Below the pieces are notes generated by a model that was given only the letters and a program-made list of their open reading frames with translations, searched no databases and was not told the DNA's origin. This document shows, piece after piece, positions 1 to 64,000 of a DNA stretch of 64,000 nucleotides. Source of the DNA: a virus; IMG/VR virus record IMGVR_UViG_3300045988_155139. One strand, given 5' to 3'. The position numbers were made by a program, and so were the translations under genes. Position 1 is the first letter of the stretch, and every line of letters begins with the position of its first letter.

Positions 1-1
1 A

Positions 2-700
2 ATGAATTATGATTTTTTAATCAAAAATTATTTGAACCCAGAATTGTGGCAAAAGGAATGGACTCTTTTTGAATTCAAGTTCTATAAAGTCACAATGAAC
101 CTTTACAGTATCAATACAAAAAATGAAAAAATTCTATTAGAGTTACATATATGTTATAAAGACCCTGATGCATGGTGTGGTTACTCAACCGAAAAAACAG
201 TAGACTACTCATTGAAAATAAATGACATTGAATTCCTAAAAAGAAAAATTAACAGTGCAATCTGGGAAGGAATTCAAAGTTTAGAGTCTAACTATTTGAT
301 TGAGGGAGAGGATGAGTACCAAAATCTGATAAGTCTAAGAGAAAGAGAAAAAGAAAGACTAGGAGATATAGCCAGAGAATTTTTGGAAGACAATGGAATT
401 GAAAATGAACATATCATTGAAGCATATACCGAGGCCTATATCGATGAATATGAGAAAACTTGGAGTCTAATGCAAGATTATAAATCCAATAGAAAATATC
501 ACGTTTCTACAGACTTTTATCTAACTTGGTTAAATTCACTGGAAGATAGTAAAGACAAAGAAAGTAGATTGAATTGGGTTAAAGATGTATTGAGTTCACA
601 AGAATTACAGAATGTATTAAATGAAATCTCTGAGTACCAAGAATATATTGAGACTGAAGAGTGGGAGGATGAAGCCAAAGAAAAATTGGAGGAGGTGTAA
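2..700 (+). CDS. hypothetical acidic early protein
   Basis: 232 aa ORF starting at window position 2; very acidic C-terminus; no recognisable motif. Confidence 0.55.
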   Translation: MNYDFLIKNYLNPELWQKEWTLFEFKFYKVTMNLYSINTKNEKILLELHICYKDPDAWCGYSTEKTVDYSLKINDIEFLKRKINSAIWEGIQSLESNYLIEGEDEYQNLISLREREKERLGDIAREFLEDNGIENEHIIEAYTEAYIDEYEKTWSLMQDYKSNRKYHVSTDFYLTWLNSLEDSKDKESRLNWVKDVLSSQELQNVLNEISEYQEYIETEEWEDEAKEKLEEV

Positions 701-705
701 AAAAA

Positions 706-1649
706 TGCAAATACGTGGGGGAAAGAAAGATACAATAAAACCAAACCTAAGAATACTGAAAATCGACAAATCTCTAAGTCAAATAAAGTTACCTGAAAAC
801 AAAATACAACTATTTGTTGATTTTTTCAATAACGATATAATAAATGTAAAAGAATGGCCAATACCATTAACGGAGGGTTATTTAATGTTATCATTTCCTT
901 CAATAGAGCCTAGTGTAGATGTGATAAGACAAGTAGCAAGAACGACCCACATGACATATAATCTAGCGAAAGGGTTATTGGAAAATATCGGTATGTTACA
1001 AACAAGTATAACCATATATTTTGAAACAGTAAATAATTATCTGAATGTATATTTGTACTTTCTAAACGAAGATAACAACATAAATGATTACATACAGATA
1101 CCCTTAGATGAAAACATATTTGGCAATGCAAATAAAATACCAGATAATTATACATTAGACATATATAATGCGTATGTATATGAATTACTAGAATGTGATT
1201 TGAAGAATATGAGTAAAGATGAAATTCGCGATATTCTATATGGTGTGCGTAGATATTATCGTGTTAAATATTTTGAAATGAGTATAGTCATATTAAAAAC
1301 AGTTTTTTGGTATCTTGTATCTAATAAAACAGAAAGAGTCTTTACTGAGGTTCAAGAAAAAATACCGGAAACAAAAAGTAAAAAATATAAACATAAAAGT
1401 GTAAACAAGGAAATAACTATAACCACACCCATATACGATTTAGGTAAAGTACCGACTAGAAAAGTAAATGTGTTAGTACGTCGTAGAGAAGGGTGGACAT
1501 ATTCACATGCGTTTCCGGTAAGAGGTCACTATAGACATTATAAAAGTGGAAAAACAATATTTGTAAATTCATATATAAAAGGTGAAGGAGAATTTATTGG
1601 AAAAACATATAATATAAAACCAGAGAAATACGTGAAGGGTGGTGATTAG
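706..1649 (+). CDS. hypothetical protein
   Basis: ATG at 706 preceded by GGAGGTG RBS; long ORF in frame with track ORF 621-1649; no motif recognised. Confidence 0.55.
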
Positions 1650-1651
1650 AA

Positions 1652-1891
1652 ATGAGTTCAATCTCTGAGAGATGTTGTCTATGTTTCAAGAAATCACAAA
1701 AACAAGGAGATGACTTAATTTGGTTAGACTCTTTACAGCTTTGTCCAAAATGTTATGAAAAATACAGAGAGTCTGCGTATAATCAAAGAGTAATGTTAAT
1801 CAATTCTTTGAAATGCTATAGAAAATTGGTTGCAAGGTATGAAGACACATCTGGAACCAAAATTGATACAGATTTTTCTGGAATATCATAA
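1652..1891 (+). CDS. small Cys-rich (zinc-ribbon-like) protein
   Basis: 79 aa; CC..C and C..C pairs (CCLCF...CPKC). Confidence 0.5.
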   Translation: MSSISERCCLCFKKSQKQGDDLIWLDSLQLCPKCYEKYRESAYNQRVMLINSLKCYRKLVARYEDTSGTKIDTDFSGIS

Positions 1892-1904
1892 AATCAAAGA
1901 AAAA

Positions 1905-1942
1905 TTGAGGCCTGAGATTAAATTTTAAGGCCTTTTTATTTT
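1905..1942 (+). terminator. rho-independent terminator-like hairpin
   Basis: GAGGCC...GGCCTT stem followed by TTTTTATTTT. Confidence 0.4.
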
Positions 1943-1977
1943 GTGCCTAATATAATTACCTTATCTAGAAATCTTAG

Positions 1978-2013
1978 AAAACTGTTTACTTTACTCTCAT
2001 TTTGTGATATAAT
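1978..2013 (+). promoter_or_regulatory. conserved phage promoter (AAACTGTTTAC-N17-TGnTATAAT)
   Basis: -35 TTTACT 1985-1990, 17 nt spacer, extended -10 TGATATAAT 2005-2013; member of an 11-copy family. Confidence 0.6.
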
Positions 2014-2033
2014 AAATATAATAAGAAAAGGAG

Positions 2034-2345
2034 ATGGTTCAGATGATTAGATATGGTAGAAGTGAAATCAGAAAAATCACAGAAGATAAAGCTTATTCTT
2101 GTGAAGAACCATACATTGGAAAGTACATTTCTCAAGTATTTGAATATAACTCAGAAGACATGGAAAATTGGGGAAAAGCAATCGAAATATTAGTTGGTGA
2201 CACTTGGAAAGAAGTAGATGACCAATATGAATTAAAATATGGAAGTAAAAGGACAACTGATTTGGAAGAGAAATTCAATGAAACAATGGATGGTTTGAAA
2301 GATACACTTAAAGAATTAGTGAATGTCTTGAAAGGAGATGAATAA
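2034..2345 (+). CDS. hypothetical protein
   Basis: 103 aa ORF with GGAG RBS upstream. Confidence 0.55.
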   Translation: MVQMIRYGRSEIRKITEDKAYSCEEPYIGKYISQVFEYNSEDMENWGKAIEILVGDTWKEVDDQYELKYGSKRTTDLEEKFNETMDGLKDTLKELVNVLKGDE

Positions 2346-2817
2346 TATGAGAAAGAACAACAGTCATCTAATACCATATATGGCCCAAATAGATTTATAC
2401 TCAATGAAAGATGAAGATATGAGAAACTTGGCTATTCAAGTTTCCAAAGAAGTCAATTTATCACAATTAAGAAAAATGGTCCATAAAGTTACATTAGAAC
2501 TTTCTCAGGCTGGAGAACCTAGATTTGGAGCAGAGGTTAAAGCTATCTTAAAAGATGACCAGCAAAGACTTAATCTTATTTACCAATTAAATTATAACCT
2601 GGAAATATTTGAAGGTTGGGTTAAAAATCTAAGAAGAAATAAATATGACTGCATTAACGATGATGAAGCCCTATTCAATCTTCTAGTATATACACAAGAC
2701 ATGATGGAAACCATAGTTGATTATGGTAAATTCAAAATTGACCAAAGAGAAGAAAACCAAAAACAATTGGAAAACAATATGAAATATTTTAAAGTTTTAG
2801 AAGGAGGTAGAAAATAA
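2338..2817 (+). CDS. hypothetical protein
   Basis: 159 aa ORF overlapping previous stop by 8 nt (translational coupling). Confidence 0.55.
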   Translation: MNNMRKNNSHLIPYMAQIDLYSMKDEDMRNLAIQVSKEVNLSQLRKMVHKVTLELSQAGEPRFGAEVKAILKDDQQRLNLIYQLNYNLEIFEGWVKNLRRNKYDCINDDEALFNLLVYTQDMMETIVDYGKFKIDQREENQKQLENNMKYFKVLEGGRK

Positions 2818-3047
2818 TGGAAATCAAAATCAAATTAAATGCCAATAGAGTTTATAGAGTTAGTAATTTTGGAAAGATTGAGAGTGACATATTAGAACAG
2901 TTATATGAAAGACCTGAAATCACTAAACAAATCTCAAATGTTTCTAAAAGTGTTGAGAATATGTTATATAATGGACATCCTGTAACATCTATTCAGTTTG
3001 ACATGCTAACTGTTGTAGCAATTTTGAACGTAGACACTAAGAAATAA
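2817..3047 (+). CDS. hypothetical protein
   Basis: 76 aa ORF; ATG overlaps previous stop (TAATGG). Confidence 0.5.
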   Translation: MEIKIKLNANRVYRVSNFGKIESDILEQLYERPEITKQISNVSKSVENMLYNGHPVTSIQFDMLTVVAILNVDTKK

Positions 3048-3246
3048 TTTGGAAAAGGTACATACATCGTTCAAATGAACAGACATCTAACATGCATAAA
3101 GAATAACACACTATATAATAGTTGGGATTGTCAAAACAAAAAAGACAAAACAGTATTAGGTTATTGGTCAAAAATATAATCGAGAGACACCAGGTTGGCC
3201 ATATAATCACTTTTATAACCTACCTAATATAATTACCTTAGTTAAT

Positions 3247-3272
3247 TTTGCCATCACTGATGGCAATTTTCA
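3247..3272 (+). terminator. terminator-like hairpin
   Basis: TTGCCATC/GATGGCAA stem followed by TTTT. Confidence 0.4.
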
Positions 3273-3304
3273 CGTTTAGATAATTCTAGATAAATTTCAA
3301 AAAA

Positions 3305-3337
3305 CCTGTTTACATTTGTCTTAATTTCTGATATAAT
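3305..3337 (+). promoter_or_regulatory. conserved phage promoter
   Basis: CCTGTTTACA (-35 TTTACA 3309-3314), 17 nt spacer, TGATATAAT (-10 3332-3337). Confidence 0.6.
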
Positions 3338-3369
3338 ATAATTAAGAAAAAACTTAGGAGGTAAATAAT

Positions 3370-3600
3370 ATGGAGATAAAGTATTCCAGATTGAAAGACT
3401 TATTAAAAGGTGAACAATCTGAAAAAGTAAGAAATATCTTTAAAGGTGAAATACCAAAAGTAGACATCTTAGCATATTATTCACCAGAAGGTACAAACTG
3501 GTCATACAACATTGGTATAGCAAAAGCTAAGGATAATAACATCTACATCGTAGTAACATACTGTGGTGAAGTAAAAGGTGGTAGACCAATTTATTTATAG
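3370..3600 (+). CDS. hypothetical protein
   Basis: 76 aa; strong RBS AGGAGGT 8 nt upstream. Confidence 0.6.
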   Translation: MEIKYSRLKDLLKGEQSEKVRNIFKGEIPKVDILAYYSPEGTNWSYNIGIAKAKDNNIYIVVTYCGEVKGGRPIYL

Positions 3601-3612
3601 GAGGTATAAAAT

Positions 3613-3993
3613 ATGAGACTTTGGCACCAAGATTTAATTCCAAAATTACCAAGACAACAATTACTTGGTCAATGGCGAGAATGTATAGCATTACTAGGAA
3701 ATGGTTGGGGAAGAAAACACAGAATAGTTGATTATGTTTTCACACATCCAGAAAGTTACTTGGTTGGATATACATATAAAGTTTATTCGGAAATGACTAA
3801 AAGGGGTTACCATCCAGATTTACAAAAAATTGGTTCAGCACTAAGAAAAAGAAATTTAACATATAAAGAAATTGACGATTACTTCACACAAATGTATCAA
3901 TTCACTGGAACAATCTATCCTGAGCATAATACTACATACTATAGAGAATGTATCGATAACCTAAGAACCAAAAATATTGAACTGGAGGGATAG
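3613..3993 (+). CDS. hypothetical protein
   Basis: 126 aa; RBS GGAGGT upstream. Confidence 0.55.
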   Translation: MRLWHQDLIPKLPRQQLLGQWRECIALLGNGWGRKHRIVDYVFTHPESYLVGYTYKVYSEMTKRGYHPDLQKIGSALRKRNLTYKEIDDYFTQMYQFTGTIYPEHNTTYYRECIDNLRTKNIELEG

Positions 3994-3994
3994 A

Positions 3995-4516
3995 ATGGAC
4001 AGAGAATGTGGAGGTGAACTAATCTGGACACCACAAATAATAGGACCATCCTTTCTAGATTACGAAAATTATAAAAGACAAATTTTATCAGAAAGGACAA
4101 CATTAGGTGATTTTTGGCCAAAGATTTTTGAAGAAGAAGGAGGTGAAGAAGATATGTTGAGAATGGATGATGACAGAGATAGAGACATATATTTCTTATA
4201 CAAAGAAACATGGGACGGTAAAGAAGTATCAGATTTAGAAAACAGTCACTTAGTTAACATATTATTGAAACTTGAAAGAGATGTTTACAAAAACAAAACA
4301 TCCTTTGAATTATTTGTACTTGACCATAGCTCAGACAAACTATTAAGACCAATTTATGATATTACTGAATTAGCCAAAATGGAACCAAGAGCTTGGTTGG
4401 AAGAAACTCCAATCTGGAAATCTTTAAATGCCGAATTGGAAAAAAGAAATTTAAAAGAATATTATGAAGTAGTATCAGCTCGTGAAGCAGCTGCTAGAGA
4501 AAAGAAAGGAGAATAA
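3995..4516 (+). CDS. hypothetical acidic protein
   Basis: ATG 3995 after CTGGAGGGA RBS; track ORF begins at an upstream TTG at 3977. Confidence 0.5.
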   Translation: MDRECGGELIWTPQIIGPSFLDYENYKRQILSERTTLGDFWPKIFEEEGGEEDMLRMDDDRDRDIYFLYKETWDGKEVSDLENSHLVNILLKLERDVYKNKTSFELFVLDHSSDKLLRPIYDITELAKMEPRAWLEETPIWKSLNAELEKRNLKEYYEVVSAREAAAREKKGE

Positions 4517-4518
4517 TC

Positions 4519-4995
4519 ATGGAGAAGAAAACTTTAGCCATGTGGGCAATGACTTTCAACGTTAGACTATTAGATGAAAAATATTACGAGGACAATAATC
4601 TATACACAGCGGATGAATATCAAAAAATAGTACCTAGAAACATCGAAGTACCTTTAGGAAATGTGGACAATGTAGAACACAGTTTAGATACTGTTGCACA
4701 AGCATTAGTTCCAGAAGGTTTCGCTAGAAAATATAAACAAATGTTAAAATTACAAGATGAATTAAAGAAGATGGAAGATGACTTCAAGAAGAAATTGTTA
4801 GAGGTATTTGAAAGTATTCCGGAATTGGAAACAAATTCAGTTACTATTGACGGTTTAAAATTCACTTATGTTAAAGGTTCAGTTAGAAAAACGGTGGACA
4901 CCAAGAAACTTCAAGAAGAAATGCCAGAGATATATAACAAATTCTTAAAAGAAAGTAATGTTAAAAGCTCAATTCGTACATCGGTTGAGTATTAG
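4519..4995 (+). CDS. hypothetical protein
   Basis: 158 aa; RBS AAAGGAG upstream. Confidence 0.55.
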   Translation: MEKKTLAMWAMTFNVRLLDEKYYEDNNLYTADEYQKIVPRNIEVPLGNVDNVEHSLDTVAQALVPEGFARKYKQMLKLQDELKKMEDDFKKKLLEVFESIPELETNSVTIDGLKFTYVKGSVRKTVDTKKLQEEMPEIYNKFLKESNVKSSIRTSVEY

Positions 4996-5007
4996 AAAGG
5001 AGAAATT

Positions 5008-5340
5008 ATGGCAAAGAAAAATCTAGAAGAATTATTGGATGAGATATTCCATGAAAATCATTCTGAAGAAAATGACATATTCTTAGAGATTGCTTCAATG
5101 ATGAGAGAAGCTTCAAAATTAGAAAAAGAGTATCAAAAAGACAAAAAGAACCCAAAATTGGAAGTTACAGTTTATGCAGACAGAGCTAATGTCCAATATA
5201 AATGTAAAAATTTTGAGCACAAAGCAATTGCTGCAAAAACAGCTATTTCAGCTATTTTGGCTAGTATAGAAGATAAAGAGTTAAGAGAACAAACCGTACT
5301 ATTTGCTTGTAAAGAGACTGACACATTCTCAGATTTATAA
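5008..5340 (+). CDS. hypothetical protein
   Basis: 110 aa; RBS AAAGGAG upstream. Confidence 0.55.
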   Translation: MAKKNLEELLDEIFHENHSEENDIFLEIASMMREASKLEKEYQKDKKNPKLEVTVYADRANVQYKCKNFEHKAIAAKTAISAILASIEDKELREQTVLFACKETDTFSDL

Positions 5341-5346
5341 GAAACT

Positions 5347-5388
5347 TTTGACCAAACTGTTTACATTCTTCCAGAAATATGGTATAAT
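5347..5388 (+). promoter_or_regulatory. conserved phage promoter
   Basis: AAACTGTTTACA (-35 5360-5365), 17 nt spacer, TGGTATAAT (-10 5383-5388). Confidence 0.6.
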
Positions 5389-5434
5389 TACAATGTAAAC
5401 AAAATAAGAATATATTTTGAAAGGAGAAAGAAAA

Positions 5435-5656
5435 ATGGGAGAAATTCAATTTACAATTCCAAAATCACAATTAAGAAAGGTAGCTAAAGCTCACAGCACA
5501 GAGGGTGAAGCAGTTATAGAATTAAAACCAGGTTATTTCACAGAAGATAACCAAAATGTTATTACTGCTAAAACAGAAAAAGAAGCTATCAGAATATTAA
5601 GAGCATCTAGAAAAGAAAAAGTAGCTAAAGAAGATAAAACTGAAGCTGATGCTTAA
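5435..5656 (+). CDS. small basic protein, possible DNA-binding
   Basis: ATG 5435 after AAAGGAGAAAG RBS; 73 aa, Lys-rich. Confidence 0.5.
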   Translation: MGEIQFTIPKSQLRKVAKAHSTEGEAVIELKPGYFTEDNQNVITAKTEKEAIRILRASRKEKVAKEDKTEADA

Positions 5657-5685
5657 TTAAGCAAAATATATAGATGGCAACAAAA

Positions 5686-5721
5686 AATAGTTCACTGTCT
5701 CAGGTGGACTATTTTTTTTTG
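5686..5721 (+). terminator. rho-independent terminator
   Basis: TAGTTCAC...GTGGACTA stem followed by T9 run. Confidence 0.7.
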
Positions 5722-5744
5722 TAAAAATTTTTTATAAAAAGAGC

Positions 5745-5783
5745 CAATAAACTGTTTACATCTCACCTGGGTTATTATATAAT
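5745..5783 (+). promoter_or_regulatory. conserved phage promoter
   Basis: TAAACTGTTTACA (-35 5755-5760), 17 nt spacer, TATAAT 5778-5783. Confidence 0.6.
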
Positions 5784-5912
5784 AACCTAGTAATAATCAA
5801 TAGGCAGTCATATTCAATGAATATAGCCCAACTGCCTATTGTGACATTACTGACCTACGAGGGGTCATTAAATATACTTAGACTTTCGCAAGAAGAAAGG
5901 AGGAAGCGAACT

Positions 5913-6551
5913 ATGAGAATATGGATTTATGGAGCACCATTTAATGGAAAAACTACATTTGCTAGTCAATTCAAAGGTGCTAAAATTTTGTCAACAGATG
6001 GAAATGCTGAATATCTATTCCCAAAGGAAGACATTTATAGAATAAAATCATACAGTGATTTAGATAAAGCTGTAAATGAATTAAGAAAAAATCTTCCTGA
6101 AACTTTAGTTGTTGATACAACAGAATATCTTTTAGACTACATCAAGTATAAATGGTATGCTGATAACAAAGTATCACATGAAAGTGAAATCGCATACAGA
6201 GGTTATGCTATGCTAAGAAGTTTTATGTGGGAGCAAATAGTAATGTTGGCTAACCTATGTGACAATGTAATTTTTATTTCTCACGAAGCTATCAATGTTG
6301 AAAAGAACAAGTTTGGTAGAGAAATCACTTATTATACACCAGCTTTTGAAGAAAAACTAAAAGATAAAATGATGGGACTTATGACTATAGTTATGAGAGC
6401 TGTCATTGTTGGTGATGAGAAGAACGGTCAACAATACAAACTACACATCAGACACGTTGATGAAGAGTTTGGAGGAACCAGAATAAAGATAAAATCTACG
6501 GAAATCCCTAATGACTATCAAGCATTCATGGATAACCTAGTAACTCAATAA
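5913..6551 (+). CDS. Sak4-like RecA-fold ATPase (recombination/annealing-associated)
   Basis: Walker A IYGAPFNGKTTFA at N-terminus; ~210 aa; ATG 5913 after GGAGGAAG RBS; followed by a small acidic gene, as in Sak4-DUF669 pairs. Confidence 0.55.
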   Translation: MRIWIYGAPFNGKTTFASQFKGAKILSTDGNAEYLFPKEDIYRIKSYSDLDKAVNELRKNLPETLVVDTTEYLLDYIKYKWYADNKVSHESEIAYRGYAMLRSFMWEQIVMLANLCDNVIFISHEAINVEKNKFGREITYYTPAFEEKLKDKMMGLMTIVMRAVIVGDEKNGQQYKLHIRHVDEEFGGTRIKIKSTEIPNDYQAFMDNLVTQ

Positions 6552-6574
6552 AATTTTAGAAAAGGAGAATTCAA

Positions 6575-7000
6575 ATGGACGAAGATTTAAAAGAATTAGA
6601 TGCTATGTTTGAAGAAATGGGAGGAAATGAAGAAGCAGAAAGAAATGCCAATTCATTTGGAACCGTCCCAGATGGTAGTTATAATGCAGAAATTATATCT
6701 GCAGAATGGACAAAATCAAAAGATGATGTCCCAATGATAAAAATTGAATTTGGATTAGAAGAAATTCCAAACCATGTTTGGGACTATCTAATGTTTGGTG
6801 ATAAAAATGGAGATGCCGAAAAAGCTTCTCAAGCCTTATCTAGAAGTGTTACTAAACTAAGACAATTAGGTTTAGATGCTACTACAATTTCTGGATATGT
6901 ATCTCAATTAGACCAATTAGAAGGACGTGGACTAACATTAAAACTAAGTACATCAAAATCAGGTTTCCAAAATAAAAGCTATGTTGATGTAAAGATTTAA
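6575..7000 (+). CDS. small acidic protein (DUF669-like partner of Sak4)
   Basis: 141 aa acidic ORF immediately downstream of the Sak4-like ATPase; assignment by context. Confidence 0.4.
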   Translation: MDEDLKELDAMFEEMGGNEEAERNANSFGTVPDGSYNAEIISAEWTKSKDDVPMIKIEFGLEEIPNHVWDYLMFGDKNGDAEKASQALSRSVTKLRQLGLDATTISGYVSQLDQLEGRGLTLKLSTSKSGFQNKSYVDVKI

Positions 7001-7013
7001 TAATTTCACACAA

Positions 7014-7052
7014 AGAAAGGGACTATCTAAATGAAGCTAGTCCTTTTCTCAT
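7014..7052 (+). terminator. rho-independent terminator
   Basis: AAGGGACTA...TAGTCCTTT hairpin followed by T-rich stretch. Confidence 0.55.
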
Positions 7053-7081
7053 AATAAAATTTTAAAGGAGAAAGAAAAAAA

Positions 7082-8974
7082 ATGTCAATATTGATTTACG
7101 ATTTTGAGGTTTTCAAATTCGACTGGATGGTAACTTTTAGAGAAGGAGACAACTATTATAGATTTCACAATGATGTACATGGGTTTAGAGATTTTTATGA
7201 GAGACATAAAGAAGACCTTTGGGTAGGACACAACAATACTCATTATGATAGTATTATGGCTAAATGTATAATCAATGGAGTAACAGGTATTGATTTGAAA
7301 AAAGCTTCTGACCAAATTGTTCAAGATGAAAAAGGCAGTGCGGTTATGAGACAATACAAACTTTATAATACCATCATCAATGACTTAGACCTTATGCAAG
7401 ACCAGATGTTCTTATCATTAAAAGAAATTGAAGGATTTTTGGGATTAGAAATTCATGAGTCTGAAGTTGACTTCACAATACAAAGACCATTGACTGAGGA
7501 AGAAGTTGCATTAGTTTTTAAATATAACAAGGATGACGTAGATGCAACATATGAAGAATTTAAAATCAAATTACAACAGGTAATGAGTAAAGTCAATTTG
7601 GTTAGAATGTATCATTTACCAAAACATTATGTTTCTAAAACAAATGGACAACTAAGTGGAGAAATTTTACAAGCTGAGTTCAAAGACTTTAAAGATGGAA
7701 CAACACCTTTTGACCCAAGTATAATACCCTTGACTATTGAGAAATATACAGAAGCAGTTGACTTCTTTAGTAAATGTGAAAAAATACCTTATTCCGAGTC
7801 TAAACCTATCATGGTTGCTGGTGTTGAGCACAAACTAGGAATAGGCGGTTTACATGGAGCATTACAAAATTTCATGTATTCTGGAGAGATGTGGTTAGTA
7901 GATGTTTCATCATATTACCCAAACCTAATGCTAAAAATGGGATTTGTCTCAAGAGGAATTAAAGAACCAGAGAGATTTCACCAACTGGTCCAAAGAAGAT
8001 TAGATAACAAACACAGAACCGCTGAGTTAAAAAAATTACTAGAAAAAGACCCAGATAATAAACAATATAAACAAGAATTAAAAGTTTGTAAAGGAGAGAC
8101 TGGAGCTTTAAAGTTAACAATAAATTCTATATCGGGATGTATGAAATCAAAATTTAGTAAGCTATTTGATGAGAAAAACAATAACAATATGTGTGTTTCA
8201 GGCCAATTATTACTGATTAACTTAATTGAAAAGTTAGAACCATATTGTAAATTAGTTCAAAGTAATACTGACGGTATCATAATCATTCCATATGATAAAG
8301 AAAAATGTGATGAGGCTATACAAGAATGGATGGATAGAACTGGATTAGAACTAGAAAAAACTGTAGCTTATAAGATATTCCAAAAAGATGTAAACAATTA
8401 CATATTATTGGAGGAAGGAGGTTCAGTCCATACTAAGGGTAGAGATGTAGCACAATACTCATCTAGAAAAGTTCAACACTTAATGAGAAATCACTTGAGA
8501 ATATTAGATAAAATGATAGTCGAATTCTTATTGTATAACAAACCCTTAGAAATACCTTTAGACACTCCTTTACGTGATTTACAAAATATCAAGAAGGTTG
8601 GAAGCACATATGAAGCTGTTTATTGGGAGAAACCAGAAGGACTAGTTAAATGTGCTAATACAGTCAACAGAATATTTCCAACTAAAGATACGTCATATGG
8701 AAAAGTCAAAAAGAAACACAGATTAAAAGAAAACTTAGATAATTTACCAGATATACCTGACCACTGCATGATTATCAATGACAACATCCAAGATAAAACT
8801 TTGGCAGATGTTATGGATTGGATTGATTTAGATTGGTATGTGGATGCAGCTAAAAAAGCTATTATAGCTTATGTATTAGACCCAAAAGAAAAAACTAAGG
8901 GTAGAAAGAAAGACCCGGAAGTAGACTGGCAAACAACTCTTGCCAAAATTAAAAAGTATGGAGGAGAAGAATAA
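7082..8974 (+). CDS. DNA polymerase, family B-like, with N-terminal 3'-5' exonuclease
   Basis: Exo I YDFEV, Exo II HNNTHYDSIM, Exo III YNKDDVDAT; pol motif A DVSSYYPN, motif B KLTINSISG, motif C-like SNTDGI. Confidence 0.65.
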   Translation: MSILIYDFEVFKFDWMVTFREGDNYYRFHNDVHGFRDFYERHKEDLWVGHNNTHYDSIMAKCIINGVTGIDLKKASDQIVQDEKGSAVMRQYKLYNTIINDLDLMQDQMFLSLKEIEGFLGLEIHESEVDFTIQRPLTEEEVALVFKYNKDDVDATYEEFKIKLQQVMSKVNLVRMYHLPKHYVSKTNGQLSGEILQAEFKDFKDGTTPFDPSIIPLTIEKYTEAVDFFSKCEKIPYSESKPIMVAGVEHKLGIGGLHGALQNFMYSGEMWLVDVSSYYPNLMLKMGFVSRGIKEPERFHQLVQRRLDNKHRTAELKKLLEKDPDNKQYKQELKVCKGETGALKLTINSISGCMKSKFSKLFDEKNNNNMCVSGQLLLINLIEKLEPYCKLVQSNTDGIIIIPYDKEKCDEAIQEWMDRTGLELEKTVAYKIFQKDVNNYILLEEGGSVHTKGRDVAQYSSRKVQHLMRNHLRILDKMIVEFLLYNKPLEIPLDTPLRDLQNIKKVGSTYEAVYWEKPEGLVKCANTVNRIFPTKDTSYGKVKKKHRLKENLDNLPDIPDHCMIINDNIQDKTLADVMDWIDLDWYVDAAKKAIIAYVLDPKEKTKGRKKDPEVDWQTTLAKIKKYGGEE

Positions 8975-9186
8975 TGTTATCAGTTCTAACTTTTATAATT
9001 GGATTTTTATTAGGTATGACTTGTGAAGCAAAATGGAAAGGTTATATACAAGAAAAAGTCTGGAAAGAGATGAATGAATTAGCTGAAAATATGAACAAAT
9101 TAGGTAAGTCCATGATAACATCTCAAATGATAATAACAAAAAGTTTGGAGGAAAAGAAAAATGAGAATAATAATCGAAGGAGTTGA
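8974..9186 (+). CDS. small membrane protein
   Basis: 70 aa with N-terminal hydrophobic helix. Confidence 0.45.
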   Translation: MLSVLTFIIGFLLGMTCEAKWKGYIQEKVWKEMNELAENMNKLGKSMITSQMIITKSLEEKKNENNNRRS

Positions 9187-9703
9187 CAAATCTGGAAAAT
9201 CTACAATCATTGAAAATATGAAAAATAGATTTGAATATGGAATAGCTATTAAAAATATGATAAAACCAAGAGATAATTCACCCGAAGAGACTAAAAGAAT
9301 TTGTGAAATCTATGAAGATATTGAGATAATGTCACAAAATATAGACCCCAATCACGTTTTCATATTGGATAGGTATTACCAGTCAGAAATTGTTTATTCT
9401 ATTTTACGTGGAAATGACCGATTAGTTGACCCTAACTTTAAAAATTGGGTAAGAGATATGGAAAGTGCAATAAGACATAACACACTGTTGGTTTTACTTG
9501 AAACTGATGCAGAAATTGTTGCTGATAGATTTAAAAAATGCAATGAAGATTTTGTCAAAGAGGACCAAATTAAAATGTTACAAGAAAGATATAATAAAGT
9601 CTTTGAGATGAGCACATTGCCAAAAATAAAACTTGATACTACCAAATTAGGTATTGAGAAATCATTAGAACTTATAGAAAAAGAAGTTCAAAAATTAAGA
9701 TAG
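9161..9703 (+). CDS. dNMP kinase (thymidylate kinase family)
   Basis: P-loop IEGVDKSGKSTI typical of Tmk-like kinases; 180 aa. Confidence 0.6.
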   Translation: MRIIIEGVDKSGKSTIIENMKNRFEYGIAIKNMIKPRDNSPEETKRICEIYEDIEIMSQNIDPNHVFILDRYYQSEIVYSILRGNDRLVDPNFKNWVRDMESAIRHNTLLVLLETDAEIVADRFKKCNEDFVKEDQIKMLQERYNKVFEMSTLPKIKLDTTKLGIEKSLELIEKEVQKLR

Positions 9704-9772
9704 GAGGAGATTATTACGAATATTTTAGACTATGAAGCAGATGAATTTAACAAAGAAACATGGCTTAGTGAC

Positions 9773-10354
9773 ATGTATGAGAGACAATATAAGGTTTATG
9801 AGAAATATAAAGAGATTGAAGGTATGCCAAAAGAATTTAAAAGCATACAAACTAGAGAAACTCAAAAATGGATGAAAGACTTTATAAACAGAATAAACGA
9901 AGAAGTAGCAGAAAGTTATGAAAGTATCAGAAACCCTGAGACTTCAGTTATCATTAAAGATGAACAAGGAAATGAATTCGATGTTCATAGGTCAGAAGAA
10001 TTGGCTGACGCATTACATTTCTATTTGGAATTACTTATAATCACTGGACATGACGCTGAATGGTTAAAAGAAAAATATTCTCATTATGAGAAAAAAGTAT
10101 ATAGTGATTTCATAGAATTAAATTATTGGGAAGTTAGCTATCAACTTGGAATGTTAGGTAATTGCTTAAAACTAAAACCTTGGAAACAAGATGAAGTTTT
10201 AACTGACCTAAACAAAGTAGATGACCAATTAACAAATGTCTTCTATTCATTATTAAATTGCTTTGCAGCTAATGGAAATACTGAGGAAGACATATATAGC
10301 TTATATACTCGTAAGAATAAAGTAAATAGGTTTAGACAAAATTCTGGTTATTAG
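9773..10354 (+). CDS. MazG-like nucleoside triphosphate pyrophosphohydrolase
   Basis: EEVAESYE ... EELADALHFYLEL acidic helix pair characteristic of all-alpha NTP-PPase (MazG/dCTPase) fold. Confidence 0.5.
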   Translation: MYERQYKVYEKYKEIEGMPKEFKSIQTRETQKWMKDFINRINEEVAESYESIRNPETSVIIKDEQGNEFDVHRSEELADALHFYLELLIITGHDAEWLKEKYSHYEKKVYSDFIELNYWEVSYQLGMLGNCLKLKPWKQDEVLTDLNKVDDQLTNVFYSLLNCFAANGNTEEDIYSLYTRKNKVNRFRQNSGY

Positions 10355-10366
10355 GAGGTAAAGATT

Positions 10367-10555
10367 ATGAAAATTAGAACATTCTGGGCACTTTATAATG
10401 CTGTTTTAGACGAGGAAGTTAACCAATTCTTAAGTAAAATAAAACCAGAGAATGTCTTAGATTTAAAATATTCTACTTCTTCTGATAATACTAGAAACAC
10501 AACGGTTTTCTCAGTAGCAATACTTTATGAGGAGGAAAAAGATGGCGAGATTTAA
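10367..10555 (+). CDS. hypothetical protein
   Basis: 62 aa ORF with RBS. Confidence 0.45.
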   Translation: MKIRTFWALYNAVLDEEVNQFLSKIKPENVLDLKYSTSSDNTRNTTVFSVAILYEEEKDGEI

Positions 10556-10802
10556 TGTTATAATTACCATTCTGATTACAATTTTAGAATTCACTATCGC
10601 TATATTCGACATATTGAGAGGAAAAATCTTTTGGGCTATAATCTTTGCAATAATTGGAATACTATATATAATCTATATGGTACCTTTAAGTTGGAGAAAC
10701 TATAAAAGAGATGTGAGATTGAAGAAAGAATGGAAAGAAATTCAAGAAAGAATAGATAAAGAATGGGGGAAATTTCAAGATGAGGATATATCAAAATTGT
10801 AA
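10542..10802 (+). CDS. small membrane protein (2 TM)
   Basis: ATG 10542 after GAGGAGG RBS; two hydrophobic helices. Confidence 0.5.
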   Translation: MARFNVIITILITILEFTIAIFDILRGKIFWAIIFAIIGILYIIYMVPLSWRNYKRDVRLKKEWKEIQERIDKEWGKFQDEDISKL

Positions 10803-11469
10803 AGAAATGATGTCAGAGGTTCATAGAGACCTACAAGAAATGGGTATAATCAAACATACAAAAACTGTTCAAGATAAAAACATCGAAGGTTTAGATGATT
10901 ATACCACAAAAGAATTAGTTGGTTATAGTTATTCAATATTAGATTTTAGTGATAAAGACCAAATGATTTTGGACAATGGTCTATCACTTGACTGGTGTCG
11001 TGCTGAGTTTGCAGAAAGGATTTGTCCAGATGAAGTAAATCCTGGTGAGGCTTATAAACTAAGACCAGTTTGGGACGAATTTGTACATGATGGAAAATTT
11101 AGTTACACATACAATGAAAGAATTAGAACACAATTAGAAAAAACAATGGATGTTTTAAAGAATGACCCTAACTCACGTCAGGCTATCATAGAGATATATA
11201 ATTCTACATTAGATAGCGACAATAGAGGTGGAGTAAAGAGAATTCCTTGCTCAATGTATTACCAATTTATTACAGACCAAAATGGAAAGTTAGACATCAT
11301 CTATAACATCAGAAGTAATGACTTTGGAGAACATTACCCATATGACATATGGATGGCTATCACATTATTACAATATGTAGCTGAGAATTTGGAGATGAAA
11401 GTTGGAAAACTAATCTACTTCTGTGGAAGTTTACATTGTTTTAAAAAGGACCTTCCAACAACATTCTAA
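10780..11469 (+). CDS. thymidylate synthase (ThyA) family enzyme, possible dNMP hydroxymethylase
   Basis: RIPCSMYYQF (catalytic Cys context) and NIRSNDFGEHYPYDIWMAITLL matching the ThyA Q-R-S-x-D...P-F-N-I...LL block; short (229 aa), like phage hydroxymethylases. Confidence 0.55.
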   Translation: MRIYQNCKEMMSEVHRDLQEMGIIKHTKTVQDKNIEGLDDYTTKELVGYSYSILDFSDKDQMILDNGLSLDWCRAEFAERICPDEVNPGEAYKLRPVWDEFVHDGKFSYTYNERIRTQLEKTMDVLKNDPNSRQAIIEIYNSTLDSDNRGGVKRIPCSMYYQFITDQNGKLDIIYNIRSNDFGEHYPYDIWMAITLLQYVAENLEMKVGKLIYFCGSLHCFKKDLPTTF

Positions 11470-11753
11470 TGGAGATTGTAAATAAAGAAAAGGGAGTAGT
11501 ATTTTCTGAAAAAGAAAAATCCAAAAATAACAATGATCTGATTTCACAATATGACAAAAGAATAAATGACATATTGCACAAAATCGAATTCCAAGATTTT
11601 ACTCCAGCTCAGGCATACAAAACTTTAATGAAGTTACAAGGATTTTTAAGAAAGAGAGGAAGTCTCAAAAGAAGAGGAAAAATATATACTCCCAGGACAG
11701 AAACTGGAAATTATATTATAGATGGTAAAGTAACTGACCAAAAACTAAGATAG
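11469..11753 (+). CDS. hypothetical basic protein
   Basis: 94 aa, ATG overlapping previous stop. Confidence 0.45.
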   Translation: MEIVNKEKGVVFSEKEKSKNNNDLISQYDKRINDILHKIEFQDFTPAQAYKTLMKLQGFLRKRGSLKRRGKIYTPRTETGNYIIDGKVTDQKLR

Positions 11754-11974
11754 ATGAGTAACGAGGTTGGTCATATAAAATGAGTAAAACTAACAAAGGT
11801 AATTATATTAACCAATAATCTAAATTGCCTATATGGTCAGCCTGGTGCCTCATTTTATTATAATTTTTTATAATTTTATAAAAATTTTAACAAAAAGCAC
11901 TCGATTTAATAATCAGTGCATTTCTGGTTTTTATAGTAAAATTATTATGTAAAGTTTAGAAAGGAGAATGCAAA

Positions 11975-12118
11975 ATGAAAGAAAGTTATATTTATTGCAC
12001 AAGATACCAAGAATGGTATAACTCCTTAGATAAGTTAGCTAAAGAGCAAAAATTAGAATGCAACAGGGATTGTAAGAATTGTAAATATCACAAAACAGTT
12101 TGGGTGGAGGAAGATTAA
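11975..12118 (+). CDS. small Cys-containing protein
   Basis: 47 aa ORF not in track; ATG 11975 after AAAGGAGAATG RBS; CNRDCKNC motif. Confidence 0.4.
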   Translation: MKESYIYCTRYQEWYNSLDKLAKEQKLECNRDCKNCKYHKTVWVEED

Positions 12119-12406
12119 ATGGATAACAAAGAAAAACCAAAATACATAAGAGACGATGTCAAATGTAAAGATTGTTTATATTATGAAAGTTCTATCTGGA
12201 AACCTTGGTGGGGTGAAAGATATTGTCACCATCCAGAAATTATCAGAACAGGACTGACAGATGTTACTCCCGGATGTGAACAATGGGAGATTAACACACA
12301 AGAAAAAGAAATGGACTTTATAGTTTATTTTAAAGAATGTATCGAGAAGCGGTTATTTGGTAATGGAAAAACGAATAACTTTACAATATATGGAAGAAGC
12401 AATTAA
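12119..12406 (+). CDS. Cys-rich protein (putative metal-binding)
   Basis: CKDC...CHHPE...C pattern; 95 aa. Confidence 0.5.
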   Translation: MDNKEKPKYIRDDVKCKDCLYYESSIWKPWWGERYCHHPEIIRTGLTDVTPGCEQWEINTQEKEMDFIVYFKECIEKRLFGNGKTNNFTIYGRSN

Positions 12407-12566
12407 AGCTTATGAAAATTTAAAAAAGAACTATGATATTAAATCAAAAAGAGTTAGAAGACTTATTGAAAATTCTGAAATAATAGAAAAAGATTATAAT
12501 GATATGGAAAACGAAAACAATCAGCTTAGAGACTTTATTCACAAGAAGGGTCTCAGCTTGGAATAG
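12363..12566 (+). CDS. hypothetical coiled-coil protein
   Basis: ATG 12363 (track starts at upstream TTG 12357); 67 aa. Confidence 0.4.
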   Translation: MEKRITLQYMEEAIKAYENLKKNYDIKSKRVRRLIENSEIIEKDYNDMENENNQLRDFIHKKGLSLE

Positions 12567-12595
12567 ATATTCAGTTTTAGAAAGGAGATGAGAAA

Positions 12596-13444
12596 ATGGG
12601 TCCAAAATATGACAACTTGGAAAGGCCAAAGGACATTGAGAAATTACCAAAAAATTATGTTTTTGAAAATTATAGGGATTGCTTATATGGACTAAGTGAT
12701 GTAGTCATATCACTAAAGAAAGATAAGTTTAGACAATATGGAGTAACAGTGCTAATTAAAAAAGATGACCTGGATGGAATTGACCAACTATATTTTAGAA
12801 GACCAAAGAAAAGACAGTTACTTAGAAAAAGATATGTTGATGAAGAAGAATGGAAAAAATCATTAGAAGAAGCACTAAAGACAGACAGAGTATACTATAG
12901 TTTTAAAGAACAAACTAGAGCACATGGTAATCACTCAGCAGGGAAGTGTTTATTAGATTTTGAAATTACCAAACCTATACAAGAAAGACAAAACCATCGA
13001 CAACTTATAGTAAATATGAGAGCTTCTATAGTTCCATATAACCTATTCTTTGATTTACTTTTATTACACCAAATGCTTAGCGAAGTAACCGACAAATGGG
13101 GAATAAAAGTAGAGGGAGGTATCGTTTTAAATATTGAGCTGTTGACTATCAAGAAAGGGGCAAGCTTTGGAGCTTTAATTTGTATGGGGTATCACTTTAA
13201 AGACTTAAAACAATCTAAGTTTTTCACTGGTGATATTAACCATATGTTTGACAATCAGAATTACCCTTGTACATTTAAAGTTGCGAGAGTTGCTTGGAAT
13301 AATGCTTATAATGAAATGAAAGATAGACTGGCAGCCGGTGAAGACCCATCTCTTTGGGAATGGACACCAACCAGAGAAATCAGACACAGGTCCAAAAAGT
13401 ATCAAGAACAAAAATTAGAGGAGGAATTAAAAGATGGAAAATAA
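12596..13444 (+). CDS. hypothetical protein (282 aa)
   Basis: RBS AAAGGAGATGAG; no motif recognised; sits between the nucleotide-metabolism genes and the primase. Confidence 0.55.
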   Translation: MGPKYDNLERPKDIEKLPKNYVFENYRDCLYGLSDVVISLKKDKFRQYGVTVLIKKDDLDGIDQLYFRRPKKRQLLRKRYVDEEEWKKSLEEALKTDRVYYSFKEQTRAHGNHSAGKCLLDFEITKPIQERQNHRQLIVNMRASIVPYNLFFDLLLLHQMLSEVTDKWGIKVEGGIVLNIELLTIKKGASFGALICMGYHFKDLKQSKFFTGDINHMFDNQNYPCTFKVARVAWNNAYNEMKDRLAAGEDPSLWEWTPTREIRHRSKKYQEQKLEEELKDGK

Positions 13445-13817
13445 TACTGAACAAAACCTATTAGAAATTGACATAACATGGTTTGACATACTAGCATTAG
13501 ATGCAAGATTAAAGGAAAGATTACACTTAAAAACTGAAGAAATAGCATTAACTCAAGAAGACATAGAGTTAATTAACACTGCTATTTATATTGACTTAGA
13601 TAAACTTGGAAAAGAAGTAGAAAAATGTGGTTTTACAAATGCAGCAATAGAAGAGGAAATGGGCATATCTCGTTCGCATTACTCAATGGTATTTGGAAAC
13701 TCTAAAAGAAAAAACAAGCGTGGCATAAGAATGAGATTAGTTGTTGCTATTCTCAATGCAATTAGAAGAAGAAAGGTATCAGATAGTTTTGAGGGAATAT
13801 TTGTAACAAAGAAATAA
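13434..13817 (+). CDS. HTH transcriptional regulator (XRE-like)
   Basis: GFTNAAIEEEMGISRSHYSMVFG helix-turn-helix signature. Confidence 0.5.
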   Translation: MENNTEQNLLEIDITWFDILALDARLKERLHLKTEEIALTQEDIELINTAIYIDLDKLGKEVEKCGFTNAAIEEEMGISRSHYSMVFGNSKRKNKRGIRMRLVVAILNAIRRRKVSDSFEGIFVTKK

Positions 13818-13842
13818 ATTAAGCAGAGGAGGAAAATGATTT

Positions 13843-16089
13843 ATGGAAAAATCCGAGACAAGTAAAAATCAATATTGGTATTCTCCTTTGCCAAAGACTG
13901 GTAGTGTTGACCGTGAGGGTAAGTCAATCGAGAAACAACCTAACTTCAACAAAAAATTTACATACGAAGAAATAAAAGCTCTAGGTTGCAATTATGTTAG
14001 AAGAGTAAATCCAGGATTTGTATTTTTTGATTTTGATAAACCCGAGTTGGCCGCTATCATGGATAAAATCGTCAAAGACCAAGGACTAAAGTGTAAGAGA
14101 CTAACAACTACTCGTGGAGCGCATTTTATGTTTAAGACTGAGCGTGGAAAAATCAGTGATGGTAGTGGACCTAATTGGTTGGGTATAGATTGTGATTTAA
14201 AGGGAGTAGGAGTTGACCAACCAAGGAAGATAAATTGTCAGGTTATAAGATTACATGATGAGGATAGACCCGAAGAATATATTGGTTTTGATAAGAAAAG
14301 AGCTGAAGATGGAAGTTTGGATGTAACCGATGATGATTTAGACTATGCACCATTTTATTTATACCATGCACCAAAGTCAGCCAGAGAAACTTTGTCACAG
14401 GCATTGGGAATGGCCTCAGGTGATGGCTCGGGGAGAAATAACTGGTTCCATCATGAATATGCAAAGTTTTGTAAAAAAGCTAAATTTACCTGGGAGCAAT
14501 ATCACCAAGCAAGTGGACTAATTAACCGATTTGTATTTGGTGAGTCTTTAAGTGATGATGAGTTAACAACAGCAACGAGACAGGAAGAATATGACGATTT
14601 AAAAGTAGGAAGTAAAGAAGAAAAGCCTTTAATATTAGTGCAAGCAGAAGACTTGATAGAAACCTGGAACTGCAAGATGTGCAACAGTGAGATTTTGTTC
14701 TTCAACGAAGATTTAGGACATTATGATAGTTATATAGAAGTTCTGAGAAGATATTTGCAAAGAAAATACTCAGAAAATAACATAACAACCCAGAAGATAG
14801 ACGAAATCATGAAACAGGTGGTGATAATTTTGAACACAGAAAGGGAGTATCAAGTAAAAAGGTCTGAGGAATATGTAGTATGTAAGGACCGTTTAGTCTC
14901 AACCCTCAGAGATGAGACTCGAGAAATGACCAGAAGTATTGTAACCGACATAGTTTACCCATTTAGTTTTATGACACCAAGTGAGATAGCCGATTATGAA
15001 AAGAGAGGCCAAGAGTTAATAAATAAAGCCAAATTAGATAAAATGAATGGTAAGTGGGTCGAAGAAAAAGCACCAAAGAGAGATGCCGAAGGAAAAGTTA
15101 TTGGACCTGAAGGAACCACATATAAATTTATTAAAGAAATAAGTTGTTTTGACCCTAAAGTTGAAACAGTAATCTTAGAAGCCCTAGGATGTATGTTAGC
15201 ACCAGTTAAAAAATTACCAAAAATATTTATATTTTATGGCTCTGGAGCTAATGGTAAGTCAAAACTTTTGGATTTAATGAGAGAAATTATGGGGCCTTTA
15301 ATGACATCAGCTAACATACTTAATATCAATGACAACTTTGCTTTACAAAATGTATATAAGGGAATAGCAAATGTAACCGACGACGTTGGTATCACAACAC
15401 TAAGAGAGACTGGTTTATTTAAAAGTTTAATAGATGGAACAGATATTGAGGTAAACATAAAACATAAAGACCCAATTTTATGGAAACCCAACTCACAATT
15501 TGTTATGTGCTGCAACGAAATACCAAGAATAGCTGATAGCACAAAGGGTATGATTAGAAGACTTAGCTTTGTTCCATTTGAAATGCAATTAACAAAAGCT
15601 GACATGGATGTATTTTTATTAGATAAGATGAGAAATGAGCCAGGACATAATGGTCTAAGATATTTAATGAGTAAAGCTATAATAGCTTATAGAGCAGCAA
15701 TAGCCAGAGGAGATTTAACCGAATTAGACAAACAGAAAGAATTAGAAGAAGACTTCCTTGAGGAGAATAAAGACAGAATATCACAATTTCTAGAATATAT
15801 GATAGAAGAAAATGGCGGTGACTTAGATATGGGAATTTGTGATAAAAACCTAGGATGGCTCAACCAAGTATTTGCTCAAGAGCTATACACTGATTATGTA
15901 CAATGGTGCCAAAGAAATTTCGATTCCAAAATAGAAACACAAAAAGCTTTTAGCACAAGATTTAAAAAGAAGCTTCCATCTAACTGGACACTCATCCAAA
16001 AGAAGTTTGAGGGAAGGAATTTGAGAATTTATGTAAACAAACTACAATATGGAGATTTCAAATTACCTGGCAAAACTACTCAGATTTAA
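13843..16089 (+). CDS. primase-polymerase / P4-D5 family SF3 helicase
   Basis: 748 aa; C-terminal Walker A FIFYGSGANGKSKL and D5-type helicase region; N-terminal prim-pol-like region. Confidence 0.7.
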   Translation: MEKSETSKNQYWYSPLPKTGSVDREGKSIEKQPNFNKKFTYEEIKALGCNYVRRVNPGFVFFDFDKPELAAIMDKIVKDQGLKCKRLTTTRGAHFMFKTERGKISDGSGPNWLGIDCDLKGVGVDQPRKINCQVIRLHDEDRPEEYIGFDKKRAEDGSLDVTDDDLDYAPFYLYHAPKSARETLSQALGMASGDGSGRNNWFHHEYAKFCKKAKFTWEQYHQASGLINRFVFGESLSDDELTTATRQEEYDDLKVGSKEEKPLILVQAEDLIETWNCKMCNSEILFFNEDLGHYDSYIEVLRRYLQRKYSENNITTQKIDEIMKQVVIILNTEREYQVKRSEEYVVCKDRLVSTLRDETREMTRSIVTDIVYPFSFMTPSEIADYEKRGQELINKAKLDKMNGKWVEEKAPKRDAEGKVIGPEGTTYKFIKEISCFDPKVETVILEALGCMLAPVKKLPKIFIFYGSGANGKSKLLDLMREIMGPLMTSANILNINDNFALQNVYKGIANVTDDVGITTLRETGLFKSLIDGTDIEVNIKHKDPILWKPNSQFVMCCNEIPRIADSTKGMIRRLSFVPFEMQLTKADMDVFLLDKMRNEPGHNGLRYLMSKAIIAYRAAIARGDLTELDKQKELEEDFLEENKDRISQFLEYMIEENGGDLDMGICDKNLGWLNQVFAQELYTDYVQWCQRNFDSKIETQKAFSTRFKKKLPSNWTLIQKKFEGRNLRIYVNKLQYGDFKLPGKTTQI

Positions 16090-16106
16090 TTAAAGAAATT
16101 CTACAA

Positions 16107-16146
16107 AAAGCACTCTGAAAATATCTTGAAAAAGAGTGCTTTTACA
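16107..16146 (+). terminator. rho-independent terminator
   Basis: AAAGCACTCT...AGAGTGCTTT 10-bp stem followed by TTT. Confidence 0.65.
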
Positions 16147-16149
16147 TGA

Positions 16150-16660
16150 TATTTATAATGAATTTTGGCCTGGTATCCAACTTTAAATTTAATTTGAGTA
16201 CCTTTTGGTGAATTCGGAACCGGTTGGTATCACTGACTTTGAGGGGTGGGGTAAAATTGGAAAGGTAACCAACTGATGGTTCCTACCTTTTAGGCTATAA
16301 TTCGACATATTGTTAGCAATTAGTTTCTATTTTATATTTAATTTTATACTAATACAGTTAATATATTAAAAAAAAATAAATACTATAAAAATTTAAAAAA
16401 CGAGTAATACCAAGGGGTTCAGAAGGTAACCAACTATGGTATCTAACTTTATTTCTCGATTTTGAGATAAATACCAATTTTTTAAAAATGTTGATATATA
16501 AACCGTTGACCTATGTATCTAACCGAGGTATCTAAAAAATTAGAAAAAATTCCTGCTACGTTTGTTTGGTCAATATTATGGTAACTTAAAACCGCTTCTG
16601 AAAATAAAATCCCAAAGTCTATTTCGTTTTTGGAAAAAGTGTGATAATATAAATGTAAGG
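16150..16660. repeat. putative replication origin: iterons plus AT-rich unwinding region
   Basis: GGTA(A/T)CCAACT at 16172, 16264, 16425; inverted GGTTGGTATC at 16222; 80-nt >90% AT tract 16321-16400; directly downstream of the primase-helicase. Confidence 0.45.
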
Positions 16661-16662
16661 AG

Positions 16663-16986
16663 ATGAGTAATATGGGAAAAGTAATATTTGAGTTTGACGA
16701 GAATGACATAGAGAATATCAATTTGGTAGTCAACCGTCACAAACTGATATGTGCCATAGAAGAATTGAGTGAATTATATAGAGGAATATATAATCACAAA
16801 ATCTATTACAGAGATGATGAGCAAATATACTTAAAAGCTGATGGCACAAAAGCTACTGATGAAGATTACAAGAAAGCTAATCTCGAAGGTAAGTTTTTAG
16901 AAGGTGGAAAACACTATTTAAGTCAAGACTACATCGAGAGAGAATTAGACAATATTTTGAGTGATGTCAGACAATATCTTTACTGA
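16663..16986 (+). CDS. hypothetical protein
   Basis: 107 aa; RBS AAGGAGATGAG. Confidence 0.5.
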   Translation: MSNMGKVIFEFDENDIENINLVVNRHKLICAIEELSELYRGIYNHKIYYRDDEQIYLKADGTKATDEDYKKANLEGKFLEGGKHYLSQDYIERELDNILSDVRQYLY

Positions 16987-16995
16987 TACAAATAA

Positions 16996-17511
16996 TTGCT
17001 AGTGAAAGGAGGAAAACTGATGGAAGCCGATGAAATAACTTCAAATGACAATACAGAAAAGATGACTACATTAGAATTAGTAACTTATCACTTTAGGCAA
17101 TTAGGTTTTGAAAATGAAAATCCTGAAGATTTACAAATGGTAGCTGACCTTCATGAGAGATGGCTAAATAAAGACCAACGTGAATTGACAGAAAGAGAAT
17201 ATGTTATCTCTCAAGACCCTGACGTACAAGAAGTACTTAGACGATGTCGACTAACTGATAGCCCTAAACGTCGTTTGACTAAAACTGATTTACAAGTTCT
17301 TTTGGAACAAATAGCAAAAGGTGAAATCACTCGACGTGATTATGTTGGAAAAGACGCAGAACCTGTCCAACTGACTCCTAACTTCGCTGAAAGGATAAAT
17401 GCTATTAAAATGCTAATGGGAGAAGCGGAAAATGAGGGAACAGAGAAGATATTCTTCATAGATGACATTGAAAGTAAATATAATGAGTTAAATTTGGACC
17501 AGGATAATTAA
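16996..17511 (+). CDS. putative terminase small subunit
   Basis: 171 aa, immediately upstream of the large terminase; N-terminal HTH-like helix; assigned by position. Confidence 0.35.
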   Translation: MLVKGGKLMEADEITSNDNTEKMTTLELVTYHFRQLGFENENPEDLQMVADLHERWLNKDQRELTEREYVISQDPDVQEVLRRCRLTDSPKRRLTKTDLQVLLEQIAKGEITRRDYVGKDAEPVQLTPNFAERINAIKMLMGEAENEGTEKIFFIDDIESKYNELNLDQDN

Positions 17512-17688
17512 AAATATTATTTGAGACCTATCAATTTGAGCTCAGGCTGGGTCAATTTTAATTTTTATATTTAAACTAAGGTAATTTATTATCTATTAAA
17601 TCTAACTGCTTTAAAATTTAAAATAATTACAATCAGAGGTAGTTAACATAATAAAATCTTGTACGACGTGAGGAAAGGAGGAAATAAA

Positions 17689-18951
17689 TTGATACAAAGA
17701 CTAAGTGAGATATTTCTATCTGTGTATTGGAAAATGCACTTGCCTGGATTTAATTGCTCTAGAAGGTATCTTAGAGGAGGTAGATATTCTGGTAAAAGTG
17801 TTGAGACAGCAAGAAGCATTATTACTGGAATGTTAGAAGACCCAACTAAGACAAAGTCAGCTATCGCCTTTAGAAAATTTGGTAATACATTACAAAGCTC
17901 AGTATTTAATGAGTTTGTAAATGCTATATATGATTTAGGAGTAGAGTCAGAATTTGAGATGGTCTATTCACCATTACAGATTAGAAGAAAAGGAACCAGA
18001 CAAGTTATACAATTTGCAATGTTAAATCAACCAGACGACTTCAGAAAAATAAAATCTATAAAACTGATAAAATCATATTTTGCTTATATTTGGTTTGAAG
18101 AAGCAGATGAGTTCACAGACCCTAAAGCTATTCGTCAAGTATTGCTATCACTATTCAGAAATGGAAATAATTTCGTAGTTTATTTTACATTTAATACTCC
18201 ATTTAGCCCTGAGCACCATCTTAATGTTGAGTGGGGAACAAGAAAGAATTGTTATTACCAGCATACAACTGTTTATGATTTACCAAAAGAAATAATTAGC
18301 GATGAGATATGGGAAGAAATAAATGACATGAAAGAACATAGACCCAAGGAGTTTGCACATACTATAATGGGAGAACCAGGAGACCCAGATGCTATAGTCT
18401 ATCCAAATGTTTATAGATATACTTATGACCCAGACGGAGAGCATAAGTATTTTGATAATATTTTGAGAGGACTGGATTTTGGTTATGCACCTGACCCAAC
18501 AGCATATGTAGACATGTATTATGATAAGACTCACAATGACTTATATATTTTAAATGAGATGTATGATTACAGATTAAAATCTCAAGAAATATATGACAGA
18601 GTAGTTAAAGTATGGCATAGTTATGGTCCAGTAACATGTGAAATTGACAAACGTGTTATCGACGAATTAACAGATGCTGGTTTATATACCATAGAAGCAA
18701 AGAAAGGACCAAATTCAAGAGAATTAGGAACTAAGTGGTTTCAAGAACTTAATCATATTTATATTGACCCAGCAAGATGTCCTAATGCTTGGAGAGAATT
18801 CACAACTGCTGAATATGCAAGAGACAAATATGGTAATGTGACAACTAAACTTCCAGATGGTAATGACCACATAAGAGATGCTGCAAGATATGCTACTGAG
18901 GATTATTGGAACCATACAAATATGAGAATATCAGATAGGAGGTTATTCTAA
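17689..18951 (+). CDS. terminase large subunit
   Basis: Walker A RRYLRGGRYSGKS (PBSX/Terminase_3-like), nuclease-domain acidic residues; TTG start 17689 seven nt after AGGAAAGGAGG (track begins at in-frame TTG 17659). Confidence 0.75.
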   Translation: MIQRLSEIFLSVYWKMHLPGFNCSRRYLRGGRYSGKSVETARSIITGMLEDPTKTKSAIAFRKFGNTLQSSVFNEFVNAIYDLGVESEFEMVYSPLQIRRKGTRQVIQFAMLNQPDDFRKIKSIKLIKSYFAYIWFEEADEFTDPKAIRQVLLSLFRNGNNFVVYFTFNTPFSPEHHLNVEWGTRKNCYYQHTTVYDLPKEIISDEIWEEINDMKEHRPKEFAHTIMGEPGDPDAIVYPNVYRYTYDPDGEHKYFDNILRGLDFGYAPDPTAYVDMYYDKTHNDLYILNEMYDYRLKSQEIYDRVVKVWHSYGPVTCEIDKRVIDELTDAGLYTIEAKKGPNSRELGTKWFQELNHIYIDPARCPNAWREFTTAEYARDKYGNVTTKLPDGNDHIRDAARYATEDYWNHTNMRISDRRLF

Positions 18952-18952
18952 T

Positions 18953-19225
18953 ATGGGTAAAGTAATAGATATAGACTGCATGGAGCCTCATTTAACGGGA
19001 GAGCTAATTTGCATAAAGTGTGGCTATAGATATATTGGTACTTGGAACGAGAAGGTTTGGCTAAAAGAGTTATATTGTCCTAACTGTCAGACACAGGGTT
19101 TTACTATTGGAACCGGACAAATATTAGAGTCTGGTGATTTATCAGCTTATGACCAAAAGCATCCAAAGCCTCAGTCTAAACCTGGACAAATATTGGAGTT
19201 TCCTTTTCAGAAAGGAGAAAGCTAA
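18953..19225 (+). CDS. zinc-ribbon protein
   Basis: CIKCGY...CPNCQ. Confidence 0.5.
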   Translation: MGKVIDIDCMEPHLTGELICIKCGYRYIGTWNEKVWLKELYCPNCQTQGFTIGTGQILESGDLSAYDQKHPKPQSKPGQILEFPFQKGES

Positions 19226-19486
19226 ATGATAGATAAAGATTTCCAAAATGGAATATACTCTAAAGTTATAAGAAGAGACCCAAAAGAGTCTTTTGAAATG
19301 TTATTAAATTGCAAAGAACCTGGTAAATATGCCCTAAGGGTTAATACAAAATATTCAAGCATTATGCCTCATGCATTTTGGGCAGTAGTTTCTCGTGGAT
19401 ATTGGCCCTTAAGTTTTGTTGATTTACCAGAAGATATATTCTATGAAATTGTGGAAAGGAGGAGTCTGGATGACACAAGTGAATAG
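19226..19486 (+). CDS. hypothetical protein
   Basis: 86 aa ORF. Confidence 0.45.
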   Translation: MIDKDFQNGIYSKVIRRDPKESFEMLLNCKEPGKYALRVNTKYSSIMPHAFWAVVSRGYWPLSFVDLPEDIFYEIVERRSLDDTSE

Positions 19487-19799
19487 CTCAGTCAAACCAT
19501 TCGAGTTTGAAATCAATGGAGAGAACTGGAAAATAATCCAAGTTCCATCTATTGGAGATGAGATTACAACTATTGGAGAAACTGAATATCATACCCGAAT
19601 AATTAGACTTTTAGATTGGGTAGATAATCTCACAAAGATTAGGACATTAAAACATGAGTTAGCACATGTCTGGATGTGGGAGTATGGTCACAATCAGCAA
19701 GAGAAAGAATTTAATCATGAAGATGTTTGTGACATAATTGCCGCTTCTAATGACTTTATAAATGATATTGTTACAAATTATTTTAAGGGAGGTAAGTAA
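19470..19799 (+). CDS. HExxH metallopeptidase-like protein
   Basis: HELAHVWMWEYGH motif; ATG 19470 after GGAAAGGAGGAG RBS. Confidence 0.45.
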   Translation: MTQVNSSVKPFEFEINGENWKIIQVPSIGDEITTIGETEYHTRIIRLLDWVDNLTKIRTLKHELAHVWMWEYGHNQQEKEFNHEDVCDIIAASNDFINDIVTNYFKGGK

Positions 19800-19802
19800 G
19801 AT

Positions 19803-21347
19803 ATGATTATTATCTATGATGATTTTGACAAAATTAACAAGAACGACTTATTTGACCAGGTAGACGCAGTCTTAAGTAAAAGACAAAGACTTTGGGAAAG
19901 ATATTCTCGTGGAATTAGTTTTGAAGACGATGGTCAAAAAGACAACAAAGATAAATTGGAAATATTATTTGAGAAATTCATTGTTGATACAGCAACAGGG
20001 TATTTATCAGGACCCATCACATATGACGTAGATGTTTCGAGTGAAGTAGAAAAGAAAATTGGTAAAACTATTTTTGGTCGTGAGGGTGTCGATGAGACAA
20101 TGGCTGATGAGCTAAGATATGTTATAAATACATTAGCCTCAGATAATGATGACGCAGTAGAAGAAACTTTATTATTAAGACAAGCACTTTTATATGGTAG
20201 TACATATGAGAGAGTTTGGGAAAATCAGTTTAACAAATTACAATATCTAAACTTAGATGCACTAAATACTGTAGCTATTTGGAATAATGCTATTGACCCA
20301 GAAGTAGTAGCTGTTGTCTCAGCATTTGAGACCAAAGAAGACACATTAACAAAATATTGGTACAGAGTATATTTATCTAATCAAACTATAGTATACTCAA
20401 GAGAAAATAGAACTGAAATAAATGTCAATGCTGAGAGGTCATTAAAATTGGAAGAAAAGAAGGACCATAATTGGGGTCAAGTTCCAGTTATTGTTTATGA
20501 GTCTGATTTTAGTATTATTGACAAATGTGCTTCACTTATTACAGCATATCAGGATTTATTAAATAATGTTAGAAATACGTATCAGTATAATGACACTGAT
20601 TGTAAGATGAAAATTGTTGGGTATCGTGCTCAAAATCCGATTATGATACCTAATCCAAAGAAAGGACAACCAAACCAACCAGACATGATACTAAATCCAG
20701 CAAGACAACAAGAAGATGACTATGTTTTATCTGGTAAAACATTCTATGTTGAGCAAGGTGGAGATGCCGATTGGTTGACTAAACCAGTTAATGCCAATGA
20801 AGTAACAACAATGCTTAAATATTATGTTGACAGTATCTTCCAAATGACTGGTATTCCTAATACTTCAGATTTAGCATTTAATTCGACTGACCTAAACGCT
20901 TCAGCCATTGACCGTAAATTCTATGTAATGAGTATCACAACTGCAGATATTAGAGAGGGAATTCAAGATTTAATTAGAAAGAGATTTAAAATGTTATTGG
21001 ACCGTATCAATTTCAAATTTAATACAAAATATACAATGGACAATGTTACAATAAATATGAGTACTAACTTGCCATCAATGACAGATGAGAACATTGACCA
21101 AATGATGAAATTAAATGGAATTCTATCTCAAGAAACTGTAGTTGAGAAATTGGGTTATGACTGGGAGACAGAGAAGAAGAGAAAGGAGGACGAAGTAAAT
21201 GCAGCAATGGAACAAGTTACAAACAGAATTAACCAAAATGATGAAGAAAATGGAGACGAGGAAGAAGGAACAAATCCAGGAGATAATGACACCGACCAAG
21301 AAGACGGAGGAACTGACAAACAAGTACCAGAGGAAAGTAACGAGTAA
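19803..21347 (+). CDS. portal protein
   Basis: 514 aa, follows the terminase region, acidic C-terminal tail; size and position typical of portal proteins. Confidence 0.65.
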   Translation: MIIIYDDFDKINKNDLFDQVDAVLSKRQRLWERYSRGISFEDDGQKDNKDKLEILFEKFIVDTATGYLSGPITYDVDVSSEVEKKIGKTIFGREGVDETMADELRYVINTLASDNDDAVEETLLLRQALLYGSTYERVWENQFNKLQYLNLDALNTVAIWNNAIDPEVVAVVSAFETKEDTLTKYWYRVYLSNQTIVYSRENRTEINVNAERSLKLEEKKDHNWGQVPVIVYESDFSIIDKCASLITAYQDLLNNVRNTYQYNDTDCKMKIVGYRAQNPIMIPNPKKGQPNQPDMILNPARQQEDDYVLSGKTFYVEQGGDADWLTKPVNANEVTTMLKYYVDSIFQMTGIPNTSDLAFNSTDLNASAIDRKFYVMSITTADIREGIQDLIRKRFKMLLDRINFKFNTKYTMDNVTINMSTNLPSMTDENIDQMMKLNGILSQETVVEKLGYDWETEKKRKEDEVNAAMEQVTNRINQNDEENGDEEEGTNPGDNDTDQEDGGTDKQVPEESNE

Positions 21348-21360
21348 ATTTGGTATCACA

Positions 21361-22167
21361 ATGAAAGTCAAAAATCAAAAACAATTCGATGAGTTAAGGG
21401 CTTTGGCTCTTCTCACCGAAGTTATTGACGAAAATGAAATTAAATCATTTTATGAGAAAGTAGCTAAAGACTATTATCCACCTAATCCTGTGCTTGCTCC
21501 ATTCCAAGATGGTGTGGCTGATACTGTTTCACATCGTATGAAGAATTTTAGTTTTTATGAGCAAGACATGTGGGATATTTGGTATATGTATACATTTGCT
21601 AATGTTATGAATTATGCTTCAAATAAAGAGAACCTAAATTATGGTAATGTTTTAAATAATACATTAGGACAATCACTTAAGAAAATGACCAGAGTATTTT
21701 TCAATAGAGCAGTTACTTTGGTTAGAGAGCAAATGGTAGCATTACAAGAAAAAGTACTTGAAGAGAAACCATCAGAGGAAGTAGAAACTGATGATGGCTG
21801 GTTCAAACAATATTTACATATTAACTTTATGTGGAAAACAATGGAAGATGAGAAAGTTTGTGAAGTGTGTGGACCATTAGAAGGACAAATGCTAATTGAC
21901 ATTCCTGAAGTTATGCCCCATTATAACTGTAGATGTAGCTTTGTAGTATTTGAATGGTGGACAGATGAGGATGGCAATGTTATAGCAGATAGACAATATG
22001 ATATTGAGCAAAATAAACAATATAAGGGAAAAGGTTTATCCGTTAAGCGTGCAAGAATTACTTCTCGAAAATTAGAAGGTGGTGAACAAGTAACTATCTT
22101 CGAAGTTGATGATGAGGAAGAAGAGGGAAAAACTAAAAAGATAACATGGACCGAACCTAAAGAATAA
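21361..22167 (+). CDS. head morphogenesis protein (SPP1 gp7 / Mu F-like)
   Basis: Directly after the portal; CEVCGPLEG...CRC metal-binding motifs; ATG 21361 (track ORF extends spuriously upstream into the portal). Confidence 0.5.
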   Translation: MKVKNQKQFDELRALALLTEVIDENEIKSFYEKVAKDYYPPNPVLAPFQDGVADTVSHRMKNFSFYEQDMWDIWYMYTFANVMNYASNKENLNYGNVLNNTLGQSLKKMTRVFFNRAVTLVREQMVALQEKVLEEKPSEEVETDDGWFKQYLHINFMWKTMEDEKVCEVCGPLEGQMLIDIPEVMPHYNCRCSFVVFEWWTDEDGNVIADRQYDIEQNKQYKGKGLSVKRARITSRKLEGGEQVTIFEVDDEEEEGKTKKITWTEPKE

Positions 22168-22181
22168 TTTCGGGAGATGAT

Positions 22182-22688
22182 GTGATGAAAAACAAAGCAG
22201 CACGTAAAGCATTAGAGAGTAGATATGGTAAAGGGTGTATGTTCACCAAAGCACATTGTGAAGAGAGAATAGAAGCTCTCAGAACTATCAAAACTTTTAA
22301 AATGTACAAAGAAGAAAAGAGATATACTGGAAGAAAAATAAAAGAGTTAGCTAAACAAATGACATATCATCATTTAAAACACAGAAGCGAAGGTGGAAAG
22401 ACCAATTTGGACAATGGCTCAGTTGTGAATGGATTGGCTCATGCTTATATGCACTCACTGCCAAGAGAGCATGAGGAGATAGTTAATAATATGATTAGAG
22501 AATATAAAATGGGTATAGCTATTATTGGAAATGGTGAAGTTACTCAGACTCAATCTTTGGAGTTAGATTTCAATATTGACTTAGATGATTGTATAACAAT
22601 TCCTTTGGAGAAAGATAATGCTAGATACAATCGTGCTAGAGTTAAGAGAGAAACTCAGAGAATGATAGATGAGGAGTTAGAATTATAA
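22182..22688 (+). CDS. HNH endonuclease
   Basis: YHHLKHRSEGGKTNLDNGSV HNH core. Confidence 0.6.
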   Translation: MMKNKAARKALESRYGKGCMFTKAHCEERIEALRTIKTFKMYKEEKRYTGRKIKELAKQMTYHHLKHRSEGGKTNLDNGSVVNGLAHAYMHSLPREHEEIVNNMIREYKMGIAIIGNGEVTQTQSLELDFNIDLDDCITIPLEKDNARYNRARVKRETQRMIDEELEL

Positions 22689-22705
22689 TTTGGAAAAGTT
22701 ATGGC

Positions 22706-22741
22706 TATTCTGTTTACTTTTTACATGGGTTCTGATATAAT
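22706..22741 (+). promoter_or_regulatory. conserved phage promoter variant upstream of the tRNA cluster
   Basis: CTGTTTACT -35, 17 nt spacer, TGATATAAT 22733-22741. Confidence 0.45.
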
Positions 22742-22990
22742 AAAATCGAAGAAAACAAAATAAGCTTGTCGAGGGTTATATCTTGTTAGTTCTTCAGGTT
22801 TTTCAAAAATCTATTGCTGGTGGTTCTCCAGACTTGACTACAATAAAAGTAGTTAGTGTCCACACCCGAAAGGGAAAATGAGCTGGACTGCTTCCTATAT
22901 AGGTTGTCAATATGTAAGAACGCTAATAAACGTGTAGTGAATTGATGTAAAAAGATACAGTAATAGCGGTAGCTTCTTTTTCCTATATAT

Positions 22991-23071
22991 CCTGCCAAGA
23001 AGGTTCGAGATTTATTGACTATCGCTCCTGACGGTCAATAGATTTTCCAGGTTCAATTCCTGGTGGCAGGC
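22991..23071 (+). tRNA. tRNA-like element (possible tRNA-Arg CCT, atypical arms)
   Basis: perfect 7-bp acceptor CCTGCCA/TGGCAGG, T-arm CCAGG-TTCAATT-CCTGG, anticodon-like loop CTCCTGA; D and variable regions over-long. Confidence 0.3.
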
Positions 23072-23189
23072 ATAAGAAACACATCCTTTCTGTTGGAAAA
23101 GGAAGAACGAAGAACCGGGGTTTGCTGGACTGGAGTGGAGATGTCCCACTCGTTCCTCGTTATGCTATTGCAAAAGTTCAGCCATATTA

Positions 23190-23261
23190 GGCGGGAAGCG
23201 ATGGCCGCAAACTAGGTTCATACCCTAGTCGGTGATGGTTCGAATCCATCTCCCGCAACCA
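23190..23261 (+). tRNA. tRNA-Met (CAT), short D-arm
   Basis: anticodon arm CTAGG-TTCATAC-CCTAG, T-arm GATGG-TTCGAAT-CCATC, acceptor 3' TCCCGCA-A-CCA (encoded CCA). Confidence 0.5.
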
Positions 23262-23348
23262 GAGGCTCAGGTAGCTCCTGAGATTGGTAGAGTATAAAGA
23301 CGAGGCACCTCTACTCAGTGAAAACAATAAAACCTCGTACATATAAAT

Positions 23349-23433
23349 GGGGTTATAACTCAATGGGTAGAGTCGGGGTAGCTACATTCCAAAACCAGGA
23401 CCAGGAATACCGGTTCGAGTCCGGTTGACCCTA
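23349..23433 (+). tRNA. tRNA-like element, anticodon unresolved
   Basis: acceptor GGGGTTA/TGACCCT (two G-U), D-arm ACTC-AATGGGTA-GAGT, T-arm ACCGG-TTCGAGT-CCGGT; anticodon arm does not fold canonically (84 nt). Confidence 0.3.
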
Positions 23434-23443
23434 TTTATTTTTT

Positions 23444-23520
23444 GCTCGCTTAGCTCAGTTGGCCAGAGCATCGCACTTGTAATGCGAGGGTCCTCGGTTC
23501 AAATCCGAGAGTGAGCTCCA
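23444..23520 (+). tRNA. tRNA-Thr (TGT)
   Basis: acceptor GCTCGCT, D-arm GCTC-AGTTGGCCAG-AGC, anticodon arm TCGCA-CTTGTAA-TGCGA, T-arm CTCGG-TTCAAAT-CCGAG, 3' TCCA. Confidence 0.8.
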
Positions 23521-23523
23521 TAT

Positions 23524-23599
23524 GCTCTGTTAGCCAAGATGGTTAAGGCCCCAGTCTGCAAAACTGGTATCACTGGTTCAAATCCAGTACAGAGCTCCA
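23524..23599 (+). tRNA. tRNA-Cys (GCA)
   Basis: acceptor GCTCTGT/ACAGAGC, anticodon arm CCAGT-CTGCAAA-ACTGG, T-arm ACTGG-TTCAAAT-CCAGT, TCCA. Confidence 0.8.
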
Positions 23600-23710
23600 A
23601 ATTTTGGCTGGGTTAACCTGCGAATGTCAGAGTATTGTGTGCACAGAGAAATGACTTCAAAAGTAGAAGAGCACTCGAGGAATGGTTATAGAAGCCGCCC
23701 GGCCCCACAC

Positions 23711-23784
23711 TTCCGGATGGTGAAATGGTATCACATTAGGCCTTGGACCTAATATTCCTAGTTCGAGTCTAGGTCCGGAAACCA
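23711..23784 (+). tRNA. tRNA-Gln (TTG)
   Basis: acceptor TTCCGGA/TCCGGAA, anticodon arm TTAGG-CCTTGGA-CCTAA, T-arm CCTAG-TTCGAGT-CTAGG, ACCA. Confidence 0.8.
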
Positions 23785-23793
23785 TTTTTGAAT

Positions 23794-23867
23794 GCTCCAA
23801 TGGTGTAATGGTAGCACAACAGTCTCCAAAACTGTTTGTTGAGGTTCAAGTCCTTATTGGAGTGCCA
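23794..23867 (+). tRNA. tRNA-Trp (CCA)
   Basis: acceptor GCTCCAA/TTGGAGT, anticodon arm ACAGT-CTCCAAA-ACTGT, T-arm TGAGG-TTCAAGT-CCTTA, GCCA. Confidence 0.75.
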
Positions 23868-23870
23868 TAT

Positions 23871-23958
23871 GGGCAGGTAGCCCCGTAAGGAGCGGGTCCA
23901 GACTGTAAATCTGGCGTACTTTGTACCCGAGTGGGTTCGATACCCTCTCTGCCCACCA
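23871..23958 (+). tRNA. tRNA-Tyr (GTA), class II
   Basis: acceptor GGGCAGG/TCTGCCC, anticodon arm CCAGA-CTGTAAA-TCTGG, long variable arm, T-arm GTGGG-TTCGATA-CCCTC, ACCA. Confidence 0.7.
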
Positions 23959-23965
23959 TTTATTT

Positions 23966-24050
23966 GCCGTGTGTCCGGGTGGTGAGGAAGCAGTCTTGAA
24001 AATTGTTGGCCTGAAAGGGCTTGCAGGTTCGAATCCTGTGCACGGCGCCA
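23966..24050 (+). tRNA. tRNA-Ser (TGA), class II
   Basis: acceptor GCCGTGT/GCACGGC, anticodon loop CTTGAAA, long variable arm GGCCTGAAAGGGC, T-arm GCAGG-TTCGAAT-CCTGT, GCCA. Confidence 0.65.
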
Positions 24051-24079
24051 TTTAAAATTAAAAGAAAAGAGGTGAAATC

Positions 24080-25051
24080 ATGGTACATATTCTAACACAT
24101 AACGACTTAGATGGCTATGCTGCTGGTTATATCGTATCAAAATATTTTCATCATAAAAGAAAAAGTATAACATTTCTCAACTATGATAAAGAACCCGTTA
24201 TTGAAAATTATCAAGAAGGAGACATTGTTGTTATTACTGATTATTCATTGAGTAATGACCAATATGAACAAATTCTTGAGAGAATTGGAGATGACGGGCA
24301 TTTAATTTGGTGCGACCATCATAAAACTGCCATCGACAGATACAATCAAAGTGATGTATGCTGTGAAGGAATTCGTAGTACAAAATATTGTGGAGCAGTA
24401 TTAGCTTATTTATATTTTGAGACAGCAGTCGATACTGAAGAAGTAGAGGAGTGGACCTATGAGAAAATCATGGAAGAAATTCCAGAATGGTTGAGATATG
24501 TTGACGCTTGGGACACTTGGAAATTAGACAGTGAATATAGAAAAGGGGCAGAAAGACTAAATCTTGCTGTGTCCAACATCTTGAGTGAAACTCTTATGGC
24601 TGATATTTCCAAAGATGTTCACAACTATATCAAAATTGGTAGATATTATGAAGCATACAGAAATCAGTGGGCAAAGACATTCCGAGATAATTACATGTTC
24701 CATAAAACTCTAAGTGGTAAATTATTTGGAACTGATAGAGATGTCAAAGCTTGTATCTTGACTCTCGGAAATGCTAATAGCGAATTCTTTGGAGATGAGA
24801 TAGATAAATCTGATGTTTGTATCACTCAATGTTTTAATGGTGAGAAATGGAAAGTTAGTGTATATTCTAATAAGCCAGATATTGACTGTGGTCTATATTG
24901 CCAAACATTTGGGGGTGGAGGACATAAAGGAGCAGCCGGATGTTATTTCGAACAAATCAATCCACCAGGTTTTATATGTGAAGACATTGAGATTTTAAGG
25001 AAAGAATTATATAATATGAATGTGACTAAAAATAATGAAAGTCACAAATAA
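24080..25051 (+). CDS. DHH/DHHA1-family phosphoesterase (NrnA/RecJ-like)
   Basis: NDLDG (motif I), ITDYS (motif II), CDHHKT (DHH motif III), GGGGHKGAAG (DHHA1 GGGH); 323 aa. Confidence 0.65.
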   Translation: MVHILTHNDLDGYAAGYIVSKYFHHKRKSITFLNYDKEPVIENYQEGDIVVITDYSLSNDQYEQILERIGDDGHLIWCDHHKTAIDRYNQSDVCCEGIRSTKYCGAVLAYLYFETAVDTEEVEEWTYEKIMEEIPEWLRYVDAWDTWKLDSEYRKGAERLNLAVSNILSETLMADISKDVHNYIKIGRYYEAYRNQWAKTFRDNYMFHKTLSGKLFGTDRDVKACILTLGNANSEFFGDEIDKSDVCITQCFNGEKWKVSVYSNKPDIDCGLYCQTFGGGGHKGAAGCYFEQINPPGFICEDIEILRKELYNMNVTKNNESHK

Positions 25052-25074
25052 AGAGTAAAGGAGAAAGAGAAAAG

Positions 25075-25647
25075 ATGGATGGTGAAGAAATGACTTTTGA
25101 TGAAATTTTACAAGACCCAAAATATCAAGCAGAATTTGATAAGAGGGTACAAAAAGCTTTAGAGAAATCTAATGCGGCTAAGGAAGAGGAATGGAAAAAG
25201 AGAGAAGCAGAATTAGCTAATAGAGAAGATGAAATCCGAAAAAATATTTTAGAAGAGATGGAAGCTAAACAAAAAGAAGCTGAAGAAAATGCTAAGTTGA
25301 CTGAAGCTGAAAAATATAAAAAAGAAATGGACAAATTAGCTCAATCTAATCTAGAAATGAAAAATCAATTAGCTATCATCAATCGTGAAAAGAAAATGAG
25401 AGCTTATATCAAAGATAAAGGTTATGATGCAGAAGCTATATTGGAATTTGTTAAACCAGAACATGTTACTGACACTAACTATGCAGATGAGATAGATAAA
25501 ACAAATACATTGTTTAGTGAAAGAGTTTCTAAGGGGGTTAATGACAAATTAAAAGAAGACCCAGATGTTTTACTTGGAAACAAAGGTAAAAAAGAAGGAC
25601 CAGAATTTAATTTTGGATTTACTCCAATCAAACCTGTAGAAAAATAA
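25075..25647 (+). CDS. coiled-coil protein, possible scaffolding protein
   Basis: 190 aa, highly charged K/E heptads, near head genes. Confidence 0.4.
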   Translation: MDGEEMTFDEILQDPKYQAEFDKRVQKALEKSNAAKEEEWKKREAELANREDEIRKNILEEMEAKQKEAEENAKLTEAEKYKKEMDKLAQSNLEMKNQLAIINREKKMRAYIKDKGYDAEAILEFVKPEHVTDTNYADEIDKTNTLFSERVSKGVNDKLKEDPDVLLGNKGKKEGPEFNFGFTPIKPVEK

Positions 25648-25835
25648 TGGAAAGGAAAATTATAATGAAAGATAAGAAAGTAATTTGTAAAGAATGTGGA
25701 GAAGAATTTATTATCACAGTTGACGACCAAAAATGGTATGCTGAGAAAAATTTCAAAGAACCAAAAAGATGTAAAGATTGTAGAAGATTAAGAAGGGCTA
25801 AAGTTATTGGTCCAGAAGGAGGTTTCAATGGCTAG
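25647..25835 (+). CDS. zinc-ribbon protein
   Basis: CKECG...CKDCRR; alternative ATG at 25662. Confidence 0.45.
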   Translation: MERKIIMKDKKVICKECGEEFIITVDDQKWYAEKNFKEPKRCKDCRRLRRAKVIGPEGGFNG

Positions 25836-26274
25836 AAGAAGAGATGGAAATTCAACTGAAGAACCAGTAGTTGAAAATGTAGAAAATCTAACAAATGAAA
25901 CTTTATCTCAGGAAACTCCAGAAGTCCAAAAAGAAGTTTTAAAAGATTTATTTGGAGAAATTACTGTTACAGATTCTGAGCCTACTACAGTTGACATGTC
26001 AAAAGAAGAACTACCAAAAGAAGTTCAAAATATGCATGTTGAAGTAGAAAATGCTCACAAGGAAGATAAAGATGATGGTCTGAAAGTTGGAGATAGAGTT
26101 AAAATTAAAAAGAACGTTGGGAATGATATAGTTGGACGTAGAATTCACAACGGGATTAAAAACTATCTATATACTGTAAAACATGTTAGAAGTGATGGTT
26201 ATGTTACTATAGAATGTTTAACATATACTTTTACACTTCATAATAAAGACCTAGAATTTATAAAAAGGAGGTAA
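25828..26274 (+). CDS. hypothetical acidic protein
   Basis: ATG 25828 after GAAGGAGG RBS. Confidence 0.5.
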   Translation: MARRRDGNSTEEPVVENVENLTNETLSQETPEVQKEVLKDLFGEITVTDSEPTTVDMSKEELPKEVQNMHVEVENAHKEDKDDGLKVGDRVKIKKNVGNDIVGRRIHNGIKNYLYTVKHVRSDGYVTIECLTYTFTLHNKDLEFIKRR

Positions 26275-26279
26275 ATTCT

Positions 26280-26558
26280 ATGCGTAGAAGAGAAATGGAA
26301 AGTATATCAATGAGTGATATTACCTCAAATGTTAACAATAATAAAGTTATGTCAACAAATAAATTTCTTTCTGCAGACAAAGTAAGAATTGCAACTGAAG
26401 TTATGGCTGACCAAAATGGAAACGAAGTAACTGAAGTTGAGAAAAATATGGAATTTTTTGTTACTCAAACATATCCAGAAAATCCAGATGTCTATCTTGT
26501 GTCTAATGGAGAATTTAAGCATAAACTTTTAGCTAAGGACTTAATCAAAGTCAAATAA
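26280..26558 (+). CDS. hypothetical protein
   Basis: 92 aa; RBS AAAGGAGGT upstream. Confidence 0.5.
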   Translation: MRRREMESISMSDITSNVNNNKVMSTNKFLSADKVRIATEVMADQNGNEVTEVEKNMEFFVTQTYPENPDVYLVSNGEFKHKLLAKDLIKVK

Positions 26559-26591
26559 TGTAAGTAATATAGTGTAGAGGAGGTGAGAAAT

Positions 26592-26798
26592 ATGTCTAAC
26601 AAAGTATATGATGTATTGAAATGGATAGCCTTAATAGTTCTTCCTGCTATTGCTACACTATATTTTGCAGTTGCTCAAATATGGGGACTACCTTATGGCG
26701 AAGAAGTAGTTGGAACTATTACAGCTGTCGACGCATTTTTAGGAGCTTTACTAGGAGTTTCTAATGCAACCTACGGAAAATATGGAGGTGAAGAGTAA
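26592..26798 (+). CDS. holin (phi-LC3/LL-H-like)
   Basis: 68 aa, one or two TM helices (WIALIVLPAIATLYFAVAQIWGL), charged C-terminus, immediately upstream of the endolysin. Confidence 0.6.
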   Translation: MSNKVYDVLKWIALIVLPAIATLYFAVAQIWGLPYGEEVVGTITAVDAFLGALLGVSNATYGKYGGEE

Positions 26799-26857
26799 AT
26801 GGAAGAAAATCTAGGAAATGGTGAATTAGAAAGAAACTATGAGATAGAGGAGGGAGA

Positions 26858-27940
26858 ATGATGGCAAAAAGAGGAATAGACATTTCTGCTCATCAGGGTG
26901 ACATTGATTTAGCTACTCTAAAATCACAAATTGATTTTGTAATAATTAGAGTTGGTTATGGTACACAGGGAACAATTGATACTAAATTCAAAAGAAATGC
27001 TGACCTATGTGTTAGTTTAGGAATTCCTTTTGGATTTTATTGGTATTCCTATGCCTTAGATGTAGCTGGAGCAAGAAGAGAAGCAGAAGCATTTTTAAAT
27101 GCTATTGACCCATACAAAGACAAATATTCATATGGATGTTGGTTTGACATGGAGGATGCTGATGGTTATAAGTCAAGAAACGGTATGCCTTCTAACCAAA
27201 CATTAAGAGAAATCTGTGCTATGTTTTGTAGAATAGTTGAAGAAAGTGGATATTATGTTGGAGTATATGCTTCAGAAAGTTGGTTTAAAAACCAATTAAA
27301 TGGAAGTGAATTAACTCCATATGACAAATGGGTAGCACAATGGCCAACCAGTGGAGGTCAACAAACAGCCTTAAATACTAGTGCTGATAAGAGAAGCGAT
27401 ATTCACTTATGGCAATTTACATCTGCTGGAAGATTTAGTGGATATAATGGAAATCTTGATACAAACTATGCTTATGTCGATTTTCCAGGCTTAATTGGAA
27501 ATGTAAATAGTTCGACAGAAACATCTACATCTACTCCAACCACCAATTCCCCATCTGGCACTACTTTAGATTTAGCATACAGAGTAATGCTTAAAGAATT
27601 CGGTGATGGTGAAGCTAGAAAAACTGCTTTGGGAGATAGATATAATGAAGTACAGGATTTTATAAATCATATTGCTTCTGCAGATGCTAATACTTTAGCT
27701 CAAGAAGTTAAAGCTGGTAAATACGGAAACAACCCAGTTAGAGAAACTGTTTTGGGTGATAGATACCAAAAAGTACAAGACATTGTCAATGGTACTCAAA
27801 GTAGATATTATACTGTAGTTTCTGGAGATACTCTGTCAGGGATAGGTCAAAAGCTTGGAGTTAATTGGAAGACTATTGCTAGTTTAAATGGTATCAGTTC
27901 TCCTTATACAATCTATCCTGGACAAAAATTAAAATACTAA
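26858..27940 (+). CDS. endolysin: GH25 muramidase with C-terminal LysM domain
   Basis: N-terminal GIDISAHQGDID...FVIIRVGYG...GFYWYSY (GH25 lysozyme); C-terminal YTVVSGDTLSGIGQKLGVNWKTIASLNGIS (LysM). Confidence 0.8.
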   Translation: MMAKRGIDISAHQGDIDLATLKSQIDFVIIRVGYGTQGTIDTKFKRNADLCVSLGIPFGFYWYSYALDVAGARREAEAFLNAIDPYKDKYSYGCWFDMEDADGYKSRNGMPSNQTLREICAMFCRIVEESGYYVGVYASESWFKNQLNGSELTPYDKWVAQWPTSGGQQTALNTSADKRSDIHLWQFTSAGRFSGYNGNLDTNYAYVDFPGLIGNVNSSTETSTSTPTTNSPSGTTLDLAYRVMLKEFGDGEARKTALGDRYNEVQDFINHIASADANTLAQEVKAGKYGNNPVRETVLGDRYQKVQDIVNGTQSRYYTVVSGDTLSGIGQKLGVNWKTIASLNGISSPYTIYPGQKLKY

Positions 27941-28022
27941 TCCTAAAGGTAAAATGGTTCTCAATAATAATTGACAAATTCTCCATTTTACCTTATCATT
28001 TTATTATAAAGGAGGTAGAATT

Positions 28023-28550
28023 ATGGGAGATGATAGTTACAATCTATCAAAAGCTATACCTAATAAGGTTTTACAAGAAGATGGTTCAATTACTGATTTC
28101 GCTGGAAATCCTGTAACCTCAACTTCTAAAGCTTTTGATTTAGCTAAAGCTATTCCAAACAAGGTTCTTATGCCAGATGGTACATACCTTAAGCTAACCG
28201 ATTTAATGGGAGGCGGAGGTTCTGGTGGAACTACAGATTACTCTATGTTGTCTAATAAACCTCAAATAAACGGGGTTATATTAGATGGAAATAAAACATC
28301 CGAGGACCTAGGATTAGTCCAAAGAGATGGTGAAGCTCCACAACAAATATCAACAGATGTGGAGATAGAAAATGGAAAAAATCTCACATTGAAAGATGAA
28401 GCAGGAACATCACAATCTGCATTATCTGCCAATGCTGATGGAACAATAACCGCTACTGTTAAAGTTGGAGATGAAACAACAACTGAGCAAGTAGCATATC
28501 TTAGTGACATAGATAAAAAAGTAACAAATGTATTGGGAGGTGAATTTTAG
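28023..28550 (+). CDS. fibre-like structural protein with internal repeat
   Basis: repeat LSKAIPNKVLQEDGS / LAKAIPNKVLMPDGT; glycine linker GGGGSGG; KPQINGVILDG motif. Confidence 0.45.
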   Translation: MGDDSYNLSKAIPNKVLQEDGSITDFAGNPVTSTSKAFDLAKAIPNKVLMPDGTYLKLTDLMGGGGSGGTTDYSMLSNKPQINGVILDGNKTSEDLGLVQRDGEAPQQISTDVEIENGKNLTLKDEAGTSQSALSANADGTITATVKVGDETTTEQVAYLSDIDKKVTNVLGGEF

Positions 28551-37734: not shown

Positions 37735-38058
37735 ATGGATAATGAAGAAATTATAACTATTGATGGAGTGGAATATCACTTCAAATTGAAATCACAAAAA
37801 ATTGTAGAATTAGAAAAGGTATATGGCAAAAACATATTTCAGATATTTGAGGACATGTCTTTTGGAACAATTTTAAAAGTTCTAGAGGCAAGTTTGGTTA
37901 GTCCAGCTGGAATGGATGGATATGAGTTAATGGATAAGATGTTAACAAAATATACTATTCTTGAATTAGCACAAAGTGTTTTAAAGAATATTGCTGTTAA
38001 GTCTGGACTACTTAGAAAGTCTGATGTTAGTGATGTAGAAGATAACCCAAAAAACTAA
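37735..38058 (+). CDS. tail assembly chaperone (G-like)
   Basis: 107 aa, directly upstream of the tape measure; ends just after slippery A_AAA_AAC. Confidence 0.6.
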   Translation: MDNEEIITIDGVEYHFKLKSQKIVELEKVYGKNIFQIFEDMSFGTILKVLEASLVSPAGMDGYELMDKMLTKYTILELAQSVLKNIAVKSGLLRKSDVSDVEDNPKN

Positions 38059-38405
38059 TAAAAGAGTATGAATATGACTCTTTGGCCGGTTTTCATATGG
38101 TTCATGATTTATATATTGAACTCGTTAGATATGGTTGTGAGTTAAAAGAATTATATGATTACTCAGTCAAAGAGTTATTGTTTATACTCAAATATAAAAG
38201 AGAAGGTTTAGCTGAAAGTTGGTGGTTACAAGGTTTGGCCAACAGAGCTGCATACCATTCAATAACTTATCCATCAAAAGCTGAAGAGTTATTTGGACAT
38301 ATGTATGAGAAAGCTCCGGCCCAAAAACCAGTACCAATTCCAGATTGGTTAAAGGATGACTACCAAGCAAAACTAAATGCTTCTGTTAGAAGAAATCCTG
38401 ACTAG
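37735..38405 (+). CDS. tail assembly chaperone G-T fusion via programmed -1 frameshift
   Basis: slippery heptamer A AAA AAC at 38049-38055, just before the stop of ORF 37735-38058; the -1 frame stays open through 38405. Confidence 0.5.
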
Positions 38406-38420
38406 AAAAGGGGTGAGAAA

Positions 38421-41360
38421 GTGGACGAAGAATTCAAAGTCAAATTTACCATAGACATGGGTGATACCGAAAAGAAAGTAGCAAAATTCAAGGAAGATTT
38501 GAAAAGTACTGAGAAGATGAAGATTTCTCCTAAGATTGGAGATATTGGAAAAGATATGAATAAAGTCTTTAACAATATTCGACAACAGAATAATAAAGTT
38601 CAAAAAAGTTTATTTTGGAGTAAAGAGAAGAAATCAGAATTTCATAACTTTTATAAAGATTTAGAGAATAGAGCATACAGTTCATTGTCTGGTATTGAGA
38701 AAAAATATTCTAACCTGGCTGAGTCTTTAAATGTTATGCAACAACAAAAACTTGATTTGCAAGCACAAATTCAGGTTAAAGACATTGAAGCAGATGATAT
38801 TAAAAACCAAATAGACCAAGAGATGGCTAAATCCGATATCCGTAGTGGAAACTGGGAAGATTTGGTTAAGATGAAGGCTGAATATGACAGAATAACATCC
38901 ATGATTGGAAAATATAATCAAGGAGCTCAAACTGCTCAACAAAGAGGAGATACTTCAGACTATGAGTCTTGGTTGAGAGATATCGAAAAATTAAAAACCT
39001 ATCGAGATAGTATTGAGCAAAGTATGAACAATTTTAAGGTGGGAGAGTCCTACAATCCAGAAGGTAAAGACTATGAGAAAATTGCTCAATTACAAGCCAA
39101 ATGGGAAGAAGTAACTAAAGAGGCCGAGCAATTAGACAAAGAATTACAAAAAATTGAGTCTAATCCAGCGTTCACTAATAAAACTCAACAATTACAAGTT
39201 TTAGGCAATGAATATAAACAAATTATTTTGGATTTACAACAAAATCCGATGGAAGCTAATTTTAAGTCAGAAGATTTGCAAAGAACAAATGCTGAGGCTC
39301 AAAATTTAGCTAATAACTTGAGACGTTCTGGTCGTGAATTGTCTGCCAATACTTCATTAACAGAAAAATGGAACAAAATGATGTCAAGATTAAAATCTCG
39401 TCTTATGTTCTCATTTGTTTCTTTAATCAATCCAGCCAATGTCTTGAGGGGAATTTGGAGTGGATTTGCTGAACAAAATGAGGATGTCGCTAATACCTTT
39501 AAAATGATAAGCCAAAACTTAATAAAGGTATTCGAACCGGCGATTAGAAAAATTGCAAATTGGTTTTTCAAAATTATGCAATACGTGAATGTTTTTACTA
39601 AGTCTTGGTTTGGAGTAGATTTATTTGATAAGTCAGTTCTTTCATCTGAAGAGACTAAGAAAAACATGGAGAAAATGAACCAATTACAAGCTAGCTTTGA
39701 TGAATTGAATGTTTTCAAAGAAGAGGATAACAGTGAAGATAATCAAACTGTTATGGACACGACTGGTCTACCTTATGTCGACACATCTGGTCTTGAGAAA
39801 TGGGCGAATGGTGCCGGAAAATGGATAGGAGATGCTTTGAATTGGGCATTAGAAAATCCATTACAAGCAGCGGGATTAGCCTTGGGTGCATATTTTGGTA
39901 CTAAGTTCTTGGCTGGATTGGCTGGAAAAGGTATTTCAAAACTTATTGGAAATATTCTTGGAACGAATAGTGCTGATGCAGCCGGAGCTAGTGGTTCACT
40001 AATTGCAAGTATTTTTGGAAAGAAATTATATGATGGAGCCGGAGCATGGGGAACTAAATCTGCCGTAACTGTTGGAAAAGCTTTAGGTGGAATTGCATTA
40101 GTTGCAGGAGGAACGGCATTAGCTGTTACTCAAGCTATAGATGCTGGTTCAAATTGGCAAGATTTAACTACTGGAGCTAAAGCTGCTAAAGTCGGATTGG
40201 TTGGAGTTGGTAGTGCTGCTGCCGGATTGGGAGCGGTAATGCTAGGAGCTTCAGGTCCGGTTGGTTGGGCAGTAGCTGCAGGTGTTGCATTAGTTTCATT
40301 TGGTGTTGGTATGGCTCAGACCCAAGATGGTATAGACTCAGTTAAGAAAGAAACAGAAAATCTAGCTGCAGCCCAAGAAGCAGCAGCCGAAGCAAATAAT
40401 AATTATTTGAATGCAACAAATACTTTAGCTCAGACTATGAGTAATTTGGAACAACTAGAACAACAAACTGGTTTATCTGGAGCAGCATTAGATGAACAAG
40501 TTAAAAATGGAACTTTATCAGTGCAAAATATGACTTCTGCACAATTACAAGTTTATAATGCTTATATTCAAAATCAACAGGCTATAGAAAATCTAAAAAC
40601 TGCAACTGAACAAAAAACTGAAGCAGACCATCAAGCTGAATTACAATCTCTAAAAACAGAAGCTGCTAATGCCATTGAGGCTGACTCTTATGACAATCTT
40701 AGAGAAAAAGTAGTTCAAGCTTGGAAAGAAGGTTCTATCAGTGCTGAAGAAGCTGGAGACATATTATCTCGAGCATTAGCTAATGCCGATGATGAGACAC
40801 AGAGAACTTTTGGTGAAAGTATACCAGAAGATATTAGAAATGCCTTTGACCCAGATAAATATGAGTCTGGATGGAGAAAATTCAAAACTAACTTTAAGAA
40901 TATGATGAACGATTTAGGAAATTGGTTTTCTGAAAAATGGCAAGGACTTAAAGATTGGTGGAATGGTCTATGGAATAAAGATAATATGAGTGCTGGTGGA
41001 GGAGATGGCCGGTGGCCGGAGGTGGTGGCCGGAGGTCGTTCATTAGATGTTCCATCATACGATGTTGGTACAAATTATGTACCAAATGACCAATTAGCAA
41101 TGGTTCATAAGGGTGAAGCCATTGTTCCAGCAAAATATAATAATTCGACATATATGAACAATTCTGCCTCAAATGTACAAATGCAACAAACCATCAGTGC
41201 TATGACTGGGGAAATCTCAGCTTTGAGAAATTTAATTCAACAGGGTATTCCAGTTTCTGGTACATTTGTACAAAGGGGAAGTGATTTAGTAGCAGTTACA
41301 GAAAAGGCAAAAAATAAAAGGGGAAATCAAGTTATAAGTAATGGTGCATTCGCAAGATAG
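38421..41360 (+). CDS. tape measure protein
   Basis: 979 aa; long coiled-coil N-terminus, Gly/Ala-rich hydrophobic central segment, downstream of the chaperone pair; GTG start. Confidence 0.8.
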   Translation: MDEEFKVKFTIDMGDTEKKVAKFKEDLKSTEKMKISPKIGDIGKDMNKVFNNIRQQNNKVQKSLFWSKEKKSEFHNFYKDLENRAYSSLSGIEKKYSNLAESLNVMQQQKLDLQAQIQVKDIEADDIKNQIDQEMAKSDIRSGNWEDLVKMKAEYDRITSMIGKYNQGAQTAQQRGDTSDYESWLRDIEKLKTYRDSIEQSMNNFKVGESYNPEGKDYEKIAQLQAKWEEVTKEAEQLDKELQKIESNPAFTNKTQQLQVLGNEYKQIILDLQQNPMEANFKSEDLQRTNAEAQNLANNLRRSGRELSANTSLTEKWNKMMSRLKSRLMFSFVSLINPANVLRGIWSGFAEQNEDVANTFKMISQNLIKVFEPAIRKIANWFFKIMQYVNVFTKSWFGVDLFDKSVLSSEETKKNMEKMNQLQASFDELNVFKEEDNSEDNQTVMDTTGLPYVDTSGLEKWANGAGKWIGDALNWALENPLQAAGLALGAYFGTKFLAGLAGKGISKLIGNILGTNSADAAGASGSLIASIFGKKLYDGAGAWGTKSAVTVGKALGGIALVAGGTALAVTQAIDAGSNWQDLTTGAKAAKVGLVGVGSAAAGLGAVMLGASGPVGWAVAAGVALVSFGVGMAQTQDGIDSVKKETENLAAAQEAAAEANNNYLNATNTLAQTMSNLEQLEQQTGLSGAALDEQVKNGTLSVQNMTSAQLQVYNAYIQNQQAIENLKTATEQKTEADHQAELQSLKTEAANAIEADSYDNLREKVVQAWKEGSISAEEAGDILSRALANADDETQRTFGESIPEDIRNAFDPDKYESGWRKFKTNFKNMMNDLGNWFSEKWQGLKDWWNGLWNKDNMSAGGGDGRWPEVVAGGRSLDVPSYDVGTNYVPNDQLAMVHKGEAIVPAKYNNSTYMNNSASNVQMQQTISAMTGEISALRNLIQQGIPVSGTFVQRGSDLVAVTEKAKNKRGNQVISNGAFAR

Positions 41361-41371
41361 GAGGTAATGGA

Positions 41372-41776
41372 ATGGCTGTATTATTCAAATTCGATGGGGA
41401 AGCCATTCCAGGTAACCCAGCTAGGGGTTACTTGGAAGCATCCGAGCAATTGGTCGACAGTGCAAGAAACGCTAATGGTCAAGTAGTTGCTCAAAAAATA
41501 AATAGGAGACTTAGAAAATTTGATAGTCTAAAATGGCCTTATCTATCAAGAGCTCAGGTTAATTGGCTCAAGAAAAAAGTTGCTAATTTTACAGTCAATC
41601 TAACCTATTATGATAGTGAAGACGGAGGAATAGTGACTAGAAAATTTTATTTTGGTGACATGACTGCAGAACCCTGTGATTGGGACAGGAGTGGAGAAAT
41701 CATGATACCTACTTATTATACAAATGTCTCCGTAAATATTATCGATATGCGGATATTGAAATACCCCAAACTCTGA
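41372..41776 (+). CDS. tail-associated protein (small)
   Basis: 134 aa after the tape measure; function unclear. Confidence 0.4.
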   Translation: MAVLFKFDGEAIPGNPARGYLEASEQLVDSARNANGQVVAQKINRRLRKFDSLKWPYLSRAQVNWLKKKVANFTVNLTYYDSEDGGIVTRKFYFGDMTAEPCDWDRSGEIMIPTYYTNVSVNIIDMRILKYPKL

Positions 41777-41778
41777 TG

Positions 41779-41807
41779 TTGACAATGTTACTTCTTTGTG
41801 ATATAAT
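41779..41807 (+). promoter_or_regulatory. sigma-A-type promoter for the HNH gene
   Basis: TTGACA 41779-41784, 17 nt spacer, TGATATAAT 41799-41807. Confidence 0.55.
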
Positions 41808-41837
41808 TTTATAAAATTATAAAAGGAGTGATATCAG

Positions 41838-42356
41838 ATGGAAGAAATATGGAAAGAGTTCAAAGAAGATTATGAAGTTAGTAGTCTGGGTAGAGTAAAA
41901 AGTTATAAGAGAGGTCGAAGAGGAAGAATTTTAATTCCTCGACCAAATTCCGGTGGTTATATGAGAATTATTTTAGATTATAAGAAGGAATTAGTCCATC
42001 GATTGGTTGCAAAATTATTTTTACCTAACCCCGGCAATCTTCCCGTAGTAAACCATAAAGACGGAGACAGGACTAACAATTGTGTTGACAATTTAGAATG
42101 GATAACTCAAGGTGAAAATATTAAAAAAGCTTATGAGACAGGAAAGGCTAAACCAAGTGAAAATCAGAGACAAGCTATAATTAAGACTAATCATCTCAAG
42201 AGAAAAATGGTTAAACAATATGACTTAGAGAATAATCTGATTAGAGAATTTAGAAGTGTCAGAGAGGCCAGTGAGATTTTGAAAATTAGTCCAGCTATGA
42301 TTTCTCTAATCTGCAGAGGAAAAAGAAAATCCAAAGAATTCATCCTAAGATATTAA
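41838..42356 (+). mobile_element. freestanding HNH homing endonuclease (AP2/NUMOD-type)
   Basis: NHKDGDRTNNCVDNLEWITQGENIKKAY HNH_3 core; own promoter; inserted between tail genes. Confidence 0.6.
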
Positions 42357-42414
42357 AAAATATTATTAGTTGTGATATAATAATAGCGTAAACAATATGA
42401 AAGGAGAAATTGAT

Positions 42415-44268
42415 ATGGCTTTAGAACAAAAATATTTGAACGTACCTATTAGAGCCGAAGGATATATTGACATAATGATGTACGTACCAGATAATTCTGT
42501 CAAGATAGCTAATATCAGTTCTGACGATATTTTATCATATTCCAATATTGATAGTCTAAAAGACATTAAGAATTACACAAATACTACAATCGCTACTTTA
42601 GAAGAAAATCTTTGGTTGTTAAATGGAGCTTTTGTTAACCCAACTCCAGGTAGACTATACAATGGGTATATCAGTAATAGTATTTCTGATGAGGATGGCA
42701 ATTTTGAAATCAATCCAACCATAGACATTGAATTGTCAACTATATCTACCATTGAATATTTTTCTATTGTTTTAAACCCTGCTGTCAGAAGCGGTTACCC
42801 AAAACAAGTAGAGGTTGTTCTTTTGGATAGTCAGAATAATGAGGTAGGGACCTTTTCAAAGATTATGTCTAAGGAGAGTTCTCTACCTAATTTGATTTAT
42901 GACATTCATATGTCTGATATTGCTAAAATGAAAATCAATTTTATTGGAACATCTTCTCCTCATAGAAGAATTCGTGTTTCAAACATGATTTTTGGAAAAG
43001 TGATAACATTGACACAGGACGAGATATTAGACTCAGATTATTTAGATAAGTGTAGTTATGTTCCGGACTCTATTCCATCAAGAACATTCTCATTTAGTTT
43101 GGAAAATTATGATAAACGTTACAATATTGACAATCCTGACAATGAGTATGTCGACTTAGATAGACAAACACGAGTTTTAATCAGGAATGGTTATAATGTG
43201 TATGGCTATACTACTGACGAAGAGGGAAATCCAGTTATAAATAACCCTGACCAAATTAAACAGATTGAATGGGACGACTGGAAAGAGTTAAGATTATTGG
43301 AAGTTTCAACAGACTCAGACAACACTTGTACTATTCAAACTGGCTCTATCCTAGACATGATGACTGATACATATACTCAAGAAAGATTTACCAATAATAG
43401 AACAGTTAGATATATTGTAGCTAATCTTTTAAATTTCATGGGTCTTGATACTAACATTGTTACATTTAGTGCTGATAAAAATGGAAAAGATTATGGTGAC
43501 TATGTGATAAACACTGTTCTTCCAGAATTACCAGTCAGAGAACTTATACAATTGTTAGCTTTCAGTGTGGGAGCAACTTTATTGATAAAAGATGATGGAA
43601 CTATCAAATTTGCAAATTTGGATTTAGATGACCCAAATTCATTCACACACCACCATTCCTTTACGTATGATGATTTTGCTTCAGTTCCAAAGGCTGAACA
43701 ATTAGAAAATACTACAAAAATCTCTTTACCAAAATACAATGCTACAATTGGTACAAGTGAAGAAAAGATACAAAGTTTTGATGTTTCAGCTTACAATGTT
43801 GATGTTAGTTATTCTCAATGTGTTCCAACCGGAGCTATTAAATCCGAGGAAGATACATCTCAAGGTAGTGTACAAAGTGCTGATTTATATGCTCACAGAG
43901 GAAATTTGGTTATGAACATCCCAGTAGCTGGAGTATCAACCAAAGTTGACATTGTTGGTTACAAAATCGATGTTGCTGTAACCCAAGACAGAACTGTTAC
44001 AAATGACACTTTGATAATTGATACTCAGTTAATCAAAGAAGACCCTGGAGATATGATAAAAACGAAATATAAAAATTGGTATGGAAAAAAATTCAAATAC
44101 ACTATGAACACTCGTGGAGAACCTTTGGTTGATGCTGGAGACTATGCTGAAATTGAAACTCCATTCAGTGGAAGAGATAAACCAATGAGAGCCTATGTAT
44201 TACAAAATCATGTTACATTTAATGGTGCATGGGGAGGAGACATGGAGGTGATTGCACTTGACAGTTAA
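42415..44268 (+). CDS. distal tail / baseplate protein
   Basis: 618 aa after tape measure and HNH; ATG 42415 after GAAAGGAG RBS. Confidence 0.45.
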   Translation: MALEQKYLNVPIRAEGYIDIMMYVPDNSVKIANISSDDILSYSNIDSLKDIKNYTNTTIATLEENLWLLNGAFVNPTPGRLYNGYISNSISDEDGNFEINPTIDIELSTISTIEYFSIVLNPAVRSGYPKQVEVVLLDSQNNEVGTFSKIMSKESSLPNLIYDIHMSDIAKMKINFIGTSSPHRRIRVSNMIFGKVITLTQDEILDSDYLDKCSYVPDSIPSRTFSFSLENYDKRYNIDNPDNEYVDLDRQTRVLIRNGYNVYGYTTDEEGNPVINNPDQIKQIEWDDWKELRLLEVSTDSDNTCTIQTGSILDMMTDTYTQERFTNNRTVRYIVANLLNFMGLDTNIVTFSADKNGKDYGDYVINTVLPELPVRELIQLLAFSVGATLLIKDDGTIKFANLDLDDPNSFTHHHSFTYDDFASVPKAEQLENTTKISLPKYNATIGTSEEKIQSFDVSAYNVDVSYSQCVPTGAIKSEEDTSQGSVQSADLYAHRGNLVMNIPVAGVSTKVDIVGYKIDVAVTQDRTVTNDTLIIDTQLIKEDPGDMIKTKYKNWYGKKFKYTMNTRGEPLVDAGDYAEIETPFSGRDKPMRAYVLQNHVTFNGAWGGDMEVIALDS

Positions 44269-47200
44269 TTGGATAGAACCAATCTATGATAGAACTTATT
44301 CGGATGTTTTGACTGCCGAGGCTAATCCAGAAATGGAAAATCCAAAAGGTTGCTATAATCAGATTGACTTAAATCGTATTGAAAACAATACAAAATATGT
44401 TATGGAGGACATGGTAGAGAGAAAGATTATCAGAGTTCCTCCAGCCCTAGCTATAAAAACAAATTGGGCAGAGAAAGATATTCCCACAAGAGATGATATG
44501 ATTAGAATTATTCAAAACATAAAACTATTGATGGATTTATCTAATCCCGAAATAACTGATAGTTTTGAAATTATCTATGACAGTACACAATTCACATATA
44601 CTTTGGCTAATGCTATTGAAAAGAACTTAGAAATCATGAAAAATCAACCGGAGTTGCCAATACAAAAATGGCTTTTAACTGTTGAAAATGGTACAATATT
44701 AGAGTATGGTACATCTACTGCATATTTGGCTGAGGAAGAAACTGTTACAATTCAAGGAGTTCCATATGGTGAAAGTGCTCAGTATATGGTATTTACAAAT
44801 TGGAGTGGAGATACTGACGACCTACAATATGTTGGAGATGTGAATAGCCAACAAACAACATTTACTATGCAGTATCATGACACAGAGTCTTATTCAGTAA
44901 CATTAACTGCTAATTTCAAAGTTAGATTTCCTAGAACATTGACCCTACATGGTGGTACAATTTACGATGATATTGGTGGTACAACTCGACAATTCTTTGC
45001 AGGAGATGAAATTCTGATACTAGCTGATGATGCTGAGATGGGAAAAGTATTTTATGAATGGCAAGGCACAGAAGAAGGATTGAAAAATCTAACCGGAGGT
45101 GAACAACCATCTACATCTTGGTTAACTATGCCAGATTGTGATGTAGAGTTAACATCATTTTATATAAATGCCGGTCAACACAGTGTAACAGTCGATGGTG
45201 AAATTCAAGGATGGTATGATTACAAAGAACATGTTTCTATCTATCCAAAATCTAGAGGAGAAAAATATTCATTTTCTTATTGGAGTGGGGACACAGGTTA
45301 TTTAGAAGATGTAACATCAACTTCATTTGAAATGCCTGATGTTAATGTTAAGTTTACTTCTCATTGGACATATAACTATTCATATAACACAGTTACAGTG
45401 ATAAATGGAACTATCAATGGTGAAGAAAAGGAAGAAAATTTGAGAGAAGGTAGTGGTCAATCCATCATAGCCAATGAGGCACCAGAGGGTTATGTTTTTG
45501 GACATTGGAGTTTAGAAGGTTTAGGTTCATTCTCAAATGCTGAAAATGCTAGTACAACTTTCTATGTTGGAGATGGAAATGCCATAATCACTGCAAACTA
45601 TGTTAAGGCACACACTGTTACAATCGAAAATGCTGGAAATGATGGAAGTATCACAACCAAAATCGTAGGAGAGGGTAAGAAATACTCAATAAGTTCAACT
45701 GAAGTTTTAACTGACTATATGTTTGATTATTGGAATAAAGATGGCTCAAAATATGGTTCATCCCATTACTATAACAATATTATAATGGGAACTGAAGATG
45801 TAACATATACAGCCATTTATAGAAACAGAAATTCTTATAATCTAACAGTAGAAAATGGTTCAGGAGATGGAACATATAAAGAAAGACAATCCGTTTCTAT
45901 TACAGCTGATGAAGCACAAGAGGGTTATAATTTTAGTAGTTGGTCAGGAGATTATTATAGCATAGGAAATAGATATAATTCCAAAACTTCTATTACAATG
46001 CCAAGTAGAGATTGCACAGTTACAGCTAATTATCGACAAGACCCAACTTATATTTATCATAATGTCATAGTCAATAATGGTTCAGGAAGTGGAAGTTATT
46101 ATGAGGGCCAAAAAGTTACATGCCGAGGGGACCAAGCCCCAGACACTTGGGAATTCTCACATTGGGAAGAAGATGGAGAAATCATATCATATGCTAACCC
46201 GTATGAATTCATAATGGGTACTAGTGATAGAGAATTGACTGCAATCTACAAAGAGATACCATATTTCAATTTAACCGTTATTAACGGTACAGGTAGTGGT
46301 AGATACTTAAGAAACTCTTCACCAACGATTGTAATGAACCCTGCTCCAGAGGGTATGAAGTTTTTACAATGGGAAATTCTGGAAGGAGATGACAATGATG
46401 TATACCAACCTTTGGCTTCTACAACATATATCCGAAATCTAATACATGATGTAAAGGTTCAAGCTACATATTATGTTCCAGACCCTGAGATAAAATACAC
46501 CTTGACTATCACTGGAAAAGATGGAGAAATTACAACTTATAATTATCCAGTTGGTGAACAAATAGAAATCTCAGCAGACAGTCCTGATGAGGGTTATGAA
46601 TTTTACAAATGGGTTGGAGATACTCAATATGTAATCGATAAGTATGCCGAGAGAACAGTTGTAAATATGCCAGCTAAAAATATTGAACTTCAAATGGAAT
46701 ACCGTAGAGAAGGTTATGTTACGACATATCATGTGGAGTTACATGGAGGAGAGTTATTGGTAGAGAAATCTGAAGATGGAACTGAAAAATGGGACATCGA
46801 AGGAGAATTTGAAGAAAGAAGTGTTGTTCCAATTAGAGCTGTGGACATTCCAGTTGGATGGAAATTCAATGGTTGGAAGAATGACGAAGATGGTGGAAAA
46901 TCTATAAGTACTGTGGCAGATTTAACTTTGGAAGAAACAACCGTTACAGTAGAAGACTTTGACATTGAGTTGACCAGAGATGTAATCGAAAGAGACAAAT
47001 ACTCTATTTCTATCATAAATGGTGAGGTCTCAGGTTCATATCATGAGAGTGACCCGGTTGCAGTATATTTTAATTTGGAAGACACTGAAGTTACTCATTA
47101 TAGTTTTACAAGATGGAGTGGAGATGATTTAGCTTATATAAAATTATTTGATGGTAGTTCATTTGACATATTTAAAGCTGGAAATGGAGATGACCCTCAG

Positions 47201-47695
47201 GTTATAAAAATGCCAGCTAGAAATATTACTATAACAGCTAATTATGAAGTAAGCTATAGATTAAAAATAAATGGAGGTACTAACCCAGAGGGTGAGACTG
47301 AAAAATTCTATACTTCTGGAACAAAGGTTAAGATTAAGGCCAATGACCCAGAAGAAGGACAACACTTCTCGCATTGGATTGGAAACATCGAGTATCTAGA
47401 CAATCCATATAACCCTGAGCCAATAGTTACTATACCTGAAGGAAGTGTTGAGATAACGGCAATCTATGCTTCTGAAGCAAATAGAAATGATATAGCTTTA
47501 GTTAATCAAAGCTTATATGACCAAAATAAAATTTCTTTGGAGGGGTTAGATTTAAAATTGATTTCTGGTCAAATAAGTGTTGGTTGTCTGATAATAGACA
47601 ACAAAGGACACATTTATACTGTTAACAGGATAGAAGATAGTATCTTGACTATATATAGATTAACTCAAAAACAAGGGGGTAATGGAAATGGCTAA
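44252..47695 (+). CDS. large tail fibre/adhesin with ~12 tandem Listeria-Bacteroides-type repeats
   Basis: 1147 aa; recurring ~85 aa unit Y.F..WSGD....(S/T)..T..MP...V..TA.Y (e.g. FTNWSGDTDDL, FSYWSGDTGYL, FSSWSGDYYSI, FTRWSGDDLAY). Confidence 0.6.
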   Translation: MHLTVNWIEPIYDRTYSDVLTAEANPEMENPKGCYNQIDLNRIENNTKYVMEDMVERKIIRVPPALAIKTNWAEKDIPTRDDMIRIIQNIKLLMDLSNPEITDSFEIIYDSTQFTYTLANAIEKNLEIMKNQPELPIQKWLLTVENGTILEYGTSTAYLAEEETVTIQGVPYGESAQYMVFTNWSGDTDDLQYVGDVNSQQTTFTMQYHDTESYSVTLTANFKVRFPRTLTLHGGTIYDDIGGTTRQFFAGDEILILADDAEMGKVFYEWQGTEEGLKNLTGGEQPSTSWLTMPDCDVELTSFYINAGQHSVTVDGEIQGWYDYKEHVSIYPKSRGEKYSFSYWSGDTGYLEDVTSTSFEMPDVNVKFTSHWTYNYSYNTVTVINGTINGEEKEENLREGSGQSIIANEAPEGYVFGHWSLEGLGSFSNAENASTTFYVGDGNAIITANYVKAHTVTIENAGNDGSITTKIVGEGKKYSISSTEVLTDYMFDYWNKDGSKYGSSHYYNNIIMGTEDVTYTAIYRNRNSYNLTVENGSGDGTYKERQSVSITADEAQEGYNFSSWSGDYYSIGNRYNSKTSITMPSRDCTVTANYRQDPTYIYHNVIVNNGSGSGSYYEGQKVTCRGDQAPDTWEFSHWEEDGEIISYANPYEFIMGTSDRELTAIYKEIPYFNLTVINGTGSGRYLRNSSPTIVMNPAPEGMKFLQWEILEGDDNDVYQPLASTTYIRNLIHDVKVQATYYVPDPEIKYTLTITGKDGEITTYNYPVGEQIEISADSPDEGYEFYKWVGDTQYVIDKYAERTVVNMPAKNIELQMEYRREGYVTTYHVELHGGELLVEKSEDGTEKWDIEGEFEERSVVPIRAVDIPVGWKFNGWKNDEDGGKSISTVADLTLEETTVTVEDFDIELTRDVIERDKYSISIINGEVSGSYHESDPVAVYFNLEDTEVTHYSFTRWSGDDLAYIKLFDGSSFDIFKAGNGDDPQVIKMPARNITITANYEVSYRLKINGGTNPEGETEKFYTSGTKVKIKANDPEEGQHFSHWIGNIEYLDNPYNPEPIVTIPEGSVEITAIYASEANRNDIALVNQSLYDQNKISLEGLDLKLISGQISVGCLIIDNKGHIYTVNRIEDSILTIYRLTQKQGGNGNG

Positions 47696-47954
47696 TAATG
47701 TTGGAATAACATCTGAAAAATTGCCAAGAGTTGTTGGTGAGACAATGGATTTTGATACAAATCCGGAATTATCATCTATTACTATGATTACTGGGGAAAT
47801 GGATTTAGGGTGCCTAATCTTTGATGGTGATGGCACAATGGGAGTTTGCTCTGATTTCAGACGAGATGAGGGCAACAATCCCATCTATACTGTACAAACT
47901 ACAACTCTTAATACTGAGATAGATGTACAAGACATTTTGTCACAAAGTTATTAG
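47682..47954 (+). CDS. hypothetical protein
   Basis: 90 aa. Confidence 0.4.
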   Translation: MEMANNVGITSEKLPRVVGETMDFDTNPELSSITMITGEMDLGCLIFDGDGTMGVCSDFRRDEGNNPIYTVQTTTLNTEIDVQDILSQSY

Positions 47955-47957
47955 TTT

Positions 47958-47994
47958 ACAAACTGTTTACATTTGTCTCAAAATATGATATAAT
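47958..47994 (+). promoter_or_regulatory. conserved phage promoter
   Basis: ACAAACTGTTTACA (-35 47966-47971), 17 nt, TGATATAAT (47986-47994). Confidence 0.6.
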
Positions 47995-48018
47995 ATTATA
48001 GTAAAGGGGGGCTTAATA

Positions 48019-48534
48019 ATGGCTCAAGAAATCGACGGAATTTGGAGAACAGTCAGAGGTAGAAGAATATTCATTGCCAATGGTCAATCTCTTTCTGAAG
48101 CAATGGCTAAATCCGGAAAATTCAAAAGTCTGAAAGACAAATCCGAAAATTCGCTAATGAGTGAACATATACAAAAATTAGAGAATTTAAAATCCAGTGA
48201 AGATGGAACTTTTGATTTAGAAACAGGTAAGACCAAAGAATACCAAGACGGTTATCAAGTCACATTTAGTATGACAGAGATGGCATTTAGTGACGAAGAA
48301 TATTCTAAACTCATTGACCAATTTAAACAAGCCGACCACGGAACAGTCGATGCTGGAAAATTTGGAGGAGAAGCTGAAATTAGTTTCAACGTAACAGACA
48401 TCAAGAAAGCTGGAAAATTAGCTTATAAATATAATCAAATTAGTATTTGGGACTGGAAAAATAACAGAGAAATAAAGACCGGAGGCAATGGCAAATGGTC
48501 TGGATATAAAAAGGAGGACAAAGAAGATGGCTAA
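48019..48534 (+). CDS. hypothetical protein
   Basis: 171 aa; RBS AAAGGGGGG upstream. Confidence 0.5.
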   Translation: MAQEIDGIWRTVRGRRIFIANGQSLSEAMAKSGKFKSLKDKSENSLMSEHIQKLENLKSSEDGTFDLETGKTKEYQDGYQVTFSMTEMAFSDEEYSKLIDQFKQADHGTVDAGKFGGEAEISFNVTDIKKAGKLAYKYNQISIWDWKNNREIKTGGNGKWSGYKKEDKEDG

Positions 48535-48757
48535 GATTGTTTTAGATGACCAAGATATTTTGGACATTGTACAATTGGCTTCAAGACAAGAGACAGCTGA
48601 GGTATCAGGTGAAGACATAGACAATATTGAAGAAGGGATTGTTTCTCGTATGAGTGATGAGGCCTTGAGTTGGTATATTACTCATATCATACCTATAGCT
48701 GGAAGAAAATTTACTCAAGAAAAATGGAGTAAATTCAGAAACAAAAACTCTGATTAG
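48527..48757 (+). CDS. hypothetical protein
   Basis: ATG 48527 after AAGGAGG RBS. Confidence 0.45.
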   Translation: MAKIVLDDQDILDIVQLASRQETAEVSGEDIDNIEEGIVSRMSDEALSWYITHIIPIAGRKFTQEKWSKFRNKNSD

Positions 48758-48868
48758 TTATTGACCAATTCAATATTTTGGAATATAATAATTATAATAA
48801 ATCAACCATATCTTTGCACCAGCAACTGTGGTTGATTTTCTTAGTAATAGGGAAAGGAGGTGCCAAAG

Positions 48869-49492
48869 ATGAAGACTTGGAAAAAAGTTGGATTGGTATT
48901 ACCTCTAGTCATATTCATATTATGTCTATTTTGGGTTATGAATTATCTCAATAAATATGACAAAGAATACTATGATGCAATTTTTGATGAGCAAATAAAT
49001 CGAGTAAACCACGTAGTAGAAGCAGTAGACTCTCTGAAATCTATTGGACTGAATTATCAAAATAGTTCTAAGACTTATGATGTGCTAGTGTCTCATGAAA
49101 TTGAGAGAATGAACCTAGAGAAAGGGATTTCTGCTTGTGTTGTTACATTAGATTTTGATTACATAATACCAGAAGACACAAATCCCGATTTGGAAGAATT
49201 ATTTAAAATCGATAGCCAGGAAAAAAATAAACTCCTAACAGAAATGACAAAATCATCATTGGGAGAGGTTGTAGTTGAGAGTGATGGAGCTTTTATGAAA
49301 ATATATTGGAGAGAAATGCCTACCATCAATCCCGGGTATTATGTTGTGGTAGGAGTAGATAATAATCAGATTATTAGAAATGTTAATGTTTTGCCTTTAA
49401 AGATATTTACCTTTATAATATCAATAATAACTTTAGTTTCAATTTATGATAGTTTATTTTTGAGAATAAAACACGAGAGAGCAGAAAAGTAA
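48869..49492 (+). CDS. bitopic membrane protein
   Basis: ATG 48869 after GGAAAGGAGGTG RBS; N- and C-terminal TM helices. Confidence 0.5.
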   Translation: MKTWKKVGLVLPLVIFILCLFWVMNYLNKYDKEYYDAIFDEQINRVNHVVEAVDSLKSIGLNYQNSSKTYDVLVSHEIERMNLEKGISACVVTLDFDYIIPEDTNPDLEELFKIDSQEKNKLLTEMTKSSLGEVVVESDGAFMKIYWREMPTINPGYYVVVGVDNNQIIRNVNVLPLKIFTFIISIITLVSIYDSLFLRIKHERAEK

Positions 49493-49506
49493 AAGGGAGT
49501 GTAGAG

Positions 49507-49851
49507 ATGAACAATTTAAACCTGTTTGAAATAACCCTGAACATGTTATTGGCTGCTCTTGGAGGAATCGTTAAAAGATTAGTTGAATTAGAGAACAGCA
49601 AGGAAGATGTTCCTACAAAGTTTTTTGTAATATCTGCAGTGATAGGGGTCTTCACAGGAATGTTGGTCTACTTCGCATTAAAAGGACTAAACTGGAATGA
49701 ATATGTCATTGTAGCCTGTGTCTCTCTCAGTGGATTTATGGGAAACAGTCTTTTGAAGGTTCTCTCTAAGATAGCGGTCTTGAAAATAGAAAAAGAGTCA
49801 GGGGTCAAGATAGAAAATGAGGAGAAAGAAAATAGAGAAAATGGAAAGTAG
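49507..49851 (+). CDS. small membrane protein (2-3 TM)
   Basis: 114 aa hydrophobic, charged C-terminus. Confidence 0.5.
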   Translation: MNNLNLFEITLNMLLAALGGIVKRLVELENSKEDVPTKFFVISAVIGVFTGMLVYFALKGLNWNEYVIVACVSLSGFMGNSLLKVLSKIAVLKIEKESGVKIENEEKENRENGK

Positions 49852-49856
49852 TTGAG

Positions 49857-49893
49857 ATGAGAATTAGAATTTATCACTAATTCTCATTTTATT
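49857..49893 (+). terminator. rho-independent terminator
   Basis: GATGAGAATTAG...CTAATTCTCATTTT. Confidence 0.7.
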
Positions 49894-50087
49894 GTCGAAA
49901 AAATAGATTTTTAGAAAATTCTCTTGAAAAGGGAAGGCCATATTTTAATTTTAAGACATTTTTATTTTAAACTAATGTAATTACTAGTCTAAACCAGGAA
50001 ATTGCCTTAAATTTTATCCTGAAGCCAAACCGGGTAATTTTCCCCATTTTCGGAGTTTTTTCTATAGGGTATACCTCCCATTTCCTA

Positions 50088-50124
50088 ATAAACTGTTTAC
50101 ATTTTACTTAAAATGTGATATAAT
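50088..50124 (+). promoter_or_regulatory. conserved phage promoter
   Basis: TAAACTGTTTACA (-35 50096-50101), 17 nt, TGATATAAT (50116-50124). Confidence 0.6.
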
Positions 50125-50156
50125 TATTATAATAATAGAAAAGGAGGTAAAACCAC

Positions 50157-50501
50157 ATGGAAAGAATAGATATAGATATATTATTAAACAAATCTGCATG
50201 CAAAGTTATTGACCAAAAATGGAAAGAAATAAATGCTGAACAAGAAGCTGGATTAAATGGTCCAGACATTAGACCAGAATATGTCAGAAATCTAAAACAT
50301 CAAAACCGATTACTTAAGACTCTTCTAACTTTAATTGGAATATTAGGTTTAATCACTTTGATTTTTCCAGAAATTTGGAATATAATTATAGCATTTGCAA
50401 TTGTCATCGCTATAGTTGGATTTATTCCTTTTACAATTTGGTTACTCCTATTTTCAAAACATCCAACTGGGTTTGGAATTTATTATGACCAAAATAAATA
50501 G
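50157..50501 (+). CDS. membrane protein
   Basis: 114 aa, two adjacent TM helices. Confidence 0.5.
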   Translation: MERIDIDILLNKSACKVIDQKWKEINAEQEAGLNGPDIRPEYVRNLKHQNRLLKTLLTLIGILGLITLIFPEIWNIIIAFAIVIAIVGFIPFTIWLLLFSKHPTGFGIYYDQNK

Positions 50502-50525
50502 ATTTTGGAGAAAGGAGTGAAATCA

Positions 50526-50705
50526 ATGAAACCAATGCAAAGAAAAATCAAGAGACCAACTGGAGATTGTTTTAATTGTGAACATTGTCAATATTATGGA
50601 GAGGGAGATAGTTTCTGTGATATTGACTATACTTTTGTATTGGAAGATTGGACACCTACCGAAAAATTCAAATTTTGCAAAGGGAAGGAGTGGAAAAGAA
50701 ATTGA
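50526..50705 (+). CDS. Cys-rich zinc-binding protein
   Basis: CFNCEHCQYY...C...C; ATG 50526 after AAAGGAGTG. Confidence 0.45.
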   Translation: MKPMQRKIKRPTGDCFNCEHCQYYGEGDSFCDIDYTFVLEDWTPTEKFKFCKGKEWKRN

Positions 50706-50956
50706 AAGTAAAAGTAAAATCAGATGGAATACCATTAGAATTGGAAGTGTATAAAGTTCAAATAGCTTTATTCGGAGGACCATCAGCACTAATTTACAAT
50801 GAAGACAGAACTGAAATCTGGCAAGAGGATGAACCAGAAAAAGTTAAGGTAATTTCAAAATTTGTTAGAAATAAACCAAAAGCTTTTGTAGCTGGTTATC
50901 TTAACGACAAAGGACAAATTTGTTTAGAAAAATTATTGGAAGGAGAATGGTTTTAA
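50702..50956 (+). CDS. hypothetical protein
   Basis: TTG 50702 after AAGGAG; track ORF extends upstream with 58 nt overlap. Confidence 0.35.
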   Translation: MKVKVKSDGIPLELEVYKVQIALFGGPSALIYNEDRTEIWQEDEPEKVKVISKFVRNKPKAFVAGYLNDKGQICLEKLLEGEWF

Positions 50957-51417
50957 TGACTGTAGATGGAAATAAAAGTAGAAGAAGTCTAAGAGAATAT
51001 TATATACAATTTAGACCAACAATGGAAGAAAAAGGAGATTTTGAGGAGACGGGTGACGGTTACAAATATAAATCTAATCAAATATTTTATCCGGGAGACA
51101 TAGTTTATGTAAGAGCCAATTCCTCAAGAAATCCTGAAAATACAAATGAAGCTTTTGCCCAAGGTAACACTCAAGAAGTTTTAAGAGAAGCTGTAATTGT
51201 AATGGGAAGGTTATGGTTACCCGGAAAAATTTCAAATAAAAATCCAGAGTCAGGTAAAAGAATTTTGGGACTAGTCAAAAGAAATGGTTATATTTTCAAA
51301 AATAAAACAGCATTAAATCATCCTGAGGTCAGAAAGAATTATTGGAAAATAGTTCCACCTTATGTTCATCGTTTAGAGAATATTAAGAAAAGGTTAGAGA
51401 AATATGGCAGAATTTAA
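50950..51417 (+). CDS. hypothetical protein
   Basis: ATG near GGAAGGAG RBS. Confidence 0.45.
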   Translation, partial: VLMTVDGNKSRRSLREYYIQFRPTMEEKGDFEETGDGYKYKSNQIFYPGDIVYVRANSSRNPENTNEAFAQGNTQEVLREAVIVMGRLWLPGKISNKNPESGKRILGLVKRNGYIFKNKTALNHPEVRKNYWKIVPPYVHRLENIKKRLEKYGRI

Positions 51418-51604
51418 AAAACCTAAAACTTGTGGATTTCAGGATTGTCCTGACACACATTCTCTTATAAGGGGTTCTCTCTGTGAGATATATTATCCCT
51501 ATGGTGGACTTAAATGTAGAAAACATTTTAAAATCTGGTTAGAAAATGACCCGGAAGTCAAAAGATTAGATGATGAGTATAGAAAGGAAAAAGACCATGA
51601 ATGA
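51404..51604 (+). CDS. Cys-rich small protein
   Basis: CGFQDCPDTH...C...C. Confidence 0.4.
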   Translation: MAEFKKPKTCGFQDCPDTHSLIRGSLCEIYYPYGGLKCRKHFKIWLENDPEVKRLDDEYRKEKDHE

Positions 51605-52271
51605 AGAATGGAAAGATATTGAGGGGTATGAAAATAAATACCAAGTTAGTGATTTTGGAAATGTTAGAAGTTTGAACTTTAACAATACTGGTAAGATTAA
51701 GCTTTTAACTCAAAAACTAAACAGATATGGTTATTATGAAGTATGTTTATCCAAAAATAACAAACGTAAATTTCATTTGGTTTCGACTTTAGTAGGTAGA
51801 GCATTCGTTTCTAACCCTCAAAATAAACCTAAAATTATGCATATCGATGGTGATACCAAAAACAATAAGTCGACTAATTTAAGATGGTGCTATGAATTTG
51901 AGATTAAGTTCAATATGTATAAACAAGGTAAAAGAAAAATTGGTCATCCAAGTAATAATACTGTTTCATATAATAACAAAAGATATAAATCATATGCTGA
52001 CATGGCCAGAGATAATAAGGTCGGTAATCCTAGAGAACTATATAAAAGATTACAAAGAGGTTGGCAATTAGATTTAGCTCTCGAAGTTAAAGTTGACCCG
52101 AGACATAAAGGTGGTAAACCCTATTATTATGACTATTATGGTAAACTTATGACAGTATATGAAATTAGTGAAATCACAAAAATTCCAGCTGGATTGATTA
52201 ACAAAAGATTAGGAAGGGGTTGGAACATATATGAAGCCTCAGAATTAGAAGTAGGAAGGAGGAGAATTTAA
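51597..52271 (+). mobile_element. homing endonuclease-like protein (NUMOD4 N-terminus, HTH C-terminus)
   Basis: MNEEWKDIEGYENKYQVSDFGNVRSL NUMOD4-type motif; C-terminal GKLMTVYEISEITKIPAGLINKRLGRGW. Confidence 0.5.
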
Positions 52272-52729
52272 TGAATAAACAATCCATTGAAAGAATAAAT
52301 CAGTTAGCCCATCTTTTCTCTCGAAAATCATATGGCGAAGTCATATACTATAATGAGGCTGAAGAAATTTTGAAAATCTATCGAGAAGAAAGAAAATTTG
52401 GAATATATGTCAAAAGAGCAAAAGATTTAGCTATTGAGCAAAGCAAAGTTTTAAAAGCTATTCCCAGTGTGGGTTGGCAAGTTTTAAAACCTTATCAAGT
52501 TTCTGGATATGTTTACAGAAAATATATCAACACAGCAGCAAATAGGTACATTTATAGTGATTTTATATTATCAAATTTGGAAACTTCTAACCTAAGTGAA
52601 GAAAGAAAAGAAGAATATTCTGATGTTCGAGATTTATCTTTGGTCTTACAAAGGTTAACCCATAAAACCATCCAAGAAAGTAGATATTACCAAAGAAAAG
52701 AATATTATGAAAGTTTGAAAGACGAATAG
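52271..52729 (+). CDS. hypothetical protein
   Basis: 152 aa. Confidence 0.45.
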   Translation: MNKQSIERINQLAHLFSRKSYGEVIYYNEAEEILKIYREERKFGIYVKRAKDLAIEQSKVLKAIPSVGWQVLKPYQVSGYVYRKYINTAANRYIYSDFILSNLETSNLSEERKEEYSDVRDLSLVLQRLTHKTIQESRYYQRKEYYESLKDE

Positions 52730-52829
52730 GAGAGACGGAGACGGAAAGTCCAGAAGAAAAAAAGCAAAAAGAAGAACACAATCAAAAGAAAGTACGAGAC
52801 GATTGAGAAAAAAGAGAAAGGAGAAATAA

Positions 52830-54113
52830 ATGAAAACAATACCTTATGATTATCAAGAAAAAATTGCTAATGATATTTTAGAGAGTGGTGATTATGCCAA
52901 AGCTCTGTTCATGGATATGGGTACAGGTAAAACCATCACTAGTTTATTGGTTTTTGAAAAATTGTGGGAACAAAATAAAGTAGACAGAATTTTAGTTGTT
53001 TGTCTTAAAAACAAAATTGGGGATTGGAAAGAAGCTATAGAAGATGAATTTGCATACCCTCCAACATATGAAGTTATAAACTTTGAAAGTATTTGGAGAA
53101 CTAAACGTGCTGAGTATTATAAGAATTTTATAACACCAAGAACAATGATTATCATTGATGAGAGTCACAAAATGAAATCTCACAAAACTAAAATTACCAA
53201 ATATCTATTATCTATTTATGATAGAACCAAATATAAACTTATTCTGACAGGAACTCCTCAGAGTGAAGAATATATTGACTATTATCCACAAATGAAATTT
53301 ATAAATGCTAGAGATTATGATATACCTTATAGAAAATTTGAAGACACATATGTCATAAAAACTTTAGATACTTCTGGAGCACATTTTTATTGGACTATTC
53401 AGGGTTACAAATATCCAAGAATATTACAAAAAGGAATAGTTGAAAAATCATACTATCACAAATATACTTCACAATATGACAAACCTGTTGAGATTTTCCA
53501 AGATATTGAGCATTCTAAAGAAGCTATTAAGTTCCAAAAAGACAGAGTATGGGTAGACCCAGATAAAGAAAGAGGAGAAGATGTCATTGCCGATACTCAA
53601 TTTGCACTTAGGATTTACTTAAGACAAAGTTGTTCCGGATTTATTAAAGATTATGACATAAGCTCACCTAAAGAAGAATGGCTCAAAGATTTTTTGGAAA
53701 TTACTCCATATAGGGTAGTTATATTCGTAAACTTCATAAGAGAAATAGAAAAGATTAAAGAATTATGTCAAAAATTAAAAAGACCAGTTGGAGTTTACTA
53801 TGGAGCAGTAAAAGATTTAGCTCCATTTAAAGAAAATGAGAATGGAATAGCTATAGTTAACTATCAGTCAGGTGCGGTTGGAATAAATGACCTTTGTATT
53901 GCCAATATTGGAGTTTTCTATAGTCCACCAGATGGTAACTATATTTTGTATGCTCAGGCTAAAGCTAGATTAGATAGAATTGGCCAAAAGAAACAACCTG
54001 TATTTTATTTTCTACAGACCAAAGGTAGTCTGGAAAGAGCTATTTATGATAATCTTAGAAAAGGTCAAGATTTCGATGATAAAATGTTTGAGGCTTGGTT
54101 AAAAAAGCATTAA
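52830..54113 (+). CDS. SF2 (SNF2/DEAD-like) helicase
   Basis: motif I FMDMGTGKTITSL, motif II IIDESHKMKS; 427 aa. Confidence 0.6.
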   Translation: MKTIPYDYQEKIANDILESGDYAKALFMDMGTGKTITSLLVFEKLWEQNKVDRILVVCLKNKIGDWKEAIEDEFAYPPTYEVINFESIWRTKRAEYYKNFITPRTMIIIDESHKMKSHKTKITKYLLSIYDRTKYKLILTGTPQSEEYIDYYPQMKFINARDYDIPYRKFEDTYVIKTLDTSGAHFYWTIQGYKYPRILQKGIVEKSYYHKYTSQYDKPVEIFQDIEHSKEAIKFQKDRVWVDPDKERGEDVIADTQFALRIYLRQSCSGFIKDYDISSPKEEWLKDFLEITPYRVVIFVNFIREIEKIKELCQKLKRPVGVYYGAVKDLAPFKENENGIAIVNYQSGAVGINDLCIANIGVFYSPPDGNYILYAQAKARLDRIGQKKQPVFYFLQTKGSLERAIYDNLRKGQDFDDKMFEAWLKKH

Positions 54114-54135
54114 AAAATATTTATAAAAATTTCTA

Positions 54136-54172
54136 ATAAACTGTTTACATTTTACTAAAATTGTTATATAAT
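54136..54172 (+). promoter_or_regulatory. conserved phage promoter
   Basis: TAAACTGTTTACA (-35 54144-54149), 17 nt, TATAAT 54167-54172. Confidence 0.6.
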
Positions 54173-54471
54173 AATCACATAATACAAACAGGGGGAGAAA
54201 GGACATATTATCTTAAGATAAAGCTGATAATATAAGAATTTCAACATTTCTAAATCTGACTGGTTGTTGATATGTTGGTCGTACCATTATCACCCCTTTT
54301 GTATTTATTACAAATAGAAATCATTCTATACTACCTCAAAGAAGGAGAAATGCAATGATAGTTAAATTACCAACTATAAGAAATATAATTAGATATTCAT
54401 TAAAAATTAGAGTAAGCGATTAGTAGGTATTCGCTTACTCAATTTTGTAGTCAAAAGAAAGGAGTAACAAG

Positions 54472-54693
54472 ATGGAAATATTAAATCCTCCACCGGAAGG
54501 AGTTGAATATCAGACAATGAAAGTGTTATTCCACGACGAGGGAACATACTGGCAAGAATGTTATGTTTGGGTAGTAGACCATAAAGTAAAATGTAGACCA
54601 ACTGGAAGGTCAATTACTTCAATGAAGGGTTGGGAAGAAGATTTAAGAACCAAAGAAAGAAGTCGTAGACCAAAGAAAAAGATTGTTAGATAG
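54472..54693 (+). CDS. hypothetical basic protein
   Basis: 73 aa; RBS AAAGGAG. Confidence 0.5.
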   Translation: MEILNPPPEGVEYQTMKVLFHDEGTYWQECYVWVVDHKVKCRPTGRSITSMKGWEEDLRTKERSRRPKKKIVR

Positions 54694-54705
54694 AAAGGAG
54701 AAATC

Positions 54706-55986
54706 ATGGAAATATTAGAAGTTACAAATAGAACAGAAAAGCAGGCCTTAGATACACTTCTTCAAATTGAGCATACTTCTGGAACTAATGCTAAGATTGA
54801 CCTGTTAAAATCACAAAAAGACAATACTTCACTTAAGCACATTTTGGAATTCACTCTAAATCCCTACATTAGGACCGGAATAGGTGAAACCAAATTGGAG
54901 AAATTGGAACTAGGTGAAATCTCAAAAGAACAAGAATGGAGTTTACCGGGTCTGTTTGATTATTTACAAGACAATAATACAGGGAGAGACGAAGATGTAG
55001 CTAAAGTTAAAAAATTCATAACACAACAAGACCCTGAGTATCAGGAAATATTGTCAAAAATCTTTACAAAAACCTTAAATATTGGTATATCGGAAAAAAC
55101 CGTAAACAAAGTATGGTCAGATTTAATTCCTTCTTTTGGAATTCAACTTGCCCATAGGTTTGAAGATTATCTGGATAAATTAGAGAACAAAGAGGTTTTT
55201 ATAACTGAGAAATTAGATGGAAATCGTTGTTTTGCAAAAGTTGAAAATCATATATGTACATTTTACACTAGGAGTGGAAGAGTGATAGAAGGTCTGGATG
55301 ATATAGGCAACGAACTATCTAGATTGACAGAAGGTTGGTACGATGGTGAACTTATATCAAAATCATTCAATGCTACACAAAGTCAAACTCTCAGAAAGGG
55401 TAAAAAGAAAAATCTAGTTTTTAACATTTTTGATTTTCTACTTTTGGGAGAGGTTAGAGACCAACACTGTATTCACGGATATGGAGAAAGAAGAATATTT
55501 TTAGAAAAGATATTCTATGGTATTGAAAAATTTCAATTCGTAAAATTGGTTCCTCTTATTGCAAGAGGTAAATTCGAACAAGATTGGATAATGCATATTC
55601 TAGATGATTACACATCTCAAGGTTCAGAAGGAATAATGTTAAATCTTAACCAACCATATGAGTTCAAGAGAAGTGAAAATCTCATAAAAGTTAAAAAGAT
55701 GTATACACTGGATTTAAAGGTTTTACATGTACAAGAAGGTTCTGGTCAAAATAGAGGTAAACTTGGAAATATTATAGTAGATTATAAGGGTTATGCAGTA
55801 GGAGTAGGCTCTGGTTTTAGTAAAGAACAAAGAGAATATTATTGGCAACACCCTGAAGACATAATTGGAAAAATTGTTGAGATAAAGGCCTTTGAAGAAA
55901 CAACCAATAAAAATGGAACAAAATCTCTTCGTTTTCCAGTATTTCAGAAAATTAGAAAAGATAAAGATATAGAAAGTTATGATTAG
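54706..55986 (+). CDS. ATP-dependent DNA ligase
   Basis: motif I KLDGNR, motif IV EGIMLN, motif V LIKVKK; 426 aa. Confidence 0.7.
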   Translation: MEILEVTNRTEKQALDTLLQIEHTSGTNAKIDLLKSQKDNTSLKHILEFTLNPYIRTGIGETKLEKLELGEISKEQEWSLPGLFDYLQDNNTGRDEDVAKVKKFITQQDPEYQEILSKIFTKTLNIGISEKTVNKVWSDLIPSFGIQLAHRFEDYLDKLENKEVFITEKLDGNRCFAKVENHICTFYTRSGRVIEGLDDIGNELSRLTEGWYDGELISKSFNATQSQTLRKGKKKNLVFNIFDFLLLGEVRDQHCIHGYGERRIFLEKIFYGIEKFQFVKLVPLIARGKFEQDWIMHILDDYTSQGSEGIMLNLNQPYEFKRSENLIKVKKMYTLDLKVLHVQEGSGQNRGKLGNIIVDYKGYAVGVGSGFSKEQREYYWQHPEDIIGKIVEIKAFEETTNKNGTKSLRFPVFQKIRKDKDIESYD

Positions 55987-55998
55987 GAGGTAATTAAA

Positions 55999-56271
55999 AT
56001 GGCAAAACATATGAAAGATGAAAATATAAAATGCGGTATAGACTTTGGAAATAAAGAAAGTCAAACTGTACCAGATATAAAATTCTACGGAGATTATCAT
56101 TTTGGTCAAGCCGGTTGGGTATGTCCAAGATGTGGTAGAATTTGGAGTCCATGCACTTTGGAATGTTATGTTTGTAATTCTCAAAAGGAAGTTGTAACTG
56201 GAACTTTAACATATGATGAGATTATGAAGAAATTGAGTGAACCATCAGCAAGGAGGTTAAAGAATGACTAG
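55999..56271 (+). CDS. zinc-ribbon protein
   Basis: CPRCGRIW...C..C. Confidence 0.45.
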   Translation: MAKHMKDENIKCGIDFGNKESQTVPDIKFYGDYHFGQAGWVCPRCGRIWSPCTLECYVCNSQKEVVTGTLTYDEIMKKLSEPSARRLKND

Positions 56272-56731
56272 ACAAAGATGGAAATTATGTTATGTCGATG
56301 ATTTTGACCTTTGGAATGAAACATTTTTACAATTATACTTTACACCCTTGTCACTAGAAAAACAATGGGGAGACGATTGGGATAATGCACCATATGAACA
56401 TAATGCTGGACTACCTTACATGTATGATTACTCACAACCCGAGCAAGGTGTAAAAGATGGAATGGGGATTTATCCAGAAATTAAACTAAAAACTATATTT
56501 ATAGAAACATCTAGTTGGAAACAGGGTTTATTCACTCCACGAAGTGGATGTAACAATTCTCCATATTCAGTAAAAGACATAAATTCTGGAGCAGTCCCTT
56601 GGGTTACAATTCGAGAAGAGGGTAAATCCAATACATATCTTAAGGCTGGAACCGAATATAATTCAGTGATTAAACAATGTCTAGAGGCTGGACTGAAAGT
56701 TTATACTCGAAAGGAGAAGAAAAATGGATAG
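56264..56731 (+). CDS. hypothetical protein
   Basis: 155 aa. Confidence 0.45.
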   Translation: MTRQRWKLCYVDDFDLWNETFLQLYFTPLSLEKQWGDDWDNAPYEHNAGLPYMYDYSQPEQGVKDGMGIYPEIKLKTIFIETSSWKQGLFTPRSGCNNSPYSVKDINSGAVPWVTIREEGKSNTYLKAGTEYNSVIKQCLEAGLKVYTRKEKKNG

Positions 56732-56894
56732 AATAAAAGTGAAAAAGTGTGTTATTTGTGGTAAAAAATTTGAGGGATATGGTAATAACCCCTGGCCCTT
56801 ATCTAATAAAGGTTATTGCTGTAATGAGTGCAACAACAAAGTTATAGCCCAAAGACTTTTAGATTTTGAAAACAAAAGTAAAGAGGAGGACTGA
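56724..56894 (+). CDS. small zinc-ribbon protein
   Basis: 56 aa ORF not in track; CVICGKKF...CCNECNNK; AAGGAG RBS. Confidence 0.4.
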   Translation: MDRIKVKKCVICGKKFEGYGNNPWPLSNKGYCCNECNNKVIAQRLLDFENKSKEED

Positions 56895-56896
56895 AG

Positions 56897-57310
56897 ATGT
56901 ATAAATTAAGTCGAGAAGAATATCGAAGAATTAAAACGATGAGTAAAGAAGTAATGGAAAAATGGTTGAGCACAAGAAATGCCATAATGTATGAGGGCCT
57001 AAGAAAAGAATTTGAAAATAACTATAAGGAAGAATTACAATGCTCTATTGACTGTTTCATTACTGCTATAGCATATACCCTACACTTTAGCGAAGAAACT
57101 CATTTTGGTCAGAAACGACTTAGTAGTTTTATGGAAGATATGTTAGTAACGGTGGACATGTTCAGAACAGGAGAATATAAACCGGAAGAATATGAAGAAG
57201 AATTAAAGAAAGCCGGAATAAAAATAAATAGTTACGACTATAGCAGAATTTATAAAGAAAAACTGAAAGAAATGGAGTCTAAGAAGGATGAAAAAGTATC
57301 AGAAAGTTAA
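56897..57310 (+). CDS. hypothetical protein
   Basis: 137 aa; RBS AAGAGGAGGA. Confidence 0.5.
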   Translation: MYKLSREEYRRIKTMSKEVMEKWLSTRNAIMYEGLRKEFENNYKEELQCSIDCFITAIAYTLHFSEETHFGQKRLSSFMEDMLVTVDMFRTGEYKPEEYEEELKKAGIKINSYDYSRIYKEKLKEMESKKDEKVSES

Positions 57311-57686
57311 GGAATTGGAAGTTTTAGAGTCTTATTATGATTTCCAGAATGGCCACAACCAATATGGTCTCTGGGTAGATTATATGTCTATCTCAGACCT
57401 AGCCTATTATCTAAAAACTTCTCGTTATCAAATTCAAAAAACATTTAAGTCACTAAAAGAGAAGGGATTTTTAAAGATAGAGAAAATTCCATCCTATTGG
57501 GAGGAATACGACAATGGACTTTATACTACAGGAATTCCGATTTTATATACTAAGGCATATGTGATAACTCCAGAGGGTAGGGAATATATAAACAATCGAA
57601 GAAAGGAGAAAGACAATGGAAATACCAGAAATGGAGGAAAATCCTATGATGAAAATACAACAAACTCTAATAGCTCAGATAGTTAA
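57288..57686 (+). CDS. winged-helix DNA-binding protein
   Basis: DLAYYLKTSRYQIQKTFKSLKEKGFLKIEK winged-helix-like. Confidence 0.4.
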   Translation: MKKYQKVKELEVLESYYDFQNGHNQYGLWVDYMSISDLAYYLKTSRYQIQKTFKSLKEKGFLKIEKIPSYWEEYDNGLYTTGIPILYTKAYVITPEGREYINNRRKEKDNGNTRNGGKSYDENTTNSNSSDS

Positions 57687-58017
57687 AGAACAAGACGAGT
57701 ATACCGTAGAGGTAATAATGAAATATGTAAAAGAAAAACAAGAAGCTGGTGAGCTAGTTACTCCCATCATAATTCCAGAGGGAGAACTTAGACATATTAT
57801 CAATCTTGGCTTAAGCTTATGGGCTCAACAAAAACACATTGGTATATCACAAGAAAATTTATTTGAACAAGAAAATTATATAAATTACTTAAATCATAGA
57901 TTAGATTTATGTGAAAGGAGGTGTGAAGAACTTGAGAGATTTAAACGAGATATTGAACGACAAGCGAGTGAGGAAAATCTACAAGAACGTCCAGACGGAC
58001 AAAGTCTTGAAGATTAA
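57616..58017 (+). CDS. hypothetical coiled-coil protein
   Basis: RBS AAAGGAGAAAG. Confidence 0.45.
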   Translation: MEIPEMEENPMMKIQQTLIAQIVKEQDEYTVEVIMKYVKEKQEAGELVTPIIIPEGELRHIINLGLSLWAQQKHIGISQENLFEQENYINYLNHRLDLCERRCEELERFKRDIERQASEENLQERPDGQSLED

Positions 58018-58022
58018 ATTGG

Positions 58023-58490
58023 ATGTTCATACATTCAAGGGGAAGCAATAAGGCATTGGTATGTTTTACTCGAATAATAGGTTGGGAACATTTATCTGTT
58101 TCATTTACTAATAAAATTCCATCATGGGAAGTTATGCAAGAAATGAAAGAGATGTTTTGGAAAGATGATGAAGATGCTTTTCAATATCACCCTATAAAAG
58201 AGAACTATATCAACAACAATGAATATACTCTACATATTTGGAGACCACTGGAAACCAATATTCCAGTACCACCTTCAATTTTGGTTGGATATAGGGAAAA
58301 TCATTTTGACGAAGACCGAGAAGCAGCTATAAAATTACACGAAGATATAGGAATGCCAATACCCGAAAAAGAATTGAGATTGCTAGAGATGACAGCAACT
58401 AAAGAAGGAAGAGAAAAATTAGAAAAAGAAATAGCTAATATGAGCCCTATAGAATTAGCTAGATTTGCAGCAAGAATGGGTATTATGTAG
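58023..58490 (+). CDS. hypothetical protein
   Basis: 155 aa. Confidence 0.45.
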   Translation: MFIHSRGSNKALVCFTRIIGWEHLSVSFTNKIPSWEVMQEMKEMFWKDDEDAFQYHPIKENYINNNEYTLHIWRPLETNIPVPPSILVGYRENHFDEDREAAIKLHEDIGMPIPEKELRLLEMTATKEGREKLEKEIANMSPIELARFAARMGIM

Positions 58491-58506
58491 AAAGGAGAAA
58501 AGAAAT

Positions 58507-58689
58507 ATGATGACATTCAAATGTGATTGTGGAAACAAGTTTGATTTTAAAGACTCAGCCCTAGAAGATGAACCAGAAGATATTTTAAATTTTGAATTTT
58601 CTGTAGATGAGAAAGATAGAATTCTTATAACTTGTGAAAATTGTGGAAACACTGTTGCCATATGGCCAGAAGGAGAAGAAAAACTATAG
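58507..58689 (+). CDS. zinc-ribbon protein
   Basis: CDCGN...CENCGN; ATG 58507. Confidence 0.45.
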   Translation: MMTFKCDCGNKFDFKDSALEDEPEDILNFEFSVDEKDRILITCENCGNTVAIWPEGEEKL

Positions 58690-58710
58690 AGAAATTGGAG
58701 GAAGTAGAAA

Positions 58711-64000: not shown

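Follow-up and report, generated by a model that had tools for sequence, protein, structure and literature searches.

The window analysed here, a stretch of 64,000 nucleotides from the IMG/VR virus record IMGVR_UViG_3300045988_155139, belongs to a human-gut siphophage of about 66 kb with a low-GC, AT-rich genome (67% A+T) and a Gram-positive host. It carries a module comprising a kinase, an NTP pyrophosphohydrolase (NTPase) and a short homolog of thymidylate synthase (ThyA), with a polymerase gene immediately upstream, together with a 282-aa protein (p282) and a deaminase (Table 1). The ORFs assigned by an earlier sequence-only reading to the kinase, the NTPase, the ThyA homolog, p282 and the deaminase are exact and all lie on the plus strand, and its family assignments are upheld by matches to Pfam and PHROG profiles. 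It had, however, described four consecutive genes, which does not hold for the deaminase: this ORF is present but lies 47 kb away from the other module genes.

Table 1. Genes of the module and associated genes in the window
Feature	Position	Strand	Basis
Family-B-type DNA polymerase, 630 aa	7082..8974	+	phrog_1252, motifs A/B/C
Tmk-like dNMP kinase, 180 aa	9161..9703	+	PF02223, phrog_761, P-loop
gp56-like all-alpha NTP pyrophosphohydrolase, 193 aa	9773..10354	+	PF08761
Short Asp-type ThyA homolog, 229 aa	10780..11469	+	PF00303
p282, cryptic second ThyA-fold protein, 282 aa	12596..13444	+	Fold and residue register
dCMP-deaminase-family enzyme, 156 aa	58711..59181	+	PF00383, phrog_174

A megablast search with 7 kb against 50,697 phage records gave zero matches, and relatives are found at the protein level only. 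Genes for DHFR, ThyX or a canonical ThyA were not found in the window. Furthermore, in the 50 ORFs of the window and in the 20 neighbour clusters that recur most often across 80 related loci, 51 of which have full flanks, neither a glycosyl- or carbamoyl-transferase nor DHFR, ThyX, a 5-HMU DNA kinase or any other gene of hypermodification was found. The lack, in the window and recurrent neighbours, of a glycosyl- or carbamoyl-transferase that would mark a 5hmC intermediate counts against a 5-hydroxymethylated product.

The 229-aa protein matches PF00303 (5e-17, 62.3 bits for a cut-off of 24.3), has the ThyA fold and possesses the equivalents of Cys146, Arg166-Ser167, Tyr94 and His207; its relatives are publicly annotated as 'thymidylate synthase'. 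The region corresponding to ThyA Asn177 reads IRSNDFGEHYPYDI, which the sequence-only reading had mistaken for a 'QRS.D...PFNI-like block', and the residue aligned with Asn177 is an Asp (D189). The window enzyme and 203/203 relatives alike have Asp at this base-selecting position, as does T4 gp42, while alignment places an Asn there in E. coli ThyA and SPO1 gp29, the matching columns being FGANLCQ in gp29 and YPYDIWM in the window enzyme. To our knowledge, selectivity for dUMP always requires Asn177. In established mutagenesis work, cited in PMC8670742 and PMC13326640, the N177D substitution turns ThyA to dCMP, and D179N turns the T4 dCH enzyme to dUMP.

Other positions help to delineate the type of enzyme. 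Position 169 is occupied by D181, and Asp169 is retained in 203/203 relatives, so that the window enzyme is not of the flavin-dependent 5-hydroxy-dCMP synthase (5hodCMP) type, of which D169N is diagnostic (PMC13326640) and in which 9iqu reads RSQN; the RSND motif of the window enzyme is the same as in gp42. Asp177 with a retained Asp169 is the combination of T4-type 5hm-dCMP synthases, yet these enzymes follow the rule of an acidic residue (Asp or Glu) at Leu143 (PMC13326640), and this position is an Arg, hydrophilic but not acidic, in 203/203 relatives. Such an Arg is without match among the characterised enzymes (Asp in T4, Glu in RB69 and DLP3, Asn in XP12). Leu143 was discarded as the lone discriminator between methylation and hydroxymethylation, the XP12 methylase having an Asn there. 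At the His147 position, the short family has Ser or Thr, and the window enzyme Ser. The tail following His207 comprises about 10-11 residues in the window family, whereas ThyA has 57 residues there and the XP12 methylase 63. It is established that ThyA truncated at its C-terminus no longer transfers hydride or forms dTMP (cf. the title of PDB entry 1tda).

With Asp at position 177, Ser in place of His147 and no C-terminal lid (in canonical enzymes, some 57 residues beyond His207), the protein is no genuine thymidylate synthase, in agreement with the sequence-only reading. It does not have the Asn177 of an SPO1-type dUMP hydroxymethylase such as gp29 either. The full-length architecture with a tail and the DHFR linkage of the Xp12 type are likewise absent, these two features being correlates drawn from one characterised clade and not proven requirements. 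Overall similarity cannot assign the product, since the short family is equidistant (48-57 bits each) from E. coli ThyA, SPO1 gp29, the XP12 methylase and T4 gp42, and assignment by the nearest characterised relative was consequently rejected. Altogether, the 229-aa protein is a putative dCMP C5-modifying enzyme and most probably a 5-hydroxymethyl-dCMP synthase.

As the sequence-only reading had suspected, the 282-aa protein is part of the module. p282 is a second ThyA-fold enzyme, unrecognised before, that accompanies the pathway in numerous phages. Its residues Cys118, Arg142 and Asp153 are the equivalents of ThyA Cys146, Arg166 and Asn177 and, across 129 representatives, show a conservation of 90% or more; an Asn (PYN) considered as the base-selecting residue was dismissed, the conserved and correctly spaced residue being Asp153. 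None of the 129 members matches PF00303 (0/129) or any other family in a Pfam scan, and the p282 profile retrieves only chance eL22 matches among PDB sequences. Comparison with the short ThyA family by hhalign is weak (17%, and 2% with a larger alignment), while a broad alignment of the ThyA superfamily gives 83% (E 8.7e-6) with C118/R142/D153 in register; as only this broader alignment gave such a value, homology is argued mainly from structure and from the consistent catalytic register. Structurally, p282 is closest to the flavin-dependent AfhB, the entries 9IQU, 9IQC and 9IR2 having been identified from Foldseek descriptions. Since it has no conserved Arg126/Arg127 pair, and since position 169, a Glu in most members, is an Ile in the clade of the window, p282 may fall outside the conventional folate enzymes and is possibly not catalytic at all. 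The gene is sometimes duplicated in tandem and is absent from 21 of the 51 loci with full flanks, from which it follows that the ThyA homolog does not depend on it.

The NTPase matches PF08761 (dUTPase_2; 2e-10, 41.6 bits for a cut-off of 22.9) and is a true homolog of T4 gp56 (BLASTP E 8e-9), with which it shares the C-terminal ...RQxxGY; the family profile aligns with gp56 at 94% by hhalign (E 1e-7), and no similarity to SPO1 gp22.1 was detected. It is present in 76 of the 80 related loci and in all 51 with full flanks. In 12 loci, a canonical trimeric dUTPase is encoded upstream of it, which argues that the NTPase is more than a mere dUTPase. On the basis of its homology, we regard it as a putative dCTPase that would remove dCTP and supply dCMP.

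The kinase contains the P-loop IEGVDKSGKST noted by the sequence-only reading, matches PF02223 (Thymidylate_kin, 4e-9) and phrog_761 (7e-24), and has SPbeta YorR as its best PDB match. In 27/80 related loci a homolog precedes the NTPase, and CPD4_72 is a further case. Its putative substrate would be a modified dCMP, phosphorylated to the diphosphate. The deaminase (PF00383, 5e-14; phrog_174, 2e-32) retains the zinc motifs HSE and PCSLC, and its PDB matches comprise S. mutans ComEB, T4 Cd and the cyanophage and human dCMP deaminases. Homologs lie at most 10 kb from the ThyA homolog in 31/80 loci, and the tie of this enzyme to the pathway comes from published co-occurrence statistics rather than from adjacency in the window. 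It could either supply dUMP for dTMP synthesis by the host or deaminate modified dC nucleotides. The polymerase had been correctly recognised as a family-B enzyme: it matches phrog_1252 (7e-123), gives zero Pfam or PDB sequence matches, and motifs A, B and C are legible in its translation (DVSSYYPN, KLTINSISG and SNTDGI). It would incorporate the modified dNTP.

The cassette also occurs in phages with PolA and in Clostridium perfringens phage CPD4, which, like Clo-PEP-1 and CP3, encodes the kinase, the NTPase, p282 and the ThyA homolog. An apparently perfect mutual exclusion between p282 and the kinase proved to be an artefact of single-linkage clustering, HMM detection giving seven loci with both; the remaining negative association follows the PolA versus PolB lineages. 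The 'two thymidylate synthases' of the KlebPhaCol preprint are an ordinary T4-like td and gp42. Papers on C. perfringens phages deal with therapy and endolysins, and DNA-modification data were not found in them.

Taken together, these data make it somewhat probable that the module achieves a T4-style, pre-replicative replacement of cytosine. This reading builds on the observed gene content, family and fold memberships, diagnostic residues, homology to gp56 and conserved linkage, from which we infer all substrates and products and the role of p282. The gp56-like NTPase would hydrolyse dCTP, and probably also dUTP, to the monophosphate, thereby keeping ordinary cytosine out of phage DNA and feeding dCMP to the ThyA homolog. 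Cys157 of the latter would add to C6 of dCMP, with the one-carbon unit coming from methylene-tetrahydrofolate; because there is no C-terminal lid and an Arg replaces Leu at the water-excluding position, water is proposed to capture the exocyclic methylene, yielding 5-hydroxymethyl-dCMP. The Tmk-like kinase would then form the diphosphate and the host NDK the triphosphate for incorporation by the phage polymerase, while the dCMP deaminase would divert part of the (modified) dC pool to the T pool. As p282 keeps the nucleophile, the phosphate-binding Arg and the cytosine-selecting Asp, it most likely catalyses, or helps with, one more reaction of a cytosine nucleotide. The sequence-only reading thus stands in proposing a non-canonical nucleotide pathway leading to modified DNA rather than ordinary thymidylate supply, but the presence of Asp instead of Asn at position 177 reverses its interpretation, and cytosine rather than thymine is indicated as the replaced base.

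Metavirome screens, as far as their available text goes, link the same gene combination to cytosine modification (PMC8670742; bioRxiv 10.1101/2024.12.05.627091). In the accessible parts of PMC8670742, MetaGPA singles out ThyA positions 177 and 147 as the most discriminating for cytosine-modified contigs and reports co-occurrence with PRA-PH/MazG and dCMP deaminase. The window resembles these contigs by its Asp177/non-His147 signature and, at the Pfam level, by the association of an Asp177 ThyA with PRA-PH/MazG and dCMP deaminase, often beside DNA_pol_A in the contigs. It differs from the characterised cases, which in the same portions of these studies are carbamoyltransferase-linked (5hmC) or Xp12-like (5mC), and neither the short, tail-less Arg143 clade nor the Pfam-invisible p282 is described in the text of the MetaGPA studies available to us.

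The T4 hmC pathway (gp56, gp42, the dNMP kinase gp1 and Cd) is similar in its logic and its four activities; the deaminase is homologous to T4 Cd, and gp42 has, like the window enzyme, Thr/Ser at the His147 position and a shortened C-terminus. In contrast, identity with gp42 is only about 24%, the window family being no closer to it than to ThyA, Arg replaces the Asp of T4 at position 143, and the tail is of 10 instead of 30 aa. Moreover, the window kinase is Tmk-like and not gp1-like, glucosyltransferases are lacking in the window, an additional ThyA-fold protein is present, and the phage is a siphovirus of a Gram-positive host. SPO1 also has a pre-replicative pathway with a ThyA-fold hydroxymethylase, gp29, which has a hydrophilic residue near Leu143 and a His at Gly173 as in the window enzyme; gp29 differs by a C-terminal extension of 159 residues. 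Both ThyA-fold proteins of the window find their best matches, by sequence and by structure, in AfhB and RB69 gp48 (PDB 9iqc, 9iqu), which share the minimal length (about 234 aa) and Asp177, whereas D169N is absent from the window enzyme, p282 has Glu or Ile there, and the window is devoid of arabinose or glycosyl genes. Finally, the Xp12 dCMP methyltransferase has Asp177 and a genomic dCMP deaminase, but is an enzyme of 288-289 aa with a 63-residue tail and an adjacent DHFR, both missing in the window enzyme.

It is this last system that inspires one competing scenario, possible but doubtful, in which the ThyA homolog makes 5-methyl-dCMP, the deaminase converts 5-methyl-dC to dT nucleotides and the NTPase excludes dCTP. 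Asp177 fits it equally well, no transferase needing a hydroxyl handle is encoded in the window, and, as XP12 illustrates, a methylase can have a polar residue at position 143. Moreover, in the available parts of the metavirome work, five of seven tested deaminase-linked Asp177 homologs made 5mdCMP, and their deaminases preferred 5mdCTP; the confirmed methylases are, however, described there as Xp12/PaMx74-like, a full-length clade with 100% coverage of the XP12 protein, tail included. DHFR adjoins the XP12 enzyme and was found neither in the window nor in the genes that recur around the 80 loci. In addition, the tail of the window family is confined to about 10 residues, a truncation that established enzymology associates with the loss of hydride transfer. 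It is unlikely that the cytosine derivative is neither methylated nor hydroxymethylated at C5, and possibly the joint work of the short ThyA homolog and p282. The Cys of p282 might re-activate 5hm-dCMP to the exocyclic methylene for capture by a different nucleophile, or p282 might use a non-folate cofactor, as AfhB does with flavin. The invariant Arg at Leu143 together with His at Gly173 has no characterised precedent, p282 combines its proximity to AfhB and its Cys/Arg/Asp set with a non-standard position 169 in the clade of the window and is duplicated in some loci, and unexpected chemistry has lately been uncovered in ThyA homologs (PMC13326640). The proposal nevertheless stays wholly inferential, genes for cofactor supply or donor synthesis did not turn up in the vicinity, and p282 is missing from the 21 loci mentioned above.

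The SPO1-type replacement of thymine by 5-hydroxymethyluracil put forward by the sequence-only reading is very unlikely, be it partial or complete. The ThyA homolog would have to take dUMP despite Asp177, conserved in all 203 relatives while the proven dUMP hydroxymethylase gp29 has Asn, or the deaminase would have to convert 5hm-dC to 5hm-dU with the NTPase removing dTTP and dUTP. This second route has in its favour the presence of a dCMP deaminase, a family whose phage members, according to the accessible parts of the literature, convert 5hmdCTP to 5hmdUTP, and a putative NTPase specificity within a Pfam family named for dUTPases. Against it, the NTPase is homologous to gp56 and not to gp22.1, the deaminase occurs in just 31/80 related loci and is distant in the window, and neither a 5-HMU DNA kinase nor any other gene for thymidine hypermodification came to light in the window or its recurrent neighbours. 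It is highly improbable that a divergent thymidylate synthase, a dUTPase, a thymidylate kinase and a dCMP deaminase merely boost dTTP for this AT-rich genome with no modification at all. All four families do serve canonical dTTP synthesis, and the public annotation of the relatives and the A+T content agree with such a role; yet Asp177, Ser/Thr at position 147 and the absent lid for hydride transfer speak against it, as do the canonical dUTPase beside the NTPase in 12 loci and the sorting of Asp177 homologs with cytosine-modified DNA in the available part of the metavirome screens (PMC8670742).

Complete substitution of cytosine protects a phage from many restriction systems and some CRISPR effectors, and phages of this kind are a source of enzymes used in epigenetic sequencing. 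The p282 branch is invisible to Pfam, keeps its catalytic residues and is locked to the cassette in hundreds of phages; as flavin-dependent ThyA chemistry has just been demonstrated, this makes it a concrete candidate for a new reaction. We tentatively raise the prospect that p282 is a new catalytic branch which, with the short ThyA homolog, either as a heterodimer or by acting second, on a 5-substituted dCMP, yields a cytosine derivative undescribed in phage DNA and widespread among siphophages of the gut and the environment, cultured C. perfringens phages among them; the question is testable in the cultured phage CPD4. If T4-like cytosine replacement is confirmed, it would extend to abundant siphophages of the human gut and of C. 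perfringens that are under development for phage therapy, and such an unrecognised DNA modification would affect the sequencing, cloning, host range and resistance of these phages.

The ThyA homolog encoded in the window, a protein of 229 residues, carries an Asp (D189, in the motif YPYDIW) in the column of Asn177 of E. coli ThyA, both in an HMMER alignment to that enzyme and in a MAFFT alignment including T4 gp42 and SPO1 gp29 (E. coli numbering is used hereafter). It thereby resembles the dCMP hydroxymethylase of T4 (gp42, Asp179) and differs from the dUMP hydroxymethylase of SPO1 (gp29) and from ThyA, both of which have an Asn. Mutagenesis has established residue 177 as the determinant of specificity for uracil or cytosine (PMC13326640; PMC8670742). 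Among the 203 members of this short family, C146, R166, S167, Y94, D169 and Asp177 are strictly conserved, Leu143 is always replaced by an Arg, position 147 is a Ser or Thr rather than a His, and position 173 is a His in 200. The tail following the equivalent of His207 has a median of 11 residues (n = 203); E. coli ThyA, gp42 and the XP12 enzyme have 57, 30 and 63 residues there, respectively.

The sequence-only reading had proposed an SPO1-type replacement of thymine by 5-hydroxymethyluracil. As a kind of system, a base-replacement pathway is borne out, but it very probably modifies cytosine, at C5 and whatever the product, on account of Asp177, the gp56-like NTPase and the lack of similarity to gp22.1. 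Indeed, this all-alpha NTP pyrophosphohydrolase shows direct BLASTP similarity to the T4 dCTPase/dUTPase gp56 (E 8e-9), with which it shares a C-terminal RQxxGY motif, and a 30-sequence profile of its family matches gp56 with 94% probability, while no similarity to SPO1 gp22.1 was found. The five ORFs named in that reading were verified in position and on the + strand, and their family assignments stand.

Features of the window discussed in the text
Feature	Coordinates	Strand	Evidence
DenV-like pyrimidine-dimer glycosylase	3613-3993	+	PF03013 Pyr_excise 3.7e-21
DNA polymerase	7082-8974		phrog_1252 7e-123; family-B motifs readable in sequence
Tmk-like P-loop kinase	9161-9703	+	PF02223 4e-9; phrog_761 7e-24
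NTPase	9773-10354	+	PF08761 dUTPase_2 2e-10
Small ORF	10367-10555	+	
Small ORF	10527-10802	+	
ThyA homolog	10780-11469	+	PF00303 5e-17
Cys-rich ORFs (47 and 95 aa)	11975-12406	+	no family matches
p282	12596-13444	+	no match in Pfam or PHROG
D5/DUF5906 primase-helicase	13843-16089	+	
DHH/DHHA1 phosphoesterase-like	24080-25051	+	weak match (2e-5)
SNF2-type helicase	52830-54113	+	
ATP-dependent DNA ligase	54706-55986	+	
dCMP-deaminase-family protein	58711-59181	+	PF00383 5e-14; PDB matches ComEB, T4 Cd, human dCMP deaminase
SPFH/Band_7 plus flotillin-like protein (488 aa)	60116-61582	+	

The window is a near-complete genome of a low-GC siphophage (GC 32.7%) with Terminase_3, an SPP1-type portal and a GH25/CW_7/LysM endolysin, the last of which points to a Gram-positive host. 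An identical copy of the ThyA homolog is present on human-gut metagenome contigs, and no DNA-level relative was found among 50,697 phage records. This gut phage also encodes a T4 DenV-like glycosylase, its own ligase, helicase and primase-helicase, and a DHH-like protein among the head-morphogenesis genes. DNA ligase is one of the domain hubs tied to modified-cytosine contigs in MetaGPA (PMC8670742). The flotillin-like gene, whose product combines a hydrophobic segment at the N terminus with a long coiled region rich in Ala, Glu and Lys, is unusual for a phage.

For 80 viral loci that carry a relative of the ThyA homolog, ORFs were called and clustered; 51 of these loci have full flanks, i.e. 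5 kb or more on either side. The NTPase occurs in 76 of the 80 loci and in all 51 full-flank loci, the dCMP deaminase in 31 and the Tmk-like kinase in 27. A canonical trimeric dUTPase (PF00692) lies just upstream of the gp56-like NTPase in 12/80 loci, a co-occurrence that speaks against redundancy between them. A Cpn10/GroES-like gene (PF00166 8e-15) adjoins the ThyA homolog in 25/80 loci (e.g. L035:2154-2459), and the remaining recurrent neighbors are replication genes (UDG-PolA fusions, PolB, DnaB, gp32, primase, helicases, FEN and RecA). No glycosyl- or carbamoyl-transferase was found in the window or recurrently in the 80 loci. A PolA with an N-terminal UDG-superfamily domain is directly downstream of the cassette in 43 loci (e.g. 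L031:11259-13787; L084:10051-12504); it is found in 22 of 26 full-flank loci containing p282 (Fisher p 2e-5) and seems preferentially tied to that version of the module. The two small ORFs separating the NTPase from the ThyA homolog, a 62-aa Cse60-like protein (PF10957 2e-6) and a 91-aa predicted membrane protein overlapping the ThyA-homolog start, are not conserved (1/80 and 3/80 loci). The Cys-rich ORFs, suspected earlier of being modification enzymes, recur in only 1-2/80 loci and hence fall outside the conserved module.

The family of p282, a protein of 282 residues, emerged from reference-free clustering as the third most conserved neighbor of the ThyA homolog; by HMM it is present in 54/80 loci, mostly a few hundred bp away and on the same strand. 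Its alignment reveals near-invariant Tyr80, Cys118, Arg142 and Asp153 residues, with an Arg-to-Asp spacing of 11 residues identical to that of R166-N177 in ThyA. Furthermore, all top-50 Foldseek PDB matches of its AlphaFold model (pLDDT 78, pTM 0.78) belong to the ThyA superfamily, led by AfhB (E 1.9e-6), T4 dCH and MilA. A 129-sequence profile matches the ThyA-superfamily alignment (83% probability, E 8.7e-6), pairing C118/R142/D153 with C146/R166/N177 and placing a Glu at the D169 position; matches to the short ThyA family alone are weak (17% and 2%). That p282 has kept the nucleophile, the phosphate-binding Arg and the Asp that selects cytosine speaks for a putative catalytic role on a cytosine nucleotide, while the lack of a conserved R126/R127 pair, the variable D169 position and about 90 extra C-terminal residues suggest that p282 may not be a conventional folate enzyme. 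As 21 of the 51 full-flank loci are devoid of p282, the ThyA homolog can work alone. Exhaustive HMMER searching of 1.84 billion proteins retrieved 227 representative clusters of p282 relatives, and Pfam recognizes none of the 129 members scanned. A limited literature search found no description of the family, which does not by itself prove novelty.

Eight loci (L059, L063, L065, L068, L070, L073, L074 and L076, at about 7.3-10 kb in each) have two p282-family genes in tandem (about 329 and about 253 aa) immediately upstream of the ThyA homolog, which suggests paralog specialization or a hetero-oligomer. In distant PolA-type phages, the order is NTPase, p282 family, small ORF, ThyA homolog and PolA, with overlapping stops and starts. 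In the cultured Clostridium perfringens phage CPD4 (MK017819 46874-49645, L089:3991-6762), CPD4_72, CPD4_73 and CPD4_74 bear the label "hypothetical" but correspond to the kinase, the gp56-like NTPase and a p282-family protein, respectively. The ThyA homolog is CPD4_75, and its label "thymidylate synthase" is probably wrong, judging from its Asp at the N177 position.

Which product is formed is less clear-cut than which base is targeted, since E. coli ThyA, SPO1 gp29, the XP12 enzyme and T4 gp42 all obtain nearly the same score with the family HMM (48-57 bits) and similarity is thus unable to decide. According to PMC13326640, N177D points to a dCMP substrate, D169N points to a flavin-dependent 5-hydroxy-dCMP synthase, and residue 143 is bulky and hydrophobic in methylating enzymes but Asp or Glu in hydroxymethylating ones. 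The 5-hydroxy-dCMP synthase type was rejected because the family keeps Asp169, while its best sequence match, the HY126 dCMP hydroxylase AfhB (PDB 9iqu/9iqc), reads RSQN. The invariant Arg143 is hydrophilic and without precedent in any characterized enzyme; the rule is not absolute, since the XP12 methylase (MT664984) has an Asn there. The C-terminal lid is essentially missing from the window enzyme. Removal of the ThyA C terminus abolishes hydride transfer, and the characterized short-tailed enzymes, T4 dCH and AfhB, do not methylate; 5-hydroxymethyl-dCMP is therefore moderately favored as the enzyme's product, and 5-hydroxymethylcytosine has an even or slightly better than even chance of being the base in the DNA.

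5-Methylcytosine is the next candidate, though an unlikely one. In the preprint 10.1101/2024.12.05.627091, a ThyA homolog is encoded within 3 kb of 70% of the deaminases found on modified contigs, many of these deaminases prefer 5mdCTP or 5hmdCTP, and five of the seven linked ThyA homologs tested yielded 5-methyl-dCMP, these methylases being called Xp12/PaMx74-like. However, XP12 and its clade are full-length (100% coverage of a 288-aa protein), unlike the window family, and XP12 has DHFR and deaminase genes beside its enzyme, whereas neither the window nor the set of recurrent neighbors in the 80 loci includes a DHFR. Another cytosine adduct is somewhat less probable still. 5-Hydroxymethyldeoxyuridine, as first proposed, now appears improbable, and the absence of any modification slightly more so.

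MetaGPA (PMC8670742) reports that ThyA positions 177 and 147 best separate cytosine-modified from unmodified phage contigs and that Asp177 homologs are accompanied by PRA-PH/MazG NTPases and dCMP deaminases. Together with the later preprint, this makes the pathway type a known, cytosine-directed one, and the module belongs to an already described class. What sets it apart as a variant is a cryptic second partner with a ThyA fold and an uncharacterized, tail-less clade with Arg143.

Follow-up and report, generated by a model that had tools for sequence, protein, structure and literature searches.

A predicted stand-alone DHH/DHHA1 phosphodiesterase encoded next to a phage tRNA cluster and belonging to a widespread NrnB-related family

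Results and Discussion

The Locus and the Encoded Protein

The window analysed here is a stretch of 64,000 nucleotides of viral DNA (IMG/VR record IMGVR_UViG_3300045988_155139). It contains a complete gene on the plus strand (24080..25051) for a stand-alone DHH/DHHA1 phosphodiesterase of 323 amino acids (aa), identified by its open reading frame (ORF), a match to PHROG 4771 (“DHH phosphoesterase”, E = 7e-26), a structural model and fold matches. Upstream on the same strand, a cluster of eight tRNA genes (Met, one unassigned, Thr, Cys, Gln, Trp, Tyr and Ser; 23190..24050) was detected by ARAGORN, which called seven of them, and by Rfam, which contributed the tRNA at 23349-23433. CCA is encoded at the end of all seven ARAGORN-called tRNAs, and the genes are separated by as little as 3-10 nt. 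The ORF begins 29 nt past the last tRNA gene and so lies directly behind the cluster, as the earlier note on this DNA had reported. It is located among late and structural genes, apart from the other nucleotide-metabolism genes of the phage, which encode a dCMP deaminase, a ThyA-like enzyme, a dNMP kinase and a MazG-like enzyme. The ORFs annotated in the window included no ribonucleotide reductase, a provisional result, as annotation covered part of the ORFs and the genome extends about 2 kb beyond the window. Recombination functions are represented by Sak4, SSB and a PD-(D/E)XK exonuclease.

The predicted structure (model pLDDT 92.5) is two-lobed, with a DHH domain, a linker and a DHHA1 domain, all encoded on the plus strand. 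Motifs, alignment and hhalign place the catalytic DHH domain with motifs I-IV at residues about 1-150 (24080..24529). It is followed by a helical linker seen in the secondary structure of the model (residues about 151-205; 24530..24694), which includes a 36-residue helix (170-205), and by the DHHA1 substrate-binding domain (residues about 206-292; 24695..24955), delimited by alignments and motif reading. The protein ends in a short acidic tail (24956..25048) of 31-41 aa and pI 5.6, modelled with low confidence (pLDDT about 50 for residues 301-323). A basic C-terminal extension of the NrnB clade A type (>100 aa, with a basic patch) is absent from the protein, and in the family at large the stretch that follows GGGH is short, with a median of 18 aa and a length above 100 aa in one of 161 members. 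About 55 residues separate motif IV from the DHHA1 domain, and this linker corresponds to the long linker of NrnB, which has been proposed as one feature separating NrnB-like from NrnA-like proteins (PMC10570053).

Active-Site Motifs and an Altered Substrate Strand

The metal-binding residues are H7, D9 and D11 in motif I, D54 in motif II, D79-H80-H81 in motif III and D145 in motif IV, and the glycine motif of the DHHA1 domain reads GGGGH282K. Motifs I-IV and GGGGH are invariant among the relatives in alignment A1, and the DHH motifs and GGGH were found in 112-118 of 119 clusters (at least 94%). Together with the two-domain model, these data confirm the assignment to the DHH/DHHA1 phosphoesterases, with four DHH motifs and GGGH, that had been made from the DNA alone. 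Judged by fold and active-site motifs, the gene is intact and its product is predicted to be a catalytically competent two-metal (Mn2+/Mg2+) phosphodiesterase.

The substrate strand of the DHHA1 domain departs from the canonical form. The usual S-x-R-S is replaced by S260-V-Y262-S263, in which the serine is kept and the arginine is exchanged for tyrosine. Y262 aligns with the arginine of DhhP (VGLRS), Rv2837c (VSMRA), H. pylori NrnB (PDB 6mtz; VSLRA) and M. smegmatis NrnA, and this position is occupied by Tyr or Phe in 100 of the 119 clusters. In D. radiodurans RecJ the corresponding residue, Arg373, is part of the Ser-x-Arg of motif VI and builds the 5′-phosphate pocket (PMC4846377), and the substrate strand of NrnA has been described as R-x-R-x-R (PMC9757072). 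The exchange does not serve as a marker of viral versus cellular proteins, as Tyr is dominant in both sets. Since H. pylori NrnB retains the arginine, the change, as read from the alignments, could point to a different substrate beyond a different polarity.

Family and Distribution

The sequence is divergent: both Pfam models score below their gathering thresholds (PF01368, 25.2 versus 28.1 bits; PF02272, 18.6 versus 25.9 bits), and membership in the DHH/DHHA1 group therefore rests on motifs, fold and PHROG 4771. A protein identical at 100% (P0001) carries the JGI label COG2404, NrnB/cAMP/cGMP phosphodiesterase, as do P0032 and P0119; this is JGI's own assignment, which we took as given. The COG2404 assignment, a DHH domain and GGGH are the features by which NrnB proteins have been selected (PMC12709177), and the phage protein has all three.

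The family comprises 19,775 representative clusters of compact stand-alone enzymes, and its members are spread over phages of many hosts, jumbo phages, giant eukaryotic viruses, bacteria and archaea. The top structural matches overall were annotated viral DHH proteins (Foldseek E = 2e-18 to 1e-12). Proteins of Erwinia phage PhiEaH1, Ralstonia phage RP12 and Pseudomonas phage PaBG, the “NrnB” of Bacillus phage AR9, the “DHH family protein” of Vibrio phage H20 and proteins of Klosneuvirus and Marseillevirus all share fold and size with the 323-aa protein at 16-21% identity. Searches of GenBank phages for near-identical DNA and by tblastn with the window protein gave no match (E = 1e-5); cultured phages, those just named among them, were reached by tblastn from more distant family members alone. 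Some phage homologues carry an exopolyphosphatase annotation. An identity as family II pyrophosphatase or exopolyphosphatase was ruled out by the GGGH-bearing DHHA1 as C-terminal domain, since the pyrophosphatases and polyphosphatases of the superfamily bear a DHHA2 domain and lack a GGGH DHHA1. We found no report in the literature of any member of the viral clade having been assayed. The protein adds one more, unexceptional member to this known viral enzyme family.

Relationship to Characterised DHH Enzymes

The closest characterised relative is H. pylori NrnB (clade B), which gave the best match in both sequence and fold. Using hhalign, NrnB clade B was aligned to residues 3-153, the DHH domain only (98%, E = 2.3e-13, 19% identity). 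Both proteins consist of stand-alone DHH and DHHA1 domains joined by a long helical linker and share the H-x-D-L-D-G-Y form of motif I, the N-Y, DHH-x-S and D-x-W signatures and GGGH, whereas the DHHA1 strand reads S-V-Y-S in the phage protein and S-L-R-A in 6mtz. Like the phage protein, NrnB clades B and C have no long C-terminal extension. In NrnB proteins, lack of this extension goes along with a preference for short substrates, as in clades B and C, and the extension of >100 aa in clade A (e.g., B. subtilis NrnB/YngD) is diagnostic for activity on long RNA (PMC12709177). B. subtilis NrnB shows approximately equal rates on a DNA 5-mer and on RNA (PMC10570053). Identity to characterised NrnB proteins amounts to only about 16-19%. 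Judged by comparison with clade B sequences, the phage family most likely represents a separate clade, sister to NrnB.

The earlier note had proposed an NrnA-type or a small RecJ-like enzyme. Of this, the stand-alone organisation and the nanoRNase size hold, but NrnB/COG2404 and the archaeal RecJ2/RecJ-Cdc45 proteins are nearer. Size (about 320 aa) and the two-lobed fold are shared with NrnA, Pde2, CnpB (Rv2837c), DhhP and TM1595, and the DHHA1 domain aligns to this group at E = 1e-10 to 1e-6. Against the whole-protein family profile, however, NrnA-type chains gave E-values of only 7e-4 to 2e-3, confined to the DHHA1 part, and the arginine-rich strand kept in the NrnA group (R-x-R-x-R; VSMRA/VGLRS) is missing from the phage protein, with Tyr at the S-x-R-S arginine, so that placement in the NrnA subfamily was not upheld. 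NrnA acts 5′-3′, and CnpB and Pde2 cleave c-di-AMP. Ahead of its DHH/DHHA1 domains, GdpP carries N-terminal transmembrane, PAS and degenerate GGDEF domains, for which the phage protein has no room, its DHH motif beginning at residue 7, and the DHHA1 profile matched a c-di-AMP phosphodiesterase chain at E = 0.002 only.

Gene Neighbourhood

Close relatives retain a tRNA 226-310 nt upstream of the DHH gene, and in the close clade the number of tRNAs varies from 0 to 8 while the position of the DHH gene is fixed. In 45 dereplicated viral loci, tRNAs were as dense within 3.5 kb of the gene as at 3.5-8 kb from it (0.059 versus 0.060 per kb, p = 0.59). The functional connection to tRNAs implied by the earlier note thereby fails for the family as a whole; the adjacency is synteny confined to this phage lineage, and the placement by the tRNA cluster, inside the head-assembly module, reflects the genome organisation of the lineage and gives no indication of a functional link. 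The gene is missing from a relative with a 50% identical portal.

BLAST clustering of the ±8 neighbours in 119 clusters yielded no conserved partner gene beyond single lineages. One distant member lies beside genes for NAMPT, NAD synthase, ThyA, DHFR, guanylate kinase-NT5C and NrdD, and others beside primase-PolA or DnaB-PolA; pooled neighbours are mainly helicases, SSB, ligases and RNA enzymes, and PolyA_pol, RlaP, NYN and PIN genes occur in viral loci. In csAssE-Sib the gene for a PNK3P 3′-phosphatase overlaps the start of the DHH gene, in the P0097 lineage an RNA ligase gene lies upstream, and in Lachnospiraceae A4 a CCA-adding enzyme gene ends 16 nt upstream, each of these RNA-repair neighbours being seen once or twice only.

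Proposed Function

With middling confidence, we favour an NrnB-like 3′-to-5′ nano-oligonucleotidase that feeds the dNMP salvage genes of the phage. The DHHA1 lobe would close onto the DHH lobe via the long helical linker, and the enzyme would degrade single-stranded RNA and probably DNA of very small size (about 2-5 nt) from the 3′ end into nucleoside 5′-monophosphates. Cleavage of short oligonucleotides from the 3′ end is proposed because every characterised NrnB does so; substrate range and polarity are thus extrapolated from enzymes of about 16-19% identity. In line with this reading, the second-closest sequence match, M. jannaschii RecJ2 (E = 4e-8), is described as a 3′ exonuclease, the pocket arginine of RecJ and NrnA-type enzymes is exchanged for Tyr or Phe in most clusters, the C-terminal extension is absent, B. 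subtilis NrnB accepts short DNA as well as RNA, and distant members are placed in modules for nucleotide metabolism or replication. In the infected cell, the enzyme would finish the degradation of nucleic-acid fragments of host and phage origin, keep di- and oligonucleotides from accumulating and provide (d)NMPs for the pathway of the phage dCMP deaminase, ThyA-like enzyme and dNMP kinase.

Hosts normally possess nanoRNases of their own, which counts against the need for a phage copy. The location of the gene away from the nucleotide-metabolism genes, the arginine retained by H. pylori NrnB and the RNA-end-processing neighbours of some relatives (PNK3P, RNA ligase, CCA-adding enzyme) likewise count against this reading.

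Alternatively, the protein might be a counter-defence phosphodiesterase that degrades a nucleotide immune signal, such as type III CRISPR cyclic or linear oligoadenylates, CBASS cyclic di- or trinucleotides, Pycsar cCMP/cUMP or SAM-AMP, and thereby blunts abortive-infection effectors. The chemistry has precedents: cellular DHH enzymes degrading cA4 and SAM-AMP are already known, among them the small B. fragilis NrN, which is specific for SAM-AMP (PMC10600005), a membrane DHH-DHHA1 nuclease degrading cA4 is cited in PMC7824862, and c-di-AMP is cleaved by GdpP, Pde2 and CnpB. Tyr/Phe in the substrate strand could mirror a non-canonical substrate, and the NAD-salvage genes beside one distant member as well as the absence of the gene from the relative with the 50% identical portal would be in line with such a role. 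Nevertheless, a PADLOC scan gave no match, no counter-defence neighbour recurs among the family loci, the gene position is fixed in close relatives, and characterised NrnB enzymes do not cut c-di-AMP (PMC10570053, PMC12709177). The anti-defence role suggested in the earlier note thus found no support and appears fairly unlikely; nor is the proposal new, as counter-defence by jumbo-phage DHH proteins was already suggested by Iyer et al. in 2021 (PMC7824862). The CRISPR-associated NrN, a SAM-AMP phosphodiesterase, belongs to the same superfamily and shares the chemistry of the phage protein, but neither close similarity to NrN nor association with CorA or a type III locus was found. The phage protein, being DHH/DHHA1, is also not matched in fold by the viral enzymes Acb1 (2H fold), Apyc1 (MBL fold) and AcrIII-1 (ring nuclease). 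A “DHH” in the mCpol preprint turned out to be a false lead, namely “DHHS” in the funding statement.

A role like that of archaeal RecJ/GAN, as an exonuclease in replication or repair that trims flaps and ssDNA or RNA primers at the fork or in recombination, is a distinctly unlikely alternative. The archaeal RecJ2/RecJ-Cdc45/GAN proteins, of 430-470 aa, carry additional domains, both inserted and C-terminal, and engage the replisome, features lacking in the phage protein, which at 323 aa and with two domains is without the CID and does not show the bacterial RecJ architecture of DHH, DHHA1, OB-fold and C-terminal domain either. The NCBIfam RecJ models, with cutoffs of 360 and 550 bits, gave scores of 35 and 26, matching the N-terminal 115 residues only. 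In the pocket for the terminal 5′-phosphate, the RecJ serine is retained but the arginine is replaced by Tyr. In addition, the gene lies outside the replication module of a phage that already carries Sak4, SSB and a PD-(D/E)XK exonuclease, and the RecJ-like role in recombination considered earlier is improbable on these grounds.

Processing or repair of RNA 3′ ends as part of a phage tRNA-maintenance toolkit is quite improbable. Such an enzyme would trim the 3-10-nt trailers between the CCA-encoding tRNAs or remove damaged or aberrant 3′ ends, so that CCA could be restored. The proximity to the tRNA cluster here and in close relatives, the RNA-repair and RNA-enzyme neighbours listed above and the 3′-5′ exoribonuclease activity of NrnB enzymes are consistent with it. 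Against it stand the equal tRNA density across the family, the variable tRNA number beside an immobile DHH gene and the rarity of each RNA-repair neighbour, and as no RNA-binding extension is present, poor activity on long RNA is predicted.

A small-molecule enzyme, i.e., a pAp phosphatase, cAMP/cGMP phosphodiesterase or polyphosphatase, is highly improbable: the COG2404 name includes cAMP/cGMP phosphodiesterase, one report ascribes cAMP phosphodiesterase activity to H. pylori NrnB, NrnA enzymes have pAp phosphatase activity and some homologues are annotated as exopolyphosphatases, but the C-terminal domain is not DHHA2 and B. subtilis NrnB acts on neither pAp nor cAMP (PMC10570053).

A doubtful variant, cutting across these readings, is that the clade with Tyr/Phe in place of Arg constitutes a dedicated counter-defence or RNA-maintenance enzyme and does not serve salvage. 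One form of this would be a phosphodiesterase for an immune signal without a free 5′-phosphate, such as SAM-AMP-like conjugates or cyclic oligoadenylates; another would be a 3′-end trimmer that, alongside phage tRNAs, Pnkp, RNA ligase and CCA-adding enzymes, keeps tRNAs functional when tRNA-targeting defences strike. If expressed from the head-assembly operon, such an enzyme might even be packaged and enter the cell along with the DNA.

Conclusions

Stand-alone DHH/DHHA1 enzymes of this clade rank among the commoner viral accessory enzymes, and their conserved Arg-to-Tyr/Phe switch provides a concrete entry point for testing what sets polarity and substrate choice among DHH enzymes. If the nano-oligonucleotidase reading is true, the viral enzyme would supply the missing last step in nucleotide scavenging by viruses; if instead an immune signal is degraded, it would add a new fold to the viral anti-signalling enzymes.

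The DHH Gene and Its Product

The DHH gene is read as an ORF on the + strand at 24080..25051 that starts with ATG and encodes 323 aa. It is preceded by the Shine-Dalgarno-like AGAGGTGA, starts 29 nt past a tRNA-Ser gene and is separated from the following gene by 23 nt. The translation contains motif I as H7-N-D9-L-D11-G, motif II as VVITD54YS, motif III as W-C-D79-H80-H81 and motif IV as D-A-W-D145-T-W, as well as the DHHA1 motif GGGGH282K. Based on Pfam alone, the DHH/DHHA1 call is borderline, the matches being real but sub-threshold (25.2 bits versus a gathering score of 28.1 for DHH and 18.6 versus 25.9 for DHHA1). Nevertheless, PHROG 4771 'DHH phosphoesterase' matches residues 2-292 with E 7e-26 and an AlphaFold model derived from 76 homologues has a mean pLDDT of 92.5, which settles the identity despite Pfam and bears out the earlier note, which had recognized the ORF with all DHH motifs and GGGH.

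Assignment to an NrnB-Like Subfamily

The family profile was searched against PDB sequences and the matches were ranked by E. The top match was 6mtz, an 'uncharacterized' H. pylori protein (E 1.5e-8), followed by M. jannaschii RecJ2 (E 4e-8), Borrelia DhhP (E 5.5e-7) and then other archaeal RecJs; NrnA, Rv2837c and Pde2 matched only near 1e-3. The N-terminal domain of 6mtz was rebuilt out of the printed alignment and used as query, yielding a 100% identical fragment named 'H. pylori 3',5'-cyclic-nucleotide phosphodiesterase' and 47% identity to 'C. jejuni 3'-to-5' oligoribonuclease B'; the COG2404 NrnB (nanoRNase B) label was obtained from JGI too. Judged by the names in this sequence family, 6mtz, a structural-genomics entry bearing the title 'uncharacterized protein from H. 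pylori G27', therefore appears to be H. pylori NrnB, corresponding to clade B of PMC12709177. When the profile of the phage family was compared with that of the 6mtz clade, the probability was 98% with E 2.3e-13 over the entire DHH domain, and both share the non-catalytic signatures H-x-D-L-D-G-Y, N-Y, DHH-x-S and D-x-W. Since identity is only 19%, the match and the common signatures make the window protein NrnB-like and place it, most likely, in a sister clade of NrnB. The earlier suggestion of a nanoRNase-type DHH/DHHA1 protein thus holds, but not its attribution to NrnA-type or small RecJ-like enzymes.

Two further candidates were rejected. Bacterial RecJ is excluded by the presence of two domains only and by NCBIfam RecJ scores of 35 and 26 bits versus cutoffs of 360 and 550, and a GdpP-type enzyme by the lack of N-terminal sensor domains.

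The two-metal DHH active site is intact, and the DHHA1 lobe keeps GGGGH and the Ser but has lost the Arg. Its strand reads S260-V-Y262-S263, whereas canonical enzymes carry S-x-R-S; in NrnA, this region is occupied by an R-x-R-x-R motif (PMC9757072). In a DHHA1-only profile, Y262 aligns with the Arg of DhhP (VGLRS), Rv2837c (VSMRA) and M. smegmatis NrnA, and in the full family profile with the Arg of 6mtz (VSLRA). Of 119 clusters at 80% identity, 86 have Tyr here, 14 have Phe and 16 have Arg. Arg or Tyr at this site does not tell viral members from cellular ones and is therefore a subfamily trait. In D. radiodurans RecJ, 5'-3' polarity is set by a terminal 5'-phosphate pocket built from the equivalent residues Ser371/Arg373 plus Arg109, and R373A lowers catalytic efficiency about tenfold; CDC45 is without this pocket, an absence linked to opposite polarity (PMC4846377).

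The feature diagnostic for long-RNA activity in NrnB proteins is a conserved, basic C-terminal extension exceeding 100 aa, and clades without it prefer 2-4-mers (PMC12709177). The window protein has no such extension; its tail after GGGH is acidic and comprises 41 aa, compared to a family median of 18 aa, and only 1/161 members exceeds 100 aa. The inter-domain linker is long and helical in the model (~55 residues including helix 170-205), and a long linker has been proposed to discriminate NrnB from NrnA (PMC10570053).

Family Size and Distribution

A word search of a large protein database yielded 169 relatives, the lowest at 28% identity. An identical protein on a 66-kb contig carries the JGI label 'oligoribonuclease NrnB/cAMP/cGMP phosphodiesterase (DHH superfamily)', that is, COG2404. 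Exhaustive search of 1.84 billion cluster representatives with the family profile matched 19,775 at E <= 1e-3 and 2,956 at E <= 1e-30; among the 150 matches listed, nearly all are 270-330 aa long and aligned over their full length. At least 474 confirmed copies reside on IMG/VR viral contigs of 25 kb to >250 kb, and genomes or MAGs, among them those of Clostridia, Anaerolineae and Methanobacteria, contributed 113 more. Some of these 113 copies belong to the ordinary gene complement of the cell: in Anaerolineales, one is surrounded by M50 peptidase, LysM and TPR genes, and in Methanobacteriaceae, one adjoins RNase III and nitroreductase genes. The best fold matches overall came from the viral structure library (E 2e-18 to 1e-12), including Erwinia phage PhiEaH1, Ralstonia RP12, Pseudomonas PaBG, Bacillus AR9 (labelled NrnB), Klosneuvirus and Marseillevirus. 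Each catalytic residue is kept in at least 94% of the 119 clusters, and on this conservation the members are judged to be active enzymes under selection.

One 350-aa ORF on a 1.2-kb metagenome contig (P0075) combines the N-terminal ~230 residues of a close DHH homologue (53% identity) with the C-terminal part of an anaerobic ribonucleotide reductase NrdD (PF13597, E 8e-24, residues 204-348). Either the assembly is chimeric here or a genuine rearrangement took place beside nrdD.

Genomic Context and Predicted Function

All window genes lie on the + strand. Terminase large subunit (17659-18951), portal (19803-21347), a Mu-F-like minor head protein (21199-22167) and a weakly HNH-like ORF (22182-22688) are followed by the tRNA cluster, the DHH gene, a DUF4355 scaffold gene (25075-25647), small ORFs, a Dp-1-type holin (26583-26798) and a GH25/CW_7/LysM endolysin (26858-27940). 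With the scaffold gene on one side and the remaining structural genes on the other, holin and endolysin (26583-27940) do not close the late region. From the domains of the endolysin, a Gram-positive host would be expected; in contrast, the closest genome-contig match (L008) was binned with Gastranaerophilales.

In all relatives with a portal at least 67% identical and a sufficiently long contig, the DHH gene directly precedes the scaffold gene. What lies between the minor-head gene and DHH/scaffold differs from phage to phage: in the window (22168-24079) the HNH-like ORF and eight tRNAs, in relative L173 (11421-14067) a 598-aa ORF and two tRNAs, in L178 (11436-12719) an ADP-ribosyltransferase (PF03496, E 3e-17) without tRNAs, and in L177 (11079-13338), whose portal has 50% identity and which has no DHH gene, a CHAP-domain protein. 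No conserved partner gene of the family was found among the neighbours. One distant member resides in a nucleotide-metabolism island with nicotinamidase, PRPP synthetase, NAMPT, NAD synthase, ThyA, DHFR, guanylate kinase-NT5C and NrdD/NrdG, and another adjoins a PC4-like ssDNA binder.

The window phage encodes a dNMP-level set of dCMP deaminase, ThyA-like enzyme, thymidylate/dNMP kinase and MazG-like pyrophosphohydrolase (9161-11469 and 58711-59181); the combination of ThyA-like enzyme, kinase and MazG is also found in phages making modified pyrimidines. Provisionally, no ribonucleotide reductase, flap endonuclease or RNase H was detected among the annotated subset of window ORFs.

NrnBs assayed so far act 3'-5' on 2-4-mers, and none of those tested cleaves c-di-AMP (PMC10570053, PMC12709177); for B. 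subtilis NrnB, the rates on a DNA 5-mer and on RNA are about equal (PMC10570053). Like them, the window enzyme would take nucleotides off the 3' end of very short single-stranded oligonucleotides, presumably releasing 5'-(d)NMPs. In the window phage this would be the last step from nucleic-acid debris to the substrates of dCMP deaminase, the ThyA-like enzyme and dNMP kinase. We hold such a nano-oligonucleotidase, finishing the conversion of debris for dNMP salvage, with about even confidence. Against it stand the low identity to every assayed enzyme and the position of the gene in the late module. Moreover, H. pylori NrnB retains the Arg, so the Tyr may mean a different substrate, beyond 5'-phosphate independence.

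Alternatively, the enzyme might degrade an immune nucleotide signal, a possibility raised in the earlier note. The chemistry has precedents in NrN, which is specific for SAM-AMP (PMC10600005), and, as cited in PMC7824862, in a membrane DHH-DHHA1 nuclease degrading cA4. However, the closest assayed enzymes leave cyclic nucleotides uncut, and computation gave no support for the window gene. No recurrent known counter-defence family was present among 150 neighbours pooled from 38 diverse viral loci; their Pfam tally consists mostly of SF2 helicases, SSB, DnaB and ligases, with one instance each of PolyA_pol, RlaP, NYN, PIN and PhoH. We consider this role unlikely, and the idea itself was proposed for jumbo-phage DHH proteins in 2021 (PMC7824862).

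A RecJ/GAN-like exonuclease of replication or repair appears less likely still. It would agree with the archaeal RecJ-Cdc45 fold match and with the replication-module contexts of some distant members, between primase and PolA or upstream of DnaB and PolA, but the architecture is minimal and the phosphate pocket is missing. The phage also has its own recombination nuclease, a PD-(D/E)XK exonuclease, within a set comprising Sak4-like annealase, SSB, DNA polymerase, primase-helicase, a second helicase and ATP-dependent DNA ligase.

RNA or tRNA 3'-end processing is slightly more doubtful again, although the local tRNA cluster invites it. ARAGORN detected seven tRNA genes at 23190-24050, all with an encoded CCA end and several with spacers of just 3-10 nt. 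Some distant members are tightly coupled to RNA-end enzymes: in crAss-like phage csAssE-Sib (5139-6933) a gene for a PNK3P 3'-phosphatase extends over the DHH start codon, in Lachnospiraceae bacterium A4 (4603-6876) a CCA-adding tRNA nucleotidyltransferase gene ends 16 nt upstream, and in L006 (5641-8936) an RNA ligase and DUF5662, the latter a neighbour in L170 too, lie upstream. Such scattered neighbours point in this direction too. However, a tRNA within 400 nt upstream is confined to the close clade of the window phage. Across 45 dereplicated viral loci, tRNA density is 0.059 per kb within 3.5 kb of the gene versus 0.060 at 3.5-8 kb (p = 0.59). The adjacency pointed out earlier is therefore real but reflects lineage synteny, not a family-wide association.

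An eighth tRNA at 23349-23433 (+) was missed by ARAGORN and found by Rfam only (41 bits versus a gathering score of 29); it measures 85 nt, and its long insert may reflect an intron or an unusual arm. The ~500 nt that separate the HNH-like ORF from the first tRNA (22700-23190) are relatively GC-rich; they yielded no convincing ORF, tRNA or Rfam match but contain a T-loop-like GGTTCAATTCC near 23050, and could hold degenerate tRNAs or a structured RNA of a new type. In six Anaerolineae/Chloroflexota genome contigs (L055, L057, L068, L072, L075 and L080), a tRNA-SeC called by ARAGORN, an M50 peptidase gene and the DHH homologue follow each other in conserved synteny, the tRNA lying 1.3-3.6 kb upstream of the homologue.

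Finally, a small-molecule phosphatase or cNMP phosphodiesterase is highly improbable; B. subtilis NrnB has no pAp or cAMP activity (PMC10570053).

Conclusions

The family is already catalogued (PHROG 4771, COG2404) and routinely annotated in phage genomes, and the window gene is a divergent new member; no experimental study of a phage DHH/DHHA1 protein was found in the searchable literature. New here are the correction of the subfamily from NrnA-/RecJ-like to NrnB-like, the identification of 6mtz as apparent H. pylori NrnB, the Arg-to-Tyr/Phe switch across the clade and the demonstration that tRNA adjacency is no family trait. The enzyme would become considerably more interesting if it proved specific for an immune signal in an assay.
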